A stretch of DNA of 64,000 nucleotides from an uncultured Selenomonadales bacterium (GTDB lineage: Bacteria > Bacillota > Negativicutes > Acidaminococcales > Acidaminococcaceae), in the NCBI GenBank assembly GCA_900315345.1, contig OMYP01000004.1, positions 33,922 to 97,921 of the forward strand. Reading direction: 5' to 3'. The translations under genes were made by a program, and so were the position numbers. Below are positions 1 through 64,000 of the stretch, in pieces. Numbering within the stretch: position 1 is the first letter of the stretch; each line of letters opens with the position of its first letter. The notes beneath the pieces are model-generated. The model saw only the letters and a list, made by a program, of their open reading frames with translations, did no database searches and was not told the origin of the DNA.

Positions 1-1055
1 TTGCGCCTGTAGTAGTGGAGGCAATGCAGAAGGCAGCGGGAGAGATGGGGGTAAAGGAAAGCTTCCGGGGCTACGGCCCGGAGCAGGGATATGATTTCCT
101 GCATGAAGCATTGGTGGAATATTACGCAGGATTCGGCGTTATACTGGCGTCTTCGGAAATTTTTATCAGCGACGGGGCAAAAAGCGACTGCGGCAACATT
201 ACGGATATCTTTGACGACGCAAACGTGATCCTGGTACCCGACCCGGTATACCCGGTCTATCTGGATACCAATATCATGCGGGGACGGAAGATCGTTTTCA
301 TGGAGGGAAGACCGGACAATGATTTCCTGCCTATGCCGGATCCGTCCGTAAAGGCGGATATCATTTACCTGTGCTCGCCCAACAATCCAACCGGGGCTGT
401 TTATTCCAAGGAACAGCTAACGGAATGGGTGGCGTATGCACGTAAGCAGGATGCGGTGATCTTGTTCGATGCGGCTTATGAAGCATTTATTGATGACCCA
501 TCGCTTCCCCGGAGCATTTTTGAGATAGAAGGCGCAAAAGAATGCGCCATTGAACTGTGCTCTCTTTCTAAAACGGCGGGCTTTACCGGAACCCGCTGCG
601 GTTACACGGTAGTGCCGCTGGAACTGAAACGTAAAACCAGGACAGGTAAGGAACTGTCGCTGAATAAAATGTGGCTGCGCCGGCAGACCACCAAATTTAA
701 CGGAGTGCCTTACATTGTGCAGCGGGGAGCGGAAGCGGTGTTTACGCCGGAAGGTCAGAAACAGTGCCGGGAAAATCTGGCATATTATAAGGAAAACGCC
801 CGGCTGATCGGTAAGGCGCTGGAAGAAAAAGGAATTCTGTATTACGGCGGGAAGAATTCCCCGTATATCTGGATGCAGTGCCCCAAAGGCATGAAGTCCT
901 GGGAGTTTTTTGATTACCTGCTGGAAAAGCTGGGCATCGTGGGAACTCCCGGCTCCGGCTTCGGCGCTATGGGAGAAGGCTGGTTCCGCCTGACCGCCTT
1001 TGCCGGACGGGAAGCCACGGAAGAAGCGGTGGAACGGTTCCGCCGTCTTCTGTAG
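1..1055 (+). CDS. dapL: LL-diaminopimelate aminotransferase, 5' end lies outside the window
   Basis: Motifs GYGPEQGY, SDGAKSDCG, CSPNNPTG, FDAAYEAFI and SLSKTAGFTGTRCGY (PLP lysine) are typical of DapL. The ORF is open to the window edge. Confidence 0.93.
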   Translation, partial: APVVVEAMQKAAGEMGVKESFRGYGPEQGYDFLHEALVEYYAGFGVILASSEIFISDGAKSDCGNITDIFDDANVILVPDPVYPVYLDTNIMRGRKIVFMEGRPDNDFLPMPDPSVKADIIYLCSPNNPTGAVYSKEQLTEWVAYARKQDAVILFDAAYEAFIDDPSLPRSIFEIEGAKECAIELCSLSKTAGFTGTRCGYTVVPLELKRKTRTGKELSLNKMWLRRQTTKFNGVPYIVQRGAEAVFTPEGQKQCRENLAYYKENARLIGKALEEKGILYYGGKNSPYIWMQCPKGMKSWEFFDYLLEKLGIVGTPGSGFGAMGEGWFRLTAFAGREATEEAVERFRRLL

Positions 1056-1084
1056 TGACAAGGGTACGTTGATACATAACAGCT

Positions 1085-1146
1085 AAAAGCAACAAAGACG
1101 TTGCGACAGGATTGTTTCTGTCAGTCTTTGTTGCTTTTATTTTTTT
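1085..1146 (+). terminator. Intrinsic terminator/attenuator upstream of glmS, overlapped by an ANTAR-type hexaloop hairpin
   Basis: Perfect 15-bp inverted repeat aaaagcaacaaagac (1085-1099) / gtctttgttgctttt (1124-1138) followed by a T tract. An alternative hairpin gcaac-AAAGAC-gttgc lies at 1089-1104. Confidence 0.85.
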
Positions 1147-1171
1147 GAAAAGAATCAGGGAGGTAGTTTTT

Positions 1172-2995
1172 ATGTGTGGAATCGTTGGTTTTACAGGGGC
1201 CCAGAGCGCAGCGCCCATTTTGCTGGAGGGGTTGAAGAAACTGGAATACCGGGGATATGATTCCGCGGGGATCGCAGTCATGGCCGACAGGAAAATCGCT
1301 GTCCATAAGGTTACGGGGCGCATCTCCAATCTGTGCGAAAAAACCGGTGACGGGTCAAAGGTGCCCGGGACCACAGGGATCGGGCATACCCGCTGGGCGA
1401 CCCATGGAGCGCCCACGGAAGAAAACGCCCATCCCCATCTGAGTAATGACGGGAAATTTGCGGTGGTGCACAACGGTATCATCGAAAACTATATGTCCCT
1501 GCGGGAAGAGCTGATCCGGGACGGATACCATTTTGAAAGTGAAACGGATACAGAGGTTATCGTCCATCTTATCGAAATGTTTTACCGGGGCGATGTGCGG
1601 GAGGCGCTGATCAAGACTACCAACCGGCTTCGGGGGTCCTATGCCCTGGGTGTGATCTGTTCTGAGGAACCGGGAAAGATTTACGCGGTGCGGGAGGCCA
1701 GCCCCCTGATCCTGGGTATCGGGCTTGGGGAAAATTATTTTGCCTCTGACGTGACTGCACTGGTGAACCATACCCGTAATGTCATTTACCTGGAAGACGG
1801 GGAATTCGCGGAACTGTCAGAAGACGCGATCCGTATTTTTGACTGCACCGGCCAGGTCATCAGCCGAAAGGCCACCCGTATATTGTGGGATGTCCAGGCT
1901 GCGGAAAAAGGCGGATACGAACATTTTATGCTGAAAGAGATCATGGAGCAGCCCGGGGCAGTGAAGGCTACCATTGCGCCACGTATTAAAAATGGCGCCA
2001 TTGAGTTTGAAGAAATGGGCCTGTCGGTTGCGGAAATCAAAAACATCCGCAACATTATCATTACAGCCTGCGGTTCGGCTTATTATGCAGGCTGTGCGGG
2101 AAAATACGCTATCGAACGCCTGTCCCGCATCCCGGTTGATGTGGAACTGGCAAGCGAGTTGCGTTACAGCGACCCGCTGATCGACGAGCACACGCTGCTG
2201 ATCGTGATCTCCCAGTCAGGGGAAACGGCAGATACCATCGCGGCCATGAAGGAATGTAAAGATAGAGGCGCCAAGGCCCTGGCCATCGTGAATGTGGTAG
2301 GCAGTTCGGTTGCAAAACTTGCGGATTACACGGTGTATACCTGGGCGGGACCGGAAATAGCCGTTGCAACCACAAAAGGATATACTACCCAGGTGACGGT
2401 CCTGTATATGCTGGCAGTTTTTTTGGGGGATAAGCTGGGACTGATCGGAAACCGGAAAACACAGATGATCCACAGCTTGCAGTCATTGCCCCGCCAGATC
2501 CAGCAGGCCTTCGACCTGAACTCTTCGATTCCTGCATTGGCAAAAAAATACCATGCCAGCAAATCGCTGTTTTTCATCGGCAGGAATACAGATTATGCGG
2601 TGGCCCTGGAAGGCGCCTTAAAAATGAAGGAGATCTCCTATCTCCATGCAGAGGCCTACGCGGCCGGAGAGCTGAAGCACGGCACCATCGCCCTGATCGA
2701 GGAACACCAGCCCGTCATCGCCCTTTGCTGTAATCCTTCTATTATGGAAAAGACGCTGAGCAACATCGTGGAAGTAAAATCCCGCGGGGCGGAGGTGCTG
2801 GCCCTGACCTTCCGGAACAATCATAAGATCCTGTCTGTGGCGGATGATCTGCTGTTTGTGCCAGACATCGATCCCCTGTTTTCCGCCGTGGTGGAAATTG
2901 TGCCGCTGCAGCTGCTGGCCTATTATGTTGCGAAAGAAAACGGATGCGACATTGACAAGCCGAAGAACCTTGCCAAGTCAGTAACAGTAGAGTAA
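1172..2995 (+). CDS. glmS: Glutamine--fructose-6-phosphate aminotransferase (isomerizing)
   Basis: N-terminal MCGIVG, LEYRGYDSAG, GHTRWATHG, two SIS domains and C-terminal DKPKNLAKSVTVE. SD ggagg lies upstream of ATG 1172. Confidence 0.97.
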   Translation: MCGIVGFTGAQSAAPILLEGLKKLEYRGYDSAGIAVMADRKIAVHKVTGRISNLCEKTGDGSKVPGTTGIGHTRWATHGAPTEENAHPHLSNDGKFAVVHNGIIENYMSLREELIRDGYHFESETDTEVIVHLIEMFYRGDVREALIKTTNRLRGSYALGVICSEEPGKIYAVREASPLILGIGLGENYFASDVTALVNHTRNVIYLEDGEFAELSEDAIRIFDCTGQVISRKATRILWDVQAAEKGGYEHFMLKEIMEQPGAVKATIAPRIKNGAIEFEEMGLSVAEIKNIRNIIITACGSAYYAGCAGKYAIERLSRIPVDVELASELRYSDPLIDEHTLLIVISQSGETADTIAAMKECKDRGAKALAIVNVVGSSVAKLADYTVYTWAGPEIAVATTKGYTTQVTVLYMLAVFLGDKLGLIGNRKTQMIHSLQSLPRQIQQAFDLNSSIPALAKKYHASKSLFFIGRNTDYAVALEGALKMKEISYLHAEAYAAGELKHGTIALIEEHQPVIALCCNPSIMEKTLSNIVEVKSRGAEVLALTFRNNHKILSVADDLLFVPDIDPLFSAVVEIVPLQLLAYYVAKENGCDIDKPKNLAKSVTVE

Positions 2996-3021
2996 AAATA
3001 AAGGAAAGTGAGGAAAAGAAC

Positions 3022-5109
3022 ATGATGAACGTCCCAAAATTATTTGGCAGTCTTACATTTAATGAACGGGTGATGAAGGACCGGCTTCCGGCTAAAACCT
3101 TTGCCACGTTTCGTAAGATGGTGGAGGAAGGACTGCCCCTGACAAGGGAACTGGCCGATATGATGGCCTACGCCATGAAGGACTGGGCACTGGAAAACGG
3201 TTGCACCCATTTTACCCACTGGTTCCAGCCTATGACAGGGATTACGGCGGAAAAGCACGACAGCTTCATTGCTCCGGCAGCGGACGGACGGGTCATCATG
3301 GATTTTTCCGGCAAAGATCTGATCCAGAGTGAACCGGATGCTTCCAGTTTTCCCTCCGGCGGCTTGCGGGCGACCTTCGAAGCCCGGGGATATACGGCAT
3401 GGGATCCCACCAGTTATGCCTTTATCAAAGATGATTGCCTTTATATTCCTACCGCTTTCTGCTCCTACACCGGGGATGTGCTGGATAAAAAGACGCCCCT
3501 TTTGCGTTCCATTACTGTATTAAGCGAAGCGGCGAAACGACTGCTGGCCATTCTTGGTATCCATACGGAAAAAGTGATCACCAATGTGGGACCGGAACAG
3601 GAATATTTCCTGGTAGATAAGGCCATGTGGGAGAAACGGAAGGATCTGGTATTTGCCGGCCGGACCCTGTTTGGCGCCAGACCTCCCAAAGGACAGGAGA
3701 TGGAAGACCATTATTTTGGCGCCATCAAGCCAAGAGTGAAAGCTTTTATGGCAGAACTGGATGAAGAACTGTGGAAGCTGGGAATCCCGGCCAAGACGGA
3801 GCATAACGAAGTGGCCCCTGCCCAGCACGAACTGGCTCCTGTTTATACATCGGTGAACCTGGCCTGCGATTATAACCAGCTGACCATGGAATTCATGAAA
3901 CGTATTGCACTAAAACACAATATGGTCTGCCTGCTGCACGAGAAACCTTTTGACGGTGTAAACGGAAGCGGAAAGCATAACAACTGGTCCTTATCCACGC
4001 TGGAAGGGAAAAACCTGCTGGATCCCGGAAAGGACGCATACCACAATAATCAGTTCCTGCTTTTCCTGGCGGCCATCATCAAAGGCGTGGATGAATATCA
4101 GGATGCGCTGCGGGGAACGGTGGCCAGCGCAGGCAACGATCACCGGTTAGGGGCAAACGAAGCGCCGCCTGCCATTGTCAGTATCTTCCTTGGGACAGAG
4201 CTGACCGGTGTGCTGGAAGCCATTGCTTCCGGACAGGAGTTCAAAGCAAACGGTCATATCCAGATGAAACTCAGCGGCAATACACTGGCTGCGGTCAGCA
4301 AGGATAACACGGACCGCAACCGGACTTCGCCGTTTGCTTTTACGGGCAATAAATTTGAATTCCGCATGGCCGGTTCCCAGGCCAGCCTGGCCTGTCCCAA
4401 CGCATACCTGAACACCATCGTGGCGGAAGAACTGGGGTGGGTGGCAGATAAGCTGGAAGGCACTGCACCGGAAGAACTGGATAAGGCCGTTAAGAATTTG
4501 GTAAAAGAAATCTATCTGGCCCACAAGCGCATCGTATTCAACGGCAACGGCTACACCGATGACTGGGTTGAGGAAGCGGCACAGCGCGGGTTGTATAATA
4601 ACAAATCCACGCCGGAAGCCCTGGCCTGCATGACCAGTAAGAAGAATATAGACCTGGTGGTGAAGCACGGCATCTTTACCAAAGCGGAAGTGCTGTCCCG
4701 TTGCGAGATCCAGTACGAGCTGTACAACAAGACGCTGAACATTGAAGCGCTGACCATGCTGGATATGCTTCATAAAGATCTGTTGCCTGCTGCACAGAAG
4801 TATCTGAAAGACCTGTCTGTAACTGCAGTAAATGAAAAAGAGCTGGGACTGAAACCGGATGTGGCATTTTTGAAAAAGCTGCAGGAAGCCACGGCGGCTA
4901 TGTATAAAGACGGCGAAACCCTGGCGAAAGAACTGGTCAATGCGGAAGGCATCGAAGACCAGAAGAAGGCCAGCGCAGCGTATCATAACAAAGTACTGTC
5001 TGCCATGGAGGCGCTGCGGGCAAGCGGCGACGCGGTAGAGGCCATGCTTGGCAAGGAATATCTGCCCTATCCTACATATGGGGAATTGCTGTTCGGTATC
5101 AACAGCTGA
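3022..5109 (+). CDS. glnN: Glutamine synthetase type III
   Basis: 695 aa with GSIII motifs THFTHWFQPMTG, EPDASSFPSGGLR, HEKPFDGVNGSGKHNNWS, NDHRLGANEAPP and DRNRTSPFAFTGNKFEFR. Confidence 0.95.
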   Translation: MMNVPKLFGSLTFNERVMKDRLPAKTFATFRKMVEEGLPLTRELADMMAYAMKDWALENGCTHFTHWFQPMTGITAEKHDSFIAPAADGRVIMDFSGKDLIQSEPDASSFPSGGLRATFEARGYTAWDPTSYAFIKDDCLYIPTAFCSYTGDVLDKKTPLLRSITVLSEAAKRLLAILGIHTEKVITNVGPEQEYFLVDKAMWEKRKDLVFAGRTLFGARPPKGQEMEDHYFGAIKPRVKAFMAELDEELWKLGIPAKTEHNEVAPAQHELAPVYTSVNLACDYNQLTMEFMKRIALKHNMVCLLHEKPFDGVNGSGKHNNWSLSTLEGKNLLDPGKDAYHNNQFLLFLAAIIKGVDEYQDALRGTVASAGNDHRLGANEAPPAIVSIFLGTELTGVLEAIASGQEFKANGHIQMKLSGNTLAAVSKDNTDRNRTSPFAFTGNKFEFRMAGSQASLACPNAYLNTIVAEELGWVADKLEGTAPEELDKAVKNLVKEIYLAHKRIVFNGNGYTDDWVEEAAQRGLYNNKSTPEALACMTSKKNIDLVVKHGIFTKAEVLSRCEIQYELYNKTLNIEALTMLDMLHKDLLPAAQKYLKDLSVTAVNEKELGLKPDVAFLKKLQEATAAMYKDGETLAKELVNAEGIEDQKKASAAYHNKVLSAMEALRASGDAVEAMLGKEYLPYPTYGELLFGINS

Positions 5110-5196
5110 AAAATAAGAAGGCAGCACAGTGTTTTCGATCTGTGCTCCCCTGAACGAAAAAACGGACAAAACCGTTTACATACTCCTCCAAATTGA

Positions 5197-5240
5197 ACAA
5201 CACTGTCGGGAAGACGCACCCCGGCAGTGTTGTCATTTTT
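5197..5240. terminator. Hairpin terminator between convergent glnN and carB
   Basis: acaacactgtcggg ... ccggcagtgttgt followed by cattttt. Confidence 0.7.
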
Positions 5241-5301
5241 GTACTCAAACCATTGGCTACGGCAGTCTAATAATTGAAAAAGCAATTATAAAACCGTAAT
5301 A

Positions 5302-5461
5302 GGGAAGGCAACGCAAAACCGTCATGGATTGCTATTTCATGGATTTATTCGTCTGTGGCTTCGAAACTCGGGACTTCGTCCCTCAAACAGTCTCGCCACA
5401 ACGACGAATTTCATCTCATGAAATTACGCAATCCCCTCCTATGTTTTGCTTATGCCTTCCC
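5302..5461. repeat. About 160-nt long imperfect palindrome (REP/MITE-like stem-loop)
   Basis: Nested paired segments gggaaggca/tgccttccc, gcaaaac/gttttgc, ggattgc/gcaatcc, atttcatg/catgaaat, attcgtc/gacgaat and tgtggc/gccaca, with an apical gggac-ttc-gtccc hairpin. Confidence 0.8.
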
Positions 5462-5491
5462 CTTGCAGTTTAAAAAGTTGTATCTATACAC

Positions 5492-8400
5492 TTATTTTGC
5501 GTCAATCGTTGAAATCCCCATGGTCACTTCTTCCAGTACATCCAGCAGCATCCGCACTGTGTCAAGGGAAGTGAGCATCACTGCGTTATTCTGTGCAGCG
5601 ACCTGCCGGATGGCAACGCCGTCCCCATAGTGTATGCCGGAAAGGATGGCCCGGGTATTGATGACATAACTGACGTACCCTGCACGTATCGAATCCAGAA
5701 TTTCCTGGCTTCCTTCGCTTGGCTTATGACGTATCCGGGTACGGATGCCATGCTGTTTCAGTACTTCCCCTGTTAAAGTAGTGGCTTCGATGTTGAATCC
5801 CATATTGTAGAAACGGCGGATCAGCGGCACTGTCTCTTCTTTATCTTCATCGGCCACGCTGACTACGACGGTGCCGTAGTTTTTCAGTGTCAGGCCGGAG
5901 GCGATCAGCGCTTTGTATGCGGCCCGGTGCAGTTTATCATCGTAGCCGATGGCTTCCCCGGTGGATTTCATTTCCGGTGAAAGATAGGCATCCATACCCC
6001 GGAGCTTGGAGAAGGAAAAGGCGGGAACTTTGACATAATATCGCGTTTTCTCTTTGGGGTACCGTTCCGTGATCCCCTGTTCCCGCAGGGAGACCCCAAG
6101 GATAGCCAACGTGCCCATATCGGCCAGGCTGTAACCTGTAGCTTTTGACAAAAAGGGAACCGTGCGGGAGGAACGGGGATTAACTTCGATGACATAGACC
6201 TGGTTATTTGTGTCCACGATATACTGGACGTTGAACAATCCGATAATACCGATGCCCAGTCCCAGTTTTTCCGTATAATCCAGTATCGTTTCCTTCACGT
6301 TTTCGGAAAGGCTGTAGGATGGATATACGCTGATAGAGTCGCCGGAATGGACACCGGTCCGTTCCACCAGTTCCATGATGCCGGGGACGAAGACATGTTC
6401 TCCGTCGCAGACCGCATCTACTTCTACTTCTTTGCCCCGGATATATTTATCTACAAGCACGGGTTTGTCTTCATCTACTTCTACTGCGGTTTTCAGATAG
6501 TCCCCCATATCCTTTTCTTTTCCCACAATCTGCATAGCCCGGCCGCCCAGGACAAAGCTGGGGCGTACAAGAACCGGAAATCCGATCTGGCGGGCTGCTT
6601 CCAGCCCTGCTTCAATGGTCGTGACGGCCTGCCCCGGAGGCTGGGGGATGCCCAGTGAAAGCAGAAGTTTTTCGAAGGAGTCCCGGTTTTCTGCACGGTC
6701 TATGGCATCGCAGTCTGTGCCGATGATCTTTACGCCCCGTTCACGCAGTGGTTCGGCCAGATTGATGGCTGTCTGTCCGCCCAGGGTAGCAATGACGCCG
6801 TCGGGCTTTTCCATCTCGATGATATTCATTACATCTTCCGGGCAGAGAGGCTCGAAGTACAGTTTGTCGGAACAGGTATAGTCGGTGGAAACGGTTTCCG
6901 GGTTATTGTTGATGATGATGGCTTCATAACCCGCTTTTTGGATGGTCCGGACCGCGTGGACGGTGGAATAGTCGAATTCAACGCCCTGCCCGATACGGAT
7001 GGGGCCGGCTCCCAGCACGACAATTTTTTTCCGTGAAGAAATACGGGATTCATTCTCTTCTTCGTATGTAGAATAAAAGTAGGGGATGTAACTTTCAAAT
7101 TCCGAGGCACAGGTATCGATCATTTTATAAACCGGTGTGATTCCGTTACGGCAGCGCAGTTCATAAATGTTCCGTTCCGATCTGTTCCACAGCAACGCGA
7201 TTTCTTTGTCGGAAAAGCCTGTTCTCTTTGCGCTGTGCAATACTTGCAGATCATCCGGATGGCTGCGGATTTCGGTCTCCAACGCGACGATATTACGAAT
7301 TTTCCGCAGGAAGAACCGGTCGATTGCCGTCTGGCCGGCAATGGTGTCCTCATTACAGCCCAGGCGGAACAGTTGCGCGATAGCATAGATCCGGTCGTCG
7401 GTCCCGATGCGTATGTAGTTGAGCAAGTCTTGTTCCGGTACAGCGTCAAATTTCGGCAAATGGATGTGAAAAGTGCCAATCTCCAAAGAGCGGATGCCTT
7501 TCAGCAGGCTTTCCTCAAAGGTCCGGCCAATGCTCATCACTTCCCCGGTAGCTTTCATCTGGGTGGAAAGGGAGTTATTTGCGTCTGAGAATTTATCGAA
7601 GGGGAAACGGGGCAGTTTTGTTACCACGTAATCCAGCGCCGGCTCAAAAGAGGCCGGGGTATTGGCAATCTGAATCTCGTCCAGGGTCATGCCGATGCCG
7701 ATTTTGGCGGAGACGCGGGCAATGGGATAGCCGCTTGCCTTGGATGCAAGGGCGGAGGAACGGGAGACCCGGGGATTTACTTCGATGAGATAATACTGGA
7801 AAGAGTTTGGGTCCAGTGCAAACTGTACGTTGCACCCGCCTTCGATCTTCAGTGCCCGGATAATTTTCAGGGCACTGTCCCGCAGCATATGATATTCCTT
7901 GTTGGTCAGGGTCTGGGAAGGGCAGACTACAATGGAGTCGCCAGTGTGGATGCCAACGGGATCCAGGTTTTCCATATTGCATATGGTAATGGCTGTATCA
8001 TTCCGGTCCCGCATCACTTCGTATTCGATTTCCTTAAAGCCCCGGATGCTTTTTTCAATCAGTACTTCCCGGACGGGGGAGAGGGAAAGGGCATGTTTCA
8101 TCAGAGGCAGGAATTCCGCCTCGTTTTCCGCAAAACCGCCGCCGGTTCCCCCCAGGGTGAAAGCCGGACGTAATACCACAGGGTAGCCGATCTTTTCAAC
8201 GACCTTCAGTCCCTCTTCAAGGGAACTGGCGATGTCAGAAGGCAGCACCGGTTCATTAAGTTTAGTACACAGTTCCTTGAAGAGTTCCCGGTCTTCCGCC
8301 TGTTCGATGGAATGGCTGTCGGTACCCAGCAGTTCCACATGGCACTCAGCCAGTATACCTTTCTTCTCCAGCTGCATGGCAAGGTTCAGACCGGTCTGTC

Positions 8401-8674
8401 CGCCGATGCCCGGAAGGATTGCATCCGGTCGTTCGTAGCGGATGATCTTAGCAATGTATTCCAGTGTCAGGGGTTCCATATAGACCTTATCGGCGATGCT
8501 GGTATCGGTCATAATGGTGGCGGGATTGGAGTTGCATAGGATGACTTCGTATCCTTCTTCTTTCAGGGCCAGGCAGGCCTGGGTTCCGGCGTAATCAAAT
8601 TCTGCTGCCTGCCCGATGACAATAGGGCCGGACCCTATGACAAGAATCTTTCTGAGGTCTGTTCTTTTAGGCAT
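5492..8674 (-). CDS. carB: Carbamoyl-phosphate synthase large subunit
   Basis: 1060 aa. MPKRTDLRKILVIGSGPIVIGQAAEFDYAG, duplicated ATP-grasp domains (IEVNPRVSRSS, IEVNPRSSRTVP) and a C-terminal MGS domain. Confidence 0.98.
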   Translation of the reverse strand: MPKRTDLRKILVIGSGPIVIGQAAEFDYAGTQACLALKEEGYEVILCNSNPATIMTDTSIADKVYMEPLTLEYIAKIIRYERPDAILPGIGGQTGLNLAMQLEKKGILAECHVELLGTDSHSIEQAEDRELFKELCTKLNEPVLPSDIASSLEEGLKVVEKIGYPVVLRPAFTLGGTGGGFAENEAEFLPLMKHALSLSPVREVLIEKSIRGFKEIEYEVMRDRNDTAITICNMENLDPVGIHTGDSIVVCPSQTLTNKEYHMLRDSALKIIRALKIEGGCNVQFALDPNSFQYYLIEVNPRVSRSSALASKASGYPIARVSAKIGIGMTLDEIQIANTPASFEPALDYVVTKLPRFPFDKFSDANNSLSTQMKATGEVMSIGRTFEESLLKGIRSLEIGTFHIHLPKFDAVPEQDLLNYIRIGTDDRIYAIAQLFRLGCNEDTIAGQTAIDRFFLRKIRNIVALETEIRSHPDDLQVLHSAKRTGFSDKEIALLWNRSERNIYELRCRNGITPVYKMIDTCASEFESYIPYFYSTYEEENESRISSRKKIVVLGAGPIRIGQGVEFDYSTVHAVRTIQKAGYEAIIINNNPETVSTDYTCSDKLYFEPLCPEDVMNIIEMEKPDGVIATLGGQTAINLAEPLRERGVKIIGTDCDAIDRAENRDSFEKLLLSLGIPQPPGQAVTTIEAGLEAARQIGFPVLVRPSFVLGGRAMQIVGKEKDMGDYLKTAVEVDEDKPVLVDKYIRGKEVEVDAVCDGEHVFVPGIMELVERTGVHSGDSISVYPSYSLSENVKETILDYTEKLGLGIGIIGLFNVQYIVDTNNQVYVIEVNPRSSRTVPFLSKATGYSLADMGTLAILGVSLREQGITERYPKEKTRYYVKVPAFSFSKLRGMDAYLSPEMKSTGEAIGYDDKLHRAAYKALIASGLTLKNYGTVVVSVADEDKEETVPLIRRFYNMGFNIEATTLTGEVLKQHGIRTRIRHKPSEGSQEILDSIRAGYVSYVINTRAILSGIHYGDGVAIRQVAAQNNAVMLTSLDTVRMLLDVLEEVTMGISTIDAK

Positions 8675-9767
8675 GGCGTCCCCCTTCTTTCTCCATCATA
8701 CGGATAAACTCATCAAACAGATAGACGCTGTCCTGGGGACCCGGAGCGCTTTCCGGGTGATACTGTACGCTGAACACCTTGTCCTTTTTGCTGGCAACTC
8801 CTTCCACGGTATGGTCCAGCAGGTTCACATGGGTGACCGATAAAGGCGTATGGGCAAGGCTGTCTCTGTCCACTGCATAGGAATGGTTTTGCGAAGTGAT
8901 TTCAATCCGTCCTGTCAGGAGATTTTTTACCGGATGATTGCCTCCCCGGTGTCCGAATTTCAGCTTGTATGTTTTGGCGCCACAGGCCAGAGAGATAATC
9001 TGGTGACCCAGGCAGATGCCAAACAGGGGGGCGGAGCCTATCAGTGTACGGATCGTTTTGATGGTCTGGGGCACATCTGTGGGATCGCCGGGCCCGTTGG
9101 AAATAAAAATCCCGTCCGGATGAATGGCTGAAATTTCTTCCGCAGAGGTATTCCAGGGCACAACAGTTACTTTGCAGCCGCGCCGGTTCAGGGAACGCAC
9201 AATGTTCAGCTTCATGCCGCAGTCGATGGCTGCCACATGAAACTGTTCCTTCTCTGCATGGGATACCCATGCATTTTTGCAGCTGACGCGGGATACGGCG
9301 TCTGTAGGAAGTTCATAATCCCTTATAATGCGAAGACCTTCTTCCAGCGGGGTGGAAGCGGATGTGATCAGAGCCTTGCAGCTGCCGAAGTCGCGAATCC
9401 TCCGGTTCAGTTTGCGGGTGTCGATACCCTGTATTCCCGCAATGTCATACTTCTTCATGACGGAATCCAGTGTAGCTGCACTGCGAAAATTCGAAGGCTC
9501 GTCGTTGTATTCCCGAACAATAAGCGCTCCCATACCCGGAGTGCAGGATTCGTAATCGTCTTCCGCCATACCGTAGTTGCCGATCAGCGGATAGGTCATC
9601 ACCACTGCCTGATCGGTATAGGACGGGTCAGACAGAATTTCCTGATATCCTGCCATGGAGGTGTTGAAAACGATTTCCAATACGCGCTGCCCTGTGGCGC
9701 CGAAAGTGTATCCGTAATATTCCTGCCCGTTTTCCAGAATGATTTTCCGGTTAAAATCCATTGTCAT
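8667..9767 (-). CDS. carA: Carbamoyl-phosphate synthase small subunit
   Basis: EIVFNTSMAGYQE, SNGPGDP, FGICLGHQ (catalytic Cys) and FSVQYHPE. Overlaps the carB start by 8 bp. Confidence 0.97.
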   Translation of the reverse strand: MTMDFNRKIILENGQEYYGYTFGATGQRVLEIVFNTSMAGYQEILSDPSYTDQAVVMTYPLIGNYGMAEDDYESCTPGMGALIVREYNDEPSNFRSAATLDSVMKKYDIAGIQGIDTRKLNRRIRDFGSCKALITSASTPLEEGLRIIRDYELPTDAVSRVSCKNAWVSHAEKEQFHVAAIDCGMKLNIVRSLNRRGCKVTVVPWNTSAEEISAIHPDGIFISNGPGDPTDVPQTIKTIRTLIGSAPLFGICLGHQIISLACGAKTYKLKFGHRGGNHPVKNLLTGRIEITSQNHSYAVDRDSLAHTPLSVTHVNLLDHTVEGVASKKDKVFSVQYHPESAPGPQDSVYLFDEFIRMMEKEGGRHA

Positions 9768-9901
9768 AACTGACGCCTCGTTTTTCTTTTCTAAGGAAAC
9801 ACTGATTAAATGAGTTTGTGCGCTTGCCGAGGGCTTTTTGCGAATGACAAGGAAGTGGCTCGAAGGCGCAGCGGGGCTGCGTCAAGAGACAGTTTACAAA
9901 C

Positions 9902-9959
9902 AAAAAAAATAAAGGCGCCTATCACCGCACCTTGCAGCACGGCAATAAACGCCTTTGTT
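9902..9959 (-). terminator. Attenuator terminator in the carA leader with an overlapping ANTAR-type hexaloop
   Basis: Minus strand aaaggcgtttattgccg...cggtgataggcgccttt plus a T tract. An alternative hairpin aac-AAAGGC-gtt lies at 9959-9948. Confidence 0.8.
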
Positions 9960-9968
9960 ATCTATGAA

Positions 9969-9997
9969 ATTTTAACATTCTGATCGGATTTTGTCAA
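9969..9997 (-). promoter_or_regulatory. Sigma-A promoter of carAB
   Basis: Minus strand TTGACA-17 bp-TAAAAT. Confidence 0.75.
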
Positions 9998-10016
9998 ACT
10001 GAAAGCGAATAAAAAT

Positions 10017-10628
10017 TCACTTTCTGCTTTTCTTTTTTTCGGTTTCTTTTTCGTGTATCTCTGCGCTGGCAATGACGGCCCTGGCTACTGCCTTCAGGGA
10101 AAGCCGGCGGTCCATGCTCAGTTTCTGCATGGCACGGAAGGCGTCTTTTTCCGAAAATTTATACTGATCCATCAGGATACCTTTGGCTCTGTCCAGCAAC
10201 TTCCGTGTTTCCAAATCGTCCTTGGCTTTGTCCAGTTCAGAATTTAACCGCTGGAACGCGGCAAACCGGTGGATCGCGATTTCTATGGCAGGGAAGAGCT
10301 CTTCTTCCCGGATGGGTTTTACCAGATAGGCAAATACGCCGGAATCAGTGGCCTGCTGCACGATTTCACGCTGGCTGTAGGCTGTCAGAAGAAGCACCGG
10401 CGCCAGTTTCTCGTCGCCAATGATCCGGGCCGCTTCCAGTCCGTCCATTTCCGGCATTTTCACGTCCATAATCACCAGGTCAGGCTTTTTCTGTTTTGTT
10501 ATGTCTATGGCAACTTTCCCGTTTTCCGCTTCGCCTATTACGGTGTGGCCTGCTCCTTCCAGCATTTCCCGCAGGTCAAGGCGCAGTAACGCTTCATCGT
10601 CTGCTATCAGGATCTTTAACGGTTTCAC
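10017..10628 (-). CDS. Response regulator, REC + ANTAR RNA-binding antitermination domain (EutV/NasT/PdtaR-like)
   Basis: Receiver motifs ADDE, DLVIMDVKMP, LLLTAY and YLVKP, then a coiled coil and the ANTAR signature RKLLDRAKGILM...SEKDAFRAMQKLSMD. GTG start with SD ggagggg. Confidence 0.93.
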   Translation of the reverse strand: MKPLKILIADDEALLRLDLREMLEGAGHTVIGEAENGKVAIDITKQKKPDLVIMDVKMPEMDGLEAARIIGDEKLAPVLLLTAYSQREIVQQATDSGVFAYLVKPIREEELFPAIEIAIHRFAAFQRLNSELDKAKDDLETRKLLDRAKGILMDQYKFSEKDAFRAMQKLSMDRRLSLKAVARAVIASAEIHEKETEKKKSRK

Positions 10629-10713
10629 ACATACCCCTCCGTAACAAAATAGTAATCCGTATTGTATCACCGTTTACTTAACAATTGCGCACGCTTATTA
10701 AATCCACGTTTCC

Positions 10714-12225
10714 TTATAAAAGAAAACGTACCTTTGCAACAGTCCCTTTGCCTTTTGGACGGGGCTCCAGGCTGAATGTGCCCTTCAAATCTGACTGAAC
10801 TACCGTCTGGACGATCTTTAATCCAAGACTCTGGGTCTTATGCAGGTCAAAACCCCGGGGCAGGCCTTTGCCGTTATCTTCAACCTGCAGCAGCAAGGCA
10901 GTATCGTTTCCTTTTTTCATGCCGGCAGACAGTCCTGCGTTTCCTGTGTCTAAAGAGTTGTCAGAACGTATTCCGTTTTGGTTCAGCCGTGTAATCGTTG
11001 CAGTCAGTTTACCGCGTTTCTTATTTTCAAAACCATGTTCAAGAGCGTTTTGCAGCAGTTCGTTTAATACCAGGGCAAGGCTTGCGGCCTGCTGGGAGGG
11101 CAGCCGCAGATCGTCGGCGGAAAAATTCATCTCAAGTTCCAGGTCCGGGGCTTTCATGCTGCTCATGACGGTTCGGAAAATACCGTTGCCCAGCTGGTTG
11201 ATATCTACAGTCTCTGTGCCCTGTCCGGAAAGGTATTCGTGGACCAGGGCAATGCTGCTGATGCGGTTGATAGAATCCCGCAGTACGAACCGGGTTTCCT
11301 CTGATGCTGCCCGGCGTTGTTCAAGGCGCAGGAGGCTGGCAATGGTCTGCAGGTTGTTCTTGACCCGGTGATGGATCTCACGGATCACAGCGGCTTTTAC
11401 CCGCAGTTCTTCGTCTTTCAGCTTCAGCTGCGTCACGTCTTCGATGACGGCGATAATACGTTTTATGTTACCGTCTACCTGCAGCGGGATAAAGCGGCAG
11501 TCAAGGAAAAGGCCTTTTTGTTGCAGTTCCTCTTCTTCGGCGGCTCCTGTCCGCAGCACATTGTCGATGCCATTCCAGTTGATTTCCGGGTTGGTGGTAT
11601 AGCGTCCTACCAGGGAACCGACCCCCAGTACCCGGTAAATATGCCGGGCCGCGTTGTTGGCTGCCAGTATACGCCGGTCTTCCGCATTTACCAGTACCAG
11701 CCCGTCGATGCTGGACAGACGGCGGTAACAGAGGTTGGATGCGTAATCTGTTCTGCTGCCCCGCAGAAAATCCATGGTAGTATCCCAAAATACCACGTCG
11801 GCCTCCCGGTCTTCAAAAGCGGCGGCTGCAAAGCACCGGTTTTCTGCGTCAAAGATGGGATATACTTTCAGGCGCGCAAACTGTCCGGCAGAAAATTCCC
11901 GGAACCCTTCCGTTACAGTTTTTTCCTCCAATGCCCGGGTTACCAGAGGCTCATCCTCTGCCCGTGTGATCTCTTCCGGTTCGGAATTTTCCGAGCGGGT
12001 AAGGGGCTCGGCCTGGTCGAACACACTTAAAAAGACGATTCCCCTGCTGGTGTTTAGGTCAGAGCCTGTATCCTGTCCTGCAGCAATATAGGCGAATTGC
12101 CGACTACGGTCCAGCGGCAGGATCAGGGAGATTTTCGCCTGGGCCAGATCGGCTGCCAGGCCCAGGTTGCTGCGCATGCCGTCCAAAATATCCCATTGTT
12201 CCTGTGTCAGTTGTTTAATCATCAT
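10714..12225 (-). CDS. Cytoplasmic sensor histidine kinase, HisKA_2 type (EutW/PdtaS-like)
   Basis: H-box EIHHRVKNNLQ, N-box LNELLQNALEHG, EDNGKG and SLGLKIV. N-terminal LAADLAQA segment and a PAS-like region. No transmembrane helix evident. Confidence 0.9.
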   Translation of the reverse strand: MMIKQLTQEQWDILDGMRSNLGLAADLAQAKISLILPLDRSRQFAYIAAGQDTGSDLNTSRGIVFLSVFDQAEPLTRSENSEPEEITRAEDEPLVTRALEEKTVTEGFREFSAGQFARLKVYPIFDAENRCFAAAAFEDREADVVFWDTTMDFLRGSRTDYASNLCYRRLSSIDGLVLVNAEDRRILAANNAARHIYRVLGVGSLVGRYTTNPEINWNGIDNVLRTGAAEEEELQQKGLFLDCRFIPLQVDGNIKRIIAVIEDVTQLKLKDEELRVKAAVIREIHHRVKNNLQTIASLLRLEQRRAASEETRFVLRDSINRISSIALVHEYLSGQGTETVDINQLGNGIFRTVMSSMKAPDLELEMNFSADDLRLPSQQAASLALVLNELLQNALEHGFENKKRGKLTATITRLNQNGIRSDNSLDTGNAGLSAGMKKGNDTALLLQVEDNGKGLPRGFDLHKTQSLGLKIVQTVVQSDLKGTFSLEPRPKGKGTVAKVRFLL

Positions 12226-12242
12226 AACCTACCTTGCTTAAA

Positions 12243-12286
12243 TAAAAAAGCAGGCAAAGGCATGGCGGTCTTTGTCTGCTTTGACA
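12243..12286 (-). terminator. Attenuator terminator in the kinase leader with an overlapping ANTAR-type hexaloop
   Basis: Minus strand aaagcagacaaag...ctttgcctgcttt (12 of 13 pairs) plus a T tract. An alternative hairpin tgtc-AAAGCA-gaca lies at 12286-12273. Confidence 0.78.
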
Positions 12287-12349
12287 TTCTTTATGTTACT
12301 GTAACACGAAGAAGGATGATTGTCAATTATCCTTTTGGAAAACAAAGCA

Positions 12350-12383
12350 AAACCCCCTGCAGATATTTAGCCTGCAGGGGGCT
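12350..12383 (-). terminator. Intrinsic terminator of the HU gene
   Basis: Minus strand gccccctgcagg...ctgcagggggtttt. Confidence 0.8.
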
Positions 12384-12398
12384 CGGTAAACGGTTTAA

Positions 12399-12710
12399 TT
12401 ATTTTTTAGCTTTTTTAGCAGCTTTCTTTTTGGGTTTGGCATTAACAGCGTCTTTAAAAGCTTTGCCTGCTTTGAAAGCGGGAACGGTTGCAGCAGCAAT
12501 TTTGATGTCTTTCCCGGTCTGCGGGTTTTTGCCGGTGCGGGCAGCGCGTTCGCGGGCTTCAAAAGTACCAAAGCCGATTAACTGAACTTTGCCTTTTTTA
12601 GCAACTTCGGCAACGGTAACTTCGGTAATTGCCTTTAATGCTTTTTCAACGTCTTTCTGGGTCAGTCCGGTTGCTTCAGCAACAGCTACAACAAGTTCTT
12701 TTTTGTTCAT
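12399..12710 (-). CDS. hup: DNA-binding protein HU with a Lys/Ala-rich C-terminal tail
   Basis: [37 protein letters not shown] and [13 protein letters not shown], followed by the tail [14 protein letters not shown]. Confidence 0.95.
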
Positions 12711-13033
12711 GATGAAAGCTCCTTTATAAAAAATTTTTTGCAAAGGCGCACCACGCCTGTATTTATAATTATAATAGCAGTGTTTATGCGGCCTTGCAAG
12801 CTTTCGTCAACAATAAATTGTGAACTTTTTGTAAACTTCTTGGAAAAAACCCTTGATGTTGTGCCAGATATGGCTGAAAGGTGAAAAAAGGCGGCATATT
12901 CAGTTTTCAGGCCTGCTTTTTTTGCAAAAAATGGATTGTTTTTCAAAAACAGTTTTAAAAACAGGATCCCATCAGGAACAAGAAACGGCTGCGCCGTAAA
13001 ATACAGCACAGCCGTTTATATTTATTATAGAAT

Positions 13034-14050
13034 TTACAGCCTTACCATATCCCTTGTGATTTCAGCTAACGTATGGGCGCCACACATTTCCATGGTGTCT
13101 TCCAGTTCCGCCGCCAGCTTTTGCGTCAGTATATGCACGCCTTCCGCGCCTGCGCCGTATACCGCGGTAACATAGGGGCGGGCGATGATGACGGCGTCCG
13201 CGCCGATGGCCAGGGCTTTGAAGATGTCCACGCCGGACCGGATACCGCCGTCTACCAGAATTTTCATGCTTCCCTGTACTGCGTCAACGATTCCCGGAAG
13301 CACTTCCGCTGTGGCCGGACACTGGTCCAGCACTCTGCCTCCGTGATTGGAAACTACAATGGCAGAGGCGCCGGCTTCTTTTGCTTTCAGGGCGCCTTTT
13401 ACGGTCATGATGCCTTTCACGATAAAGGGCAGGCCGGCGTTACGAATGATTTCAGCCAGCTCTTCCGTTGACTTGGACCCGGCGGAGGTGTTCAGCTTTT
13501 TCAGGAAGGGGAGCCCGGCCCCGTCTACGTCCATGGCGCAGGCAAAGGCTCCGCTGTCTTTTACGAAGGCGAACTTTTCCGTCAGGGTTTCCGGTCCCCA
13601 GGGCTTTACTGTAGGAATCCCTATGCCGCCGGCCTTTTTAATGGCGTTGCAGGCAGCTGCCATAACGGTAGGGTCGGCTCCGTCGCCGGTCATGGCTACG
13701 ATGCCTGCTTCAGCGCAGCCGGAGACAAGGGCGTCGTTATAAGTAATATCCGAATAGGCGTCGCTGTAATGGAGGCCTACCAGACCCACCGGCCCGGCAA
13801 TAATGGGGTAGGCCAGCTTCTGGCCGAAAAATTCCAGGCTCATGTCCACCGGACGTTTTTCTGTCAGGGTGTCCATGTTGATGCGGATCTCTTTCCATTT
13901 ATCGTAGTTGCGGATAGCTGTGTCCCCAATGCCTTTGGCCCCGGGGCCCGGCATTTTGCTGCCGCAGGCCCGGCCGTTGCAGACCAGGCAGCCTTTACAT
14001 ATTTCGCCCAGCCTGGGGCGGGCCGCTTCCATCAGCTCTTTGTAATCCAT
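13034..14050 (-). CDS. FMN-dependent alpha-hydroxy acid oxidase/dehydrogenase family protein
   Basis: KGIMT, IVVSNHGGRVLD, VDGGIRSGVDIFKALAIGA. Has an N-terminal CxxCxxCxxxxC motif. Confidence 0.88.
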   Translation of the reverse strand: MDYKELMEAARPRLGEICKGCLVCNGRACGSKMPGPGAKGIGDTAIRNYDKWKEIRINMDTLTEKRPVDMSLEFFGQKLAYPIIAGPVGLVGLHYSDAYSDITYNDALVSGCAEAGIVAMTGDGADPTVMAAACNAIKKAGGIGIPTVKPWGPETLTEKFAFVKDSGAFACAMDVDGAGLPFLKKLNTSAGSKSTEELAEIIRNAGLPFIVKGIMTVKGALKAKEAGASAIVVSNHGGRVLDQCPATAEVLPGIVDAVQGSMKILVDGGIRSGVDIFKALAIGADAVIIARPYVTAVYGAGAEGVHILTQKLAAELEDTMEMCGAHTLAEITRDMVRL

Positions 14051-14063
14051 GATGCTTCCTCCC

Positions 14064-14429
14064 TCATTTGCGTATCGGTAAAATTTCCAGCCAGTAGCCG
14101 TCCGGGTCATTGATAAAGTAAATGCCCATCATAGGGTTCTCATAGCAGATGCAGCCCATCTTTTTGTGTTTTTCATGCATCGCTTCATACTCATCTGTAA
14201 CAAAGGCCAGATGGAATTCGTTTTCCCCCAGGTTATAGGGCTCTTTCCGGTCTTTCAGCCAGGTCAGCTCCAGGGTGTGGGGCGTCTGGCCGTTATCCCC
14301 CAGATAGACTAACGTGAAATCCGGCTTCTCAACCCGGCGTACCTCTGTCAGGTTCAGGGCTTCTTTGTAAAACGCCATGCTCTTTTCCAGATCCAGCACA
14401 TTGAAATTGTTGTGGGCAAATCGGATCAT
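14064..14429 (-). CDS. gloA: Glyoxalase I / lactoylglutathione lyase (VOC family)
   Basis: HNNFNVLDLEKSMAFY, FTLVYL, LELTW, FHLAF and YFINDPDGYWLEI. Confidence 0.85.
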   Translation of the reverse strand: MIRFAHNNFNVLDLEKSMAFYKEALNLTEVRRVEKPDFTLVYLGDNGQTPHTLELTWLKDRKEPYNLGENEFHLAFVTDEYEAMHEKHKKMGCICYENPMMGIYFINDPDGYWLEILPIRK

Positions 14430-14516
14430 ATCGGTTCCCTCCATACATTTCAAAATAAAATGACAGGCATTTCTTCCGGGAACCGGAGATTATCTCTGTC
14501 TCGTCAGAAATGACTT

Positions 14517-14550
14517 GAAACGGGATGCTGTTTTACCGGCATCCCGTTTC
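14517..14550. terminator. Intrinsic terminator downstream of the alpha/beta hydrolase
   Basis: gaaacgggatgc...gcatcccgtttc perfect 12-bp stem. Confidence 0.75.
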
Positions 14551-14612
14551 ATCATTATATCATATATATTATATTTTTACACTTATATATTTTTTACGCT
14601 GAAACTGTTATC

Positions 14613-15707
14613 TTACAAGTATTTATGGAAGAAGGCTTCGATTTTGTCGAAGGGGATGATATCCATACGGTCGTACAGGTCGGTGTGGCTGGCTCCCGGG
14701 ATGATCATCAGTTCCTTGTTGTCCCCTTTCAGTTTTTTGAATGCATCTTCCCCGAAGTAACGGGAATGGGCCTTTTCCCCGTGGATGACCAGGACGGCGT
14801 TGCGGATCTCACCGGCGTAGGTCAGCTGGGGCATGTTCATGAAGGAAAGGGCGCTGGTCACGTTCCAGCCGCCGTTGGAGTTCAGGGAGCGTTTGTGGTA
14901 TCCCCGGGGCGTTTTGTAATAGTCCCAGTAATCGCTGAAGAATTTCGGCTCTGCGGGACGTTCTTCCGGAAGACCGCCGGCCAGCTTATAGCTTCCGTTT
15001 TTATAATCTTCGGTACGCTGTGCATTCATGGCTTCCCGGGCTTTGTAACGGGCCTCTTCGTCCATGGCGTCAAAATAGCCGTTGGCGGTTACCCGGCTCA
15101 TGTCGTACATGGTGGAGATGACGGACGCTTTGATGCGGGTGTCCATGGCCGCTGCGTTCAGGGCCAGGCCGCCCCAGCCGCAGATGCCGATGATGCCGAT
15201 ATGATTGGGGTCTACATTATCCTGGGTGGAAAGGAAATCAACGGCTGCGGAAAAATCTTCCGTGTTGATGTCGGGGGAAGCCACATAACGGGGGGTGCCG
15301 CCGCTTTCCCCGGTGAAGGAGGGATCGAAGGCGATGGTAAGGAAGCCCCGCTCTGCCATGGTTTGGGCGTACAAACCGCTGCTCTGTTCCTTCACTGCAC
15401 CGAAGGGGCCGGCCACTGCCAGGGCAGGGAGTTTTTTGCCGTCGCTGTTTTTCGGAATGTACATATCTGCCGCCAGAGTGACGCCATAACGATTGTGAAA
15501 AGTAATTTTTTTATGATCTACCCTATCGCTCAGGGGGAAGACTTTATCCCATTTTTCTTCTAACTGCAATTTCTGTTCGGTCTGCATAATGGCTCCTTTC
15601 GCGGTTTCTGTATTTTTGGCCTGGGTTTTGTCGGCTGCCAGGGCACTGCCTGTGAAGGTCATGAGGCCCACAAGTATTGCGGCCAGTAACTTTTTGTTCA
15701 GCTTCAT
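14613..15707 (-). CDS. Alpha/beta hydrolase (YcjY-like) with a signal peptide
   Basis: N-terminal K-rich plus hydrophobic signal ending ALA. Motifs GPFGAVKEQ, FDPSFTGESGG, GICGWGG (Cys nucleophile) and GASHTDLYD. Confidence 0.85.
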   Translation of the reverse strand: MKLNKKLLAAILVGLMTFTGSALAADKTQAKNTETAKGAIMQTEQKLQLEEKWDKVFPLSDRVDHKKITFHNRYGVTLAADMYIPKNSDGKKLPALAVAGPFGAVKEQSSGLYAQTMAERGFLTIAFDPSFTGESGGTPRYVASPDINTEDFSAAVDFLSTQDNVDPNHIGIIGICGWGGLALNAAAMDTRIKASVISTMYDMSRVTANGYFDAMDEEARYKAREAMNAQRTEDYKNGSYKLAGGLPEERPAEPKFFSDYWDYYKTPRGYHKRSLNSNGGWNVTSALSFMNMPQLTYAGEIRNAVLVIHGEKAHSRYFGEDAFKKLKGDNKELMIIPGASHTDLYDRMDIIPFDKIEAFFHKYL

Positions 15708-15811
15708 AAGTTTCTTCCTTTCTGCCAGATGCGCTAAGTTACTTCTCTTTGGTCAGTTAATCCAATCAATTCCTAAAATGACTTTAAATTTACTTCATTT
15801 CGTTGCCGCTT

Positions 15812-16582
15812 TTATAAAAATGCTCCGTTGCAGACCTGGATGACCTGGCCCTTTACGTGTTTTCCCATATCGGAAGCCAGGAACAGGCAGGCATTGGCCT
15901 GGTCCATGGGATCGCATTCAGGCCCGGGGGAATATACAAAATGTTTGCTGTATTCCAGCATTTTTGCGCCGCCGGGCTGTTCCCCGGCTTTGTTGGCCAG
16001 ATGGGCCGGGGTTACGGTAGCGCCCGGTGCGATGGCATTGATGCGGATGTTAGTGTTGATAAGGCGCATGGCAACATTTTTCGTCAGCGTATTGATGGCG
16101 CCTTTGGAGGAGGTGTAGGCGGCGCCGCAGAATGGACGGGTGCCGTTGACGGAGGAAATGTTGATGATGCAGCCTTCATTCTTCGGAAGAAATACTTTCA
16201 GCGCTTCCCGGATGAACCGGAAAGGACCGAACACATTGGTCTGATATACATGTTCCAGCCATTCGTCATCGGTTTCATCGATCATTTTCTGCTCGCCGAT
16301 GGCTGCGTTGTTGATGACGATGTCCAGGTCGCCGTAGGTGTTCAGTGCGGTCTGGATTACGTTTTTCACATCTTCCAGATTTTTATTGTCCGCTACTACG
16401 CCGGTCACTTCCAGTCCCTGTTCTTTTAAACGGCTGACCGCTGCGTCTAATTTTTCTTTACCCCTTGCGGTCATAATAACTTTTGCCCCTTCTTTTGCAA
16501 AAAGTTCCGCCATGGTTTCTCCCATGCCGTAGCTTGCGCCGGATACGATGGCAACTTTTCCTTCCAGCATTTTTTCTTTCAT
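15812..16582 (-). CDS. Short-chain dehydrogenase/reductase
   Basis: SGASYGMG, INNAAIG, NISS, catalytic YTSSK and INAIAPG. Confidence 0.92.
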   Translation of the reverse strand: MKEKMLEGKVAIVSGASYGMGETMAELFAKEGAKVIMTARGKEKLDAAVSRLKEQGLEVTGVVADNKNLEDVKNVIQTALNTYGDLDIVINNAAIGEQKMIDETDDEWLEHVYQTNVFGPFRFIREALKVFLPKNEGCIINISSVNGTRPFCGAAYTSSKGAINTLTKNVAMRLINTNIRINAIAPGATVTPAHLANKAGEQPGGAKMLEYSKHFVYSPGPECDPMDQANACLFLASDMGKHVKGQVIQVCNGAFL

Positions 16583-16636
16583 GATTTGTATTCTCCTGTC
16601 TTTTAATTTTGAATGTAGTTTATTGTTCCTGTCAAC

Positions 16637-16679
16637 ATTATAAAAAGATGGTCCGGAAATGTCTAATACTTAGAAATTA
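16637..16679 (-). promoter_or_regulatory. LysR-dependent promoter of the SDR/hydrolase operon
   Basis: Minus strand TAAGTAT-TAGACA-17 bp-TATAAT. The same block recurs at 17706-17742. Confidence 0.75.
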
Positions 16680-16791
16680 TTTTCAGATATGCCTGTTTTC
16701 TATTTTTGTGTTATACTTAAAAAGTGATATTTATTTAAAATAATTTCAAGTTAGAAAATGCAAGAAATTTACTGTAATAGGAGGCACCATT

Positions 16792-17679
16792 GTGGAAATT
16801 CGTGTACTGCGTTACTTTCTTGAAACTGCCAGGGAGGGAAACATTACCCGTGCGGCAGAACGGCTTCACGTTACCCAGCCCACTATGTCCAGACAGTTAA
16901 AAGATATGGAGGAAGAACTGGGAGTAAAGCTGTTTATACGAACCAATTATGCACTGCGGCTGACCGAGGCCGGGATGCTGCTGCGCAAACGGGCGGAAGA
17001 TATCCTGGATCTGGTGGATAAGACGGAGTCGGAATTTAAAACGATGGACGACAGGATTGGGGGCGAAATTTTTGTGGGCTGCCCGGAGGCGGACTCTTTT
17101 AAATATTTTGCCAGAGCGTTAAAGCGGGTGCAGCAGCAACACGCCGGTGTCCGATGTCATATTACAAGCGGGAACAGTGAAGCGGTTACGGAAAAGCTGG
17201 ACAAAGGAATACTGGATTTTGCGCTGGTCATGGAATATGCGAATCCTCTCAAATACAACTGCCTTGATATTCCGGCACAGGAAACGTGGGGCGTTTTCAT
17301 GCGAAAGGATTCGCCTTTGGCAAAGAAAAAAACATTGCGCCTTGCGGATTTATACGATCTGCCCCTTATCTGTTCACAGCAGAATATAGAACAGAATTTT
17401 CCTGTTTGGTTCGGGGAGAAACTGGACAGCCTGAACATTGTCGCTACCTATAACCTGTTTTATAACGCAGCTATCCTTGTAAGGGAAGGCCTGGGGTATG
17501 CAATTTCCTATGACAAAATGGCGGATACGGGAAAGGAAAGCCAGATGCTTTTTATCCCTCTGACAGACGTGCCTTTGTCGGCAATGAAGATCATCTGGAA
17601 AAAGTACCAGGTGTTTTCACCGGCGGCCTCGCTGCTTTTGAACGAACTAAAAAACGAATTCGGGAATGGAGAAAAATAG
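16792..17679 (+). CDS. LysR-family transcriptional regulator
   Basis: N-terminal HTH LRYF..AREGNITRAAERLHVTQPTMSRQ and a substrate-binding domain. Confidence 0.95.
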   Translation: MEIRVLRYFLETAREGNITRAAERLHVTQPTMSRQLKDMEEELGVKLFIRTNYALRLTEAGMLLRKRAEDILDLVDKTESEFKTMDDRIGGEIFVGCPEADSFKYFARALKRVQQQHAGVRCHITSGNSEAVTEKLDKGILDFALVMEYANPLKYNCLDIPAQETWGVFMRKDSPLAKKKTLRLADLYDLPLICSQQNIEQNFPVWFGEKLDSLNIVATYNLFYNAAILVREGLGYAISYDKMADTGKESQMLFIPLTDVPLSAMKIIWKKYQVFSPAASLLLNELKNEFGNGEK

Positions 17680-17701
17680 AAAATTACTATATCTTCATAT
17701 G

Positions 17702-17742
17702 AATTTTAAGTATTAGACATTTCTGTGCCGGGTGCGTATAAT
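17702..17742 (+). promoter_or_regulatory. LysR-dependent promoter of the flavodoxin-like gene
   Basis: TAAGTAT-TAGACA (17714-17719)-17 bp-TATAAT (17737-17742). Confidence 0.75.
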
Positions 17743-17926
17743 TGCAATATAATACAGAAACTGGAATGTAAAGGGACGGTCGTGGCAGTGTCGGAACAAG
17801 TTGACGAAACTGTTCAAAGAATTCTATTCAGAGGTAAAGCCAAACAGAAAAGTGGTTTTTAGCCGTTCTTAACCATTTCAGCGGTTTCTGGAGAGAAAAA
17901 TTATTGGAAAAAGAGGTGCATCCCAA

Positions 17927-18469
17927 GTGGCGAAAAAAGTGTTGATTATCAGTACCAGTTTACGGAACAACAGCAATTCGGAGAAACTGGCGGAAGCCTT
18001 TGCGGAAGGGGCAAAAGCCTCCGGCAATGAAGTGGAAATGGTTTCACTGAAAAATAAATCTATTGCTTTTTGCAAAGGCTGTTTTGCCTGCCAAAAGGTT
18101 GGGCGTTGCGTTATCAACGACGACGCCAATGCCATTACGGAAAAAATTCTGGAAGCGGACGTGGTGGTATGGGCTACGCCCATTTACTATTATGAGATGA
18201 GCGGACAGATGAAGACCATGATTGACCGTGCCAATTCCCTGTTCCCCCGGGATTATAAATTCCGGGACGTTTATCTGCTGTCGGCAGCTGCGGAAGACGA
18301 GCCTTATGTGGATGAAGGAGCGGTGAAAGGATTGCAGGGATGGATCGACTGCTTTGAAAAGGCCCGTTTTGCAGGAAAGGTGTTTGCAGGCGGTGTCACC
18401 GATCCCGGTGATATTAAAGGCAGCGCTAAGCTGGAAGAAGCTTTTGCAATGGGAAAAGCTGTTTTATAA
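17927..18469 (+). CDS. Flavodoxin-family / iron-sulfur flavoprotein (NADPH-dependent FMN reductase-like)
   Basis: STSLRNNSNS, CKGCFACQ..GRC, and ATPIYYYEMSGQMKTMIDR. Confidence 0.88.
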   Translation: MAKKVLIISTSLRNNSNSEKLAEAFAEGAKASGNEVEMVSLKNKSIAFCKGCFACQKVGRCVINDDANAITEKILEADVVVWATPIYYYEMSGQMKTMIDRANSLFPRDYKFRDVYLLSAAAEDEPYVDEGAVKGLQGWIDCFEKARFAGKVFAGGVTDPGDIKGSAKLEEAFAMGKAVL

Positions 18470-18647
18470 GAAAATGCGCTAAAAAAATACCTGTAAGCAT
18501 TTAAAAAGCTTCTAAAAATTATCCCTTCGTAACTTCTTTCCGGCTTCATAATCCATGGTAAATCATAGTGAATTAGAATGAATTGTGTAACATGCGAAAC
18601 AGTTTTCTGTGTAAAAAAATAATTTGTAAAAATTTTCATCTTTTTGT

Positions 18648-18676
18648 TTGACAATCTGTTTTCTCTCTGCTATCTT
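18648..18676 (+). promoter_or_regulatory. Sigma-A promoter of the T-box/metA leader
   Basis: TTGACA-17 bp-TATCTT. Confidence 0.7.
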
Positions 18677-18701
18677 TAGTCACAAGTTAATATTTTTATT
18701 T

Positions 18702-19028
18702 GGCTGTGAAGAGAAGAGTACGCAGAGGAAAATGCCACAGAGAGCTTTCGGTTTGGTGCAAGAAAGCGCAGGGAACTTTGCCGAAGATGGCCTTGGAGCC
18801 GGCTGGTCGAAGTAATTAAGACCGCCCGGGCGCACCCGTTACAGTGCTGGGGTATTCAAGGAGAAGTTCCCGCGTGCCCGAGAAGCTAATCTGATAAATT
18901 TATTTTTGCTGCTCGCGGTATCAGGGGAAAGAACCCGCGTACCCGAGGAGGCCGGACGTGTGAGCGTCCGGTGAATATGGGTGGTAACACGATGCCTTCG
19001 TCCCATTTGGGGCGGAGGCGTTTTTTAT
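18702..19028 (+). ncRNA. T-box riboswitch, Met-specific
   Basis: AG box (agagag), GGTGNRA motif (ggtgcaa), specifier codon ATG at 18787-18789, T-box aatatgggTGGTaacacg at 18974-18991, terminator gccttcgtccc...ggggcggaggcgtttttt. Sits upstream of metA. Confidence 0.9.
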
Positions 19029-19130
19029 TTTTGTTCTCTTTCACTTACGGAAGCGAAAAATAAAATGTTACACGTTGTCGTCTTCAAATACTTTGACCAT
19101 CACTTCACCAGCCGCAAGGAGGAAAAAGTT

Positions 19131-20054
19131 ATGCCGGTAAAAATCACAAACCAGTTGTCTGCAGTAGAAAATCTGCTGCGGGAAGGAATCATTGCCATTA
19201 CGGAGGAACGGGCGGTGACACAGGATATCCGTCCCCTGAAGATTCTGATCCTGAACCTGATGCCCCTGAAAAAACCGACAGAGCTGCAGTTGCTGCGTCT
19301 GTTGGGCAACAACCCCCTGCAGGTGGAAGTGGATTTTGCCCGGACGGTGACCCGGGAGACGACCCACACGGATAATTCCTATTTGGACAAGGCCTATCTG
19401 GAATTCGCGGACATAAAAGACCGTTATTACGACGGCTTCATCATTACCGGGGCGCCGGTGGAATGTCTGGAATTTGAAGAGGTGGAGTACTGGCCGGAGC
19501 TGGTGGATTATATCCGCTGGTCCCAGGATCATGTTTTCTCCGTTTTGTCCTTCTGCTGGAGCGCCCAGGCCGTGCTGTATTACTACTACGGCATTCAGAA
19601 GCATACGCTGCCACGAAAATTTTTCGGCATTTACAGTTACGGTCTGACAGTGAAGCACCATCCGCTGCTGCGGGGCTTTGACGACCGGTATTTCATTCCT
19701 CAGTCACGGCATACGGATATCGACCACCAGGCCGTGGACGCCGAACCGGATCTGAAGATACTGTCCCGTTCCGTGGAGCGGGGCATCAATATCTGCTGTA
19801 CGGAAGATATGCGGCGCATTTTTGTACTGGGGCATTTCGAGTATGACAGGGAAACCCTGGCCACGGAATACATTCGGGACAAAAAGAAGGGTATGGATCC
19901 GGACCTGCCGGAATACTACTATCCGGATAATGACAGCACGGAGCAGCCTGTTTTTAAGTGGTGCAGTTACGCCCACCTGTTTTACAACAACTGGCTGAAC
20001 ATGGTATATCAGGAAACACCCTATGATTTGACAACGCTGAAGAAAAGGGAATGA
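19131..20054 (+). CDS. metA: Homoserine O-acyltransferase (MetA/HTS family), probably the acetyltransferase type
   Basis: QDIRPLKILILNLMP, DGFIITGAPVE (Glu at the specificity position), FCWSAQA, PQSRH and GHFEY. Confidence 0.93.
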   Translation: MPVKITNQLSAVENLLREGIIAITEERAVTQDIRPLKILILNLMPLKKPTELQLLRLLGNNPLQVEVDFARTVTRETTHTDNSYLDKAYLEFADIKDRYYDGFIITGAPVECLEFEEVEYWPELVDYIRWSQDHVFSVLSFCWSAQAVLYYYYGIQKHTLPRKFFGIYSYGLTVKHHPLLRGFDDRYFIPQSRHTDIDHQAVDAEPDLKILSRSVERGINICCTEDMRRIFVLGHFEYDRETLATEYIRDKKKGMDPDLPEYYYPDNDSTEQPVFKWCSYAHLFYNNWLNMVYQETPYDLTTLKKRE

Positions 20055-20229
20055 TTGTTTTTTATGTTTCAATCTGGCCTTGAGATATAAGAAAGGGATT
20101 CATTGCATATAAAAGCGGTCTAAAAATAATAAATGATGAGAAGAGACTTTCCTTCAAAATTTAAAATTGGTTCCCCTTCGTTAACAAACGAATAAAAAAA
20201 TATAATCAAAATGAAAAGGAGAGAAGATC

Positions 20230-21516
20230 ATGAGTACTTACAAATTTGAAACCTTACAGTTACACGTTGGACAGGAACAGGCAGACCCGGCGACGGACTC
20301 CAGGGCGGTGCCTATTTACCAGACCACTTCCTATGTGTTCCACAACAGCCAGCACGCGGCGGACCGGTTCGGTCTGAAGGATGCCGGAAATATTTACGGA
20401 CGTCTCACCAATTCCACCCAGGACGTGCTGGAAAAACGGCTGGCGGCTCTGGAAGGGGGCAGCGCGGCGCTGGCTCTGGCCTCCGGCGCGGCGGCGGTGA
20501 CCTACGCCGTGCAGGCGCTGGCAGCTAATGGCGGTCACATCGTGGCCCAGAAGACTATCTATGGCGGCAGCTTCAACCTGTTGGAACATACGCTGCCTGC
20601 TTACGGCATCAACACTACTTTTGTGGATGCCCATAACCTGGATGAAATTGAAAATGCAATTCAGGAAAACACACGGGCCATTTATCTGGAAACCCTGGGC
20701 AATCCCAACAGCGACATCCCCGATATCGATGCGGTGGCGGAAATTGCACATAAACACGGCCTGCCTCTGGTCATCGACAACACCTTCGGCACGCCGTACC
20801 TGATCCGTCCCATCGAACACGGCGCGGACGTAGTGATCCATTCAGCAACAAAATTTATCGGCGGACATGGTACCACATTAGGTGGCATCATCGTGGACGG
20901 CGGGAAGTTCGACTGGAAGAAGAGCGGTAAGTTCCCCAACATCGCAGACCCGAACCCCAGTTATCACGGCGTATCTTTCTATGACGCGGTAGGCCCCGCT
21001 GCCTTCGTGACATACATCCGCGCTATCCTGTTGCGTGATACCGGCGCCTGCATCTCTCCCTTCAACGCTTTCCTGCTGCTGCAGGGTGTGGAAACGTTAT
21101 CGCTGCGGCTGGAACGCCATGCGGAAAATACGAAGAAGGTGGTGGAATATTTAAGCGCCCACCCGTTGGTGGAAAGCGTAAGCCATCCGTCTTTACCCGG
21201 ACATCCGGACCATGCGCTGTATGAGAAATACTTCCCTAATGGCGGCGCCTCTATCTTCACTTTTGAAATCAAAGGCGGCCAGGAAGCGGCCTGGAAGTTT
21301 ATTGACAGCCTGAAGATATTCTCCCTGCTGGCCAACGTGGCTGACGTGAAGAGCCTGGTGATCCATCCGGCTTCTACCACCCATTCCCAGCTGACGGAAG
21401 CGGAACTGAAAGACCAGGGCATATCGCCCAGCACCATCCGCCTTTCCATCGGCACGGAGCATATTGATGACATTATTGCGGATCTGGAAAACGGGTTTGC
21501 GGCGATAAGAAAATAA
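20230..21516 (+). CDS. metY: O-acetylhomoserine sulfhydrylase
   Basis: AVPIYQTTSY, GNIYGRLTN, HSATKFIGGHG and LANVADVKSLVIHPASTTHSQL. Confidence 0.95.
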   Translation: MSTYKFETLQLHVGQEQADPATDSRAVPIYQTTSYVFHNSQHAADRFGLKDAGNIYGRLTNSTQDVLEKRLAALEGGSAALALASGAAAVTYAVQALAANGGHIVAQKTIYGGSFNLLEHTLPAYGINTTFVDAHNLDEIENAIQENTRAIYLETLGNPNSDIPDIDAVAEIAHKHGLPLVIDNTFGTPYLIRPIEHGADVVIHSATKFIGGHGTTLGGIIVDGGKFDWKKSGKFPNIADPNPSYHGVSFYDAVGPAAFVTYIRAILLRDTGACISPFNAFLLLQGVETLSLRLERHAENTKKVVEYLSAHPLVESVSHPSLPGHPDHALYEKYFPNGGASIFTFEIKGGQEAAWKFIDSLKIFSLLANVADVKSLVIHPASTTHSQLTEAELKDQGISPSTIRLSIGTEHIDDIIADLENGFAAIRK

Positions 21517-21529
21517 AATTTCCTGTATT

Positions 21530-21562
21530 CCTATTGACATAGTATGAAATAGGTGCTATAAC
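21530..21562 (+). promoter_or_regulatory. cysK promoter with an overlapping inverted repeat (possible Rrf2/CymR-type operator)
   Basis: TTGACA (21534)-17 bp-TATAAC (21557). Inverted repeat cctatt-N12-aatagg spans the -35 element. The regulator assignment is inference. Confidence 0.6.
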
Positions 21563-21650
21563 TATACCCAGGAAGCAACGGAAGTACAGATTTTTATCTG
21601 TACTTCCTGAGGAACACTTCTGAATTATGAAAGCAAAGAGGGGAAAAGTT

Positions 21651-22583
21651 ATGGCAAATATTTACAAGGGTACCTTAGGACTGATCGGCAACACACCGTT
21701 AGTTGAAGTTGTTAACATTGAAAAAGAGTTAGGTCTGGAAGCTACAATTTTGGTTAAGCTGGAGTATTTTAACCCGGCAGGCAGCGTGAAGGACCGCATC
21801 GCCAAGGCCATGATCGAAGATGCGGAAGCGAAAGGACAGCTGAAACCCGGTTCTGTTATCATCGAACCCACTTCCGGCAATACTGGCATCGGCCTGGCTG
21901 CCATCGCAGCGGCTAAAGGCTATCGCATTATCCTCACCATGCCGGAGACCATGAGCGTGGAACGCCGCAACATTTTGAAAGCCTACGGTGCGGAAATCGT
22001 GCTGACGGAAGGGGTGAAGGGCATGAAGGGCGCCATCGCCAAGGCTGACGAGTTGGCGAAGGAAATTCCCAACAGCTTTATTCCCGGCCAGTTTGTGAAC
22101 CCGGCCAACCCGGCTGTCCATAAAGCCACTACCGGCCCGGAGATCTGGAAGGACACTGACGGGAAAGTAGACATCTTTATCGCCGGCGTAGGAACCGGCG
22201 GTACCGTAACGGGCACTGGCGAGTATCTGAAAGAACAGAATCCCAATGTGAAAGTGGTGGCTCTGGAACCGGCAGATTCCCCGGTATTATCCGAAGGCAG
22301 GGCAGGCGCCCATAAGATCCAGGGCATCGGCGCAGGCTTTGTACCGGACGTGCTGAACACAAAACTGTATGATGAGGTATTCAAAGCAGAAAGCGCGGAC
22401 GCCTTTGCGGCGGCAAAACTGCTGGCGAAAAAAGAAGGTATCTCCGTAGGGATTTCCTCCGGCGCCGCGCTCCACGGGGCTATTGAACTGGCAAAACGTC
22501 CGGAGAACAAAGGAAAGATCATCGTAGCCCTGCTGCCCGACAGCGGCGACCGTTATTATTCTACGCCGTTGTTCACAGAGTAA
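21651..22583 (+). CDS. cysK: Cysteine synthase A
   Basis: [16 protein letters not shown] (PLP lysine), [17 protein letters not shown] and [10 protein letters not shown]. Confidence 0.97.
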
Positions 22584-22638
22584 TCATGGCTTGCGCTGTT
22601 CCATAATAGGTAAGCGTTTTCATATTTTGCTACTTTAA

Positions 22639-22715
22639 GGCGGCGTAGCCAAGTGTTTAAGGCAATAGTCCGCAAGACTATCATTCCCTGTGTTCAAATC
22701 CGGGCGCCGCCTCCA
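22639..22715 (+). tRNA. Atypical tRNA-Cys (anticodon GCA), non-canonical or pseudo-tRNA
   Basis: Acceptor stem GGCGGCG/CGCCGCC with U73 and CCA. D stem GCC/GGC. Anticodon stem ATAGT/ACTAT with loop CCGCAAG. T loop TTCAAAT. Deviations: C33, G38, no GG in the D loop, bulged T stem. Confidence 0.85.
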
Positions 22716-22770
22716 AATTGATTATTTCGTGTGTTGTCTGTATTTTATATAATCCCGGGGGACAGATATT

Positions 22771-23388
22771 ATGAAAATCCCGTTGCGATACCAGATTTCT
22801 GAATACGATTGCGGGCCTACTTCGCTTTTAAATGCGATGAGCTTTCTGTTTCAGCGGGAGGAAATCTCTCCGGAACTGATTCGCAACATCATGCTGTATT
22901 CCCTGGATAGCTATGGTAGCGGTGGTGTTTTGGGAAAGAGCGGCACCTCCCGTATGGCTATGGCGTTTCTTAGCAACTGGCTGGATGGGGCAGGCAAGAC
23001 TGGAATCCTTCCCATTACAAGCAGGCATCTTTCCGGGAAGGAAGTCTGGCTTGGAAATCAAAGCCTGATTGTGGAAGCTCTTCACAGGAATGGTGCGGCT
23101 GTAGTGCGGCTGCTTTTTGAAGGCGAGCATTATGTACTCCTTACCGGTGAAAAGGAGGGATACGTTTTCCTGTTTGATCCTTATTATCTGCCGGATGGTC
23201 CGTTGTCAGAAGAGGTCGACAGTACGTTAGACCAGCATTTTCGTTATAACCGCATCGTTCCGTTTTCCTGCTTCAACCGGGAGGAAGGGCTGTACGCTCT
23301 GGGCCGCGAAGAAGACCGGGAAGCCGTGCTGATTTTTAATCAGCACACCATGCTTACGCCAGAAAAAAATATTGAGTATTTTATTTAA
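22771..23388 (+). CDS. Peptidase C39-like (papain-fold) protein without a transporter domain
   Basis: Q..EYDCGPTS (Cys), EHYVLL (His) and FDPY (Asp) form a putative catalytic triad. Confidence 0.75.
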   Translation: MKIPLRYQISEYDCGPTSLLNAMSFLFQREEISPELIRNIMLYSLDSYGSGGVLGKSGTSRMAMAFLSNWLDGAGKTGILPITSRHLSGKEVWLGNQSLIVEALHRNGAAVVRLLFEGEHYVLLTGEKEGYVFLFDPYYLPDGPLSEEVDSTLDQHFRYNRIVPFSCFNREEGLYALGREEDREAVLIFNQHTMLTPEKNIEYFI

Positions 23389-23392
23389 AAAC

Positions 23393-24460
23393 ATGAGAAA
23401 AATTATTGTGGGCATGTCCGGCGGTGTTGACAGCGCGGTAACCGCTTATCTGCTGAAAGCCGCCGGATTTGACGTTACGGGGATCACGCTGCGCACCTGG
23501 TCGGGCGCAGACGGGGAGGAGAGCCGTTGCTGTGAAATTAGCGACGCCATGCAGGTGGCGCAGCAGATAGGAATTCCGTATTATGTGCAAAACTGCGTGG
23601 CCTGCTTCCGGAAAAATGTGGTAAAACCTTTCACTTCGGCCTATCTGCAGGGCAGGACGCCCAATCCCTGTGTGGACTGCAACCGCTTTGTCAAATGGGA
23701 GCAGATGATTCTGGCAGCGGAACGCATGCGGGCGGATTATGTAGCAACAGGGCACTATGCTTCTGTGGTCCGCCTGCCTAATGGGCGGTTTACGGTACGG
23801 CAGGCTGCCTTCAGTAACAAGGACCAGACCTACATGCTGTACCGCCTGACGCAGGAACAGCTGGCCCGTACCTTGATACCCCTGGGCAGATTGAGCAAAG
23901 AAGAAGTGCGGCAGATAGCCGAGAAAGCAGGACTGCCTGTGGCGCATAAAAAAGATTCCCAGGAGATATGTTTTGTGGCCCGGGGAGGCTATGCAGAGTA
24001 TATTGCCAATGAGACGGATACGGAAATCCTGCCGGGAAATTTTGTGGATGAACAGGGCAGGGTGATCGGACGGCACAAAGGCATCATCCATTATACGGTA
24101 GGGCAGCGAAAAGGACTGGGTCTTGCACTGGGTCATCCCGCTTACGTGAAAGCGGTGGATGCGGCAAAAAATGAAGTTGTAATCGGGGACGAACAGTCTC
24201 TGTATTGCCGTGAAATACTATGCGATGAAGTGAATTTTATGAGTGTTCCTGATATCGGACCAAAGGAAAAACTGCGGGCGACTGTAAAGATCCGCTATCA
24301 CCATCAGGGGGAAGCCGCCATCATATGCCGGGATGCAGCGGAGACCGTCCGTGTTATTTTTGATAAACCGGTAAAAGCCGCGACCCCGGGACAGTCTGCC
24401 GTATTTTATGATGAAAATAACTGTGTTATAGGCGGCGGGAAGATTGAGGCGGTGATATAA
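23393..24460 (+). CDS. mnmA: tRNA-specific 2-thiouridylase
   Basis: GMSGGVDS PP-loop, CC, TPNPCVDCNR, ATGHYA, KDQTYML, DSQEICF, HYTVGQRKGLG and TPGQSAVFY. Confidence 0.93.
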   Translation: MRKIIVGMSGGVDSAVTAYLLKAAGFDVTGITLRTWSGADGEESRCCEISDAMQVAQQIGIPYYVQNCVACFRKNVVKPFTSAYLQGRTPNPCVDCNRFVKWEQMILAAERMRADYVATGHYASVVRLPNGRFTVRQAAFSNKDQTYMLYRLTQEQLARTLIPLGRLSKEEVRQIAEKAGLPVAHKKDSQEICFVARGGYAEYIANETDTEILPGNFVDEQGRVIGRHKGIIHYTVGQRKGLGLALGHPAYVKAVDAAKNEVVIGDEQSLYCREILCDEVNFMSVPDIGPKEKLRATVKIRYHHQGEAAIICRDAAETVRVIFDKPVKAATPGQSAVFYDENNCVIGGGKIEAVI

Positions 24461-24595
24461 GGATGATATTGGAGAGAAAAATAACATTAATAAAAAATTA
24501 AAGAAATACGCTTTTTTTTAACCTTAAAACATATAAATCCGATATGAAAACGGAGGTTAAAATAAAAACTGTTTTGAAGGAGACAAGAAAATAGA

Positions 24596-25411
24596 ATGAA
24601 AAAAATAATTTTACTTATCAGTTTCTTATTTATAGGTATTTTGCTTGCAGGTTGCGGCAGCGATAATAAAAAAGCAGAAAAGCCTGCCGCAAAAGAAATC
24701 AAGATTGGCGCGACGGCAGGACCGCACGCGCAGGTCGCAGAGGCAGTGGCCAAAGAGGGGAAAAAGCAGGGACTGAATATTAAGGTGATTGAGTTTTCTG
24801 ATTATATTACACCGGATAAAGCGCTGGCGGACGGTGAAATTGATCTGGTAAGCTATCAGCACAAACCATTTATGGAGAATTTCAACAAACAGAACAAATC
24901 GGATCTGGTAGCCATTGGCAAAACGATTTTGATGCGGATGGGTATTTACAGTAATAAGTATAGGGATTTGAAGAATCTGCCGGAAAATGCCATTATCGCG
25001 ATTCCTAACGACCCGACGAACGGAGGCCGCGGTCTGGTCCTGCTGGAAAAGGCTGGGCAGATTAAATTGAAGGACGGCGTCGGTTTTAAAGCCACAGCCA
25101 AAGATGTTGTGGAAAATCCGAAAAAGTTCCGGTTTAAAGAACTGGAAGCGGCTCAGCTTCCTCGCAGCCTTCCGGATGTGGACGCTGCTGTCATTACCAT
25201 GAATTACGTTATGAGCGGCGGACTGGATGTGCAGAAACAGGGACTGTTCTGGGAAACGAAGGATGAACCGCTGGCGGTTATGATCCTGGCCGTAAAGGGC
25301 AAAGATAAAGATAACGCGACCTATCTGAAAATTGCGGAACTGTTCCGTTCTGAAGGCGTGCGCAAATATATAGCAGATACCTTTAAGGGAACAATAGTAC
25401 CGGCGGAATGA
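24596..25411 (+). CDS. metQ: MetQ/NlpA-family methionine ABC transporter substrate-binding lipoprotein
   Basis: Lipobox LAGC, IGATAGPH, FSDY..P..AL, YQHKPF and IPNDPTNGGRGL. Confidence 0.9.
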   Translation: MKKIILLISFLFIGILLAGCGSDNKKAEKPAAKEIKIGATAGPHAQVAEAVAKEGKKQGLNIKVIEFSDYITPDKALADGEIDLVSYQHKPFMENFNKQNKSDLVAIGKTILMRMGIYSNKYRDLKNLPENAIIAIPNDPTNGGRGLVLLEKAGQIKLKDGVGFKATAKDVVENPKKFRFKELEAAQLPRSLPDVDAAVITMNYVMSGGLDVQKQGLFWETKDEPLAVMILAVKGKDKDNATYLKIAELFRSEGVRKYIADTFKGTIVPAE

Positions 25412-25465
25412 TCATCGGGAAAACAGAGAATTGCAATGATTCAGGCTTGTAACGGAGGAGTTCGG

Positions 25466-26833
25466 ATGGCTTCACATGTAATTGATAATCTGTTGCTGCA
25501 GGACAGTTTTGGAACAGATGAAATGAGAATGGTCTGGAATGAAAAGAACCGATTACAGAAGCAGCTTGATGTAGAACGGGCGTTAGCTGAAGCAGAGGGA
25601 GAACTGGAAGTGATTCCCCAAGAAGCTGCGGCGGTAATCGCTTCGGTTGCAGACAGCAGACGGTTCGATTTACAGGAATTGGCTCACGCAGGACTTACTT
25701 CCAAACACAGTCTGATTGCCACAATAAAAAAATTGCAGGAACTGGCTGGTACGGCAGGAGAGTTTGTGCATTACGGCGCCACGACACAGGATATTGTGGA
25801 TACCGGTACCGTGTTGCAGTTAAAAGAGGCGCATCAGATCATTCGGCGGGATTTGAAGAAACTGTTGTATAAAATGACATCTGCCGCCGCGCAATATAAG
25901 ACGGTACCAATGGCGGGGCGCACGCATGGAGTACAGGCGCTTCCCATAACGTTTGGCTTTAAGCTGTCAGTCATTGTCTGTGAACTGGGGCGGCATCTGG
26001 AGAGGCTTGAAGAACTGGAACACAGAGTGTTTGTCGGTGTGTTGTGCGGTGCTGTAGGCACATACGCTTCTTTTGATGGGAGAGGCAATGAAATTGAGGC
26101 AAATGTTATGAAAAAGCTGGGACTGGCTGTGCCGGAAATTTGCTGGCATGCATCCCGGGACCGTTTTGCCGAGTATGCTTCTGTTTTATCCTTATTAAGT
26201 GCTACCCTTGGTAAACTTGGTCATGAGTTTTATACATTGATGGCCACGGAAATTGACGAGGTAGAAGAACCGTTTTCCAAAGGAACCATTGGGTCGTCAA
26301 CCATGCCGCAAAAAAGGAACCCTGCCTTGCTGGAAGGGCTGGCAAGTCTGACCAGGCCTGTATTTTACAGTGCGGCGCTGGTACGTGAAGCAATGTTGAT
26401 GGAACATGAACGGGATGCCATGGCCTGGCGTGCAGAGTGGATTGCACTGCCGGAAATCTGTATCTATATTGCCCGCCAGCTGGGGAGCGCCCTTGTACTT
26501 TTTGACGGTTTGCAGGTCAAAACGGATAACATGCGGAAAAATCTGGATATATCAGGCGGTCTGATCGTTTCGGAAAAGATCATGTTTGAGCTGGGAAAAT
26601 TTCTGGGAAAACAGACTGCGCATGCTCTTGTATATGAACTGGCAATGACGGCACAGGAACAGGAAATCCCTTTTGCCGTGTTATTGAAGCAGAATGAAAA
26701 GGTCCGCAGATATTTGAGTGAACAGCAGATTGCCGCATTGCTGAATCCGGCTAATTATCTGGGAGAAGCGGCAGAAAAGGTTGAGCAGGTATTGGCGCTT
26801 GCGAAAGCAAAGGGATGGATGGACGGGGCCTGA
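25466..26833 (+). CDS. Adenylosuccinate-lyase-like fumarase-superfamily lyase, candidate S-(2-succino)cysteine lyase
   Basis: HYGATTQD, GRTHGVQA and the signature GSSTMPQKRNP. Context with GNAT, MmgE/PrpD and a polar amino acid ABC transporter. Confidence 0.8.
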   Translation: MASHVIDNLLLQDSFGTDEMRMVWNEKNRLQKQLDVERALAEAEGELEVIPQEAAAVIASVADSRRFDLQELAHAGLTSKHSLIATIKKLQELAGTAGEFVHYGATTQDIVDTGTVLQLKEAHQIIRRDLKKLLYKMTSAAAQYKTVPMAGRTHGVQALPITFGFKLSVIVCELGRHLERLEELEHRVFVGVLCGAVGTYASFDGRGNEIEANVMKKLGLAVPEICWHASRDRFAEYASVLSLLSATLGKLGHEFYTLMATEIDEVEEPFSKGTIGSSTMPQKRNPALLEGLASLTRPVFYSAALVREAMLMEHERDAMAWRAEWIALPEICIYIARQLGSALVLFDGLQVKTDNMRKNLDISGGLIVSEKIMFELGKFLGKQTAHALVYELAMTAQEQEIPFAVLLKQNEKVRRYLSEQQIAALLNPANYLGEAAEKVEQVLALAKAKGWMDGA

Positions 26834-26900
26834 AAGTAAAAATTATAGAAAAGCATTCCTGGGATTTTTAATGAGTCAGGGGGCAGAAAGGAAAACGAAA

Positions 26901-27392
26901 ATGAACCAGGTGTTCAGAGCACTTGAAGAAAATGATATAGAAGAATTTCACCGCTTCCTGACTGCGGCGTATGCGGAAGATTTGCAGTATGGAATTTATT
27001 TTCAGGCTGCTTTTGCTACTATAACTGATATAACAACGCATCTGATCAATAATCTCTGTTATGTTATGGAACAGGACGGGATTATTATCTCATCCTGCTC
27101 TCTGAGGATGCCCTGGGGACCAAATCCGGGTCCGGAGATATTTCCACATTTAGGATGGGTGTCGACGCGTCCGGAATACAAGCATCAGGGCTTTGGTTCA
27201 AAAATGCTGGACTGGGTAGAACAGGAGATTCTGATAAAGCAGATGAAAGCGCCGGCAGTAACTTTGGGAACTGCAGAAGAACATCCCTGGCTGATCAGGA
27301 TGTATGAGAAACGGGGATATGTTGCGTTTGAAAAACGCAGGCTTCATGAAGACCATATTACGGTTTATATGAAAAAAATATTACGTCCGTAA
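26901..27392 (+). CDS. GNAT-family N-acetyltransferase (YxeL-like)
   Basis: Acetyl-CoA motif VSTRPEYKHQGFGSKML, LGTAEEHPWL..MYEKRGY and RMPWGPNPG. Confidence 0.88.
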   Translation: MNQVFRALEENDIEEFHRFLTAAYAEDLQYGIYFQAAFATITDITTHLINNLCYVMEQDGIIISSCSLRMPWGPNPGPEIFPHLGWVSTRPEYKHQGFGSKMLDWVEQEILIKQMKAPAVTLGTAEEHPWLIRMYEKRGYVAFEKRRLHEDHITVYMKKILRP

Positions 27393-27416
27393 TAAATGGA
27401 AAAAAGGTGAAAAACA

Positions 27417-28787
27417 ATGGGGAAAGGTAAACTGACGGAACAGTTGGTCAGTCTTGTTGTCGAAACCGGTGAAACGGAAGCAAAACCGGCTTTTGCAATT
27501 GGCAGACAGGGGCTATTGGATTTTCTGAGTGCGGCCTGGAAGGGAAAAGCACAAAGGGAAACTGACCGTCTGCTGCGCTATGTTTCCGGTTCCGGACAGT
27601 CATTGCTGCTTGCTTCTGAACAGGGCGCCAGTGCCGAGCTCAGTGCATTGTATAATGGATATCTTGGACATTATCTGGACTACGATGATGTAAATCAGAC
27701 AATCAGAGGCCATCCATCAACAGTTCTTTACCCTGCGCTGTTGTCTGTGGCCTCGCTGCGCCCGGTTTCCGGCAGGCGTTTTCTGGCTGCTTATGTTATC
27801 GGCGTAGAGATAATGGCGCGGCTGGCCAGAGTAATGGGGAAAGCGCATTACCGGAGGGGGTTTCATAATACCGCAACACTGGGCGTACTGGCCGGAGCAA
27901 TGGCTGTCGGGTATCTTCTTCAGCTGGATAACGAAAAGCTGCTTAATGCAATGGGGATTGCGGCTGCGCAGGTCAGCGGGCTTCGCCTGAATTTTGGGAC
28001 AGAATGCAAACCGTTACAGGCCGGCATTGCGGCTCAGAAAGGAGTTCAGGCAGTATTGCTGGCAGAACTCGGTATTACAGCAAGTCATACTGCTTTGGAT
28101 GGAGATAAAGGTCTATTATCTTTATATGGTAACGGCATCCGGGCTGATACAGCAGAAATTTTGCTGGGTAACTGGGGGAAAAAATGGGAGTTATGCAATA
28201 CAGGCCTCTGGTTTAAGCTGTACCCATTTTGTTCAGCAGCCAGCCATATTGCAGATTCTGCGAAGCAGTTATATCAGAGGGGAGGATTTTCGCCGGAGGA
28301 AATACAGAAGGTTGCGCTGTTTTTTCCACCGGGAGGAGATGCTGCGCTGATTCACAGGCGTCCGGCAACCGGTGAGGAAGGCCGGTTCAGTGCAGAATAT
28401 GTGGCGGCGGTGGGACTGAACGGATTATCGTATACGCTGGAAAATTTCAGCTCCAAGCCGGTATCTGCTTATTTGCAGCAATTTATGGAAAGGATAGAGC
28501 GACGGTATGACGATGCTGTTATTCCTGCTAAAACCGCATTGCCGCCTGGGCGTTTTGGCATTGTGCAATTGTATTTAACAAATGGCGGCATCAGGGAAAA
28601 CCGGACAGATACGCCCAAAGGATCGCCGGGCAATCCGCTGACGGCAGAGGAGCAGTATCAGAAACTGCAGGCATGCTGTCCGGCGGAAATTGCAGAGAAA
28701 TTACCGGATGAGATTAAAGTGCTAGATAATATTTCTGACATGAGTGGTCTGATACAGATTTTAAAAACAGAAATATCTGCGAACTGA
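27417..28787 (+). CDS. MmgE/PrpD-family protein (YxeQ-like)
   Basis: GHYLDYDD, GHPS, GFHNTATLG, NFGTECKPLQAG, KLYPFCSA and GRFSAEY. Confidence 0.9.
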   Translation: MGKGKLTEQLVSLVVETGETEAKPAFAIGRQGLLDFLSAAWKGKAQRETDRLLRYVSGSGQSLLLASEQGASAELSALYNGYLGHYLDYDDVNQTIRGHPSTVLYPALLSVASLRPVSGRRFLAAYVIGVEIMARLARVMGKAHYRRGFHNTATLGVLAGAMAVGYLLQLDNEKLLNAMGIAAAQVSGLRLNFGTECKPLQAGIAAQKGVQAVLLAELGITASHTALDGDKGLLSLYGNGIRADTAEILLGNWGKKWELCNTGLWFKLYPFCSAASHIADSAKQLYQRGGFSPEEIQKVALFFPPGGDAALIHRRPATGEEGRFSAEYVAAVGLNGLSYTLENFSSKPVSAYLQQFMERIERRYDDAVIPAKTALPPGRFGIVQLYLTNGGIRENRTDTPKGSPGNPLTAEEQYQKLQACCPAEIAEKLPDEIKVLDNISDMSGLIQILKTEISAN

Positions 28788-28822
28788 TCAATAGATTATA
28801 AAAGAAATGAGGGGGCATTAAA

Positions 28823-29626
28823 ATGAAGATAAATAAAGTTTTAGGGACTTTGGTGACAGTAATCCTTGCAGCAGGACTGATTGCAGGGTGCGGTAGTAGT
28901 GAGAAAAAGGCAGCGCCGTCTCCGGAAAAGGTAATCAGGGCAGGCTGCACAGGTGTGAGCTATCCGGATTCTTTTAAGGAAAATGGAAAATTGACCGGTT
29001 ACGATGTGGAAATATTAGAATTGGCTGCTAAAAACCTGGGCTACAAGGTCGAGTGGGTTAATACCGATTTTGCGGGTCTGATCGGTCAGCTGGACGCAGG
29101 AAAGATTGACACGATTGCTAATAATGTGTCTATAACTCCGCCCCGTAAGGAAAAATATTATTTTTCTGAGCCGTTTCTGTATGAAGGAACCCAGTTTGTA
29201 GCACATAAAGACAATAATGAGATTAACAAAGTTGAGGATTTATTTGGGAAAACAGTTGCCGGGGTTGCAGGGTCCAATCATTTAAAAGTTGTAGAACAGG
29301 CCTATCCGAATGGAAACATTAAAATCCGAACTTATGAAAACCGGGATGGAGCCATGAATGACCTGATCAATAAGAGGGTTGACGGATATGTTAATGCCAG
29401 AAATGTTTTGGTGGCTACTATCAAGAAAGCCAATCTTCCCTTTAAGTTGGTTGGAGATTTGTTTGTGATTCGTCCTTCCGCATATCCTTTTCTGAAAAAT
29501 GAAAAGGGTAAAAAACTGAATGATGAATTTACAAAAGAGATTCAGCGGTTAAGAAAAGATGGAACAATGAAAAAAATCTCTGAAAAATATTACGGAACTG
29601 ATGTAAGTGTCAATCCTGGCAAATAA
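28823..29626 (+). CDS. Polar amino acid ABC transporter substrate-binding lipoprotein (YxeM/TcyA-like)
   Basis: Lipobox IAGC, GKLTGYDVEI, LDAGKID and YYFSEPF. Confidence 0.9.
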   Translation: MKINKVLGTLVTVILAAGLIAGCGSSEKKAAPSPEKVIRAGCTGVSYPDSFKENGKLTGYDVEILELAAKNLGYKVEWVNTDFAGLIGQLDAGKIDTIANNVSITPPRKEKYYFSEPFLYEGTQFVAHKDNNEINKVEDLFGKTVAGVAGSNHLKVVEQAYPNGNIKIRTYENRDGAMNDLINKRVDGYVNARNVLVATIKKANLPFKLVGDLFVIRPSAYPFLKNEKGKKLNDEFTKEIQRLRKDGTMKKISEKYYGTDVSVNPGK

Positions 29627-29732
29627 AAACGATGCTTGCATTAAACACGGCTGCCTCGTCAAAATGTACCGGGCAGCCGTATCTGTAAAGAAATAGCCGG
29701 GTTGTGATAACTAATGCGGGGAGTTGCAAGGA

Positions 29733-30398
29733 ATGACTTTTGATATTAAGTATATGTTAGATGTCTTAAAGGAAATTATTCCCTATACACCAATTACTCT
29801 GTTTCTGGCAATAGCTTCAATGCTATTAGCTGGTATATTAGGTCTGGGAATTGCCTTGGTAAAACAATTCCAGATTCCTGTTCTGAAACAGATGGTGGCA
29901 GTCTATGTATCTTTCTTCCGTTCCATTCCAACTATTGTAGAATTGTTTCTGATTTATTACGGCTTACCGCAAGTCTTTCCGGTTTTCTCCAAAATGGAGG
30001 CGTTATCTGCCACTATTTTGGGATTGAGTCTGAAAAATGCAGCATATTTATCTGAAATTTTTCGGGCCGGATTGCTATCGGTAGATGACGGACAGATGGA
30101 AGCCTGCATCGGTGTTGGTATTTCCAAATTGTATGCGTATCAGCATATTATCCTGCCGCAGGCTTTGCAAAATGCATTACCGGGTATGAGTAATACGTTT
30201 ATCAGCGTTATAAAAGAAAGTTCCCTGGCATTTACACTGGGACTGGTAGATTTGTTTGCACAGGCAAAATTAATTGCATCTGACTCGTTCCGCTTTTTTG
30301 AAGCATATCTGGCTGTCGCGGTTATTTTCTGGGCTCTCGTTGTTATCATGACTTTGTTTCAGCAACGTCTGGAAACATATATGCAGAGATATAGGTAG
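29733..30398 (+). CDS. Polar amino acid ABC transporter permease
   Basis: VSFFRSIP, YYGLP, AAYLSEIFRAG, GQMEAC (EAA loop) and IKESSL. Confidence 0.9.
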   Translation: MTFDIKYMLDVLKEIIPYTPITLFLAIASMLLAGILGLGIALVKQFQIPVLKQMVAVYVSFFRSIPTIVELFLIYYGLPQVFPVFSKMEALSATILGLSLKNAAYLSEIFRAGLLSVDDGQMEACIGVGISKLYAYQHIILPQALQNALPGMSNTFISVIKESSLAFTLGLVDLFAQAKLIASDSFRFFEAYLAVAVIFWALVVIMTLFQQRLETYMQRYR

Positions 30399-30410
30399 GG
30401 GATTGAAATT

Positions 30411-31163
30411 ATGCTGAGGATAACAAAACTGCGCAAAAAATTTGGAAACCTGGAAGTTTTAAAAGGCGTTGACCTGACTGCTGAACAAGGGCAGGTCGTT
30501 GCGATTTTAGGCTCTTCCGGTTCCGGAAAAACCACGTTATTAAGGTGTTTAAATTTTTTGGAAACACCGGAAGAGGGGAATATTAAAATTGGAGATGTGA
30601 GTATTGATGCTAAAAATTATTCTTCCCGCGAGGTAAATTTACTGCGGCGGCAATCAGCCATGGTGTTTCAGCACTATAATCTTTTTCGTAACAGGACTTG
30701 CCTTCAAAATGTTACGGAGTCATTACTGGCCAATAAGATAATGGATAAAAAGAGTGCTGAAGAATATGGCCTGAAGATTTTGCGCAAAGTCGGTCTTGAA
30801 AATAAAAAAGATGTTTATCCGTCAAAGTTATCAGGTGGGCAGCAACAACGCGTAAGTATTGCCCGTGCTTTGGCAGTGAAACCCCATGTTATCCTTTTTG
30901 ATGAACCCACTTCTGCGTTGGATCCGGAACTGGTTGCGGAAGTTCTGAATTCGATTCGTGCTATTGCAGAAGCCCGTACAACGACAATGCTGATTGTCAC
31001 TCATGAAATGAATTTTGCAAAAGAAGTCGCAGACAAAATTGTTTTTATGGATCAGGGGAGAATTTTGGAAGAAGGAACACCAGAGCAGATATTCCGTTCG
31101 CCGAAAAACGACCGTACACGGCATTTTTTAAGCAGATATCTGCTTCCTGAATACAATATATAA
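30411..31163 (+). CDS. Polar amino acid ABC transporter ATP-binding protein
   Basis: [30 protein letters not shown] and THEM. Confidence 0.93.
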
Positions 31164-31206
31164 AGTTGCGTAAAGACAGAATTGTTTCGCAGGAAAGGAT
31201 TGGAAA

Positions 31207-31470
31207 ATGGAAAAACTGATCGTGTACGGAAGTCTTCACTGTCCTGATACCCAGGCAGCATTAAAGAAGCTTACAGAAAGCAAAATTGAATATGCATTTA
31301 AAAATATTTCCGGTGAGCTGGAGAATTTGAAAGAATTCCTGAAACTTCGTGACACAAACACACTGTATGAAAGGATTCGTCAGGAGGGACGCATAGGAAT
31401 ACCTTGTTTTGTGCAACAGAAAGAGAAAATTACATTAAATTTAATGGAAGTATTGGACGCCAACAAATAA
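31207..31470 (+). CDS. Glutaredoxin-related small protein
   Basis: 87 aa. YGSLHCPD single-Cys motif and IGIPCF (cis-Pro loop). Confidence 0.75.
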   Translation: MEKLIVYGSLHCPDTQAALKKLTESKIEYAFKNISGELENLKEFLKLRDTNTLYERIRQEGRIGIPCFVQQKEKITLNLMEVLDANK

Positions 31471-31507
31471 GCCTGTTCCTGATGTATTTGAATGCGAGGG
31501 CAAAAAT

Positions 31508-31540
31508 ATGGAGTTTTCAACATTATGCGTACACGGAGGA
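31508..31540 (+). pseudogene. 5' remnant of a Cys/Met-metabolism PLP enzyme (cystathionine gamma-synthase family)
   Basis: After a gaggg SD-like sequence, ATG encodes MEFSTLCVHGG, resembling this family's N-terminus (compare MetY KFETLQLHVG in this window). The frame then runs into the antisense strand of purF. Confidence 0.55.
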
Positions 31541-31558
31541 CTTGCCTTTTACAACAAT

Positions 31559-32968
31559 TCAATCTCCGCACCGGAAAGGAAATGGATTCCCTTCCGGTAT
31601 CTCCATGGGATAGTTTCCATCAAAGCAACCGGTGCAGATGGGGAGCCCCTTTACCATTTCAGATAACGCATGGATGTCAAGATATCCTAATGAATCCGCA
31701 TCCAGCATTTGCCGGATATCCTCCAATGAATAGTGGTTGGCGATCAGTTCTTCGCCGGAAGAAACATCTGTGCCGAAATAGCAGGGGTGGCGGAACGGCG
31801 GGGAGCTGATCCGTACATGGACTTCCCGGGCGCCTGCGTCTTTCAGCATTTGTACGAGATGTTTCATGGTGGTGCCCCGGACAATGGAGTCGTCTATCAG
31901 GACGATGCGTTTTCCGGCAACGGCCGCCTGCAGTACGCTGAGTTTCATATGTACGCTGTTCTCCCGCTCTTCCTGGGAAGGCTTGATAAACGTCCGGCCG
32001 ATATAGGAATTTTTATAAAAAACAAAGCCGAAGGGGATGCCCGAGGCTTCCGCATAGCCTTTGGCGGCAGGCAGTCCCGATTCAGGAACGCCGGTCACCA
32101 GGTCTGCTGCCACAGGGTGCGATTCTGCCAGCGCTTTTCCTGCAGCGATACGGGCGTCGTAAACGCTGACTCCGTCTATACAGCTGTCCAGTCTCGCAAA
32201 ATAGATGTATTCAAAAATACAATGGGCGCATTTTTCCTGTTGAAGGGAATCATCGGATTCTATTCCTTCTGCAGAGATGGTAACCAGTTCCCCCGGCTCG
32301 ATGTCCCTGATGAATGTCGCACCCGTGGCGGTAAGGGCGCAACTTTCCGAAGCCAGCACATAAGCGTTGCCGCGTTTTCCCAGGCAAAGGGGCTTCAGTC
32401 CGAAGGGATCCCGTAACCCCATCAGCTTTTTAGGGCTCATGATGACCAGCGCATAGGCGCCGATCAGTTTGCGAGCAGTGGCTAATACGGCTTTCTGTAT
32501 GGTTTTTGCATGTACTCTTTCTTTTGCCAGATAAAAGGCTATCACTTCCGAATCTGCGGTAGTATGGAATACGGCGCCGTTTTGGACCAGTTCCCATTTC
32601 AGGTCGGCGGTGTTTACCAGATTGCCGTTATGGGCCAGGGCCAGCGTTCCTTTTATGTAAGAAATCACAAGAGGCTGGGCGTTTTCCGGTCTGGAACCGC
32701 CGGTGGTAGAATAACGCACATGGCCGACGCCCAGATTGCCACGGATTTCTTTCACATTTTTTTCATGGAACACTTCGCTGACAAGACCTGCATCTTTGAG
32801 GCACTGGCAGTTCCCGACGGGACCCTGTGTGTTTGAAACTGCCATGCCGCAAGCTTCCTGGCCCCGATGCTGGAGGGCCATCAGTCCGTAATAAATGGAA
32901 TGGGCGACGTCAGCGCCGTTCAAATCAAAGATACCGAAGACGCCGCATTCTTCTTTTGGCTTATCCAT
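31559..32968 (-). CDS. purF: Amidophosphoribosyltransferase
   Basis: Propeptide KEECGVFG, LQHRGQE, GHVRYST, HNGNL, CIFEYIYFAR, DDSIVRGTT and CTGCF. Confidence 0.95.
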   Translation of the reverse strand: MDKPKEECGVFGIFDLNGADVAHSIYYGLMALQHRGQEACGMAVSNTQGPVGNCQCLKDAGLVSEVFHEKNVKEIRGNLGVGHVRYSTTGGSRPENAQPLVISYIKGTLALAHNGNLVNTADLKWELVQNGAVFHTTADSEVIAFYLAKERVHAKTIQKAVLATARKLIGAYALVIMSPKKLMGLRDPFGLKPLCLGKRGNAYVLASESCALTATGATFIRDIEPGELVTISAEGIESDDSLQQEKCAHCIFEYIYFARLDSCIDGVSVYDARIAAGKALAESHPVAADLVTGVPESGLPAAKGYAEASGIPFGFVFYKNSYIGRTFIKPSQEERENSVHMKLSVLQAAVAGKRIVLIDDSIVRGTTMKHLVQMLKDAGAREVHVRISSPPFRHPCYFGTDVSSGEELIANHYSLEDIRQMLDADSLGYLDIHALSEMVKGLPICTGCFDGNYPMEIPEGNPFPFRCGD

Positions 32969-33035
32969 GTTTAACCGCTTCTTTCATTAAAATAGTATCT
33001 TCCGTTCTCCCGCCGTATTACAGCGGGACTTTTTA

Positions 33036-34835
33036 TTAAAGGGGATAATCCTGCAACGCGTCAAATCCTTCTTCGCCTGTACGGATTTTAACTACGTTGT
33101 CGACAGTGGAGATGAAAATCTTTCCGTCTCCGTATTTACCGGTGTAAAGGACTTTTTTTGCTATATCAATGATCGTGCGGGGCGGAATGGCGGAGACAAC
33201 GATGTCCAGGCGGATTTTAGGCAGCAGCCGTGAGGCGACGGATGCGCCCCGGTACATTTCCGTATGGCCTTTTTGCAGTCCGTAACCATGGACCTCTGTG
33301 ACTGTCATACCGGTAATACCGATATTTTCCAAAGCGGTTTTCAGCGACAGGAAGCGTTCTTTGGACGTGATGATGGTTACAAGGGAATAGGCGTGGCCGT
33401 CAGGCGTTGCGGGACGGGATGCCGGATTCGTTTGGGAAAAGAGGCGAGGCATTCTGTTTGCAACTGTAGTCGAATCTTCTGTCGCTGCGGGCATATGCTC
33501 CGGCGCTGGCATGAAATCGGCGTAAGCAGAGGTGAGGCCGTGTTCTTCAAAATCCAGTCCGGCGATTTCTTCTTTGGCAGTTACCCGCAATCCAATGGTA
33601 GCTTTAATTGATTTAAAGACGATGCCTGCTGCGATCGCCACATATACAATGACGGCGATGACGCCGGTAAGCTGTACAATAAAAAAGTGGGGATCGCCAC
33701 AGTAGAGCCAGCCGTCCTGTTTAGACAGCAGGCCGGTGAATACGGTACCCAGCGCGCCGCAGACGCCGTGTACCGAAACGGCGCCGACAGGATCGTCGAT
33801 TTTCAGCTTCTGGTCGATGAATTCAATGGAATAGACTACGACAATTCCGGCAATGAGGCCGATAGCGAACGCGCCGGGTACGGTGACCAGGTCGCAGCCA
33901 GCTGTAATAGCTACCAGACCTGCCAGTGCTCCGTTCAATGTCATGGAAACGTCAGGCTTTCCGTAGCGGATCCAGGTCAGGAACATGACGGTGCAGGTGG
34001 CGACAGCGGCGGACATGTTGGTGGTTACGAAAATGTGCGCGGCAGACTGGATCGCTTCGTCACCGGTCATGCTGACGGTAGAACAGCCGTTGAAGCCGAA
34101 CCAGGCGAACCAGAGTATGAACACTCCCAGGGTCGCAAGGGGCAAACTGTGGCCGGGAATAGCATTGACAGTTCCGTCTTCATTGTATTTGCCGATACGG
34201 GGCCCCAGCAGCCAGGCGCCGATGCAGGCACAGACGCCGCCTACCATATGCACCGCGGTGGAACCGGCAAAATCGTGAAAGCCCATCTGGGCCAGCCAGC
34301 CGCCGCCCCAGATCCAGTGGCCGGAAACCGGGTAGATGATCAGGCTGATGAGGATGCTGTAAATGCAGTAGGAAGAAAATTTTGTACGTTCTGCCATGGA
34401 CCCGGAAACGATGGTGGCGGCCGTCGCGCAGAAAACAGTCTGGAAGATCAGAAATGCCATGGCGGGATAGCCGGCATCTTCCGCAACGGTAAAATGTGTT
34501 GCAAAAAAATCCGGACTGCCAATGATGCCGTTAATATCTGCCCCAAACATGAGTCCGAAGCCGATGATCCAGAATACCGGCGTACCCAAAGCGAAGTCCA
34601 TCACATTTTTCATAACGATATTGCCTGCGTTTTTAGCGCGGGTCAGACCCGTTTCGCACATGGCAAAACCTGGCTGCATAAAAAATACCAGGGCGGCGCC
34701 CAGCAGCACCCAGATCGTGTCTGCAGACGAATATCGCAAGGGAAGTGGGTCCGCTGCAAAAGCAGGCGCGGGAATCAGGCTGAGGCAAAGTACGGCCGGA
34801 ATAATTTGAAACAATAAGCTACCCGATTTTTTCAT
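33036..34835 (-). CDS. amtB: Ammonium transporter AmtB fused to a C-terminal PII (GlnK-like) domain
   Basis: FMQPGFAM.ETG, DFAGSTAVH, WFGFNG, NGALAGLVAITA and DDPVGAVSVHG, followed in frame by GITGMTV..V.GYG.QKG..EMYRG, LLPKI and GKYGDGKIFI...VKIRTGE. Confidence 0.93.
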   Translation of the reverse strand: MKKSGSLLFQIIPAVLCLSLIPAPAFAADPLPLRYSSADTIWVLLGAALVFFMQPGFAMCETGLTRAKNAGNIVMKNVMDFALGTPVFWIIGFGLMFGADINGIIGSPDFFATHFTVAEDAGYPAMAFLIFQTVFCATAATIVSGSMAERTKFSSYCIYSILISLIIYPVSGHWIWGGGWLAQMGFHDFAGSTAVHMVGGVCACIGAWLLGPRIGKYNEDGTVNAIPGHSLPLATLGVFILWFAWFGFNGCSTVSMTGDEAIQSAAHIFVTTNMSAAVATCTVMFLTWIRYGKPDVSMTLNGALAGLVAITAGCDLVTVPGAFAIGLIAGIVVVYSIEFIDQKLKIDDPVGAVSVHGVCGALGTVFTGLLSKQDGWLYCGDPHFFIVQLTGVIAVIVYVAIAAGIVFKSIKATIGLRVTAKEEIAGLDFEEHGLTSAYADFMPAPEHMPAATEDSTTVANRMPRLFSQTNPASRPATPDGHAYSLVTIITSKERFLSLKTALENIGITGMTVTEVHGYGLQKGHTEMYRGASVASRLLPKIRLDIVVSAIPPRTIIDIAKKVLYTGKYGDGKIFISTVDNVVKIRTGEEGFDALQDYPL

Positions 34836-34864
34836 GATGATCGATCCCTCTCTTTCAGAATACG

Positions 34865-34912
34865 AAAAAAAGCGCCTGATTGTGAGTGGATCACAATCAG
34901 ACGCCGATGTCT
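34865..34912 (-). terminator. Attenuator terminator in the amtB leader with an overlapping ANTAR-type hexaloop
   Basis: Minus strand gcgtctgattgtga-tccac-tcacaatcaggcgc plus T7. An alternative hairpin agac-ATCGGC-gtct lies at 34912-34899. Confidence 0.82.
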
Positions 34913-35025
34913 CGAACGAATTGATTTGGTAAATCTGCAAAAGCAATGCGCGCAAATTTAGCTTTGCAGACTTACAAATGTATGGTAACACTTTATTTAA
35001 AATCCGTCAAGATTTTTTGCGCAGC

Positions 35026-35054
35026 TTGACAAGCGATACCCTTGGATATACAAT
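35026..35054 (+). promoter_or_regulatory. Sigma-A promoter of the suf operon
   Basis: TTGACA-17 bp-TACAAT. Confidence 0.75.
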
Positions 35055-35101
35055 ATATTATAATTCATATAAAAATAATATGAATTAAAGGAGAGGGAAG
35101 T

Positions 35102-35845
35102 ATGACAGCAAAACTTCTGGAAATAGAAAACCTGCATGCAGGTGCGGCAGGAAAAGAAATTATAAAAGGAATCAGCCTTTCCGTAAATACAGGAGAGGTT
35201 CATGTGATCCTGGGACCGAACGGCTCCGGAAAGTCAACGCTGATGAATGTCATCATGGGCCACCCGGGGTATATGGTGACGGAAGGGAAGATATGTTTTG
35301 AAGGAGAGGATATTTCCGGACTGCGCTCGTTTGAGCGGGCCCGGAAAGGCCTTTTCCTTTCTTTTCAGACGCCGGAAGAGATTCCGGGAATTACAGTGGA
35401 GAACCTGCTGCGCACGGCGAAACAGGCAGTGACGGGAAAGTTCCAGCGTATTTATGCGTTTCGTAAGGAACTGAAGGCGATGATGGAGGAACTGCAGATG
35501 GACCCGGCTTATGCGGAACGTGATGTTAATGTGGGGTTTTCCGGAGGGGAAAAAAAGCGGAATGAAATTTTACAGATGCTGATGCTGGATCCGAAGCTTG
35601 CGCTTTTGGACGAAACAGATTCCGGGCTGGATGTGGATGCGGTACAGATCGTTTCACGCGGCGTCAGCAAATTCCATAATGAAAATAATGCGTGTCTGAT
35701 CATCACCCATAATACGCGTATCCTGGAAAAACTGGAAGTTGACAGGGTCCATGTCCTCATTGACGGAAAAATCGTGGAAGAAGGCGGACCGGAACTGATA
35801 GAGAAAATCAACCGGAGCGGGTTTGGAAAGATTAGGGAACGTTGA
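35102..35845 (+). CDS. sufC: Fe-S cluster assembly ATPase
   Basis: GPNGSGKST, NVGFSGGEKKRNEILQ and DETDSGLDVDA. Confidence 0.95.
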   Translation: MTAKLLEIENLHAGAAGKEIIKGISLSVNTGEVHVILGPNGSGKSTLMNVIMGHPGYMVTEGKICFEGEDISGLRSFERARKGLFLSFQTPEEIPGITVENLLRTAKQAVTGKFQRIYAFRKELKAMMEELQMDPAYAERDVNVGFSGGEKKRNEILQMLMLDPKLALLDETDSGLDVDAVQIVSRGVSKFHNENNACLIITHNTRILEKLEVDRVHVLIDGKIVEEGGPELIEKINRSGFGKIRER

Positions 35846-35847
35846 TT

Positions 35848-37254
35848 ATGGAACAGAAAAAGACGTTTGTGGAAGATATTGAACGCACTCTGTATGATAT
35901 CCGCAACGAAGACCGTTCCGTGTATAAAACGGAACGAGGACTGACAGAGGAGATCATCCGGGATATTTCACGGCAGAAAAAAGATCCGGAGTGGATGCTG
36001 GATTTCCGGCTGAAATCGCTGGAGAAGTATTACCAGATTCCGCTGCCGGACTGGGGGCCGGATATTTCCGGGTTAAACATGGACGACATCGTCACCTATG
36101 TCCGTCCGGGCGGAAAGATGGCGGGGAACTGGCAGGAAGTACCGGAAGAAATAAAAGCTACTTTCGACCGGTTGGGGATTCCGGAAGCGGAACGAACCTC
36201 TTTGTCAGGCGTAGGCGCCCAATACGATTCGGAAGTGGTGTATCACCGGGTGCAGAAAGAACTGAGCGACCAGGGTGTCATCTATACGGATTTTGAAACG
36301 GCGGTGCACGAATACGAAGATATTGTGAAAGAATATTTTATGAAGCTTGTACCGCCAAAAGATCATAAGTTCGCCGCGCTGCACGGGGCGGTCTGGTCTG
36401 GCGGTTCCTTTGTGTATGTGCCGGAGGGGGTGCATGTGGATATTCCGCTACAGTCCTATTTCCGCCTGAATGCAGCGGGAGCAGGCCAGTTTGAACACAC
36501 GCTGATCATCTGCGAAAAGAATTCCAGCCTCCACTTTATTGAAGGCTGCAGCGCTCCCCGTTATAACGTAACGAATCTGCACGCCGGCTGCGTGGAACTG
36601 TATGTAAAAGAAGGGGCGCGGTTGCGGTATTCCACCATTGAGAACTGGTCGCGCAACATGATGAACCTGAATACCAAGAGGGCGCTGGTAGAGAAGGATG
36701 GCCTTATCGAATGGGTGTCGGGGTCTTTTGGTTCCCGTGTTTCGTGTCTGTATCCCAGCAGCATTTTGCACGGGGAGAACGCCCGCTGCGAATTTACCGG
36801 CGTTACCTTTGCCAGCCGGGGACAGGATTTGGACACGGGGGCGACGGTGGTTATGCTGGCGCCAGGTACCAGCGCCAATATCAATACCCGGACAATTTCC
36901 AAATCCGGCGGCGCGGCTACCTACCGCAGCGCCGTAAAGGTGGCCCCCGGGGCCCGGGGGGCGAAATGCCTGGTCAATTGCGAATCGCTGCTGTTGGATG
37001 AAAAGAGCCGCAGCGATACGCTGCCGGTGATGGATATTGAAACCGACGAAGTAGAAATAGGACATGAAGCAAAAATCGGACGCATCAGCGATGAAGCGAT
37101 TTTTTACCTGACCAGCCGGGGCATTGGGGAAGAAGAAGCCCAGGCCATGATCGTGCGCGGATTTGTAGAACCGGTAGCCAAAGCGTTGCCGTTGGAGTAT
37201 GCCGTGGAAATGAACAATCTGATCAATATGGAGCTGGTGGGAGGTATGGGATAA
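35848..37254 (+). CDS. sufB: Fe-S cluster assembly scaffold protein
   Basis: GAQYDSEVVY, AVWSGGSF, GQFEHTLI, EGCSAP, YSTIENW and HEAKIGRI. Confidence 0.96.
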   Translation: MEQKKTFVEDIERTLYDIRNEDRSVYKTERGLTEEIIRDISRQKKDPEWMLDFRLKSLEKYYQIPLPDWGPDISGLNMDDIVTYVRPGGKMAGNWQEVPEEIKATFDRLGIPEAERTSLSGVGAQYDSEVVYHRVQKELSDQGVIYTDFETAVHEYEDIVKEYFMKLVPPKDHKFAALHGAVWSGGSFVYVPEGVHVDIPLQSYFRLNAAGAGQFEHTLIICEKNSSLHFIEGCSAPRYNVTNLHAGCVELYVKEGARLRYSTIENWSRNMMNLNTKRALVEKDGLIEWVSGSFGSRVSCLYPSSILHGENARCEFTGVTFASRGQDLDTGATVVMLAPGTSANINTRTISKSGGAATYRSAVKVAPGARGAKCLVNCESLLLDEKSRSDTLPVMDIETDEVEIGHEAKIGRISDEAIFYLTSRGIGEEEAQAMIVRGFVEPVAKALPLEYAVEMNNLINMELVGGMG

Positions 37255-37257
37255 ACA

Positions 37258-38151
37258 ATGACACAGGACATTTTCAGTGAAATCCCACTGCGAACTTGGC
37301 GTTGGCTGGGAGTAAACGAAGCGCTGCTGCCAGAGGAATTGCAGCAGGTTCCGAATGACTTATCAAATAAAAACACGCAAAGCTTTCCGGAAAAGCTGCC
37401 GTGGGAAATGCCGGAACAAATTTCTGTTCCGGCCGGGGAAACGGTAGAAAAAATATTTGTGTTTCGCAGTGAACAGGTTACGAATATCCGGGCTGAGGTT
37501 GCTAGGGGCGGCACCCTGAACCTGATTTGCATCCAGCTATTGCCTACAGATAAAGCCTACGCTGGTAAAGTCTTGGTCACAGCAGGGGAGAAGGCAAAAA
37601 TAAATTATACTGCAGTAGAAGTGGGAGCCGTCCATACGCTGACCAATTTGCAGATTGAGCTGGACGGAAACGGGTCGGCCGCAGATGTGGCGGCAGTGTA
37701 TTTCGGAGATGCTGACCGCAGGCTTGACCTGAATTATGTGATTACCCACAAGGGAACAGACACAGACGCGGATATGCAGGTGCGGGGCGTTTTACAGGAT
37801 GCCAGTGACAAAATTTTCCGGGGTACCCTGGATTTCCGTCAGGGAAGCAGGGGCAGCGTCGGCAGGGAAAAGGAAGAGGTGATCCTGTTGAACGAGGGAA
37901 TCCGCAACCGCAGCGTCCCGCTTATGCTAGCGCAGGAAGACGCGGTGAACGGGCAGCATGCCGTAAGCGCTGGCCATATGGACCGGGATAAACTGTTTTA
38001 CCTGATGAGCCGCGGGCTGGATGAGAAGGAAGCCCGGAAGCTGGCGGTGGGCGCTTTGTTCGCCACGGTACTGGAACGGGTTCCCGATGCGGATCTGAGA
38101 GAGGAGATCAGCAGAGAGGTTGAGGAGCGGATCGAACATGGACAACGTTGA
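37258..38151 (+). CDS. sufD: SufD-family Fe-S assembly protein (short form)
   Basis: FRGTLDF, SVPLMLA.ED.V.GQHAVSAG and FYLMSRGL. Located between sufB and sufS. Confidence 0.88.
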   Translation: MTQDIFSEIPLRTWRWLGVNEALLPEELQQVPNDLSNKNTQSFPEKLPWEMPEQISVPAGETVEKIFVFRSEQVTNIRAEVARGGTLNLICIQLLPTDKAYAGKVLVTAGEKAKINYTAVEVGAVHTLTNLQIELDGNGSAADVAAVYFGDADRRLDLNYVITHKGTDTDADMQVRGVLQDASDKIFRGTLDFRQGSRGSVGREKEEVILLNEGIRNRSVPLMLAQEDAVNGQHAVSAGHMDRDKLFYLMSRGLDEKEARKLAVGALFATVLERVPDADLREEISREVEERIEHGQR

Positions 38152-39364
38152 ATTCCGGAAAGACTTTCCCATCTTGGCCCAAACAATGAATGGGCAGCCG
38201 CTGGTGTATCTGGACAACGGCGCTACGACCCAGAAACCGGAGCATGTGGTGCGGGCGCTTTGCGGGTATTACGGAGGCTGCAATGCCAATCCCCACCGGG
38301 GCGCCTACGAACTCAGCGTAAAAGCTACGGAAATTTACGAACAGGCACGGGTGCGGGTGCAGCGATTTATCAATGCAGCCAGGCCGGAAGAGATTATTTT
38401 TACCAAAAATGCCACAGAGGCGTTGAATCTTGTTGCGTACAGTTACGGCCTGAATTTTATTCAGCCTGGCGATGAAATCGTGATATCTGTCGCGGAACAT
38501 CACAGCAACCTTGTGCCCTGGCAGCAAGTGGCCAGACAAAGAGGCGCCAAACTGAAATACATTTATCTGGAAGAAGACGGAAATCTTTCCGAAGAAGATA
38601 TTGAAACCAAGATAACCGAGAAAACGAAAATTGTCGCGGTTACCCATGTATCAAACGTGCTGGGACTGGTAAACGATGTAAGGCGCGTTGCGGACAAGGC
38701 CCATGGCGTTGGCGCGGTTTGCGTGGTGGATGGCGCCCAGAGCGCCGCGCACATGCAGGTAGATGTACAGCAGCTGGGGGCGGATTTTTTCGCTTTCAGC
38801 GGGCACAAACTGCTGAGCCCCATGGGTATAGGCGTGCTGTATGGAAGAAAAAAACTGCTGGAAAAAATGCCGCCATTCCTTATGGGCGGGGATATGATCG
38901 AATACGTTGAGGAACAGGATACCACGTTTGCGGAGCTGCCCGCCAAGTTTGAGGCGGGAACCCAGAACGTGGGAGGGGCAGCCGGGCTTACGGCTGCGAT
39001 AGACTATCTGGAATGGTTTACTTTTGCCAGGATCGAACAGATCGAAAAGGATCTGTTAAATTACGCATTGCATCGATTGCGGGAGCTGCCGTTTATTGAA
39101 CTGTACGGCTGCGATACGCGGCGGAACAATAAAACGGGGATTATTACTTTTAATGTCAGGGATGTGCACCCCCACGACGTGGCAACGATTTTGGACGCCC
39201 GGGGCGTAGCCATCCGGGCAGGGCACCACTGCGCCCAGCCGCTGATGCGTTATCTGGGGCAGAACGCAACCTGCCGGGCCAGTTTTTACCTTTACAATAC
39301 CCGGGAAGATATTGACCGCTGGATAGAAGCGTTACAGCAGGTAAGGAAGGTGATGCGGCTGTGA
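38138..39364 (+). CDS. sufS: Cysteine desulfurase
   Basis: YLDNGATTQKP, EHHSN, SGHK (PLP), FEAGT and RAGHHCAQP. Confidence 0.96.
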   Translation: MDNVEFRKDFPILAQTMNGQPLVYLDNGATTQKPEHVVRALCGYYGGCNANPHRGAYELSVKATEIYEQARVRVQRFINAARPEEIIFTKNATEALNLVAYSYGLNFIQPGDEIVISVAEHHSNLVPWQQVARQRGAKLKYIYLEEDGNLSEEDIETKITEKTKIVAVTHVSNVLGLVNDVRRVADKAHGVGAVCVVDGAQSAAHMQVDVQQLGADFFAFSGHKLLSPMGIGVLYGRKKLLEKMPPFLMGGDMIEYVEEQDTTFAELPAKFEAGTQNVGGAAGLTAAIDYLEWFTFARIEQIEKDLLNYALHRLRELPFIELYGCDTRRNNKTGIITFNVRDVHPHDVATILDARGVAIRAGHHCAQPLMRYLGQNATCRASFYLYNTREDIDRWIEALQQVRKVMRL

Positions 39365-39807
39365 ACAGTTTATCGGAGATTTATACGGAACTGATTGCGG
39401 AGGAAAGCCGCAACCCGGAAAACCGGCGTCATCTGCCCCATCCCACCTGCCGTGAAAAAGGGCATAACCCCAGCTGCGGCGATGAAATTACATTGGAACT
39501 GGAAGTTAAGGATAATGTGGTGGAGGACGCGTCCTTTACAGGAAACGGCTGCGCCATTTCCCAGGCATCTGCTTCCCTGATGATTAATTTAATCAGAGGG
39601 CAGTCTGTGGAAAAAACGAAAAGCCTGATTGCGCTGTTCCAGCGAATGATCAAGGGCGACGTTACGGATGCCGGGGAGTTGGAAGAACTGGAGGAAGCGG
39701 CGGCGCTGCAAAGTATTTCCCATATGCCGGCGCGGGTAAAGTGCGCCCTGCTTTCATGGCGCACTTTGGAAAAAGCCCTGGATAAATCCGGGAAGGAAAT
39801 GACATGA
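39361..39807 (+). CDS. sufU: SufU/NifU-like sulfur-transfer protein
   Basis: NPSCGD, GCAISQASAS and ARVKCA. Confidence 0.93.
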   Translation: MNSLSEIYTELIAEESRNPENRRHLPHPTCREKGHNPSCGDEITLELEVKDNVVEDASFTGNGCAISQASASLMINLIRGQSVEKTKSLIALFQRMIKGDVTDAGELEELEEAAALQSISHMPARVKCALLSWRTLEKALDKSGKEMT

Positions 39808-39823
39808 AAGCTGACAGAAGAAA

Positions 39824-39852
39824 AAGCCATCGATGACTGTCATCGATGGCTT
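39824..39852. terminator. Near-perfect palindrome, probable bidirectional terminator between sufU and panF
   Basis: aagccatcgatgac-t-gtcatcgatggctt, flanked by A-rich and T-rich runs. Confidence 0.75.
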
Positions 39853-39938
39853 AACTTTTTAGAAAACAGAATTTACGTTTTGGAATTATAACTGAGCGTA
39901 GCTTTGTTTCTGATTGACTGCAGATTGATTCTGTTGAC

Positions 39939-41441
39939 TCAGTCGTCTTCGTATTTATCCGGGAAGAACAGCTTCAGGGTCTCCATGTCCGGCATCTTTC
40001 CCATGGCGTTGCCGATGAAGAAGAATATCAGGGAGGTGGTGATACCGATGGTGATCTGGTGCAGGGAGAATACCTTGAAGCCCAGGGCCATGGTCACGCA
40101 GTAGGCTACTACGCCGCCGAACATGGCGCAGATGGCGCCGGTGCTGTTGGCTTTATGCCAGAACAGGCCGAAGATCATCACCCAGAAGAAAGCGGTTTCC
40201 AGACCGCCGAAGGCGAACATGTTGATCTTCCAGATAACGGAAGGAGGCGCAATGGAGATCAGGTAGATGCCAAAGCCCAGAAGGATAGTGAAGATCATAC
40301 TTAACCGTTTTACACCGTCGTTACTTAAGGTCTTGCCGCTCTTTTCCAGATGGCGCATGTACACGTCTTTGATGATGGAGGAAGAAGAGGTCAGCAGCAA
40401 GGAGGAAACGGTGGAGATGGTTGCCGCAATGGGCCCGATGATGACTACGCCGGCCCAGAAGGGGCTCATGACGCTGATGATGGTACGGGGCATAATGTTA
40501 TCCACGCTGCCGCCGTAAGCCGCCAGATCCGGATTGGTAAGGACGCCCTTGCACAGAACGCCGACCCAGGTAGCGATGATGGTCACTACGCCGATGACGA
40601 TGGTGCCGATGATAATAGCCTGCCGCAGGGCTTTGGTGTCCTTATAGCTGATGCTGCGGACAACGGACTGGGGCAGGGCCAGGGTGCAGACGCCAACCAG
40701 CAGCCACTGGCTGATATACAGGGAAATGGGCATCTTGCCCCGGGACAGGGGCTCCAGCATGGCCGGGTCGTTAGCCCGGAAGTGGGCCATGATGGCGCTG
40801 TAACCGCCGGCCTTGTCCAGGAGGCAGTAGAACAGGATCCCCATGCCGATCATCATGGCGATGGCGCAGATGGCGTCGGTGATGGCTACGCCTTTAAAAC
40901 CGCCGATGGTGGTGTAGATGACTACGATGATGCCGAACATGGTAAGGCCGGTCATGTAGGAATAACCGGTAACCGCTTCGAAAAGTTTGGCCGCCCCTAC
41001 GAACTGGGCTACCATGGTGGCGCAGAAGAAAGCCACGATGAAGATGGCCGCCATATTGGCAAGGGCGTCGGATTTATACCGGGCCCGGATAATGTCGATA
41101 ACCGTGACGGCGTCAATATCTTTTGCTATAAGTGAAATCTTTTTGCCGAAGACCCCCATGACAAGGAAAATAACCACCATCTGCACGATGGCCATGTACA
41201 GCCAGCCGTAGCCAATCTGCCAGGCCACGCCGGGGCCGCCTACGAAGGTGGACACGCTGGAGTAGGTGGCAACAGTGGTCATAGCCAGGACGAAACCTCC
41301 CAGGGAACGGCCGCCGATAAAATAGTCCTTAACAAAGTTAGAGGAGCGGGCTTCGCTGGACTGCTGCTGTACCCAGTAGCTGATGTAAAGCAAAGCGGCA
41401 AGAAATAACAGTGCCGGAGCCAGGTTCAGAAAATTTTCCAT
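39939..41441 (-). CDS. panF: Sodium:pantothenate symporter (SSS family)
   Basis: YFIGGRSLGGFVLAMT..ATY.S.STFVGGPG, GLTMFG..V..YTTIGG and AATISTVSSLLL. Paired with a YhdT-like gene, as in the known yhdT-panF arrangement. Confidence 0.8.
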   Translation of the reverse strand: MENFLNLAPALLFLAALLYISYWVQQQSSEARSSNFVKDYFIGGRSLGGFVLAMTTVATYSSVSTFVGGPGVAWQIGYGWLYMAIVQMVVIFLVMGVFGKKISLIAKDIDAVTVIDIIRARYKSDALANMAAIFIVAFFCATMVAQFVGAAKLFEAVTGYSYMTGLTMFGIIVVIYTTIGGFKGVAITDAICAIAMMIGMGILFYCLLDKAGGYSAIMAHFRANDPAMLEPLSRGKMPISLYISQWLLVGVCTLALPQSVVRSISYKDTKALRQAIIIGTIVIGVVTIIATWVGVLCKGVLTNPDLAAYGGSVDNIMPRTIISVMSPFWAGVVIIGPIAATISTVSSLLLTSSSSIIKDVYMRHLEKSGKTLSNDGVKRLSMIFTILLGFGIYLISIAPPSVIWKINMFAFGGLETAFFWVMIFGLFWHKANSTGAICAMFGGVVAYCVTMALGFKVFSLHQITIGITTSLIFFFIGNAMGKMPDMETLKLFFPDKYEDD

Positions 41442-41701
41442 TATTTATGGCCTCCTTCCGCTGCGGTGTCGTCTTCCACGTCCTTGATAACGTAATTGGC
41501 CAACCACCAGGCTACCACTACGGCAAAGAGCCAGGATACGATGCAGCCGCCGATGACCCAGATGGGTGTGTCAAAGATGACGATGTCCGAACCGGACAGC
41601 CCAAAACCTGCCAGGATCCAGAAAAGGATGACGGCGATGGTTGCCAGTACGGTAGTTTTGGCTTCCCGGTTGGCCTGACGGAATTTTTCACTGCGTTTCA
41701 T
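41441..41701 (-). CDS. yhdT: YhdT-like (DUF997) small membrane protein
   Basis: 86 aa with two hydrophobic segments, KFRQANREA..T and TPIWV..GC. Its stop overlaps the panF start. Confidence 0.8.
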   Translation of the reverse strand: MKRSEKFRQANREAKTTVLATIAVILFWILAGFGLSGSDIVIFDTPIWVIGGCIVSWLFAVVVAWWLANYVIKDVEDDTAAEGGHK

Positions 41702-41782
41702 TGTGATACGTTCCTCCCTTGATTAACAACGAATATTTTTATTAAAGATTGCAACTTGTGATTGCATTTACAAAAATTGTTG

Positions 41783-41977
41783 AAGAAAAAATATCGCACA
41801 CCCGGAGACGGATGCGCGGTTATGTTTTGCTATTGCGTCCCGTCCCGGTCAGGGAAACTGTTCCGTTTCTTTGGTGACAGTTCCCTACAGATCCAAGCGA
41901 TATCAGACTGTATTGTTGTGTGACGATTTCGGTTTTCCGGTAAAACTCTGGGATGCCTTCCGGTCCTCTTAATGTCG
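41783..41977 (-). ncRNA. Structured attenuator leader upstream of yhdT-panF (family unassigned)
   Basis: Promoter TTGCAT-17-TATTAT, then several hairpins, a terminator (41818-41795 plus T-rich tail) and a competing antiterminator pairing. Confidence 0.55.
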
Positions 41978-42162
41978 GAAGTATAATATCATACATTAAT
42001 ATAGAATGCAATAATATAATATGGAATATTTATGGTTTTTCTTTGAAAATTTTGTGACTGAATATAGAGTAAATTCCGATTTTGACATGCTAACCTTGTT
42101 ATATTAAAATTAATATTATAATACATCCAGCGAAGTTTCAGTATTTGGAAAGGATAAAAGTG

Positions 42163-43308
42163 ATGAATACAATTACTATAAATGAAGCGCGTCTGAAACA
42201 AACTTTTATTGAACTGGTCGGCGTACCCTGTCCCAGCTGCAATGAAAAACAGGAAGCGGAGCTTCTGGTGAAAAAGTTGCAGGAACTGGGCTTGGAAACG
42301 CAGGTTGACCGGGCCGGGGAGCAGTGCGGCGGCACTACGGGAAATGTTTGGGGATTCCTGAAAGGAAACGTGCCGGGGGCAAAGCGGTTGTTTTTTGAAG
42401 CCCACATGGACAGCGTAACGCCCACCACGGGAACCCATGTCATAGAAAAGGACGGCGTGCTGTATTCCGATGGCACTACCACCCTGGGCGGCGACGATAA
42501 AAGCGGTGTGGCGGCGGTGCTGGAAGCCATACAATGCATTATTGAAAACGATCTGCCCCACGGGGATATCCAGGCGTGCTTTACCATTGCGGAAGAGACA
42601 GGAAGCTATGGCATTCGCTACATGGATCCTGCGTGGATTAAGGCGGATGCAGGCTACTGTATGGACTGCGGCGGTCATCCCGGGGCCATCTTCAACGCGT
42701 CCCCCAAAGCCATTAACCTGAAGCTGACGGTGAAAGGCAAGAGCGCCCATGCCGGGCTGGAACCGGAGAAAGGAATCAACGCCATCATGCTGGCGGCAGA
42801 GGCGCTGCACGCACTGCCGGCTTACGGAAGGCTGGATGGGGAAACCACCTTGAGTGTGGATATGGTCGATGGCGGGCTGGCGTCCAACATTGTGCCGGAA
42901 ACATGCGAAGTTGTTATTGACATGCGCTGCCCTGATGAGGAAAAGCTGGAAAATCTGAAAAACGAAACCGTAGAAATATTCCGTAAAACTGTGGAAGCCA
43001 AAGGCGGAACGATAGAAGTGACGGTGAAAGATGTGGCGCCTGGCGTCAATCTCAACACAGACCATGCAACTGTAAAGCTGGCTGCATCGGCGGCGGAAAA
43101 GTTAGGATTCCCTGTCAGCACTGGCTTCACCGGCGGCTGCAGTGACGCCAACTTCTTGTGCGGTATGGGCCTGCCCACAGTATTGCTGGCGACCGGCATG
43201 GACAAGATCCATACAACGGAAGAATGCCTGGCTCTGGAAGATTTGAACAATGCAGCCCGCTGGGTGCTGGGGATTGTGAGAGAAGCGGCAGAACGGAAAT
43301 CATCATGA
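42163..43308 (+). CDS. M20/M25/M40 metallopeptidase (peptidase T-like)
   Basis: EAHMDSV, TLGGDDKSG, AEETG, GKSAHAGLEPEKGINAI, GCSDAN and HTTEE. Confidence 0.9.
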   Translation: MNTITINEARLKQTFIELVGVPCPSCNEKQEAELLVKKLQELGLETQVDRAGEQCGGTTGNVWGFLKGNVPGAKRLFFEAHMDSVTPTTGTHVIEKDGVLYSDGTTTLGGDDKSGVAAVLEAIQCIIENDLPHGDIQACFTIAEETGSYGIRYMDPAWIKADAGYCMDCGGHPGAIFNASPKAINLKLTVKGKSAHAGLEPEKGINAIMLAAEALHALPAYGRLDGETTLSVDMVDGGLASNIVPETCEVVIDMRCPDEEKLENLKNETVEIFRKTVEAKGGTIEVTVKDVAPGVNLNTDHATVKLAASAAEKLGFPVSTGFTGGCSDANFLCGMGLPTVLLATGMDKIHTTEECLALEDLNNAARWVLGIVREAAERKSS

Positions 43309-46300
43309 GCGTACCATTTACTCATTTACATGTGCATACACAATACAGCTTATTAGATGGCGCCTCCAAACCGAAGGAGCTGTTACAGCGGGCCATGGAG
43401 CTGGGCATGGACAGTATCGCCGTGACGGACCACGGCAATATGTACGGTCTGGTGGACATGTATCAGACTGCGCAAAAACTGAATAAAGAAGCGGAAAAGG
43501 AAGGAAAACCGGGTATCAAAGTCATTTTCGGCTGCGAGTGTTACATTACGCCGGGCAGCCGGTTCGACCGTATTGACAAGCAACCCCGCTATCACCTGAT
43601 CCTGCTGGCGGAAAACCAGGAAGGCTATCACAATCTGGCCCGGCTGGTGTCCCTTGGTTTCATTGACGGTTTTTACCGCAAACCCCGCATCGATAAAGAT
43701 ATCCTGCGGAAATACAGCAAGGGGATCATCTGCCTTTCCGCCTGCGTCCAGGGGGAAGTACCCCGGCTGATTTTGCAGCGGAACCTTGACGGGGCAGAGA
43801 AGGCCCTGCAGGAATATATTGACATTTTCGGTAAAGACAATTTCTTTCTGGAAATGCAGAACCATGATCTGGAAGAAGAGCGGACCGTGAACCGGCAGCT
43901 TCGTGTTTTTGCGGAAAAATACGGGGTGAAGCTGGTGGTAACCAACGATATCCATTACGTGAAACGGGAGGACGCCTCTGCTCAGGACGTGCTGCTTTGC
44001 ATCCAGACCAACAAGAATGTGGACGATCCGGACCGGATGCGTTTCAATAACGACTGGTATTACTGCAAAAGCTATGAGGAAATGCGGGCCCTGTTCCCGG
44101 AAGATGAAGAGGCGTTGCATAACACCCACGCCATTGCGGAACGGTGCAATGTAGATTTGACTTTCGGCAAGTTGCTGCTGCCGGAGTTCCCTATTCCGGC
44201 ACAGTTTCATAACGATGCAGACGCTTACGTGCGCAATCTTTGTGAAGAAGAAATACCGAAACGGTACGGCGCGTTGCTGACAAAACTACCGGAAGAAGCA
44301 CGTAGCAAAAAAGAAGAAGAGATTCATAAACGGCTGGAGTACGAGCTGGGCATCATCAAAACCATGGGATACGCGGCATACTTCCTCATTGTGTGGGACT
44401 TTATCCATTACTGCCGCAGCCATACCGACGCAGCTGGCAACCCGGATCCCATTCCCGTAGGGCCGGGCCGGGGCAGCGCTGCCGGTTCCATTGTAGCCTA
44501 TCTGCTGCACATTACCAACATCGATCCCCTGGATTTTGACCTGCTCTTTGAACGGTTCCTGAATCCGGAACGGGTCAGCATGCCCGATATTGATACGGAC
44601 TTCTGTTACCGCAGGCGTGGGGAAGTGCTGGAGTACGTAATCCGCAAATACGGGGCGGACCATGTGTCCCTGATCATTACCTTCGGTACGCTGCAGGCAA
44701 GAGCGGCCGTGCGGGACGTGGGCCGAGCCCTTGGTGTCAGCCTGCCGAAAACAGACCGGATCGCCAAAGCGGTGCCCCGGGAGTTGGGCATTACGTTGGA
44801 CCGGGCCCTGCAGACAAAAGAGCTGCGGGCCATGTATGACACGGACCCGGAAACGAAACGGGTCATCGACATTGCCAAAAGCGTGGAGGGCCTGCCCCGG
44901 AACAGCGGCACCCATGCGGCCGGGGTGGTAATCGCCCCCAAGCCCCTGATCGACCTGGTGCCCCTGCAGCTGGACGAGGCTGCTGATATTGAGACCGGCA
45001 TCAGCCAGGAGCGGATGATCACTACCCAGTTCGACAAGAACCAGGTGGAAGAGCTGGGTCTGTTAAAGATGGACTTTCTGGGGCTCCGTACCCTGACGGT
45101 AATGGACGATGCGGTTCATTTTATAAAAGAAAGCACAGGGGAATGGGTTGATCTGGATTCCATCCCTCTGGAAGACGAAGCGGTGAGCAAAATGCTGTGC
45201 GCCGGGGATACCCAGGGGGTGTTCCAGCTGGAAAGCGCGGGGATGACCCGGCTGGTGGAACGGCTGGGCCCGAAATCCATGCGGGACCTGGTTCCGTTGG
45301 TGGCCCTGTACCGCCCGGGTCCCCTGGACGCCGGTATGGCGGAAAAATTCATTGAAGGACGGAAACGGGGCCGGGCTGTGGAAAGCATCCATCCCCTGCT
45401 GGACGGGATACTGGCAGACACCTACGGGGTGGTGCTGTATCAGGAACAGGTCATGCAGACCGCCTCCATCCTGGCAGGCTTTTCTTTAGGGGAAGCGGAT
45501 ATTCTGCGCCGGGCCATGGGAAAGAAAAAGGTAAAAGACCTGATTGCCATGAAGACCCGTTTCGTCGAAGGGGCTCAGAAGCTCCACAACGTGCCGCCGG
45601 AAAAAAGTGAAGAGATTTTTGAGATCCTGCTGAAGTTTGCCGGTTACGGATTCAACAAATCCCACTCGGTGGCCTACGGTCTGGTGGCCTATCAGACAGC
45701 CTACCTGAAGGCCCACTGGCCTGCGGAATTTTTTGCGGCCCTGCTGACCAGCATCATTGGCGATGCAGATAAGATGAGCTGGTATATTACCGTCTGCAAG
45801 GACCGTGGTATCCCCATGCTGCCGCCTGACGTAAACGCCAGCCAGGAAGGATTTTCCGTGGAAAAGGGCGCCATCCGTTTCGGTATGGTGGGCATCAAGA
45901 GCGTAGGGGAAGGCGCTGTGAAGGAAATCGTGAAAGCCCGTCGGGAAGGAGGGCCTTTCCGGGATATTCTGGATTTCTGCAAACGGGTGAACTACAGGGC
46001 CCTGAACCGGCGTCTGCTGGAAAACCTGATCAAGTGCGGCGCCATGGATTCACTTGGGGCCTATCGTTCCCAGCTGCTGGCCGTATATGAAAAGGCGCTG
46101 GAGCTGGGCATCCAGCAGCAGCGCGATTATAACAGCGGGCAGATTGGCCTTTTCGGCGGTGAGGATTTTGCGGAAGTCAATTCCGTGCCCTTGCCGAAGA
46201 TGGACGAGATGAGCCGCTCTGTATTGTTGAAAAATGAAAAGGAACTGATCGGTTTTTATGTGACCGGGCATCCTTTGGACGGTTACCGGACAGCACTGGA

Positions 46301-47216
46301 CCGGCTGACACCCCTGTACACCCTGACCGGGGACACCCCCGCCGTCCGGGACGGGCAGTTTATCAACGTTGGGGGCATAATCAGCTCCGTGGATATCAAG
46401 GTTACAAAAAAAGGCGATTCCATGGCGATCCTTCTGCTGGAAGACTTCGGTTCCCGTATTGAAGTGGTGGTGTTCCCCCAGGCCTATAACCAGTATTCCT
46501 CTTTATTGCGGGAAGATACTGTCATAGAGGTGGAAGGACGTTTCAGTGTGGACGAGCGGGGCAGCAAGGTCATCGCCTCCCGTATGGCTGAGCTGAAAGA
46601 AGGAGAACCGCCTGTGCTGGCAGGCCAGCCGCGGGGAACCCGGAATGGCAGGAAAGGGGAGTTTGCCGGAACCGGATATAGCGTTGATGAAGGAAACGGA
46701 TATTCCGGAAGCAATTATTCCGGTGTCAACGGGTATTACGCGGAAGATCCGTACATTTCCTCAGATGTAAGTAATGCAGGAGTAATTGCGGAAAACGCTG
46801 CCACTTATGCAGCATCTCCGGAGCAGAATAGAGAACCGTACCCGTATTCTGCCGCAGATGATACGGCTCATATAGCTCAGGCCGGTACAAAGGGGCCGAA
46901 TCAGGATGGGGTGCCGCAAAGCAACGGAAACGGTTTCCCGCAGCTTGCCGATGCGCAGGGCCATGTGCCGGTTCCCATCAGCGCCGTGATAGAGTTGGTC
47001 ATTTCGCCGGAACGGGAAACGGAAATCGTGACGAAAGCGCTGCTTACAATTTTGAAGAAACATCATGGCAGTACTATGGTCTTTCTGAAACTTATGGGCT
47101 CCCGCCGTCGGATCCGCCTGGATCCGTCCCTGTACGTGAACGGACAGGACATGACCTTGCAAGATGAACTGAAAGACCTGCTGGGCGAAAACGCCTTCCG
47201 GGTAAAGGAAATCTGA
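43305..47216 (+). CDS. dnaE: DNA polymerase III alpha subunit
   Basis: PHP domain HLHVHTQYSLLDG and TDHG, GRGSAAGS, ERVSMPDIDTD, KMDFLGLRTL, GYGFNKSHS and an OB fold. Carries an extra low-complexity segment near the C-terminus. Confidence 0.97.
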   Translation: MSVPFTHLHVHTQYSLLDGASKPKELLQRAMELGMDSIAVTDHGNMYGLVDMYQTAQKLNKEAEKEGKPGIKVIFGCECYITPGSRFDRIDKQPRYHLILLAENQEGYHNLARLVSLGFIDGFYRKPRIDKDILRKYSKGIICLSACVQGEVPRLILQRNLDGAEKALQEYIDIFGKDNFFLEMQNHDLEEERTVNRQLRVFAEKYGVKLVVTNDIHYVKREDASAQDVLLCIQTNKNVDDPDRMRFNNDWYYCKSYEEMRALFPEDEEALHNTHAIAERCNVDLTFGKLLLPEFPIPAQFHNDADAYVRNLCEEEIPKRYGALLTKLPEEARSKKEEEIHKRLEYELGIIKTMGYAAYFLIVWDFIHYCRSHTDAAGNPDPIPVGPGRGSAAGSIVAYLLHITNIDPLDFDLLFERFLNPERVSMPDIDTDFCYRRRGEVLEYVIRKYGADHVSLIITFGTLQARAAVRDVGRALGVSLPKTDRIAKAVPRELGITLDRALQTKELRAMYDTDPETKRVIDIAKSVEGLPRNSGTHAAGVVIAPKPLIDLVPLQLDEAADIETGISQERMITTQFDKNQVEELGLLKMDFLGLRTLTVMDDAVHFIKESTGEWVDLDSIPLEDEAVSKMLCAGDTQGVFQLESAGMTRLVERLGPKSMRDLVPLVALYRPGPLDAGMAEKFIEGRKRGRAVESIHPLLDGILADTYGVVLYQEQVMQTASILAGFSLGEADILRRAMGKKKVKDLIAMKTRFVEGAQKLHNVPPEKSEEIFEILLKFAGYGFNKSHSVAYGLVAYQTAYLKAHWPAEFFAALLTSIIGDADKMSWYITVCKDRGIPMLPPDVNASQEGFSVEKGAIRFGMVGIKSVGEGAVKEIVKARREGGPFRDILDFCKRVNYRALNRRLLENLIKCGAMDSLGAYRSQLLAVYEKALELGIQQQRDYNSGQIGLFGGEDFAEVNSVPLPKMDEMSRSVLLKNEKELIGFYVTGHPLDGYRTALDRLTPLYTLTGDTPAVRDGQFINVGGIISSVDIKVTKKGDSMAILLLEDFGSRIEVVVFPQAYNQYSSLLREDTVIEVEGRFSVDERGSKVIASRMAELKEGEPPVLAGQPRGTRNGRKGEFAGTGYSVDEGNGYSGSNYSGVNGYYAEDPYISSDVSNAGVIAENAATYAASPEQNREPYPYSAADDTAHIAQAGTKGPNQDGVPQSNGNGFPQLADAQGHVPVPISAVIELVISPERETEIVTKALLTILKKHHGSTMVFLKLMGSRRRIRLDPSLYVNGQDMTLQDELKDLLGENAFRVKEI

Positions 47217-47299
47217 CGGTAAGGTGAATGAAGCAGCTCGATTAATTGTAAGGCAAACGTGTTACACATATAAATCGCAGTTTTCCTTCCGGACACAGT

Positions 47300-48052
47300 C
47301 TACTTCACTGCAATAATCCCGAACAGGGGCGCCGGGGCGTAAAATTTGTCCTTTTGGGGATACAGACGCAGGCCCACTGTGGTGTCGGCAGAGCAGGTAC
47401 TGGCGCCCAGTTTCTGCAACACCTCCAGATCCCACTGGGGGCGTTGGCAGAGACTGATGTCCAGCATGTGGTAGATCTGGTGGCATTGCTCCACCATTTC
47501 CTTTGTTACATCTTTATGGGCGTAAATGGCTTCCTTTTCATAATCGTGTTGGTGATACCTACCGTATTCCGCATCGTAGTTAAGAAGCAGTCCGCCCGGC
47601 TTCAGAACACGCAGCCATTCTGCATAGGCTTGTTCCGGATGGGGCAGGTTCCAGGTCACGTTCCGGGACACTACAGCGTCGAAGGTTTCTGCAGGAAATG
47701 CCAGATTTTCTGCATCCATCACACGGAAACAGGCGGAAGAGTTTTTTTCTGCGGCTAAGGCCGCCGCCGCTTCAATCATGGATTTTGTTAAATCGATACC
47801 GGTGACCTCATGGCCTTTTGCCCCCAACAAAATGGAAAAGAAGCCTGCGCCGCATCCTATGTCTAAAATTTTCAGTTTCCGGCCGGACGGCAGGTGGCGG
47901 CAGATTTCTTCCTGCCATTGCTGCTGCTTATCACTTTGCAATTCTTCACGACGAAGATTTTTAAAACCAGAAGCCCGTTTTGTCCAGTAATTTTCAATAA
48001 ATTCTTTGGCGTTTTCTTTGTGGATTATGCTTTTTTCGCTGATCTGTGTCAT
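47300..48052 (-). CDS. Class I SAM-dependent methyltransferase
   Basis: ILDIGCGAGFF, GIDLT..MI, DAENL.F and EWLRVLKPGG. Confidence 0.9.
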   Translation of the reverse strand: MTQISEKSIIHKENAKEFIENYWTKRASGFKNLRREELQSDKQQQWQEEICRHLPSGRKLKILDIGCGAGFFSILLGAKGHEVTGIDLTKSMIEAAAALAAEKNSSACFRVMDAENLAFPAETFDAVVSRNVTWNLPHPEQAYAEWLRVLKPGGLLLNYDAEYGRYHQHDYEKEAIYAHKDVTKEMVEQCHQIYHMLDISLCQRPQWDLEVLQKLGASTCSADTTVGLRLYPQKDKFYAPAPLFGIIAVK

Positions 48053-48529
48053 GACGATTCCCCGTTTTTCTAAAATGATTTATCCGGCAATGTACAAATT
48101 CGTTTAACCGGTGTTCCCCAAAAATAAAAGCTATGAAGCTGCCTGCGTCTTTTGACAGTAAGCTTTCATAGCTCAATCATTGATATTCAATTGTCGGTTT
48201 CCTGTTCCGGTAACAGGAACCGGAGAATAAAATTTCAATCGTAAAATTTCAATTTGGAAACGATAGTGTTTTAACTTTATCCGTAAAACTGTTTCGCTTC
48301 TGCGAAATGTATCACTCTTGTGATGCTTCAGTATAACACGGTTTTGATTTTTTGCAAACAATTCCTCTTGACAGCTGTGATATAATAGTACTGTTAATGA
48401 GTGTGAGTTTTATATTAACAGCACAATTCTATTTAAAAATACCGCTTGCCTGTTGGTCGGCGGTATTTCTGTTTTTATAAAACCTCTGAAATGTTTTTTA
48501 TATGAATAAGTGTTAAAGTGAGGAAAAAG

Positions 48530-49648
48530 ATGAAACGGTTATATTTGATTCTGTGTATGTTGTTGCTGACGTTGTTATGCATTGCCGGTTGCGGCGGGGA
48601 TAAAGGCGCGGCGAAGAAAGAGGAGACGCCGAAACTGAAAATCGTGACTACGATTTTTCCGGAGTACAGCTGGGTAAAAGAAATTCTGGGAACCCAGGGC
48701 CAGCATGCTGAGCTTATGATGCTGGCGAAAAAAGGGGCAGACATGCACAGCTACCAGCCGAGTGCGGAGGATATCCTGAAAATTGCCGGTTGCGATCTGT
48801 TCATTTATGTTGGCGGTGAATCGGACAAATGGGTGGACAAGGCGTTGCAGGAAGGGAAAAATCCGAAGCGCAAGGTCATCAATCTGATGAAGCTGCTGGG
48901 CAACCGGGTCCGGGAGGAAGAAACAGTAGAGGGCATGGAAAAGGGTGACCATCACGATCACCACGACAAGGATAAACATGAAGAGCATGGCAATGATAAG
49001 CATAAGAACGACCATCACGATGAAGAAAAACATGAGAGCCATGATAAGGACAAACACAATGATAACCACGAACATCAAAAGGATGACAAACACCGTCACG
49101 ACGAAGTGGAATATGACGAGCATGTGTGGCTGTCGCTGAAAAACGCGGACCTTGCCTGCAAGGCCATTGCAAATGAACTGGCGGCCCTGGATCCGAAAAA
49201 CGCGGCTTCCTACGGCGCTAACTATGACGCATACAGCAAAAAGCTGGCGGCACTGGACGGGCAGTATAAGGAAGCAGTTGCCAAAGCAAATGTAAAGACT
49301 GTGCTGTTCGGGGACCGGTTCCCCTTCCGGTACCTGACGGATGATTACGGGCTGAAATATTACGCCGCTTTCCGGGGCTGTTCGGCAGAAACGGAAGCCA
49401 GCTTTGAAACGGTCGCGTTTCTGTCGAAAAAAATGGATGAGCTGAATCTGCCGGCGATTCTTACTATTGAAGGACGCCAGCATAAACTGGCCCGGACTAT
49501 CGTGGACAACACCCGGGCCAAAAACCGGAAGATACTGACACTGCATTCCATGCAGTCCGTTTCGGATGAAGAAATAAAAAAGGGCGCCGATTATCTGAAG
49601 GTGATGGAAGAAAATCTGAAAGTATTGAAAGAAGCGCTTGCAAAATAA
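48530..49648 (+). CDS. znuA: Zinc/metal ABC transporter substrate-binding lipoprotein with a long His-rich loop
   Basis: Lipobox IAGC, DMHSYQPS, DEHVWLS and a His/Asp/Lys-rich insert. Confidence 0.88.
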   Translation: MKRLYLILCMLLLTLLCIAGCGGDKGAAKKEETPKLKIVTTIFPEYSWVKEILGTQGQHAELMMLAKKGADMHSYQPSAEDILKIAGCDLFIYVGGESDKWVDKALQEGKNPKRKVINLMKLLGNRVREEETVEGMEKGDHHDHHDKDKHEEHGNDKHKNDHHDEEKHESHDKDKHNDNHEHQKDDKHRHDEVEYDEHVWLSLKNADLACKAIANELAALDPKNAASYGANYDAYSKKLAALDGQYKEAVAKANVKTVLFGDRFPFRYLTDDYGLKYYAAFRGCSAETEASFETVAFLSKKMDELNLPAILTIEGRQHKLARTIVDNTRAKNRKILTLHSMQSVSDEEIKKGADYLKVMEENLKVLKEALAK

Positions 49649-49673
49649 TTTTACAGAAAACAAAGGGACTATT

Positions 49674-50369
49674 ATGAAACCGCAAATCAGCTGTCAGGAT
49701 CTGACATTGGGCTATAGCCAGCATATTCTGGCGGAGCATCTGTCGTTTACAATTGAAAAAGGAAATTACCTGTGTATCGTTGGGGAGAACGGCGCCGGGA
49801 AAAGTACCCTGCTGCGCACCATGTTAGGGCTGCAGGAACCGATGGCAGGAAAGATCGTTTTGGGTGAAGGCATGAGACGGAATGAAATCGGCTACCTTCC
49901 CCAGCAGACCTTTGTACAGCGTGATTTCCCCGCTTCTGTCCGGGAGGTCGTGCTGTCCGGCTGCCAGGGCCGCTGCGGGCTGCGTCCTTTTTACAACCGT
50001 GAGGAGAAAGGGATTGCAGATAAGGCAATGGCCCAGATGGAAATTACGTCGCTGGCTGATGCCTGTTACCGGGACCTGTCCGGTGGGCAGCAGCAGCGGG
50101 TATTGCTGGCAAGGGCCCTCTGCGCTTCCGATAAAATGCTGGTGCTGGACGAGCCGGTGTCGGGACTGGATCCGAAGATGGCGGAGGCCATGTACCGTCT
50201 GGTGGCCCGGATCAACAAAGAGATGGGGATCACCATTGTGATGATTTCCCATGACGTCCGGGAAGCGATTCCTTACGCCACCCATATTCTGCACATGGAC
50301 AGGGATTTCTTCTTCGGCACAGCGGAAGAGTACAGGCAGTCAAAACGGGGAAAGCTGTTTTTATCGTGA
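49674..50369 (+). CDS. znuC: Metal ABC transporter ATP-binding protein
   Basis: [29 protein letters not shown] and LDEP. Confidence 0.88.
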   Translation: MKPQISCQDLTLGYSQHILAEHLSFTIEKGNYLCIVGENGAGKSTLLRTMLGLQEPMAGKIVLGEGMRRNEIGYLPQQTFVQRDFPASVREVVLSGCQGRCGLRPFYNREEKGIADKAMAQMEITSLADACYRDLSGGQQQRVLLARALCASDKMLVLDEPVSGLDPKMAEAMYRLVARINKEMGITIVMISHDVREAIPYATHILHMDRDFFFGTAEEYRQSKRGKLFLS

Positions 50370-50387
50370 AAGACTTAGAGGAAAACC

Positions 50388-51239
50388 ATGAATGTAATAA
50401 TTGATAAGCTGGTTATGTATTTTCAATATCCCTTTGTGATCAACGCCCTCATCGTAGGGGTGCTGATCGCTTTATGCTCTTCCATGCTTGGGGTGACCCT
50501 GGTGCTGAAACGATATTCATTTATCGGGGACGGCTTGTCCCACGTGGCTTTCGGAGCTATGGCGGTTGCTGCAGTTATGGGCTTTACCGACGATATGCCG
50601 GTGATCCTGCTGGTTACCACGGCCTTTGCCGTCCTGTTGCTGCGCACGGGGCAGAATGCGAAAATCAAAGGGGACGCAGCCATTGCCATGATCTCGGTAG
50701 GGGCCCTGGCCATCGGCTATTTGCTGATGAACGTGTTCTCTACCTCTGCCAATGTATCGGGGGATGTGTGCACTACGTTGTTTGGTTCCACGTCCATCCT
50801 GACCCTGACCAAAATGCAGGTGTGGATGTGCGGCGTGCTGTCGGCGGTGGTCATCGGGGTGTTTTTCCTGTTTTACCATAAAATATTTGCCATAACTTTT
50901 GACGAAAATTTTGCCCGGGCTGTGGGCACGCCTGTAGGGACCTACAACCTGCTGCTGGCGGTGCTGATCGCGGTGATCATCGTACTTGCCATGAACCTGG
51001 TAGGCTCTCTTCTTATTTCTGCCCTGGTAATTTTCCCGGCTCTTTCCGCCATGCGGGTATTTAACAGCTTCCGGTCGGTGATCATCTGTTCCGCTGTGTT
51101 TTCCGTGGTCTGTGCCTTTCTGGGGATGCTCCTTTCCATACTGGCTGGTACGCCTGTAGGGGCTACGGTGGTCATCATTGACATGCTGGCTTTCGGACTG
51201 TTTTACGGTATCGGCGTTTTGAAAAACGGCGGGCGGTAA
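50388..51239 (+). CDS. znuB: Metal ABC transporter permease
   Basis: GDGLSHVAFG, TFDENFA and VGSLLISAL. Confidence 0.88.
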   Translation: MNVIIDKLVMYFQYPFVINALIVGVLIALCSSMLGVTLVLKRYSFIGDGLSHVAFGAMAVAAVMGFTDDMPVILLVTTAFAVLLLRTGQNAKIKGDAAIAMISVGALAIGYLLMNVFSTSANVSGDVCTTLFGSTSILTLTKMQVWMCGVLSAVVIGVFFLFYHKIFAITFDENFARAVGTPVGTYNLLLAVLIAVIIVLAMNLVGSLLISALVIFPALSAMRVFNSFRSVIICSAVFSVVCAFLGMLLSILAGTPVGATVVIIDMLAFGLFYGIGVLKNGGR

Positions 51240-51417
51240 GGAAAAGTGTTTCCCTTTTTTTGCAGAAGTGGTAAAATTAAAATACAGAAACATGAACGGC
51301 GGTTCCTGTCAGAAATTGTTGGTCAATGGGTTTGTATCTGTGTTGCGCCAGCAAATGTGACAGTGTAAAAGTTCTGCACCGTGTTTCCAAAATTTTTTTA
51401 CAAAAGGGGGAAGAAGT

Positions 51418-52557
51418 GTGAAGAAATTTTTAACGGTTGTAATGGCCATGCTGCTGTCCCTGACCCTGGTGGCCGGCTGTGGCGGCGGAGACAAAAAAGC
51501 AGAGCTGCTGAAAGGCCTTAAAACGGAAATCGGCACCATGCTGGGGAACGTTGATAAGCTGGCAAGCAGCGCCGAACTGAAGGGCGAGGACGCCAAGAAG
51601 GCAACGGAAGGCCTGAAAGGCCTCATGGACAAGCTGACGAAACTGAAGGAAGCAGCCAAAGGCAACGCGGCTGCGGAAAAAGATGTGGCTGACCTGATGG
51701 GTAAGGCAACGGGGCTGTCGGAAAAGATCAGCCGGGGCCTGGCTGCAGGCAATCTGCCTATCGACCCCAAGACCTTTAAGATTGAAGACCTGGAAAAGAA
51801 CGGCTGGGTTGCCATTAAAGACGCGGCCGGGAAGATCACCGGTTACTATGATCCGAAAGATGTAGTAACGGATGAACTGGGCAAGAAAGCTTTTGCCTGG
51901 ATCCTGAAAGTAGGCGAAGACGGCAAGGCCCTGAATTTTGAAAACGTAGCTTTTGACTTTGCTAACGGTAAAGTAGCCCTGAACAAGGAAGCTGTTCTGG
52001 AAAACAAAGACGGCGTATTCAGCTTTGCGGCAGCGAAAGAAGCCATCAAATCCCTGGTATGGGGTGACGGCATCGCAAACCTGGGCGGTCTGGACCTGAA
52101 CGGTATTTTTGAAAAACTGAAACCCCAGGGCTGGGATATGAAGAAACTGGCGGGCGCCGTAGCAGGAGCCGTAGCCGGTGACGCAGCCAAAGCCGGCGAT
52201 GCTGCAAAAGGCGACAAAGCGGCTATGGTGAAAGATTTCATCGCTTTCGCGGAAAAGAACGAAGCTACCCTGAAAAAACTGGCGGACTCCATCAACTCCG
52301 GTACGGTTGACAAAGCTGCTCTGCTGGATTTAGGCAAGAACGCTCTGGCAGAAATCAAAAAGGCTAACGGCGATCTGAACGGCAAATACGCTGACCTGCT
52401 GAAACCGGTTGCAGGCATTATGCAGATGCAGGAAGACCGTGCACAGGCCATGATCGACGGTGTGAACGGCAATGCGGCACGTTTTGCAGAAGGCGGAAAC
52501 CTGAAGGCAAAAGCCCTGGAGCTGCTGGCCCAGTTTAAGAAAGACAACAACCTGTAA
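51418..52557 (+). CDS. Uncharacterised surface lipoprotein, Ala/Lys-rich
   Basis: Lipobox LVAGC, a 379-aa open frame with strongly biased codons, own SD and a downstream terminator. Confidence 0.8.
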   Translation: MKKFLTVVMAMLLSLTLVAGCGGGDKKAELLKGLKTEIGTMLGNVDKLASSAELKGEDAKKATEGLKGLMDKLTKLKEAAKGNAAAEKDVADLMGKATGLSEKISRGLAAGNLPIDPKTFKIEDLEKNGWVAIKDAAGKITGYYDPKDVVTDELGKKAFAWILKVGEDGKALNFENVAFDFANGKVALNKEAVLENKDGVFSFAAAKEAIKSLVWGDGIANLGGLDLNGIFEKLKPQGWDMKKLAGAVAGAVAGDAAKAGDAAKGDKAAMVKDFIAFAEKNEATLKKLADSINSGTVDKAALLDLGKNALAEIKKANGDLNGKYADLLKPVAGIMQMQEDRAQAMIDGVNGNAARFAEGGNLKAKALELLAQFKKDNNL

Positions 52558-52569
52558 TATGTAAAATGA

Positions 52570-52604
52570 AGTGCAGTGGACGACCAGTCTGCTGCACTTT
52601 TTTA
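52570..52604 (+). terminator. Intrinsic terminator after the lipoprotein gene
   Basis: agtgcagtggac...gtctgctgcact followed by a T run. Confidence 0.75.
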
Positions 52605-52782
52605 CTACGTTCGGCGGAGCAGTTTTTTACAACGACGCTGGTAAATTCTTTTTGCAAAGACATGTTGGGGTAACTTCATGAACCTTTCACAAATTCATCC
52701 GGCCCTTATGGTATAATATTTTTATCAGGAGACAGCTTAAAAATTAAAAACAAAAAGAGAACGTTGTCCGGGAGGAGCTATC

Positions 52783-53142
52783 ATGAAAAAAATCGCGATC
52801 ATCCGTTGCCTTGATGTGAGCATGCGCTGTGCAGGCGTATCCTGTATGAAATCTTTCAACAATCATTCTGTGAAGTTTGAACGGTATGGGGACGAGGAAC
52901 TGGAACTGTTTTCCATGATGACCTGCAACGGCTGCGGGCAGACGGTGGAAAACGACGAGGGCCTGAAAAAGAAGCTGGACCGCCTGGCGGAAGAACCGGT
53001 GAACGCAGTGCATTTCAGCAGTTGCACCAATAAAAAGGACAAAGAGAACCCGGAAGTGAAACATCGCTGCCCCTGGGTATTAAAGATGGCAGAGTATCTG
53101 GAAAGTAAAGGCGTGGAAGTGGTGTACGGCACCCACCATTGA
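52783..53142 (+). CDS. CGGC-domain Cys-rich metal-binding protein
   Basis: IAIIRC, C.G..C, TCNGC, HFSSC, CP and C-terminal GTHH. Confidence 0.8.
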   Translation: MKKIAIIRCLDVSMRCAGVSCMKSFNNHSVKFERYGDEELELFSMMTCNGCGQTVENDEGLKKKLDRLAEEPVNAVHFSSCTNKKDKENPEVKHRCPWVLKMAEYLESKGVEVVYGTHH

Positions 53143-53397
53143 GTAAGTGGTTCCTTAAATGTATAAAGAAGGCAGGTACAGGACTGCTGAAAATGCCAGA
53201 AGTATCTATCTATGTGTATAACGGCTGCAGGCCCTGCATGCAGCCAATATACAGGAAATATGAAGTTTTCGTAAATTGTTAACGAAACGTGCAAATGTGT
53301 AATGATTTATGGTATAATAATATATGCTGAATCAGGCAAAAATCACAGGGAAAAGTGGTTGCTGAACACCAGGATTTCCTAAAAACAGGAGGAACTC

Positions 53398-54192
53398 ATG
53401 AACATTATCGTCTGTGTAAAGCAAGTACCGGACACGGCTCAGATACGTCTGAATCCGGAGACCCGTACCCTTGTCCGGGACGGGGTTGAGAATATTTTAA
53501 ATCCCTATGATGCGGAAGCATTGGAAACTGCATTGATTTTAAAAGATAAATATGGCGCTAAGGTCACCGTGATCACCATGGGACCGCCCCAGGCCAAGGA
53601 TATCCTGAAGGATGCCATCGCTCTGGGCGCCGACCAGGCATATCTGCTGACGGACCGGGTAGTAGCCGGTTCCGATACCCTGGCTACCAGCGTGGCCCTG
53701 GCTGCTCTGGTAAAGCATCTGGGTGACTATGACCTGATCCTCTGCGGACGGGAAGCGGCTGACGGCTGTACGGCCCAGGTAGGTCCGGAGATGGCGGAAC
53801 ATCTGGGTATTCCCCAGGTCACTTCCGCACTGAAGGTGGACTTTGTAGACGGTCGTTTCGTGGTGGAACGGGAAACGGAAAACTGGGCTGAGACACTGGC
53901 TGCCCCGGCGCCGCTGCTGGTTACCATGACCCGTGCGGAAAAGGAGCTGCGCTTTGCCAGCATCCGGGGCAAAATGAAAGCCCGCAAGACGGAAATTCCC
54001 ATTAAAACCGCTGCAGACCTGGGCATCGACAACACTAACGTGGGTCTGAACGCATCGCCCACCCGGGTCATCAAGGTATTCACACCGGAAGCAACCAAGG
54101 TTGATACCCAGATCATCAAAGAAGATGATGTGGATGTTGCCGTTGACAAGCTGGTGGAAAAGCTGATTGCGGCCGGCGTGGTAAAACGCTGA
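53398..54192 (+). CDS. etfB: Electron transfer flavoprotein beta subunit
   Basis: VCVKQVPDT, LNPYD..ALE, MGPPQA, GSDTLATS and DGCTAQVGP. Confidence 0.95.
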   Translation: MNIIVCVKQVPDTAQIRLNPETRTLVRDGVENILNPYDAEALETALILKDKYGAKVTVITMGPPQAKDILKDAIALGADQAYLLTDRVVAGSDTLATSVALAALVKHLGDYDLILCGREAADGCTAQVGPEMAEHLGIPQVTSALKVDFVDGRFVVERETENWAETLAAPAPLLVTMTRAEKELRFASIRGKMKARKTEIPIKTAADLGIDNTNVGLNASPTRVIKVFTPEATKVDTQIIKEDDVDVAVDKLVEKLIAAGVVKR

Positions 54193-54202
54193 GCGGTAGA
54201 TC

Positions 54203-54403
54203 GTGGCAGTTACTGTTGATAAAAAACGCTGCATAGGATGCGAAAACTGCGCGGCTATCTGCCCTACAGGCGCAATTTCCGTAAAAGAGGGAAAGGCATC
54301 TGTAAGGGAAGACCACTGTGTGGAATGCTGTGCCTGTGTCTATGACTGTCCTATGGAGGCAATTACTCTTCCGAGGGAGGATTTAAATAATGGCAAAGAC
54401 TGA
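54203..54403 (+). CDS. 2x[4Fe-4S] ferredoxin
   Basis: CIGCENCAAICP and CVECCACVYDCP. Confidence 0.88.
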   Translation: MAVTVDKKRCIGCENCAAICPTGAISVKEGKASVREDHCVECCACVYDCPMEAITLPREDLNNGKD

Positions 54404-55394
54404 AAATGCGATCTGGGTGGCTGCCCAGATGGAAAACGGCGAAATCCTTGGCGTGACCTTTGAACTGCTGGGACAGGCGCGCCGGCTGGCCGACGCAGCG
54501 GGACAGAATACCGCTGTAGTATTGATCGGCAAAGAAAATAACGGACATGCGGAACGGCTTATCGCACAGGGGGCGGATGTGGTTTACACCGTGCTGGGGC
54601 CTGAGTATGAAGATTATAATGTGGAACTGTATACCAATGCCTTCTGCGAACTGGCAACAGAATATAAGCCTAACGGCATCATGTTCGGAGCCACTATCGA
54701 CGGCCGGGACCTTGCGCCCCGTGTGGCAGCCCGGTTGAAGACCGGCCTGTGCGCGGACTGCACGGAAGTGGATATGGGAGAAGACGGCCTGCTGAAATGG
54801 ACCCGTCCCGCTATGGGAGGAAACCTGATGGGAACCATCGTTTGCTCTGACAAGCGGCCCCAGATGGGTTCGGTCCGTCCCAAAGTATTCGCTCCCATGG
54901 AAGCGGATCCCGGACGCCAGGGCGAAGTAATCAATTACACTGTAAAGAACAAAGTGGAAAGCAAATTGGAGCTCCTGAAGAAGGAACCTCTTTCCACCGG
55001 CGGTAAGCTTAAGATCGAAGACGCGGAAGTGATTTGCGCCGGCGGCCGCGGCTTCGGCGATGCCCAGCAGTTCGCAGTGCTGAATGATCTGGCCGCCCTG
55101 TTTGAAAAATCCGCATTAGCGGGTTCCAGGGCAGCGGTAGATGAAAAGTGGGTAGACCATGCGTCCCAGGTAGGCCAGTCCGGTAAGACAGTAGCTCCGA
55201 AACTGTATTTTGCCTGTGGCATTTCCGGCGCCCTGCAGCATGTGTCGGGTATGAAGGAATCCGAAGTGATCGTAGCCATCAATAAAGATGAAAACGCACC
55301 AATCTTTGAAGTGGCCCATTACGGTCTGGTTGGAGACGTCCATGTGGTCATCCCCAAACTGGTGGAAAAGATCAAAGCGTATAAAGAATCCTGA
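54390..55394 (+). CDS. etfA: Electron transfer flavoprotein alpha subunit
   Basis: GRDLAPRVAARL, RPAMGGN, GGRG, QVGQSGKTVAP, GISGALQH and AINKD..APIF. Confidence 0.95.
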   Translation: MAKTENAIWVAAQMENGEILGVTFELLGQARRLADAAGQNTAVVLIGKENNGHAERLIAQGADVVYTVLGPEYEDYNVELYTNAFCELATEYKPNGIMFGATIDGRDLAPRVAARLKTGLCADCTEVDMGEDGLLKWTRPAMGGNLMGTIVCSDKRPQMGSVRPKVFAPMEADPGRQGEVINYTVKNKVESKLELLKKEPLSTGGKLKIEDAEVICAGGRGFGDAQQFAVLNDLAALFEKSALAGSRAAVDEKWVDHASQVGQSGKTVAPKLYFACGISGALQHVSGMKESEVIVAINKDENAPIFEVAHYGLVGDVHVVIPKLVEKIKAYKES

Positions 55395-55405
55395 GGTATG
55401 GTTTT

Positions 55406-55609
55406 GTGTGGAAAGTGATTTATATTGCTCCGACTCAGGAGCGGGCTGAAAAGCTGAAAAAAATGCTGACGGACAACGGTTTTCTGTGCCAGCTGAAACA
55501 GGTGGGGGTCCGAAAAAACGGAAAACCGGCTTCGATAGAGATTTCCGTTACGGAATCGGAAGCGGAAGATGCATACGAGGTGTTGGCGGAACACGGATTC
55601 CAGGGATGA
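55406..55609 (+). CDS. Small conserved hypothetical protein (DUF2007-like)
   Basis: 67 aa MWKVIYIAP...L...GF...EI.V.ESEAEDAYEVL with SD gagg. Confidence 0.7.
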   Translation: MWKVIYIAPTQERAEKLKKMLTDNGFLCQLKQVGVRKNGKPASIEISVTESEAEDAYEVLAEHGFQG

Positions 55610-55733
55610 ATCAGAAAAACTTCGATTATCTCTGCAGGATATCGTTGTGATGAATTTATGATGAATTTCTTACATCCAGCCGGTGCGGCTTAATCACCGG
55701 CTGGAATTGTTTACTTACGATGAAAGGTATTGT

Positions 55734-57188
55734 ATGGCAAAACCGGAAGAACAGATTTTCAAAAAAGCATATACTGACTTTGACGAGCGTTTGGACCGGG
55801 AGCTGGAAGAAGAAAAGGAAGCCAGACGGAGGGAGCTGCTGTTGCAGGCTCCTGATTACAAGCTGATGAATTTCCTGGCGGAAAACGGCTCGGAGGAAGA
55901 AACCCCGGAGTTGGCCAGGCGGCTAAAAGACGCTGGCATCTATTACCTGCGGAGCCAGGATGACAGTGAAACGGAAAAGTTTACGGGCGTATTCCGTAAG
56001 TCACTGTTGCGGCATCCGGGTCTGCGGGAAGATATGCTGAAATCAGCCGGTCTGGTGGGATGCTTTGCCTTTAAGCAGGATCTTCCCAAACTGGGGAAAA
56101 GCTGCGGGGAAATGATCCTGGAAGATTTGCGTCTTTTGGGGAATGATTCGCCGGAAGTTTCCAGTGAAGGCTTTTTGTATCTGAAGAATGTGGCGGACAC
56201 CGCTGCCCGTTCCCGGAGCAGCGGGGAGTTTCGGGATCTCATACAGGCGTTGCAGGCCTACTGGAACGGGAACCCGCTCCCGGTTACACCTGGGCTTTTG
56301 GCCCTGCTGGCCGACATTTTGTTTGTGGCGGCGGACCGACGTCAGAATGATGTATTAATTGCAGTTTGCCGGTTAAGCCGGGCTGTATTGCTGCATCCTT
56401 CCGTAGATCGTGCCATGCGGTTGCGGTTTGTGACGGAATGGGCAGGCACTGCGGCGCAGATTGCCCAGCGGGGCTGGGAACCGGAGTGCAGGGTACTGCT
56501 GGGAGACCTGTGCCGGTTTTTGTCTTCGGCCAGAGATATGCTTCTGGCTAAAAAAGTACTGGCGGATATTTCCGTTCAGATGCAGATGCAGACGAAATGG
56601 GACGGCTTTGCTTCTGCGTTCCGTCTGTATTACCCCTGCCAAATGTTCGCCCTTGGGGCCCTGCGGTGGGCGTTGAGGCGTTACAGGAAGATTTCTGCTG
56701 CTACAGATGCTACAGAGGATCTTGGGATTCAGAATCCCGCGGAGGAGCCGGCGGATTTACAGGCCGCTGCCGAAAGGGCAGACGCCCCGGAAGGGGAAGA
56801 TCCGGTATCCCGGAGGAATGCAGCGGATGCAACATGGATGATGGCCCAGATGGAAAAACGGCTGGAACTGCTGTCTGACCAGGAAAGTGCCCAGGACATG
56901 ATTTCTTTTCTGTTGCGTAATGTAAGGGACACGGCGGCTGCCTGCGCCCGCCTTGAGATGAAGGACGAATGGGAAATCTACGGGACTTGGCAGCAAGAGT
57001 GGCTGGCAGCCTGTGCCCGGACGGAAAAACGCCGGAATCAGGTGCGGCTTTTCATGCAGCTGGCTGCCGAGTACTGGCACAGCACCCAGCCTGCCAGAAG
57101 TAATAAACAGTGGGAAAATATGGCGGAAATCGTAACGCCATCCCTGCTGAAAGCGGCACACAGGGATCTGCTGGAAAAAATAACCTGA
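55734..57188 (+). CDS. Hypothetical, predicted all-helical protein
   Basis: Long open frame of about 484 aa after SD aagg. No recognised motif. Confidence 0.7.
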   Translation: MAKPEEQIFKKAYTDFDERLDRELEEEKEARRRELLLQAPDYKLMNFLAENGSEEETPELARRLKDAGIYYLRSQDDSETEKFTGVFRKSLLRHPGLREDMLKSAGLVGCFAFKQDLPKLGKSCGEMILEDLRLLGNDSPEVSSEGFLYLKNVADTAARSRSSGEFRDLIQALQAYWNGNPLPVTPGLLALLADILFVAADRRQNDVLIAVCRLSRAVLLHPSVDRAMRLRFVTEWAGTAAQIAQRGWEPECRVLLGDLCRFLSSARDMLLAKKVLADISVQMQMQTKWDGFASAFRLYYPCQMFALGALRWALRRYRKISAATDATEDLGIQNPAEEPADLQAAAERADAPEGEDPVSRRNAADATWMMAQMEKRLELLSDQESAQDMISFLLRNVRDTAAACARLEMKDEWEIYGTWQQEWLAACARTEKRRNQVRLFMQLAAEYWHSTQPARSNKQWENMAEIVTPSLLKAAHRDLLEKIT

Positions 57189-57206
57189 AGGTTATGAAAA
57201 AATCAG

Positions 57207-57235
57207 TTGAAGGGATACCCTCTTCGTGGTATAAT
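57207..57235 (+). promoter_or_regulatory. Sigma-A promoter of the pyr operon
   Basis: TTGAAG-17 bp-TATAAT with an extended TG. Confidence 0.75.
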
Positions 57236-57255
57236 ATCAAAAATTAAATAGCATT

Positions 57256-57359
57256 ACCTTTAAAACGGTCCTGTGAGACTGTAAGGTGACTTAGTTAAGT
57301 ATTATGGAAGATGATAAGCCTTCTTGCATCCTGCGGGACAAGAAGGCTTTTATTTTTTT
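57256..57359 (+). ncRNA. PyrR-binding attenuator (binding loop and terminator)
   Basis: ccTTTAAaacgGTCCTGTGAGACtgtaagg matches the PyrR binding loop. Terminator aagccttcttg...caagaaggctttt. Confidence 0.88.
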
Positions 57360-57379
57360 AGTTAACAGGAGGAACAACC

Positions 57380-58339
57380 ATGGCAAAAGCACCCGTGTCT
57401 CTGGCTGGCAGAGACATCCTCGACCTGGAGAGCTTCAGCGTCGAGGAGTACAACCTGGTTCTGCAGACCGCTGCGGAAATGAAAAAGATTATGAAGCGTG
57501 ATATTAAAAAGGTGCCTTCCCTGCGGGGCAAGTCCATCATCAACCTATTTTATGAGCCCAGCACCCGTACCCGTACTTCCTTTGAGCTGGCTGGCAAATA
57601 TCTGGGCGCCGATGTGGTAAACATTACTACTTCTACTTCCAGCGTGGTGAAGGGCGAGTGCCTGCGGGACACCATCCTCACTGTCCAGTCCATGTGCTGT
57701 GATGCCATCGTTATGCGCCATCCTATTGAAGGGGCTGCGGTGTATGCGGCTAATGTTGCCAAACCGGTAATCATCAACGCCGGTGACGGGGCTCATGCCC
57801 ATCCCTCCCAGGGCCTTCTGGACATGTTCACCCTGCGGGAGCACGGACTGAAAGATTTAAAAGGAAAGAAAATGGTCATTCTGGGGGATATCCTGTACAG
57901 CCGGGTGGCCCGGACCAATATTGCGGCCTGGAATAAAATGGGAGCCGACGTCCATGTGGCGGGACCCCGTCCTCTGATGCCCTATGCAATCGAGAGCCTG
58001 GGGGTAACTTATCATAAACGGATCGAAGAAGCTATTGAAGGGGCGGATGTGATCGACGTACTCCGGATCCAGCTGGAACGGCAGAAGAGCGGCCTGTTCC
58101 CGTCTCCCCGTGAATACGCCCGCATCTTCGGGCTGAACGAAGCCCGGCTGAAGCTGGCAAAACCCGATTGCGTAGTGCTCCATCCCGGTCCTATGAACCG
58201 GGGCCTGGAAATTTCCTGGGACGTAGGTTACTGCGACCAGGCTGCGATCCGGGACGAAGTACAGAACGGCGTGGCAGTGCGTATGGCCTTATTATTCCTG
58301 ACACTGACTGGAGGTAAACAAATTGAAGCTGCTAATTAA
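57380..58339 (+). CDS. pyrB: Aspartate carbamoyltransferase catalytic subunit
   Basis: FYEPSTRTRTSF, INAGDG..AHPSQ, LRIQLER and HPGPMNRG. Confidence 0.97.
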   Translation: MAKAPVSLAGRDILDLESFSVEEYNLVLQTAAEMKKIMKRDIKKVPSLRGKSIINLFYEPSTRTRTSFELAGKYLGADVVNITTSTSSVVKGECLRDTILTVQSMCCDAIVMRHPIEGAAVYAANVAKPVIINAGDGAHAHPSQGLLDMFTLREHGLKDLKGKKMVILGDILYSRVARTNIAAWNKMGADVHVAGPRPLMPYAIESLGVTYHKRIEEAIEGADVIDVLRIQLERQKSGLFPSPREYARIFGLNEARLKLAKPDCVVLHPGPMNRGLEISWDVGYCDQAAIRDEVQNGVAVRMALLFLTLTGGKQIEAAN

Positions 58340-59615
58340 AAACGGACGGGTGGTAGACCCCTCTCAGAAACTGGATGCGATCTGCGATGTGCTGGCAGAA
58401 GACGGAAAGATCGTAAAAATCGGGAAGAATATTACAGAAACGGCCGATGAGACCTATGATGCTACGGGAAAAGTGGTAGCTCCCGGCTTCATCGATATGC
58501 ATACCCATCTGCGGGAACCGGGCCTGGAAGCCAAGGAAAGCATCCGCACCGGCACCATGGCAGCAGCGGCCGGCGGTATTACCACCATCGCCTGCATGCC
58601 CAATACGAAACCGGCCATCTCCACTTCCATTGTGGTAAGCGGTATCAAGGAACGGGCTGCCCGGGAAGGCTATGTGAATGTGGAAGTGATCGGCTCCATC
58701 AGCAAGGACGAAGAAGGAAAAGAGCTGGCTGAAATGGGGGACATGCTGGAAAAAGGCGCCGTTGCCTTTTCCGATGACGGCCATTATGTAGGAAGCAGCC
58801 GCCTTTTGATGAATGCGGCAAAATATATCACCAGCTTTGACGCGCCCCTGGTATCCCACAGCATTGAAAGCGAACTGAACGCGGACGGCTATATGCATGA
58901 AGGGGCTGTTTCCGCAAAAATCGGCGTACCCGGTGTGCCTTCCGTTGCGGAAGACATTGCGGTAGCCCGGGATGTGCTGGTAGCCGGTTACACCGGGGCC
59001 CACATCCATATTGCACACGTGGCCAGCAAAGGCGCGGCGGACATCATCCGCCAGGCTAAGGCCAAAGGCTATCCCGTTACGGCAGAGGTTACGGTCCATC
59101 ACCTGACCCTCACCGACGAAGCCTGCATGGGCTACAGCACGGCGACAAGGGTTTCCCCGCCCCTCCGGAGCCGGGACCATGTGGACGCCATGCGGGAAGC
59201 GCTGTTAGACGGTACCATTGACATCATCGTTACGGACCATGCGCCCCACGCCCCGGAAGAAAAGGACGTAGAGTTCCGCAAGGCTCCCAACGGCTTCTGC
59301 GGACTGGAAACTTCCGTAGGCGTTGTACTGACGGACCTGTACCATGAGGGCGTGCTGACCCTGGACCAGGTCATCGACAAGATGAGCTGCAGGCCGGCGG
59401 AGATCTTCAAACTGAAAGGCGGCAAGCTGGCAGAAGGAGCCCCTGCCGATATCACCATCCTGGATCTGGACAAAGAGTGGACTGTAGATTCTGACAAGTT
59501 CTACACCGTTGGCAAGGTAACGCCCTTCGAGGGGAAGAAATGTAAAGGCAAGGCAGTAGCCACTGTAGTAGCGGGCAAGATCGTCATGAAAGACGGGGAA
59601 CTCTGCGGGAAATAA
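58323..59615 (+). CDS. pyrC: Dihydroorotase
   Basis: IDMHTHLREPG, MPNTKP, HIAHV, V.PPLR and TDHAPH. Confidence 0.95.
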   Translation: MKLLIKNGRVVDPSQKLDAICDVLAEDGKIVKIGKNITETADETYDATGKVVAPGFIDMHTHLREPGLEAKESIRTGTMAAAAGGITTIACMPNTKPAISTSIVVSGIKERAAREGYVNVEVIGSISKDEEGKELAEMGDMLEKGAVAFSDDGHYVGSSRLLMNAAKYITSFDAPLVSHSIESELNADGYMHEGAVSAKIGVPGVPSVAEDIAVARDVLVAGYTGAHIHIAHVASKGAADIIRQAKAKGYPVTAEVTVHHLTLTDEACMGYSTATRVSPPLRSRDHVDAMREALLDGTIDIIVTDHAPHAPEEKDVEFRKAPNGFCGLETSVGVVLTDLYHEGVLTLDQVIDKMSCRPAEIFKLKGGKLAEGAPADITILDLDKEWTVDSDKFYTVGKVTPFEGKKCKGKAVATVVAGKIVMKDGELCGK

Positions 59616-59720
59616 TGAAAAGCGCACCGGCCTGACGGCGGAATTGTTGCTAAAGGAAAACGGCGCCCCAGGCGGTGCATTTACTATAATGAAAACCGGA
59701 AACTGCCCGGAGGATTTGGA

Positions 59721-60494
59721 ATGACGAAATATATCGAAGAAGCAAAGGTTGTGGGGCAGTGGATCCTGAATACCGCAACCAAGGAGATTGACCTGATCGC
59801 ACCCCGGATCGCGGCGGAGGCCGTGCCGGGACAGTTTGTGAACGTGCAGGTCTCAAGGCATACGGCGCCCCTGCTGCGCCGTCCTCTCGGCATTGCCAGA
59901 GTGGACAGGGAGCACGGGGTGATTTCGCTGATTTACCGTGTCATCGGGGAAGCAACCCGAATACTGGCTGACGTGTGCAGCGGTGATGTGCTGAGCGTCG
60001 TAGGGCCGTTAGGCAACGGCTTTGACCGCAGCGCCAGAAAACCGCTGCTGGTAGGAGGCGGAACCGGTCTGGCCCCCCTGCTGAACCTGGCGGAAGCATT
60101 TAAGGCAGAGGGAATCGTTCCCCATGTGCTCATGGGAGGGCGGACAGAAGAAGAACTGTTCTGGAAAGACTTATATGAAGGCATTGCAGGTTCCATTGCC
60201 CTGACCACCGACGACGGAACACTGGGAACCAAAGGTACCGTCATGGCTCTCTTGCCGGATATGCTGCGAGATGGCGGTTATGACTGCGTCTACGTCTGCG
60301 GTCCTGCTCCCATGATGAAGGCGGTTTCCGCTGCAGTACTGGAACAGAAGATCAAATGCCAGGTATCCCTGGAAAAATATATGGCCTGCGGACTGGGAGC
60401 CTGTCTTTCCTGCAGCTGCCAGGGCATCGGGAAACGTATCAAGGTCTGCAAGGACGGCCCCGTGTTCCGGGCAGAGGAGGTAGCGGAATGGTAA
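59721..60494 (+). CDS. pyrK: Dihydroorotate dehydrogenase electron-transfer subunit
   Basis: PGQFV, LLRRP, GPLGNGF, VGGGTG, CGPAPMM and MACGLGACLSC...C ([2Fe-2S]). Confidence 0.93.
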   Translation: MTKYIEEAKVVGQWILNTATKEIDLIAPRIAAEAVPGQFVNVQVSRHTAPLLRRPLGIARVDREHGVISLIYRVIGEATRILADVCSGDVLSVVGPLGNGFDRSARKPLLVGGGTGLAPLLNLAEAFKAEGIVPHVLMGGRTEEELFWKDLYEGIAGSIALTTDDGTLGTKGTVMALLPDMLRDGGYDCVYVCGPAPMMKAVSAAVLEQKIKCQVSLEKYMACGLGACLSCSCQGIGKRIKVCKDGPVFRAEEVAEW

Positions 60495-61423
60495 GGTATC
60501 TGTATCATAACAGGCTGGCCACAGAGATTGCCGGCCTGAAAATGAAAACCCCGGTGACTACCGCTTCCGGCACCTTCGGCTTTGGCCTGGAATTTACGGA
60601 TTTCCTGGATCTGGAGAAAGTGGGGGCCATCACGGTAAAAGGCACCACGCTGGAGCCCCGGGCCGGAAACAAAGGACAGCGGGTAGTGGAGACGCCCTCC
60701 GGCATGCTGAACTGCGTAGGGCTGGAAAACCCGGGCAGCGATTTCTTTTTGAAAGAGACCCTGCCGAAGCTTCGTAAATATAAAGTACCTGTTATTGTCA
60801 ACATCGACGCTTCTTCCCCGGAAGAATACGGGGAACTGGCGGCGAAGCTTGACGTGAAAGGGGTAGACGCCGTAGAGATCAACGTAAGCTGCCCCAATAT
60901 TAAAGACGGGGGACTGGTATTCGGGACCAATGCCAGAAGCATGGCCCAAGTGGTGAAAGAGGTAAAAAAGAACACGTCCAAAGTGGTGATTACCAAGCTT
61001 TCCCCCAATGTGACCAGCATTACGGAAATGGCAAAGGCTGCGGAAGACGCCGGAACCGACGCCCTTTCCCTGATCAATACCCTCATCGGCATGAAGATCG
61101 ATATCCACCGGCAGCGCCCTGTGTTGGGAAACGTGACCGGTGGCCTCAGCGGTCCCTGTATCCGTCCCGTGGCGGTGCGGATGTGTTATGAAGTGGCCCA
61201 GGCGGTAAAGGTTCCCATCATCGGTATGGGGGGCATTATGAGCGCGGAAGATGCCGTGGAGTTCTTCCTGGCCGGCGCCAGCGCTATTGCGGTAGGAACT
61301 GCCAATTTCGTGGATCCGGCTATTGCGGAGACCATCAGCCTTGGGATTCTGGAATACATGGACCGGCATAACATTAAAAAACTGAAAGATATGATCGGCC
61401 TGGCCCTGCCGGGACGCGGCTGA
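60488..61423 (+). CDS. pyrD: Dihydroorotate dehydrogenase (NAD+), catalytic subunit, class 1B
   Basis: TASGTFG, KGTT, NCVGLENPG, NVSCPN, KLSPN and GGLSGP. Confidence 0.95.
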   Translation: MVRYLYHNRLATEIAGLKMKTPVTTASGTFGFGLEFTDFLDLEKVGAITVKGTTLEPRAGNKGQRVVETPSGMLNCVGLENPGSDFFLKETLPKLRKYKVPVIVNIDASSPEEYGELAAKLDVKGVDAVEINVSCPNIKDGGLVFGTNARSMAQVVKEVKKNTSKVVITKLSPNVTSITEMAKAAEDAGTDALSLINTLIGMKIDIHRQRPVLGNVTGGLSGPCIRPVAVRMCYEVAQAVKVPIIGMGGIMSAEDAVEFFLAGASAIAVGTANFVDPAIAETISLGILEYMDRHNIKKLKDMIGLALPGRG

Positions 61424-61505
61424 GAAACGGCGGCAGGATAAAGCAGACTGCGCCGGATATGATAAAGATCGAATGCAATTCACAGGAATTGAGGTGGCAA
61501 AAAAT

Positions 61506-62225
61506 ATGCAAAGCGATCCGAGGCTGATTGCCGCCCTGGATTTCCCCACAGTAGAAGCGGCAAAGAAGGCTGTGGAAGAAATCGGCGATGCGGTAGCCTA
61601 TTATAAAGTTGGCATGGAGCTCTACTATGCGGCAGGAAACGACATGATCCGTTTCCTGAAAGAGCATGACAAAAAAGTGTTCCTTGACCTGAAGCTGCAG
61701 GACATACCCAATACGGTAGCCAGCGCCCTGAAAGTAGAGGCAAGGCTGGGAGTGGATATGATCAACGTCCATGCGGTAGGCGGCAAAAAAATGATGGAAG
61801 CCGCGGCAAAAGCAGTGAAGGAAACTGCGGAAGAACTGGGCGTGGAACGGCCAAAGCTGATTGCGGTCACGATCCTGACCAGTATGGACGAAGAACAATT
61901 TGCAGATCTGAATTATAAAAACACTATTCCGGAACAGGTGGTGGCCCTGGCAAAGCTTGCGAAAGCAGCAGGACTGGACGGGGTCGTAGCTTCTCCCAAA
62001 GAAGCGGCGGCGATTCGCGAGGCCTGTGGCCCGGACTTTCTGATCGTGACCCCCGGTGTACGTCCGGCTGGCAGCGCCCTGGATGACCAGAGCCGCGTCA
62101 CCACGCCGGCACAGGCTTTCGCCAACGGCTCTACCCATATTGTAGTGGGGCGTCCCATCATGAAGGCGGAAAACCGGAAACAGGCTGCGGAAGCCATTGT
62201 GGAAGAAATTAAAACCATTTGTTGA
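61506..62225 (+). CDS. pyrF: Orotidine-5'-phosphate decarboxylase
   Basis: ALD, KVG, DLKLQDIPNT, VTILTS, VTPGVR and VVGRPI. Confidence 0.96.
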   Translation: MQSDPRLIAALDFPTVEAAKKAVEEIGDAVAYYKVGMELYYAAGNDMIRFLKEHDKKVFLDLKLQDIPNTVASALKVEARLGVDMINVHAVGGKKMMEAAAKAVKETAEELGVERPKLIAVTILTSMDEEQFADLNYKNTIPEQVVALAKLAKAAGLDGVVASPKEAAAIREACGPDFLIVTPGVRPAGSALDDQSRVTTPAQAFANGSTHIVVGRPIMKAENRKQAAEAIVEEIKTIC

Positions 62226-62244
62226 TGTTGGAGGAGGCGCTTTT

Positions 62245-62838
62245 ATGTTAAGCGAAAAAGAAGTACTGCATCTTTTGGAAGAGACCCAGGCCGTGCTGCA
62301 TGGTCATTTCCTTCTGACCAGCGGTCTGCACAGCCCTATGTATGTAGAAAAATTTAATGTGCTGCAGCATCCCGAATACACGGAAAAACTGTGTAAGGAA
62401 ATCGCTGCACGCTATGCCGGCGACAATATTGAACTGGTAGTGGGACCTACAACCGGCGGCATCCTGCTGGCCCATGAAACCGGCAAAGCCCTGGGTACCA
62501 GAGCGATCTTTACTGAACGGGAAAACGGGAAGATGACCCTGAAGCGGGGCTTCCAGATTCCGGAAGGCTGCCGTGTGTTGGTGGTAGAAGATATTGTGAC
62601 CACCGGCGGCAGTGTGAAAGAAGTGATGGAGGTCGTTCGTGAGCACGGCGGCAATGTGATCGGCGTAGGCCTTTTAGTAGACCGCAGCGGCGGCAAGGTG
62701 GATTTCGGCGTACGGACGGAAGCGCTGCTTCATCTGGACGTGCCTACCTTTAAACCGGAGGACTGCCCCCTGTGCCATGACGGGGTGGAACTGACCAAAC
62801 GGGGAAGCACCGGTAAAAACAATCCGGTGAAAAAGTAA
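62245..62838 (+). CDS. pyrE: Orotate phosphoribosyltransferase
   Basis: GHFLLTSGLHS, GPTTGG, VVEDIVTTGGS and VDRSGG. Confidence 0.95.
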   Translation: MLSEKEVLHLLEETQAVLHGHFLLTSGLHSPMYVEKFNVLQHPEYTEKLCKEIAARYAGDNIELVVGPTTGGILLAHETGKALGTRAIFTERENGKMTLKRGFQIPEGCRVLVVEDIVTTGGSVKEVMEVVREHGGNVIGVGLLVDRSGGKVDFGVRTEALLHLDVPTFKPEDCPLCHDGVELTKRGSTGKNNPVKK

Positions 62839-62850
62839 AGCAAAAAAGAC

Positions 62851-62879
62851 TTGCGCAAATGACGCATCTATGATATAAT
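62851..62879 (+). promoter_or_regulatory. Sigma-A promoter of the tRNA cluster
   Basis: TTGCGC-17 bp-TATAAT. Confidence 0.75.
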
Positions 62880-62906
62880 TCTAAAACGTCAGGTGAACTG
62901 ACAAAC

Positions 62907-62983
62907 GGCCCGGTGGTTCAGTTGGTTAGAATGCCGCCCTGTCACGGCGGAGGTCACGAGTTCGAGTCTCGTCCGGGTCGCCA
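62907..62983 (+). tRNA. tRNA-Asp (GTC)
   Basis: Canonical cloverleaf, anticodon arm ccgcc-ctGTCac-ggcgg, CCA end. Confidence 0.96.
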
Positions 62984-62984
62984 T

Positions 62985-63060
62985 GCGGAAATAGCTCAGT
63001 TGGTAGAGCACAACCTTGCCAAGGTTGGGGTCGCGAGTTCGAGTCTCGTTTTCCGCTCCA
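62985..63060 (+). tRNA. tRNA-Gly (GCC)
   Basis: Anticodon arm caacc-ttGCCaa-ggttg, CCA end. Confidence 0.96.
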
Positions 63061-63061
63061 C

Positions 63062-63137
<76 letters not shown>

Positions 63138-63253
63138 TAAAAACAACCCCGGAAGCCAGTAAAAAAGCGGTTTCCGGGGATTTTATTTTCACGTTGCTCA
63201 CTTTAGCTTATGAAAGAGAAAACGCCCGAAAATGACACAATTTCCACCAAAAC

Positions 63254-63589
63254 AAGGCAAACTTAAGGCAAACAAGTCCGCACTAAAAACCGCATAAATC
63301 CTGCATTTTTGAAAATCGCAAATTTCAAAACAAGGCAAACTGGAAAACAGCCTCTGTATAAAAGTAAAATTTCCCTGTCAGACTTCCATATAAGCTCAGG
63401 GAGACACGTTTAGTGTCTGGCTAATATAAACCCTTATCTCACCTTTTAAAAACGCGCCTACGGGCTTTTTACGCGTTTGTTATTTTCAGGAGTCTGGAAA
63501 GATAATTAATTTCACTATCTTTACAATGCTTTTGATGAATAATCTGGATGAAAATCCGGATAGTTTTTAAGGCAAACTTAAGGCAAACA
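63254..63589 (+). repeat. Five direct copies of AAGGCAAAC, including two identical 21-bp doublets (possible integrase arm-type sites)
   Basis: Copies at 63254, 63265, 63332, 63569 and 63580. The 21-mer aaggcaaacttaaggcaaaca occurs at 63254 and 63569. Confidence 0.8.
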
Positions 63590-63602
63590 GGAAGGGACCA
63601 GT

Positions 63603-63974
63603 ATGACGCGCAAAGAATTAGATAATTACCTCCGGATGATTCAACTGCTGCATGAGGCGAAAGAGCTGCAGCGAATCACGATGGCCAAAGCGGAAGAGTC
63701 AAAAGCCGATGTTAAACTTTCCACGGCTCTAAAAGAGGCCATGGACGATATTAATCAGAGTGTCGCGAAATATGAAAAGCAAATGACAGAAACATATCCG
63801 GATGTTGTGGCCTTTATCAGCACCGTAACAACTCCACGCGTCAGGCATATTATGCGGCTCCGGTATCTGTATGGTCTGGCATGGTGTGAGATTCCGGAAC
63901 TTGTTGGCCATGGAGTAACAGAAGCCGGCTGCAAGGACGCGTGTTATACTTACCTGAGAGCACATTGCTCTTAA
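63603..63974 (+). CDS. Phage-type transcriptional regulator (ArpU/RinA/DUF1492-like, C-terminal sigma-region-4-like HTH)
   Basis: Coiled-coil N-terminus, then R.IMRLRY..GL.W.EI..LVG.G.TE. SD gaagg. Lies downstream of tRNA-Trp. Confidence 0.6.
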   Translation: MTRKELDNYLRMIQLLHEAKELQRITMAKAEESKADVKLSTALKEAMDDINQSVAKYEKQMTETYPDVVAFISTVTTPRVRHIMRLRYLYGLAWCEIPELVGHGVTEAGCKDACYTYLRAHCS

Positions 63975-64000
63975 CGTGATAAGTCGCTTTTAGCGCGTCG

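Follow-up and report, generated by a model that had tools for sequence, protein, structure and literature searches.

In a 64-kb stretch of DNA from a rumen Succiniclasticum-like bacterium of the Acidaminococcaceae (the whole analyzed stretch is called the window below), we found four 5′ leaders in which a small hairpin (H1) with an A1/G4 hexaloop shares sequence with the 5′ arm of a canonical intrinsic terminator. We consider it fairly probable that these leaders are ANTAR-type attenuators of four nitrogen and glutamine operons, and that they would be read by an adjacent kinase–regulator pair of the PdtaS/PdtaR type. The operons concerned would be glmS-glnN, carAB, the kinase–regulator operon itself and amtB-PII, probably including purF. 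The four hairpins and terminators had been described in an earlier reading of the DNA (the original prediction), and sequence inspection and folding placed all of them where it had put them.

Architecture of the four leaders

In the glmS-glnN leader (plus strand) H1 is gcaac-AAAGAC-gttgc at 1089-1104, with a stem of 5 bp, a closing C-G pair and an A1/G4 hexaloop; in isolation it folds with −4.7 kcal/mol. The terminator with its T-run spans 1084-1146 (hairpin 1084-1139), and its 5′ arm includes the 5′ arm and the loop of H1. Its folding energy is −27.6 kcal/mol for the hairpin in isolation and −28.4 kcal/mol for the leader segment, and forcing H1 abolished the stem next to the U-tract. The genes glmS (1172-2995) and glnN, encoding a type III glutamine synthetase (3022-5109), follow on the plus strand (Pfam). 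No glmS ribozyme was found in the window with Rfam at gathering and permissive thresholds. H1 of this leader is conserved in six relatives (L001, L006, L010, L014, L024 and L026); the loop variants AAAGGT and AAAGAT that occur in relatives are compensated in the 3′ arm of the terminator.

The other three leaders lie on the minus strand. That of carAB follows a sigma-70-like promoter, TTGACA-17-TAAAAT with a TG extension (9969-9997, 11/12 matches), which is conserved in relatives; judged from these promoter-like hexamers, transcription is predicted to start ∼5–8 nt 5′ of H1. This hairpin, aac-AAAGGC-gtt at 9948-9959, has a stem of only 3 bp and an energy of +1.3 kcal/mol in isolation. The terminator and T-run occupy 9902-9956 (hairpin 9956-9911, −29.8 kcal/mol), and the upper stem covaries between relatives. 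ATAGATAACAAAGGCGTT of the carAB leader is unchanged in nine relatives, the exception being L003 with AAAGGT. Public RNA and DNA runs, rumen metatranscriptomes in the form of contigs that carry no strand, transcription-start or termination information, showed a multi-copy insertion in the carA leader.

The kinase–regulator operon has a sigma-70-like promoter with the sequence TTGACA-17-TACAGT at 12298-12326 (10/12 matches, with TG), followed by the 4-bp hairpin tgtc-AAAGCA-gaca at 12273-12286 and a terminator with T-run at 12241-12282 (hairpin 12282-12247) that folds with −11.5 kcal/mol.

The amtB leader likewise follows a sigma-70-like promoter, TTGACG-17-TACCAT with TG (34982-35010), which is conserved in L003, L006, L008 and L027. 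A conserved 5′ hairpin at 34934-34970 has a covarying stem and keeps GCGCGCA at its apex; it carries no hexaloop. H1 itself, agac-ATCGGC-gtct at 34899-34912, has a 4-bp stem and a U at loop position 2 that is off consensus, and it is unchanged in L003, L006, L008, L027 and L028. The terminator with T-run spans 34864-34905 (hairpin 34905-34871, −23.4 kcal/mol). While this leader is present as had been described, the amtB-PII genes that it was said to precede are one fused ORF of 599 amino acids (Amt-PII, 33036-34835, minus strand, NCBIfam). It is followed by purF (31559-32968, minus strand, NCBIfam) after a gap of 67 nt, and the intergenic sequence contains no terminator; the amtB leader would probably co-control purF with amtB-PII.

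H1 and terminator are mutually exclusive in all four leaders, as the stem adjacent to the U-tract was lost in the folding whenever H1 was forced. The H1 hairpins fold with +1.3 to −4.7 kcal/mol, which is weak compared to −11.8 to −30.6 kcal/mol for the terminators, so that a stabilizing factor would be needed for H1 to prevail. Rfam matched no family to any of the leaders, either at gathering thresholds across the whole window or with permissive E-values on the leaders themselves. The real Rfam matches in the window are a T-box, tRNAs and a sub-threshold PyrR site at pyrB; the T-box and the PyrR site account for other leader terminators. A glmS ribozyme, a purine riboswitch and PyrR were rejected as explanations of the four leaders, given that no Rfam family matches them and that the sole PyrR match lies at pyrB.

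Consensus fit, conservation and chance occurrence

The consensus of ANTAR hairpins is SYAC|AAHGRH|GUDB and RRGY|AAHGDV|GCYY (Ramesh 2012, PMC3369931). All four leaders share its closing C-G pair and the A1/G4 hexaloop: AAAGAC, AAAGGC and AAAGCA fit fully or nearly, and ATCGGC departs at position 2. The 14 distinct sequences that represent the four leader families all have the closing C-G, A1 and G4; their three inner stem pairs are kept in every case, with substitutions in both arms. The proposal that these hairpins are of the ANTAR type is thus borne out by consensus, conservation and covariation across families.

The inverted repeats could also be read as DNA operators to which a repressor dimer, for instance of a GlnR/TnrA-like protein, would bind, as they have a 6-bp spacer and occupy roughly positions +5 to +25 relative to sigma-70-like promoters. 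An operator should keep its half-sites and let the spacer drift, but here the half-sites differ (CAAC/GTTG, AAC/GTT, TGTC/GACA and AGAC/GTCT) and spacer positions are conserved. G-U pairs are tolerated, and every site is coupled to a terminator. TnrA and GlnR bind a TGTNAN7TNACA box, which the spacing does not fit. Since the stems vary and the loop is conserved, we rejected the operator reading as very improbable and regard H1 as an RNA hairpin.

A permissive scan of the window for the motif together with a terminator gave four matches, all of them in 5′ leaders of nitrogen genes. Markov-simulated windows gave 1.3 on average and at most 3 (40 runs), and this in-window count by itself is weak evidence. 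The case rests on the position and the conservation of the hairpins. In 440 kb comprising the window and its relatives, all intergenic motif-plus-terminator matches fell within the four leader families. The original prediction had named an equal genome-wide frequency of such hexaloops at unrelated terminators as a refuting outcome; within the window the C-G-closed form occurs at none of the ∼12 other credible intergenic terminators, whereas three of these carry looser A1/G4 loops that have an A-U or G-U closing pair.

These looser loops, the simulated background, the carA stem of 3 bp and the start of three of the four loops with AAAG, which also serves the pairing of the terminator arm with the U-tract, would all be expected if the hexaloops were by-products of A-tract terminators (AAAG…CTTT) and the leaders were constitutive or controlled otherwise, for example by nucleotide-sensing reiterative transcription. 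We regard this as improbable, because the 5′ stem bases outside the terminator (TGTC, AGAC and AAC) are invariant in relatives, and A1 and G4 do not change where loop positions 5 and 6 do, the changes at positions 5 and 6 being compensated in the terminator. The closing C-G pair and both of these loop bases, A1 and G4, are constant not only in four unrelated leader families but also in 32 distinct amtB hairpins of other Firmicutes.

The latter come from a comparison of 73 metagenome loci, 40 of which have a single-hexaloop attenuator 5′ of amtB-PII. In this layout the 5′ arm of the terminator is made up of the loop and the 3′ arm of the hairpin. It is common 5′ of amtB-PII and glnN across gut Firmicutes. 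The two clostridial loci L088 and L052 have a hexaloop attenuator beside NitR-like ANTAR genes.

A single hairpin per leader

The original prediction had noted that the P1 hairpin of the canonical two-hairpin ANTAR site was not clearly identifiable, and our search agrees with this: in each leader family, neither the 130 nt upstream nor the terminator itself contains a conserved partner hairpin. The tandem P1+P2 arrangement that defines the dual-hexaloop motif of Ramesh 2012 is not present in these leaders. The sole apparent partner, with an ATTGTT loop in the glmS leader of the window, is not conserved. A window-wide scan for dual hairpins gave an uninformative 54 pairs compared to ∼39 in simulations, and the only pair at a leader was the non-conserved one. 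In the carA and purF/kinase leaders as well as the glmS-type leaders of L010 and L024, transcription is predicted, from promoter-like hexamers alone, to start 2–9 nt 5′ of the hairpin, which would leave no space for P1. The lone hairpin had been suggested to be a variant in its own right; P1 is indeed missing, but the layout is not peculiar to this genome.

The kinase–regulator pair

The pair is encoded on the minus strand directly 5′ of carAB. Pfam and the gene order confirm a cytoplasmic HisKA_2 kinase and a REC-ANTAR regulator in this position; carA (8667-9767) and carB (5492-8674, Pfam) lie directly 3′ on the same strand. The PdtaS-like sensor kinase (10714-12225) combines GAF_PdtaS (29.2 bits, cut-off 23.7), PAS, HisKA_2 (79.3 bits) and HATPase_c (34.4 bits) domains, the PAS matches being slightly under the Pfam cut-off. 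No hydrophobic segment was seen in the translation when it was read by eye, and with these domains the protein has the make-up of a soluble PdtaS-type kinase. It had no sequence match among solved PdtaS sensor structures. Homologues were found in Acidaminococcaceae and Succiniclasticum.

The regulator (10017-10628, 203 amino acids) starts with GTG 7 nt 3′ of GGAGG and has a receiver domain (Response_reg, E 5.9e-28) with the phospho-acceptor Asp in a DLVIMD motif and a C-terminal ANTAR domain (E 7.5e-20). It aligns end to end with both Rv1626 and EutV. The residues R142, K143, K149, E160, M172 and R175, with which EutV contacts RNA (PMC8934654), are kept in the alignment, and the protein thus has the receiver and the ANTAR domain expected of a PdtaR/EutV-type regulator; at the position of EutV Y164 it has F, as does Rv1626. 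The best PDB matches were M. tuberculosis PdtaR (Rv1626, 1S8N) with E 1e-54 and EutV (6WSH) with 2e-40. As the regulator is nearest to PdtaR and the kinase bears the PdtaS GAF domain, the pair is PdtaS/PdtaR-like by sequence and not specifically EutVW-like, as had been proposed. We found neither an EutW-type kinase nor eut adjacency nor eut leader targets; the absence of eut genes was upheld among the annotated ORFs of the window, and the neighbors are carAB, glnN and glmS and, in relatives, amtB and purF.

Succiniclasticum relatives retain all four leaders and show the order amtB-PII, leader-purF-kinase-regulator and leader-carAB, with glnN and glmS adjacent. One of these loci, L006, belongs to the cultivable type strain Succiniclasticum ruminis DSM 9236. 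The kinase leader and the purF leader found in relatives are orthologues: this leader lies 5′ of purF-kinase-regulator in L002-L006, L008, L027 and L028, and 5′ of the kinase in L001 and L010.

As 64 kb of the genome were in view, the leaders could in fact be read by another ANTAR protein encoded elsewhere, for example a NitR-like one near glnA as in Clostridia, and the adjacent pair would then control something else. The NitR-like genes beside the motif in L088 and L052 are in line with this. Also, distant homologues of the pair (40–45% identity for the kinase) are located between tsaEBD/rimI and groESL, a setting unrelated to nitrogen, and neither nitrogen genes nor the motif were found near them, so these loci give no comparative information on the leaders. 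We nevertheless judge a different ANTAR protein to be unlikely: the regulator is the only ANTAR protein encoded in the window, in most relatives it stands with purF behind one such leader and directly 5′ of the carA leader, and homologous kinase–regulator pairs with 57–72% identity also adjoin glnN.

Proposed mechanism

From the sequences, structures, conservation, consensus fit and synteny observed here we infer binding, read-through, the acting ANTAR protein, the signal and the sense in which the operons respond to it as follows. Each operon has a predicted promoter and, a few nucleotides on, a weak hairpin of 3–5 bp with a C-G-closed A1/G4 hexaloop, the loop and 3′ arm of which double as the 5′ arm of a strong terminator of the intrinsic type. 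In the default state this terminator would fold and transcription would end. Upon phosphorylation of the regulator by the kinase, an ANTAR dimer would bind the hexaloop hairpin and keep it in place, so that the stem adjoining the U-tract could not form and RNA polymerase would read into the operon. The signal is presumably the cytoplasmic nitrogen or glutamine status, sensed via the GAF or PAS domains. With such a leader also in front of the kinase–regulator operon, the circuit would be self-reinforcing.

A wider proposal is more tentative: possibly a lone 5′-proximal hexaloop suffices for ANTAR antitermination and prevails at ammonium and glutamine genes of gut and rumen Firmicutes, and Succiniclasticum may have recruited PdtaS/PdtaR as a nitrogen/glutamine sensor and extended its regulon to the glutamine amidotransferase genes carA, purF and glmS. 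If true, the widespread and poorly understood PdtaS/PdtaR family would gain a testable nitrogen/glutamine-sensing role outside actinobacteria, and carAB, purF and glmS would join the set of ANTAR-controlled genes. Attenuators would here replace the glmS ribozymes, PurR and purine riboswitches, and PyrR and ArgR of other Firmicutes. Natural one-hairpin attenuators would allow a test of the two-hairpin requirement for antitermination, and the circuit would show how an abundant rumen succinate-utilizer tunes ammonium assimilation.

Relation to known ANTAR systems

PdtaS/PdtaR (Rv3220c/Rv1626) of M. tuberculosis has the same soluble kinase architecture (GAF_PdtaS, PAS and HisKA_2), and PdtaR is the closest solved relative of the regulator (1S8N). 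To our knowledge no nitrogen regulon has been described for this pair. Copper and nitric oxide are inputs of PdtaS. Published reports also name c-di-GMP and intracellular iron; in contrast to the leaders found here, mycobacterial ANTAR RNAs are reported to be dual stem-loops acting on translation and on lipid and redox genes.

EutV/EutW of E. faecalis resembles the system of the window in having a REC-ANTAR regulator with a cytoplasmic kinase (PMC3369931, PMC8934654) and C-G-closed A1/G4 hexaloop hairpins in competition with an intrinsic terminator; two of the loops found here, AAAGAC and AAAGGC, recur unchanged among the eut P1 and P2 loops listed in PMC3369931. However, EutV antitermination needs both P1 and P2 (Walshe 2022, PMC8934654) and eut leaders are dual-hexaloop, whereas here there is one hairpin per terminator. 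The present system also differs in the PdtaS GAF domain of its kinase, in a regulator that resembles PdtaR more than EutV, and in its putative targets, which are nitrogen-assimilation and glutamine-amidotransferase genes.

GnfK/GnfR of Geobacter sulfurreducens also pairs a histidine kinase with a REC-ANTAR regulator (Ueki and Lovley 2010, PMC2995071). It allows transcription to continue past premature stops in nitrogen-gene leaders, among them those of glnK and amtB, and a single conserved CAGGCAANGGCGCC (GGC-AANGGC-GCC hexaloop) overlaps the terminators of these leaders (PMC2995071). The likeness is one of architecture only, namely kinase, REC-ANTAR regulator and terminators in nitrogen-gene leaders. 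Geobacter belongs to another phylum; its GnfK lacks an evident sensor domain and is under transcriptional control of GnfL/GnfM and RpoN, and the targets are nif genes, in contrast to the sigma-70-like promoters and the targets including carAB, purF and glmS found here.

Control of nitrogen genes by ANTAR proteins is established, by prediction (Ramesh 2012) and by experiment in Geobacter (GnfK/GnfR). Leaders, consensus and synteny fit the nitrogen regulon that the original prediction had proposed, but the idea itself has these precedents, and we describe a new instance of known control and no new regulatory principle. New are carAB, purF and glmS as predicted ANTAR targets, the putative nitrogen link for a PdtaS/PdtaR homologue and the apparently consistent single-hairpin layout.

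Ramesh 2012 (PMC3369931, Table S2) predicted ANTAR regulons for glutamine synthetase, Amt and PII genes in Clostridia and Desulfotomaculum, with terminator-overlapping ANTAR motifs that often lie beside an ANTAR regulator gene. Those predictions use a two-hairpin model as opposed to the single hairpin here, and carAB, purF and glmS are absent from the listed targets. In Clostridia the regulator is often NitR-like, whereas here the response regulator is PdtaR-like and comes with a kinase of its own. The Clostridia/Desulfotomaculum type of organization and the glnA-nitR arrangement are matched by L088 and L052.

Four leaders with a hexaloop hairpin and a terminator

The original prediction had placed a short hairpin with a 6-nt loop (A at position 1, G at position 4) in the leaders of glmS-glnN, carAB, the kinase operon and amtB-PII, and direct reading of the sequence located all four to the nucleotide. 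Terminator scans and folding likewise confirmed that each hairpin overlaps a canonical intrinsic terminator at the latter's 5′ arm. Three of the four hairpins, that of amtB among them, are preceded by a sigma-70-like promoter with a 17-nt spacer and a TG extension. In the four folded leaders, stabilities were +1.3 to −4.7 kcal/mol for the small hairpins and −11.8 to −30.6 kcal/mol for the terminators, and in constrained folding the small hairpin abolished the U-tract-adjacent stem in every case (4/4). Because the hairpins are weak, the terminators strong and the folds mutually exclusive, this anatomy points to a protein-dependent antiterminator. By the published ANTAR consensus for two tandem hexaloop hairpins (P1 SYAC-AAHGRH-GUDB, P2 RRGY-AAHGDV-GCYY; Ramesh 2012, Figures S1 and S2, PMC3369931), caaC-AAAGAC-Guug and aaC-AAAGGC-Guu are textbook P1 hairpins, uguC-AAAGCA-Gaca comes near and agaC-AUCGGC-Gucu is off at loop position 2. 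Ahead of glmS (1000–1200, plus strand) the hexaloop element sits where a glmS ribozyme would be, and no such ribozyme was found there, Firmicute host notwithstanding.

Location and conservation of the motif

A permissive motif-plus-terminator scan of the window gave 4 matches, compared with a mean of 1.3 and a maximum of 3 in 40 runs of a first-order Markov simulation; by itself this number is weak evidence. All 4 lie in nitrogen-gene leaders (Fisher's exact P ~3-6e-4 by our own arithmetic, with categories set post hoc). None of the roughly dozen other credible intergenic terminators of the window carries a C-G-closed A1/G4 hexaloop; three of them have a looser form in which A-U or G-U is the closing pair. 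Across the window and 26 related loci (440 kb), all intergenic matches fall within four leader families (glmS or glnN; carA; purF or kinase; amtB), and the handful of remaining matches lie within coding sequence and have poor terminators. No relative departs from A1, G4 or the closing C-G, and stem bases outside the terminator are invariant among them. Loop positions 5–6 vary (AAAGAC to AAAGGT or AAAGAT; AAAGGC to AAAGGT) and the terminator 3′ arm changes to compensate; the three inner stem pairs are paired in 14 of 14 distinct sequences, both sides varying. Stems that vary while loop positions stay fixed point to an RNA hairpin, and a reading of the repeats as DNA operators was rejected on this ground. 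Location, specificity across relatives and conservation pattern, not the count, thus make the case for a real motif, and the hexaloop-leader finding is real and coherent. With sequence, structure, conservation, consensus fit and synteny in hand, we regard the four leaders as quite probably ANTAR-type attenuators.

The two remaining leader terminators of the window belong to different systems. A T-box leader (18697–19008, plus strand; RF00230, 95.5 bits), presumably a methionine T-box, precedes genes for homoserine O-succinyltransferase and a Cys/Met PLP enzyme. Upstream of pyrB (57380–58339) lies a PyrR binding site (RF00515; 57253–57356, plus strand), a full-length match ending in a terminator (57316–57349) and sub-threshold at 45.4 bits (E 1.7e-5; gathering score 54). 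From this match pyrB appears to be under PyrR attenuation, whereas carAB has the hexaloop leader.

A single hairpin per attenuator

The original prediction had also remarked on a missing P1, and our partner search bore this out: a partner hexaloop hairpin is conserved in none of the four leader families (0/4). In the carA and purF/kinase leaders and the glmS-type leaders of the related loci L010 and L024, conserved promoters put the predicted start 2–9 nt ahead of the hairpin, so that P1 cannot fit. A long 5′ part is found in the amtB leader only; it contains a conserved hairpin (34934–34970, minus strand) whose stem covaries and whose apex reads GCGCGCA or GCACGCA in every relative. This hairpin lacks a hexaloop and matches no Rfam family; it might act as a 5′ stabiliser or supply a second regulatory input.

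Querying metagenomes with the Amt-PII protein gave 80 loci (54–83% identity), 73 with sufficient upstream DNA. In 40 of these 73, amtB is preceded by an A1/G4 hexaloop hairpin closed by C-G, and the terminator 5′ arm consists of the loop and 3′ arm of this hairpin (32 distinct hairpins; commonest loops AAAGGC, AATGGC, AAGGGC and AAAGGT). The single-hairpin layout is therefore no local oddity. These hairpins have no consistent partner, and tandem units of two are frequent; in four loci (L053, L056, L047, L077) two hexaloop-plus-terminator units share one leader upstream of amtB-PII, which suggests that other gut Firmicutes attenuate serially. The same element stands ahead of glnN in many metagenome loci.

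The minimal ANTAR binding site has been redefined as a single hexaloop, yet eut antitermination requires both hairpins (Walshe 2022, PMC8934654). We found no description of single-hexaloop ANTAR antitermination in the literature searched, and the one-hairpin attenuators are a useful natural set. An earlier study already concluded that ANTAR regulons chiefly concern nitrogen metabolism and predicted targets among GS, Amt and PII genes of many Firmicutes; carAB, purF and glmS are absent from its target tables (Ramesh 2012, PMC3369931). Our finding contributes modestly new predicted targets and a new family assignment of the sensor.

The adjacent kinase-regulator pair

Domain annotation gives, in this order on the minus strand, an HU gene, a soluble 503-aa kinase (10714–12225; GAF_PdtaS, PAS, HisKA_2, HATPase_c), a 203-aa REC-ANTAR response regulator (10017–10628), carA and carB. 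An aminotransferase gene, glmS and the type III glutamine synthetase gene glnN lie nearby on the plus strand; the fused Amt-PII gene and purF are ~23 kb distant. The pair had been called EutVW-like, which we revise to PdtaS/PdtaR-like because the kinase has the PdtaS GAF domain and the regulator, aligned end to end, is nearer to M. tuberculosis PdtaR (Rv1626, 1S8N; E 1e-54) than to EutV (6WSH; E 2e-40). The regulator retains those EutV residues that touch the flipped G4 base and the backbone of the loop (listed in Walshe 2022, PMC8934654). The literature searched held no description of a nitrogen role for PdtaS/PdtaR.

We propose that the kinase would phosphorylate the adjacent regulator, which would stabilise the hairpins and permit read-through; we hold this proposal as a whole to be somewhat more likely than not. 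Binding, autoregulation, response direction and ligand we infer likewise. Experimentally, the kinase and REC-ANTAR pair GnfK/GnfR relieves termination in nitrogen leaders, where one conserved CAGGCAANGGCGCC element overlaps the terminator (Ueki and Lovley 2010, PMC2995071). As the main rival explanation, the leaders may be read by a different ANTAR protein encoded elsewhere in the genome; a window-wide search found one ANTAR protein, the regulator itself, and in the metagenome loci L088 and L052 the hexaloop-terminator element adjoins NitR-like ANTAR genes.

Gene order and host

The nearest homologues of the kinase (57–99% identity) come from rumen MAGs and Succiniclasticum ruminis DSM 9236, and by sequence the host is a Succiniclasticum-like member of the Acidaminococcaceae. 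Most relatives have the order amtB-PII / leader-purF-kinase-regulator / leader-carA-carB, with glnN and glmS convergent past carB. The AAAGCA leader precedes purF-kinase-regulator in relatives L002–L008 and directly precedes the kinase in the window (12241–12326), so that the kinase leader corresponds to their purF leader. Window purF (31559–33036 region) lies 67 nt behind amtB and has no leader of its own. As judged from gene order, the window is rearranged relative to most related genomes: amtB-purF moved off, purF lost its leader and the kinase kept it. Homologous pairs at 57–72% identity adjoin glnN. Those at 40–45% are flanked by tsaEBD/rimI and groESL, apparently the generic location in other Negativicutes; the association with nitrogen genes is thus lineage-specific.

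Amt-PII is a single fused ORF (33036–34835, minus strand; 599 aa) with Amt at residues 39–435 and PII at 485–589; homologues spanning both parts occur in the 80 metagenome loci, many immediately downstream of glnN. An insertion of ~88 bp (9806–9893, minus strand) lies between carA and the terminator of its leader; it is missing in two relatives (L001 and S. ruminis) and bypassed by one contig of the public sequencing run X25. Contig depth there is 260–500x versus 10–15x in the flanks. The same element family, with the end ..GCACAAACTCATTTAATCAGYGNTTCC, occupies many intergenic sites in L001, L003, L009, L024 and L027, and the insertion resembles a Succiniclasticum repeat of MITE or REP type.

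Follow-up and report, generated by a model that had tools for sequence, protein, structure and literature searches.

Conserved pairing of an atypical tRNA-Cys-like RNA with a C39-like gene in one group of rumen bacteria

The locus lies in a window of 64 kb, which is the whole stretch of DNA that was analysed, and belongs to a sulfur-amino-acid gene stretch of a rumen Acidaminococcaceae-like bacterium (Table 1). The gene order was a methionine T-box leader, metA, an O-acetylhomoserine sulfhydrylase gene, cysK, a tRNA-like RNA, a C39-like gene, mnmA, and metQ. A preliminary description had presented cysK, the tRNA-Cys-like RNA, the C39-like gene, and mnmA as four same-strand elements with no obvious terminator between them. 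All four were found on the plus strand at the positions it gave, and no terminator-like site was predicted in the intergenic gaps from cysK to mnmA, so coordinates and terminator prediction both agree with that account. RNA-Seq contigs, which as metatranscriptome contigs can include DNA, covered positions 22520-24462 without a break. At least 22 contigs encoded an identical CysK protein in an unchanged gene order. The T-box leader region contained a terminator hairpin (18991-19022), and the specifier loop was read as GAA-G-AUG-G in the Rfam alignment. Because the AUG specifier stands for methionine, the T-box was ruled out as a reader of the atypical tRNA-Cys. SufS-SufU genes were located 15 kb from mnmA.

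Table 1. Features of the sulfur-amino-acid gene stretch, with positions in the window.
Feature	Position	Strand	Evidence
T-box leader, Met (AUG) specifier, 5' of metA and the O-acetylhomoserine sulfhydrylase gene	18697..19008	+	Rfam RF00230, 95.5 bits (gathering score 93)
metA, homoserine O-acyltransferase	19131..20054	+	Pfam HTS, 395 bits; 307 aa in same-species contigs
O-acetylhomoserine sulfhydrylase (Cys/Met PLP enzyme)	20230..21516	+	Pfam Cys_Met_Meta_PP, 450 bits
cysK, cysteine synthase A	21651..22583	+	TIGR01139, 448 bits (cut-off 351)
Atypical tRNA-Cys(GCA)-derived RNA	22639..22712, encoded CCA to 22715	+	Rfam tRNA, 42.7 bits
C39-fold protein, stand-alone, predicted cytoplasmic, 205 aa	22771..23388	+	Pfam PF13529 (Peptidase_C39_2), 20.9 bits, under gathering score 24
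mnmA, tRNA 2-thiouridine(34) synthase	23393..24460	+	NF001138, 404 bits (cut-off 284)
metQ-like methionine-binding lipoprotein (context)	24596..25411	+	Pfam Lipoprotein_9, 290 bits

The RNA between cysK and the C39-like gene was called neither by ARAGORN nor by an Rfam search at default filters, and was recovered by Infernal with permissive filters (Rfam RF00005, gathering score 29). Canonical tRNA-Cys scored 66-72 bits with the Rfam tRNA model, whereas the atypical RNA scored 42.7 bits. The oddness that had been ascribed to this tRNA-Cys was real, and consisted of C33, a D loop without GG, and a T-stem bulge. The anticodon loop was CCGCAAG, with C33 in place of U33 and with C32 and G38 able to pair; folding with RNAfold gave a 6-bp anticodon stem, in which the loop was closed to 5 nt. 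The D loop of the window RNA, AGUGUUUA, lacked GG, and across the variants this loop read AG(U/C)GUUUA, in which U19 replaces G19. The T stem was not continuous, since a bulged U lay between pairs 52:62 and 53:61, and the T-stem pairing was backed by one G-U to A-U change. The RNA retained U73, the GCA anticodon, the encoded CCA, and the A13-A22 mismatch, and its 3' end reads ...CGCCGCC-U-CCA.

As a yardstick, we used canonical tRNA-Cys with the same first 15 nt. A metagenome pattern scan for sister tRNAs gave, among the matches listed, canonical tRNA-Cys only (112 sequences), all from unrelated habitats. Among these listed matches, the anticodon loop was CTGCAAA in 112 of 112 and the D-loop GG was present in at least 109. 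C33, U19, and the T-stem bulge were invariant among seven distinct sequences of the atypical RNA and occurred in none of the 112 canonical tRNA-Cys among the matches listed; the C32-G38 pair was likewise invariant in the atypical RNA. U73, GCA, and CCA were also invariant among seven distinct variants. Copies of the RNA in relatives were 94-100% identical, and their flanks diverged; the copy at locus L001 was identical at 75 of 77 positions, and its flanks carried indels and many substitutions. Substitutions in the RNA were compensatory or lay in loops, with one compensatory pair (28:42), one G-U to A-U change, and 99% of cells paired. Covariation statistics were non-significant with just five distinct sequences. 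As judged from these alignments, the RNA is under strong purifying selection, and it is rather likely to be a non-decoding tRNA derivative and not the working tRNA-Cys of the cell.

The word depth of the atypical RNA in rumen metagenomes was 4-10 times that of its flanks, and in the contig depths the tRNA stretch was not enriched in RNA over DNA. Run X38 contained two further copies of the RNA in other sequence contexts at a depth of about 98; because more copies occur in such contexts, the RNA is not confined to the C39-like gene. In the same run, three contigs with a summed depth of 189 had, at position 1098 of L134, a letter absent from the atypical RNA; by depth matching in a mixed sample, this hints at the presence of abundant canonical tRNA-Cys as well. 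No canonical or other tRNA-Cys was found by ARAGORN or Infernal within the 64-kb window; if the whole genome contained no canonical tRNA-Cys, the atypical RNA would have to decode. A phage or mobile origin of the RNA was rejected, as IMG/VR gave no match and phage records gave weak generic tRNA matches only.

The C39-like protein had been described as a stand-alone papain-fold protein with Cys, His, and Asp residues and no ABC domain. Its 205-aa ORF agreed with that description, with Q8, C14, H120, and D136, and these four residues were invariant in 28 homologues. The AlphaFold model had a pLDDT of 85, and the best Foldseek matches were the C39 domains of PCAT1 and ComA (E about 1e-4). The protein had no match in NCBIfam, nor in PADLOC, and a defence system was rejected. 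Its pI of 5.05 and net charge of -9 make it acidic, and members of the tRNA-linked clade were not more basic than the rest of the family. With about 1975 homologues (about 2000 clusters), this is a large, highly conserved, uncharacterised cytoplasmic C39-fold enzyme family of gut and rumen Firmicutes.

The association of the two elements was then followed across relatives. Each C39-like gene with 80% identity or more to that of the window was preceded, at 55-90 nt, by the atypical tRNA-Cys, on 17 contigs and in about eight contexts (loci L001, L081-L085, and L207-L216), and this 100% linkage was measured from the C39-like side only. None of about 80 more distant C39-like homologues had the atypical tRNA upstream. 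The co-occurrence of the C39-like gene with tRNA-Cys variants, a check named in the preliminary description, was seen in the close clade and not in the distant homologues. The upstream neighbours in the close clade were cysK, a Hint-domain gene, non-coding DNA, or a divergent radical-SAM gene. At locus L214, a promoter-like site (TTGATT-17-TAAAAT, with an extended -10 TG) was located 42 nt before the RNA, no promoter was predicted in the spacer ahead of the C39-like gene, and a strong terminator of 12 bp came immediately after the C39-like stop codon, so that promoter-like site, tRNA, C39-like gene, and terminator make a closed two-gene unit. At L085 and in X38, the cysK stop codon lay 9-13 nt from the RNA, which leaves no space for a promoter of its own. 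These data showed that, within one group of rumen bacteria, the atypical RNA and the C39-like gene have been kept together in evolution as a unit of two genes, and the pair is quite likely a real transcription unit. We lean towards a link between RNA and enzyme at the level of expression only, and not one of enzyme and substrate. The part of the earlier interpretation that concerned the tRNA survives as an operon-level link; action of the enzyme on Cys-tRNA is not implied by the pairing. A search of the literature for links between tRNA and C39, cysK and tRNA, or C39 and thiols, and for Succiniclasticum tRNA, found nothing relevant.

The neighbourhood of the family was examined at 76 loci in genomes that encode a C39-like homologue, up to four genes from the C39-like gene. 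A PepT-like M20 peptidase was near the C39-like gene at 22 of the 76 loci, a Cys/Met PLP lyase at 13, cysK at 9, a PatB C-S lyase at 6, an EgtC-like amidotransferase at 5, and a Glu-Cys-ligase-like protein at 3. The iscS-iscU genes were near it at three loci (L004, L005, and L086), in each case without mnmA. At least one of the listed cysteine or peptide neighbours was found at 34 of the 76 loci and none of them at 42; L086 is outside the 76 and so is uncounted in the 34. At 12 other loci, neither a riboswitch nor a T-box was found close to the C39-like gene. The gene neighbourhoods of the family point to cysteine or gamma-glutamyl-peptide metabolism.

We also analyzed the mnmA gene. Its start lies 4 nt past the C39-like stop, as first reported (ATG at 23393, stop at 23388). 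The protein was full-length, aligned end to end with the solved MnmA structures 9hln, 2hma, and 2der, and contained the motifs SGGVDS, NPCVDCN, and SQEICF, with a CxxC...C variant of the catalytic motif; by these sequence criteria it is a canonical enzyme. No second mnmA copy was found within the 64-kb window. The expected co-occurrence of the C39-like gene with mnmA did not hold, since mnmA adjoined the C39-like gene at 1 of the 76 genome loci (L001), and the gene 3' of the C39-like gene in the close clade was mnmA, fpg, asparaginase, PhzF, or an ammonium transporter. In X38, an mnmA with 98.6% identity to that of the window was found on a contig of 15 kb, and the DNA immediately 5' of it differed. 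It is very probable that mnmA is an incidental neighbour and not part of the tRNA/C39-like unit.

The explanation that we favour, as a whole and with moderate confidence, is a two-gene tRNA-like/C39-like unit with mnmA as a bystander and an RNA poorly suited to decoding. In the species of the window, the unit lies between cysK and mnmA, with transcription apparently running through from cysK into mnmA. The C39-like gene would have no promoter of its own and would rely on transcription through the tRNA gene, and this dependence could be the reason why rearrangements never part the two. RNase P and 3' trimming would free the RNA, which CysRS is probably able to charge because U73, GCA, and CCA are retained, and which would be ill-suited to decoding. 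The C39-like protein may be a cytoplasmic Cys-His-Asp hydrolase or acyl-transferase whose substrate in cysteine salvage is a small peptide or amide, either cysteine-containing or of the gamma-glutamyl type, as its gene neighbourhood suggests. MnmA would carry out its usual thiolation of U34, for which a desulfurase encoded elsewhere would supply the sulfur.

The preliminary description had tentatively joined all four genes in one sulfur-relay module, in which the C39-like protein acts on Cys-tRNA and feeds sulfur to a specialised MnmA paralogue. The same-strand order, the 4-nt gap before mnmA, the read-through RNA contigs, and a gene order that is stable within the species and in L001 are in keeping with such a module. 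However, 75 of the 76 family loci and most of the close clade are without the mnmA adjacency, the MnmA is canonical, and a near-identical mnmA occurs elsewhere without a C39-like gene upstream. MnmA obtains its sulfur as persulfide from a cysteine desulfurase; genes for SufS-SufU lie close by. The module is therefore largely refuted by synteny, and we regard it as extremely improbable. Ordinary decoding, in which the RNA is the working tRNA-Cys isoacceptor of the clade, odd but tolerated, and the C39-like gene borrows its promoter, is rather unlikely. Its very high conservation, its elevated word depth in rumen metagenomes, its several upstream contexts, the two X38 copies at chromosomal depth, the intact U73, GCA, A13-A22, and CCA, and the lack of a canonical tRNA-Cys in the 64-kb window would all fit a decoding tRNA. 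However, C33, the C32-G38 pair, the loss of G19, and the T-stem bulge are each near-universally avoided, no canonical tRNA-Cys among the 112 matches listed shares any such feature, the Rfam score is 43 bits against 66-72, and the X38 contigs of depth 189 hint, in a mixed sample, at abundant canonical tRNA-Cys.

Two other readings give the RNA a part in the function or control of the enzyme. The RNA could be a dedicated cysteinyl carrier, charged by CysRS and kept off EF-Tu and the ribosome, with the C39-like protein loading the cysteinyl group on C14 as a thioester and then transferring or hydrolysing it; this is improbable. The C39-fold protein would then be a new aminoacyl-tRNA-dependent papain-fold transferase or hydrolase, Cys-tRNA would be used in cysteine or low-molecular-weight-thiol metabolism, and the tRNA-less relatives would use ordinary Cys-tRNA, consequences to which we give the same small chance. 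The retained identity elements and CCA, the three altered but conserved decoding and elbow elements, the strict linkage to the C39-like gene in about eight contexts with the closed unit of L214, and the place of the family among cysteine-metabolism genes are consistent with a carrier. Papain-fold relatives of the CtaG/BtrH-like type, whose fold was weakly matched, make amide bonds with acyl groups bound to a carrier, and the non-proteinogenic tRNA-Gly of Staphylococcus aureus also lacks G18G19. However, about 80 distant family members have no tRNA partner, and their tightest partner is the PepT-like peptidase, which indicates peptide substrates. The acidity of the protein, in a tRNA-linked clade that is no more basic, and the copies of the RNA away from window-like C39 sequence also argue against a carrier. 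The chance is similarly slight that the tRNA-like fold stays in the mRNA as a cis-regulatory leader and tunes C39-like expression to cysteine status through CysRS binding or the rate of RNase P processing. Its constant position 55-90 nt 5' of the start codon in every context, the L214 promoter before the RNA with none predicted between RNA and gene, and the existence of unprocessed read-through contigs would suit a leader. However, the spacer from the RNA to the ribosome-binding site is poorly conserved and variable in length, the conserved CCA and U73 suit a released tRNA better, RNA copies occur in other contexts, and we know of no precedent for a complete tRNA as a cis sensor.

With the two-gene unit as the preferred explanation, the sulfur relay to MnmA can be dropped. 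What is left is a tRNA-Cys derivative that has kept its charging signals, has lost three near-universal decoding features, and appears to be under strong purifying selection. To our knowledge, few bacterial tRNAs with charging signals and without decoding features are known, and all those that have been characterised turned out to serve a non-ribosomal or regulatory role. Cysteine and gamma-glutamyl-peptide metabolism is poorly mapped in strict anaerobes, and the neighbourhoods of the C39-like family point there. The fixed pairing of the tRNA with the C39-like gene in one clade offers a testable handle on both the RNA and the enzyme family.

The protein shares with the C39 peptidase domains of PCAT1 and ComA, its best structural matches, the papain fold, the oxyanion Gln, and the Cys, His, and Asp residues. 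Among curated C39 models, Peptidase_C39_2 was the sole match, below its cut-off. Bacteriocin C39 peptidases are fused to or lie beside an ABC exporter and process double-glycine precursors, whereas the C39-like protein is stand-alone and without an ABC transporter, no genes for double-glycine peptides were apparent around it, and its neighbours over the 76 loci are metabolic enzymes of cysteine and peptides, unlike the bacteriocin setting. The likeness to gamma-glutamyl and Cys-peptide degradation sets (the yeast DUG pathway, EgtC, and PepT-type M20 peptidases) comes from gene neighbourhood only: in Lachnospiraceae, the genes on either side of the family encode a class-II amidotransferase of EgtC type, an M20 peptidase that resembles PepT, and a Glu-Cys-ligase-like protein. 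However, the DUG, EgtC, and PepT pathways have no C39-like counterpart, and none of those genes adjoins the C39-like gene in the window. With the desulfurase-MnmA pairs (yrvO-mnmA and iscS-iscU-mnmA), the locus has in common a canonical mnmA and a sulfur-metabolism setting; unlike in those pairs, the mnmA of the window has no adjoining desulfurase gene, and sufS-sufU is 15 kb off.

The RNA was also compared with known unusual tRNAs. The selC* tRNA-Cys (Mukai 2017, reviewed in PMC7609411) shares with it U73, the GCA anticodon, and an unpaired T-stem base. However, the atypical RNA has no long variable arm, and its acceptor, anticodon, and D stems measure 7, 5, and 3 bp, respectively, as opposed to the Sec-like 8/4 fold. 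A selC*-type identity was rejected on this architecture, and neither cysS* nor selB* was seen in the loci that were read. The non-translational tRNAs, namely the non-proteinogenic tRNA-Gly of S. aureus and the tRNA-Other of Bacillus cereus (PMC3399842), have in common with the atypical RNA that the acceptor end and identity elements are kept, that universal elements of the G18G19 type are lost, and that the sequence is conserved and not decaying. In this likening, exclusion of the atypical RNA from translation is a prediction from sequence. The atypical RNA differs from these tRNAs in its Cys identity, in C33 with the C32-G38 pair, in the T-stem bulge, and in a co-transcribed papain-fold gene.

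The preliminary description had joined four elements into a possible tRNA-linked sulfur relay. They were all found on the + strand in the order cysK, a tRNA-Cys-like element (the RNA), a gene for a C39-like papain-fold protein, and mnmA, with 4 nt between the C39-like stop codon and the mnmA start codon, and no terminator-like site was predicted in the intergenic gaps. The order from metA to mnmA was the same on at least six independent assemblies of the window's species. Unbroken metatranscriptome contigs from two RNA-Seq runs covered 22520-24462 and 22672-24462, as transcription running on from cysK to mnmA would produce, though DNA can be present in such libraries. Alignment of the T-box leader, which scored just above the gathering score, to the Rfam consensus gave the specifier loop GAA-G-AUG-G. 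The specifier reads a Met codon, which fits the downstream metA and sulfhydrylase genes and rules out the T-box as a reader of the tRNA-Cys-like RNA. The PurB-like, GNAT and MmgE/PrpD genes after metQ form, with the genes upstream, a long series of sulfur-amino-acid-related genes.

Features of the locus and its surroundings in the window
Feature	Position	Strand	Remark
T-box leader	18697-19008	+	Rfam 95.5 bits, gathering score 93
metA	19131-20054	+	
O-acetylhomoserine sulfhydrylase gene	20230-21516	+	
cysK	21651-22583	+	
tRNA-like element	22639-22715	+	
C39-like ORF	22771-23388	+	205 aa
mnmA	23393-24460	+	
metQ-like gene	24596-25411	+	
PurB-like lyase, GNAT acetyltransferase, MmgE/PrpD protein	25436-28787		also at L207:9816-12933
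sufB-sufD-sufS-sufU operon	35842-39807		
PyrR-binding-site-like match	57253-57356		45.4 bits, under gathering score 54

We took 80 genome loci with C39-like homologues and called genes around the 76 that had a complete ORF. The proposed association with mnmA did not hold, since mnmA adjoined the C39-like gene in a single locus of the 76 (L001, from an Acidaminococcaceae MAG), which was also the only one with the tRNA-like element. The neighbours counted within four genes were a PepT-like M20 peptidase (TIGR01883; 22 loci, mostly directly adjoining), Cys/Met PLP lyases (13 loci), cysK (9), a PatB-family C-S lyase (6), HydE (6), an EgtC-like class-II amidotransferase (5), a Glu-Cys-ligase-like protein (3), and iscS-iscU (3). 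At 34/76 loci there was at least one gene of either the sulfur-amino-acid or the PepT-like kind. By these recurrent neighbours, the C39-like family therefore belongs to the metabolism of cysteine and small peptides rather than to tRNA thiolation. In Lachnospiraceae loci (L025, L033, L037, L029, around 5200-9200), genes for an EgtC-like class-II amidotransferase, a C39-like protein, a PepT-like M20 peptidase and a Glu-Cys-ligase-like protein recurred in this order as a set of four, which looks like a pathway for the synthesis or breakdown of a gamma-glutamyl-cysteine-type compound. The gene hydE, for the [FeFe]-hydrogenase maturase, lay two genes 5' of the C39-like gene in L052, L055, L064, L065 and L066 (about 3800-4850) and in L032, and adjoined the PepT-like gene in five of the six hydE-bearing loci.

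The suggested link between the C39-like gene and a tRNA-Cys variant stood in the close clade (C39-like genes at least 80% identical to the window's) but not across the family. Sixteen further contigs were obtained from near relatives of the C39-like protein (80-83% identity) and the exact CysK, and all 16 carried the tRNA-like element 55-90 nt 5' of the C39-like gene. Homologues of 73% identity or less had no such element, as in L086, where iscU overlaps the start of the C39-like gene, and L217, where an aminotransferase gene lies upstream and an M20 peptidase gene downstream. The outer neighbours of the pair differed between close-clade loci. On the upstream side, cysK was present in the window's species, L001, L082, L085 and L213, whereas L084 had a Hint-domain gene there, L081 non-coding DNA, and L214 and L215 a divergent radical-SAM gene. 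On the downstream side, mnmA followed in the window's species and L001, fpg in L081 and L082, an asparaginase gene in L084 and L085, a PhzF-like gene in L214 and L215, and an ammonium transporter gene in L213. At least six rearrangements have therefore occurred beside the pair and none inside it, an outcome for which a rough estimate, with three junctions taken as equally likely, gives a chance of about (2/3)^6-7, or about 6-9%.

In L214, the promoter-like site TTGATT-17-TAAAAT, which has an extended -10 TG, stood 42 nt ahead of the RNA. The C39-like stop codon was directly followed by a G+C-rich hairpin of 12 bp and its T run, and the next gene had a promoter-like site of its own; the pair there is predicted to be a closed unit with promoter and terminator. 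In L085, as in the organism that dominates X38 (a sequencing run of a mixed sample with a closely related organism), only 9-13 nt separated the cysK stop codon from the RNA, so the RNA must be transcribed with cysK there. The linkage would be explained most economically if the C39-like gene were expressed from the tRNA gene's promoter or by cysK read-through; were its expression dependent on transcription from the RNA side, breaks between the two would silence it.

The mnmA product scored as an MnmA equivalog and aligned over its full length with solved structures of MnmA, with the PP-loop and the catalytic cysteines present in a CxxC...C variant. Its motif was NPCVDCN (CxxC), as against NPDVMCN in solved chain 9hlv; for Cys-type MnmA enzymes there are reports of a bound iron-sulfur cluster. 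No second copy of mnmA, the C39-like gene, cysK or the RNA was found within the 64-kb window. The suf operon, 15 kb downstream of mnmA, is a nearby source of cysteine desulfurase; it is followed by a convergent panF-like symporter gene and has no adjoining mnmA. In X38, a 15-kb contig (depth 95) carried an mnmA 98.6% identical to the window's, with unrelated DNA from 6 nt 5' of the start codon. The closely related organism in this run (depth about 95) shares the 3' end of the sulfhydrylase gene and mnmA, and its DNA differs after 21508 and before 23387. The X38 data point to strain-level rearrangement around the locus, and the unrelated upstream DNA and the synteny data make mnmA a bystander. 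With mnmA adjacency so rare and the downstream gene variable in the close clade, the relay to MnmA was not supported. We conclude with good confidence that the four genes do not function as one module, and that what is conserved is a transcription unit formed by the RNA and the C39-like gene, set among genes of cysteine and methionine metabolism.

The tRNA-like element was not called by ARAGORN and was passed over by the Rfam default filters. Under permissive filters it was a full-length match to the Rfam tRNA model at 42.7 bits; two relatives' copies reached 43.8 and canonical tRNA-Cys genes 66-72 bits when scored alike. The acceptor stem of the element is fully paired over 7 bp, the anticodon is GCA, and U73, the A13-A22 mismatch and an encoded CCA are present. 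The anticodon loop, CCGCAAG, has C33 in place of U33, and a possible C32-G38 pair led RNAfold to close the loop to five bases. The D loop (AGUGUUUA) is without G19, and the T stem has one bulged U. As a yardstick, metagenomes were scanned for tRNAs with the identical first 15 nt, which gave at least 120 sequences, with 112 complete canonical tRNA-Cys among the matches listed. All of these 112 had the loop CTGCAAA, none had the T-stem bulge, and at least 109 had a clear D-loop GG; the best canonical tRNA-Cys among the matches listed was 66/77 identical to the element.

Seven distinct versions of the element were found across all relatives, of which five were formally aligned, too few for significant covariation. 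Changes were seen at one D-loop base and one variable-loop base, in the T stem (G-U to A-U), in the anticodon stem (U-A to C-G, fully compensatory), at one broken terminal pair and at G15, while C33, U19, the T-stem bulge, GCA, U73 and CCA were invariant. The L001 copy was 75/77 identical, but the adjoining intergenic DNA had several indels and many substitutions. This contrast with the diverged flanks argues for selection, and the element is conserved rather than decaying. A hairpin AATAACGAG...TTCGTTATT just 5' of the element was conserved in several relatives (L001:1590-1660, L081:120-163, L082:410-455) and absent from the window. In L001, L081, L082 and L215, the stretch separating the RNA from the C39-like gene contained another hairpin, GGAACTGT...ACAGTTCC with TTTCT after it, which the window, L084 and L214 lack.

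The RNA may be the cell's working, decoding tRNA-Cys. In rumen metagenomes the word depth of the tRNA stretch was 4-10 times that of its flanks, and the stretch occurred with several different upstream sequences; the dominant organism of X38 carried it on two contigs, one copy each, at chromosomal depth. The RNA is thus not confined to its pairing with the C39-like gene, and the 100% linkage was obtained by starting from C39-like genes only. However, the RNA deviates in three distinct and invariant ways from what nearly all tRNAs have, and it scores 25 bits under canonical tRNA-Cys; both speak against decoding. X38 contained many canonical-type tRNA-Cys contigs, none assignable to one genome in this mixed sample, and depth sums gave a hint of one high-depth canonical tRNA-Cys. 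On balance, the RNA is probably a chargeable but non-decoding tRNA-Cys derivative. Its use as a substrate by the C39-like enzyme is improbable, given the peptide-type context of the wider family, the many members without any tRNA partner, and the acidity of the protein (net charge -9; family median pI 5.0).

The sole profile match of the C39-like protein was Peptidase_C39_2, under the cut-off, and it had no match in NCBIfam or PADLOC. About 1975 homologue clusters, labelled 'peptidase C39' by NCBI, came from Selenomonadaceae, Acidaminococcaceae, Lachnospiraceae, Oscillospiraceae and Faecalibacterium. Q8, C14, H120 and D136 were invariant in a 28-sequence alignment. The AlphaFold model was confident (pLDDT 85, pTM 0.85), and its top structural matches were the C39 peptidase domains of PCAT1 and ComA; CtaG/BtrH-type proteins were weaker structural matches and the only, marginal, PDB sequence matches. 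Judged from gene neighbourhood, the enzyme would most likely act as a hydrolase or transferase on a small peptide or amide that contains cysteine or is of the gamma-glutamyl type.

No phage link of the RNA was found, and no description of a tRNA paired with a C39-like gene was found in the literature. The C39-like protein shares the fold and catalytic set of bacteriocin-processing C39 peptidases but is without their defining context. The architecture of the RNA differs from that of selC* tRNA-Cys (PMC7609411), and in principle the RNA resembles known non-translational tRNAs, namely non-proteinogenic tRNA-Gly and tRNA-Other (PMC3399842).

Follow-up and report, generated by a model that had tools for sequence, protein, structure and literature searches.

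The 64-kb stretch of DNA analysed here (the window) carries, directly behind a cysteine-synthesis gene, a 77-nt element that resembles a tRNA-Cys with a GCA anticodon and yet departs from the tRNA consensus in its anticodon loop, D loop and T stem. The locus raises the question of whether such a gene is kept at all and, if so, what it is kept for. Our answer is that the element is a strongly conserved extra cysteine tRNA, placed next to the gene for cysteine synthesis, and that it probably works outside ordinary protein synthesis.

Sequence and fold of the element

Read 5' to 3' on the forward strand, the element consists of a 5' part, GGCGGCG-TA-GCCA-AGTGTTTA-AGGC-A-ATAGT-CCGCAAG-ACTAT, and a 3' part, CATTC-CCTG(T)G-TTCAAAT-CCGGG-CGCCGCC-T-CCA (Table 1). 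All seven pairs of the acceptor stem are Watson-Crick, the linker at positions 8-9 is UA, the D stem comprises 3 bp and A13/A22, and the variable loop is 5 nt long. The features listed as intact in the initial annotation, namely a 7-bp acceptor stem, U73, CCA, and GCA on a 5-bp stem, are all found in the sequence, and so are the oddities to which it had drawn attention: C33 and G38 in the anticodon loop, the missing G18G19 of the D loop, and a U that bulges out of the T stem. The element also holds the whole set of bacterial cysteine identity elements, which comprises U73, G2-C71, C3-G70 and the GCA anticodon, here G34-C35-A36 (PMC9976931).

Table 1. Positions of the element, its parts and the neighbouring operon features, counted from the first letter of the window
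Feature	Position	Strand	Basis
T-box leader (18697-19008) with terminator-like site 18991-19022, at the head of the operon	18697..19022	+	RF00230, 95.5 bits
metA-type homoserine O-acyltransferase	19128-20054	+	Pfam PF04204
O-acetylhomoserine sulfhydrylase	20230-21516	+	Pfam PF01053
cysK-type O-acetylserine sulfhydrylase (PALP)	21651..22583	+	Pfam PF00291, 1.1e-78
tRNA-Cys(GCA)-like RNA gene, 77 nt, type A of the CCGCAAG-loop class	22639..22715	+	sequence, RF00005, conservation
Acceptor stem, 5' strand GGCGGCG, with G2 and C3 of the bacterial CysRS identity pairs	22639..22645	+	invariant in type A
D loop AGTGTTTA (in RNA letters AGUGUUUA), without G18G19	22652..22659	+	sequence; relatives
Anticodon arm, 5-bp stem	22665..22681	+	sequence; compensatory changes in relatives
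Anticodon loop CCGCAAG: C32, C33 (22671), GCA (22672-22674), A37, G38 (22676)	22670..22676	+	sequence
T arm CCTG(U)G-TTCAAAT-CCGGG, bulged U at 22691	22687..22704	+	sequence; covariance-model alignment
Acceptor stem, 3' strand (22705-22711), U73 (22712), encoded CCA (22713-22715)	22705..22715	+	sequence
Peptidase_C39_2-like 205-aa ORF	22771-23388	+	Pfam
mnmA tRNA 2-thiouridylase	23372-24460	+	Pfam

With the Rfam tRNA model (RF00005), the element scores 42.7 bits against a gathering score of 29, which places it in the tRNA family, and with an E value of 3.8e-8 locally, or 1e-5 over the whole window under laxer filters, chance is a most unlikely source of the match. The three ordinary tRNAs in the window score 66-70 bits with the same model. 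The match appears only with the laxer filters, as the default fast-filter mode of Rfam skips the element, and ARAGORN called no tRNA at 22639-22715. Folding of the single sequence gives the cloverleaf, at -25.2 kcal/mol and z = -2.2. Since this energy is only weakly unusual, the case for the element rests on comparative evidence, that is, on conservation and covariation.

The anticodon loop of an elongator tRNA takes its U-turn from U33, and Watson-Crick pairs between positions 32 and 38 reduce affinity for the A site. In a nearest-neighbour model, the loop of the element is closed by a C32-G38 pair at -3.9 kcal/mol, compared with -0.4 kcal/mol for the open 7-nt loop, with a pairing probability of ∼1; with C33-G38 paired instead, at -1.5 kcal/mol, the loop would be a GCAA (GNRA) tetraloop. 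Canonical tRNA-Cys anticodon arms remain open in the same model, in which the replacement of U33 by C and of A38 by G would be exactly the changes that let G38 pair. Both are rare: in a set of 108 tRNA-Cys genes of the same backbone, gathered without any constraint on the loop, U33 is found in 104, C33 in 4 and G38 in 1. The loop was also considered as a partner in a kissing interaction; its target, CUUGCGG, occurs at chance frequency in the window, with none on the sense strand of the operon between 18 and 25 kb, and a lone CUUGCG just after the cysK stop codon was rejected as a target, being absent as a conserved site in relatives.

The remaining oddities concern parts of the molecule that are also used in translation. 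The G19:C56 elbow is used by the ribosome, by RNase P and by stem I of T-boxes, and the stack of acceptor and T stems is read by EF-Tu. A canonical elongator has U33 and a non-Watson-Crick 32/38 combination in a 7-nt loop, along with G18G19 and a regular 5-bp T stem, whereas the element has C33 and G38, the D loop AGUGUUUA, and a T stem whose pairing needs a bulged U. From what is known of U33, the 32-38 pair, the G19:C56 elbow and the T stem, taken together with the intact CysRS identity set, it is reasonable to suppose that the element would be a poor elongator that keeps what CysRS reads.

Conservation and a second tRNA-Cys in relatives

A profile search with nhmmer recovered the element from two relatives, at the same position in one (L011) and also in Succiniclasticum ruminis (L015). 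Across the three species 74 of its 77 nt are identical, and the flanks are unalignable. One of the differences, G to A at 22702, makes U51-A63 in the relatives of what is U51.G63 in the window, which supports the bulged pairing register of the T stem. With further copies from a metagenome scan, elements of this form, termed type A, amount to 14 distinct sequences from relatives in the rumen Succiniclasticum group. Their alignment columns are invariant or nearly so except at positions 26-29 and 41-44, and C33, G38, the GG-less D loop (AG[T/C]GTTTA throughout) and the bulged U are found in all 14, which belong to different species. Within the variable positions, the pairs 27:43, 28:42 and 29:41 change on both sides, giving 13 cells, a value that 0 of 500 shuffles reached, and the covariation signal collapses in slid-register controls. 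Conservation also has sharp edges, beginning at G1 and stopping at A76, the A of CCA, in 24 distinct loci. When large rumen assemblies were aligned at ≥80% identity with the loop left unconstrained, the one variant listed lay in the anticodon stem, and the CCGCAAG loop is invariant in the relatives recovered without a constraint on the loop. The invariance, the compensatory changes in the anticodon stem, the sharp G1-A76 boundary and the loop-free rumen alignment argue that selection maintains the unusual D loop, the CCGCAAG loop and the T-stem bulge, and that none of them is a sign of decay.

We searched for a second copy with a canonical tRNA-Cys of Firmicute type, taken from prophage-flank contigs, as bait. 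The cultured organism Succiniclasticum ruminis DSM 9236 carries both canonical and odd tRNA-Cys genes. In its isolate assembly (2.7 Mb of contigs) one further contig holds a canonical tRNA-Cys, which aligns to the bait without gaps over 75 nt with four differences, continues with GGTTCAATTCCGGGTGTCGCCTCCA and is followed by a tRNA-Leu; the depth of this contig is 318 (single-copy), and that of the 103-kb contig with the element is 343. Two rumen contigs, L170 and L147, carry a canonical tRNA-Cys 1.2 and 6 kb downstream of the element, respectively. Coexistence with a proteogenic isoacceptor, as is typical of the staphylococcal non-proteogenic tRNA-Gly, is thus seen in S. ruminis, L147 and L170, and the possibility, foreseen in the initial annotation, that the element is the sole tRNA-Cys does not hold in the relatives in which it could be checked. 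The canonical gene was not found within the 64-kb window, so that for the window's own genome we infer coexistence from these relatives. A comparison of Rfam scores, also proposed in the initial annotation, puts the element ∼20 bits below the canonical copy on the same contig (40-44 against 61-65 bits).

These results bear directly on the reading of the element as a tRNA pseudogene, either a decaying duplicate or a remnant of mobile-element integration. Such an origin would agree with the lack of an ARAGORN call, with the several departures from the consensus, and with the phage-integrase fragment that adjoins the related type C. A pseudogene is expected to display private disruptive changes, no covariation, no conserved boundary and no expression, but none of these describes the element: its stems are intact, its odd features do not vary from species to species and its anticodon stem covaries, conservation ends sharply at the mature ends, contigs assembled from RNA cover it, and the same changes recur in independent lineages. 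This reading is largely refuted, and we give it hardly any credence. The initial annotation had reasoned that intact stems with a selective loss of ribosome and EF-Tu features suit a dedicated non-ribosomal Cys carrier or a regulatory tRNA mimic better than random decay, and had allowed for simple pseudogenisation. As far as comparison of sequences reaches, this reasoning is borne out by conservation, covariation, the second copy and the RNA contigs, and simple pseudogenisation has become very unlikely; a role as carrier or mimic would be a further step. Strain-private substitutions without covariation, which it had named as a point against its proposal, are not what was found, since the 14 type A sequences agree in the odd positions and covary in the anticodon stem.

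Operon context and transcription

In the window, the genes on one strand are arranged in the order T-box leader with terminator, metA, O-acetylhomoserine sulfhydrylase (metY), cysK, the element, the C39-like gene, mnmA and metQ. The cysK stop codon lies 55 nt upstream of the element, and a terminator scan detected no terminator-like site between cysK and the C39-like and mnmA genes. The closest named relatives of the 205-aa C39-like ORF are rumen Acidaminococcaceae MAGs (83% identity) and S. ruminis DSM 9236 (71%), and the locus occurs in sequencing runs of gut metagenomes from cattle and sheep. Assembled contigs of rumen metatranscriptomes, which may include DNA and are silent on mature ends, span from 22520 to beyond 23600, and join the 3' end of cysK, the element, the C39-like gene and mnmA. 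One metatranscriptome run also yielded several contigs of other species, whose different flanking sequences meet at the element. Lack of expression, a further objection anticipated in the initial annotation, is accordingly not borne out at the level of metatranscriptome assemblies. Taken with the comparative data, these sequences indicate that the element is a transcribed second tRNA-Cys gene under strong purifying selection.

The position of the element within one transcription unit suggests another reading, in which it acts in cis on the processing or stability of the cysK operon mRNA, as RNase P/Z punctuation or as a 3'-end protector, and does not function as a free RNA. In S. ruminis, the element begins 27 nt after the stop codon of cysK, which is known there by its C-terminus at the edge of the locus, and a spacing of 27-55 nt after cysK leaves no room for a promoter in that species; a strong terminator (-22.9 kcal/mol, z = -4.4, then U6) follows, which puts the element at the 3' end of the transcript. 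Co-transcription with flanking genes in the window, as seen in the RNA contigs, would fit as well. A comparable arrangement is found in the type D genes of candidate-phyla-radiation (CPR) bacteria described below, where an ATG overlaps the 3' end of the tRNA and cleavage by an RNase would free a nearly leaderless mRNA. However, in three loci (L169, L195 and L203) the element stands alone, with a promoter-like TTTTCA-17-TATAAT that ends 19 nt before G1 and a terminator of its own 11 nt after CCA, and still other copies lie in unrelated contexts. These stand-alone units argue that the functional unit is a tRNA-sized RNA, not a feature of the cysK mRNA. U73, CCA and GCA are moreover invariant, and would be needless for structural punctuation. 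We consider a purely cis-acting role to be improbable.

The reading towards which we lean is that the element is a chargeable paralogue of tRNA-Cys that is kept from routine elongation and made with the sulfur amino-acid operon, and that it would report on or regulate cysteine charging, or else donate cysteine. The parts that CysRS reads are retained, with U73, G2-C71, C3-G70, GCA, the A13/A22 core and an encoded CCA, and three surfaces that serve translation are altered. Remodelling of the loop, by U33 to C and A38 to G, removes the U-turn uridine and would let G38 pair with C32, or with C33 so as to close the GCAA tetraloop; the elbow is without G19; and the T stem has a bulged U in the 12-bp acceptor/T-stem stack measured by EF-Tu and by processing enzymes. 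As the element belongs to an operon under a Met-type T-box and directly follows cysK, its level should rise when the operon is induced. From these features we infer the remaining steps: the element would be cut out as a tRNA-sized RNA, charged with cysteine and largely excluded from EF-Tu and ribosomal elongation, and in its charged form it would act in trans as a reporter or regulator of cysteine charging, or else as a dedicated cysteine donor.

The T-box at the head of the operon, the only one in the window, is a counterpoint to this proposal. Its specifier is AUG followed by a purine and its bulge is UGGU, as read by eye from the Rfam alignment; on that reading it appears to be of the Met/A73 type, with a bulge that cannot pair with U73 of the element. 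An effector of a T-box is expected to match both specifier and UGGN bulge, a match that the window's T-box does not provide, and the GG-less elbow would weaken docking to stem I. Neither a CysRS gene nor a Cys-type T-box was found in the 64-kb window.

We also examined how far the linkage with sulfur genes extends. A cysK gene is directly upstream of the element in the window, in L011 and L015, and in ten metagenome loci; this amounts to only about half of the type A loci, which is a counterpoint to the sulfur linkage. The neighbourhood in S. ruminis includes genes for a solute-binding protein, a TetR-type regulator, a cysteine desulfurase and NifU, and a C39-like gene. In type F, a distant, high-GC form, the tRNA lies between a cysK (58% identical) and an O-acetylhomoserine sulfhydrylase gene. 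Some other variants of type A have barnase/barstar before them and a GNAT acetyltransferase after them, or have unrelated neighbours. The linkage to sulfur genes is real, if confined to certain clades. No Fem-like transferase was linked to the type A element.

The CCGCAAG class and known systems

To determine how widespread such genes are, metagenome contigs were scanned for the Firmicute tRNA-Cys backbone with the loop fixed as CCGCAAG, which returned at least 120 matches, about ten of them due to chance. Because the pattern fixed the loop, loop conservation across the class is partly by construction, and the independent evidence for the loop comes from L011, L015, the loop-free rumen alignment and a protein-anchored set from Patescibacteria. 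The matches include at least 65 distinct CCGCAAG tRNA-Cys genes, which fall into about eight subfamilies; the samples come from rumen, human gut, wetland and sediment, among other sources, and the lineages represented are Firmicutes, Negativicutes, CPR bacteria and others. Among the matches listed, all 65 class members have U73 and a fully paired acceptor stem, and the stem sequences differ. Canonical (U33) genes have the D-loop GG in 95 of 100 cases and a regular 5-bp T stem in 95 of 100; the corresponding values in the CCGCAAG class are 39/59 and 34/59 among the matches listed. The GG is missing in types A, C, G and some of D, and a bulge between pairs 52:62 and 53:61 is present in types A, B and C. 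An apparent T-stem bulge in type H was discarded, as it could be re-parsed as a regular 5-bp stem with one U.G pair. Canonical and CCGCAAG genes occur on one contig in types A, C and H, with acceptor stems common to both. Type C adjoins a phage-integrase fragment. In full-text searches of the open-access literature, neither a tRNA-Cys with C33/G38 nor a tRNA linked to cysK was found to be described.

The hosts of type D are Patescibacteria (Paceibacterota, Nomurabacteria). In 12 of 14 type D loci among the matches listed, the tRNA is followed at 0-9 nt by the start of a conserved protein of ∼325 aa, whose ATG often overlaps the CCA, and the upstream genes vary. A search anchored on the protein returned the same tRNA-protein order in 4 of 5 further distinct loci; the loops of these four tRNAs are UCGCAAG, CCGCAAG, CCGCAAG and CCGCAAG, so that one relative has U32 and keeps C33 and G38, and two of the four are also without GG. 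The protein has weak matches to PF05141. Its AlphaFold model (pLDDT 84) matches the isonitrile synthases PIsnA and PvcA with E values of 1e-9 to 1e-6 and TM scores of 0.53-0.60, and has weaker structural matches to TyrRS/TrpRS catalytic domains and cyclodipeptide synthases. This protein, of PvcA fold according to the model, is a possible partner of the type D tRNA, and it is the only candidate partner that we found; no homologue of it is present in the window or in the type A loci.

A second reading that takes the gene to be functional is that it encodes a translating tRNA-Cys isodecoder with a special property, such as resistance to anticodon nucleases or independence from A37 modification under sulfur or SAM scarcity, and is induced with the sulfur operon. 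G38 removes the A36-A37-A38 motif used by MiaA. Decoding identity is kept in GCA, the 5-bp stem and the nominal 7-nt loop, and expression with a starvation-induced operon would fit; types D to H are otherwise ordinary cloverleaves, called tRNA-Cys by ARAGORN, and type D may be the sole tRNA-Cys in small CPR genomes. If type D, or the human gut type B, were the sole tRNA-Cys of its host, C33/G38 alone would be compatible with decoding. A CCGCAAG tRNA-Cys also lies inside a 13-tRNA array on a phage-like contig (L103), and phage tRNAs with mutated anticodon loops have been proposed to escape host tRNases (PMC10264068). Against this, U33 is near universal in elongators (104/108), the loss of G19 and the bulged T stem, both invariant in type A, are unexpected for an efficient substrate of EF-Tu and the ribosome, and the Rfam score is well under that of the canonical copy on the same contig. 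We regard this explanation as unlikely.

Extending the favoured reading, a non-decoding cysteine tRNA, from type A to the whole class leads to a broader proposal that we put forward tentatively, and with some doubt: that the tRNA-Cys genes with C33/G38 are a widespread class of non-decoding tRNAs which had gone unrecognised. A 33:38 or 32:38 pair would lock the anticodon, so that the RNA could be charged yet would not be read by the ribosome; it would then either link the state of cysteine charging with sulfur metabolism, through the cysK, metY and mnmA operons, or supply cysteine to dedicated enzymes, for example the PvcA/TyrRS-fold protein next to it in Patescibacteria. To our knowledge, tRNAs with functions outside translation are known for few amino acids, for example glycine for the cell walls of staphylococci and, in Bacillus cereus, a pseudo-tRNA that is Trp-like. 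A conserved non-translation tRNA specific for cysteine, wired to a sulfur operon and recurrent in many bacterial lineages, would, if confirmed, point to a new use of cysteinyl-tRNA or a new route for sensing it, and would be relevant to sulfur metabolism, because cysteine is toxic and tightly regulated. Standard tools miss such genes or label them ordinary tRNA-Cys, and tRNA inventories of gut and rumen bacteria are distorted as a result.

Among known tRNAs, the element is closest in sequence to the canonical Firmicute tRNA-Cys(GCA), from which it is clearly derived, judging by the backbone GGCGGC-R-TAGCCAAG...AAGGC, U73, CCA and anticodon that the two have in common. They differ in the loop (CUGCAAA in the canonical form, CCGCAAG in the element), in the D loop (AGYGGUA with GG, compared with AGUGUUUA), in the T stem (a regular 5 bp, compared with a bulged one) and in Rfam score (61-66 and 40-44 bits). 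Phage isodecoders likewise differ from the host copy mainly in the anticodon loop, but they are thought to translate and mostly keep U33, whereas the element is chromosomal, linked to cysK, and has additional changes in elbow and T stem.

A minor second tRNA-Cys has been described before in the selC* tRNA-Cys of anaerobic Firmicutes and others, which has U73, a GCA or UCA anticodon and a bulged A51a (PMC7609411, PMC5389517). Those tRNAs, which translate with SelB*, have 8 bp in the acceptor stem and 4 bp in the T stem; their variable arm is long, and their D and anticodon arms are Sec-like. In the element, by contrast, the acceptor stem has 7 bp, the 8-9 linker two nucleotides, the variable loop 5 nt and the D stem 3-4 bp, and C33/G38 are present. 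An 8/4 reading of its acceptor and T arms was tried and rejected, as it needs a U8-G65 pair and a one-nucleotide linker, and the long variable arm is absent (PMC7609411). By its sequence the element is not a selC* 8/4 tRNA-Cys, although the status of a minor second tRNA-Cys, U73/GCA and a T-stem bulge are common to both.

The NP1-3 tRNA-Gly of Staphylococcus aureus and S. epidermidis resemble the element in being extra isoacceptors that exist beside translating ones and keep synthetase identity. In these tRNAs, an altered D/T-loop elbow and T-arm features weaken use by EF-Tu and the ribosome (PMC7826273, PMC9976931), and the type C tRNA-Cys has, as do the NP tRNA-Gly genes, a TGC T loop instead of TTC. 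The two differ in the amino acid and in the nature of the changes, which affect the 49-65 and 51-63 base pairs in the NP tRNA-Gly and consist of C33/G38 and a T-stem bulge in the element; moreover, no Fem-type transferase or acceptor pathway is linked to the element or known for it. The likeness is reasonably taken as an analogy and not as membership. The tRNA-Other of B. cereus, a tRNA-like small RNA outside translation, is poorly charged, has a sense anticodon, and has been implicated both in stress phenotypes and in the control of a synthetase gene by its T-box (PMC3399842). It carries a Trp anticodon and occurs in some bacilli only, at the border of a genomic island, whereas the element has full Cys identity, is linked to cysK and belongs to a class of many lineages; and tRNA-Other has its T-box implication, whereas no matching Cys T-box was found in the element's window. 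By analogy, the staphylococcal tRNA-Gly and the B. cereus pseudo-tRNA would be the systems that the element works most like, as a member of neither.

Genes surrounding the element

The sulfur operon that carries the non-standard tRNA-Cys (the element) is headed by a T-box leader, in which the bulge was read as UGGU and the specifier as the Met codon AUG. Locus L159 shows this T-box-headed arrangement too, with a T-box scoring 84.9 bits, under the Rfam threshold. The 205-aa Peptidase_C39_2-like ORF belongs to a well conserved protein family, common across Selenomonadaceae, Lachnospiraceae and Oscillospiraceae, in which Cys14 (within the motif EYDCGPT) and His120 are invariant. In S. ruminis, this ORF is flanked on one side by nifU and on the other by the region that mnmA occupies in the window. 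Some variants of type A, the subfamily of the element, have other neighbors (L151:3676-4543; L248; L254), with a barnase-like ribonuclease/barstar pair upstream and a GNAT acetyltransferase gene downstream. Elsewhere in the window (62907-63137), canonical genes for tRNA-Asp(GTC), tRNA-Gly(GCC) and tRNA-Trp(CCA) form a tight cluster with single-nucleotide spacers.

Coordinates of the T-box leader, the C39-like ORF and the tRNA-Cys loci
Feature	Location	Remarks
T-box leader and terminator	window 18697-19022	upstream of metA, O-acetylhomoserine sulfhydrylase and cysK; 95.5 bits
Peptidase_C39_2-like ORF, 205 aa	window 22771-23388	counterpart in Succiniclasticum ruminis DSM 9236, L015:4001-4621
C33/G38 tRNA-Cys with ~325-aa protein	L168:3118-4169; L176:1442-2501; L210:6798-7822; L364:9928-10975; L365, L366, L369	Patescibacteria
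Phage-like contig tRNA-Cys, CCGCAAG loop	L103:3463-3535	IMGVR_UViG_3300044451_000175, 188 kb
Type C tRNA-Cys, CCGCAAG loop	L144:6370-6446	adjoining phage-integrase fragment, L144:6566-7012
Type B tRNA-Cys	L207:6606-6682	abundant human-gut subfamily; about 38 other human-gut contigs among the matches listed

A possible tRNA-protein unit in Patescibacteria

Immediately 3' of the C33/G38 tRNA-Cys in Patescibacteria loci lies a conserved gene, and its ~325-aa product is predicted to have the PvcA/IsnA isonitrile-synthase fold, with weaker likeness to TyrRS and CDPS. Since the start codon of this gene overlaps the tRNA 3' end or lies no more than 9 nt from it, tRNA 3' processing would yield a nearly leaderless mRNA.

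Detection and diversity of the CCGCAAG class

The element (window 22639-22715) was absent from Rfam output in default gathering mode despite a score 13 bits above the family threshold, an omission due to speed filters rather than to score. ARAGORN called two of the four genes of the distant, high-GC type F (L231 and L239) as tRNA-Leu(CAA), with the anticodon displaced by one base, and the CCGCAAG loop thus misleads standard callers. Type B genes were labeled by ARAGORN as ordinary tRNA-Cys. They score 37.8 bits with Rfam and have a normal D loop, yet share the CCGCAAG loop and bulged-U T stem of the element; tuf lies 1.15 kb upstream and an asparaginase gene downstream. The phage-like contig tRNA-Cys has a normal D-loop GG and no encoded CCA, and is accompanied by 13 further tRNA genes inside 9 kb. 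In type C, the T stem is bulged and the D loop lacks GG; the acceptor stem is shared with a canonical tRNA-Cys located 6.2 kb away. The type C T loop, TGCAATT, resembles that of the staphylococcal non-proteogenic tRNA-Gly.
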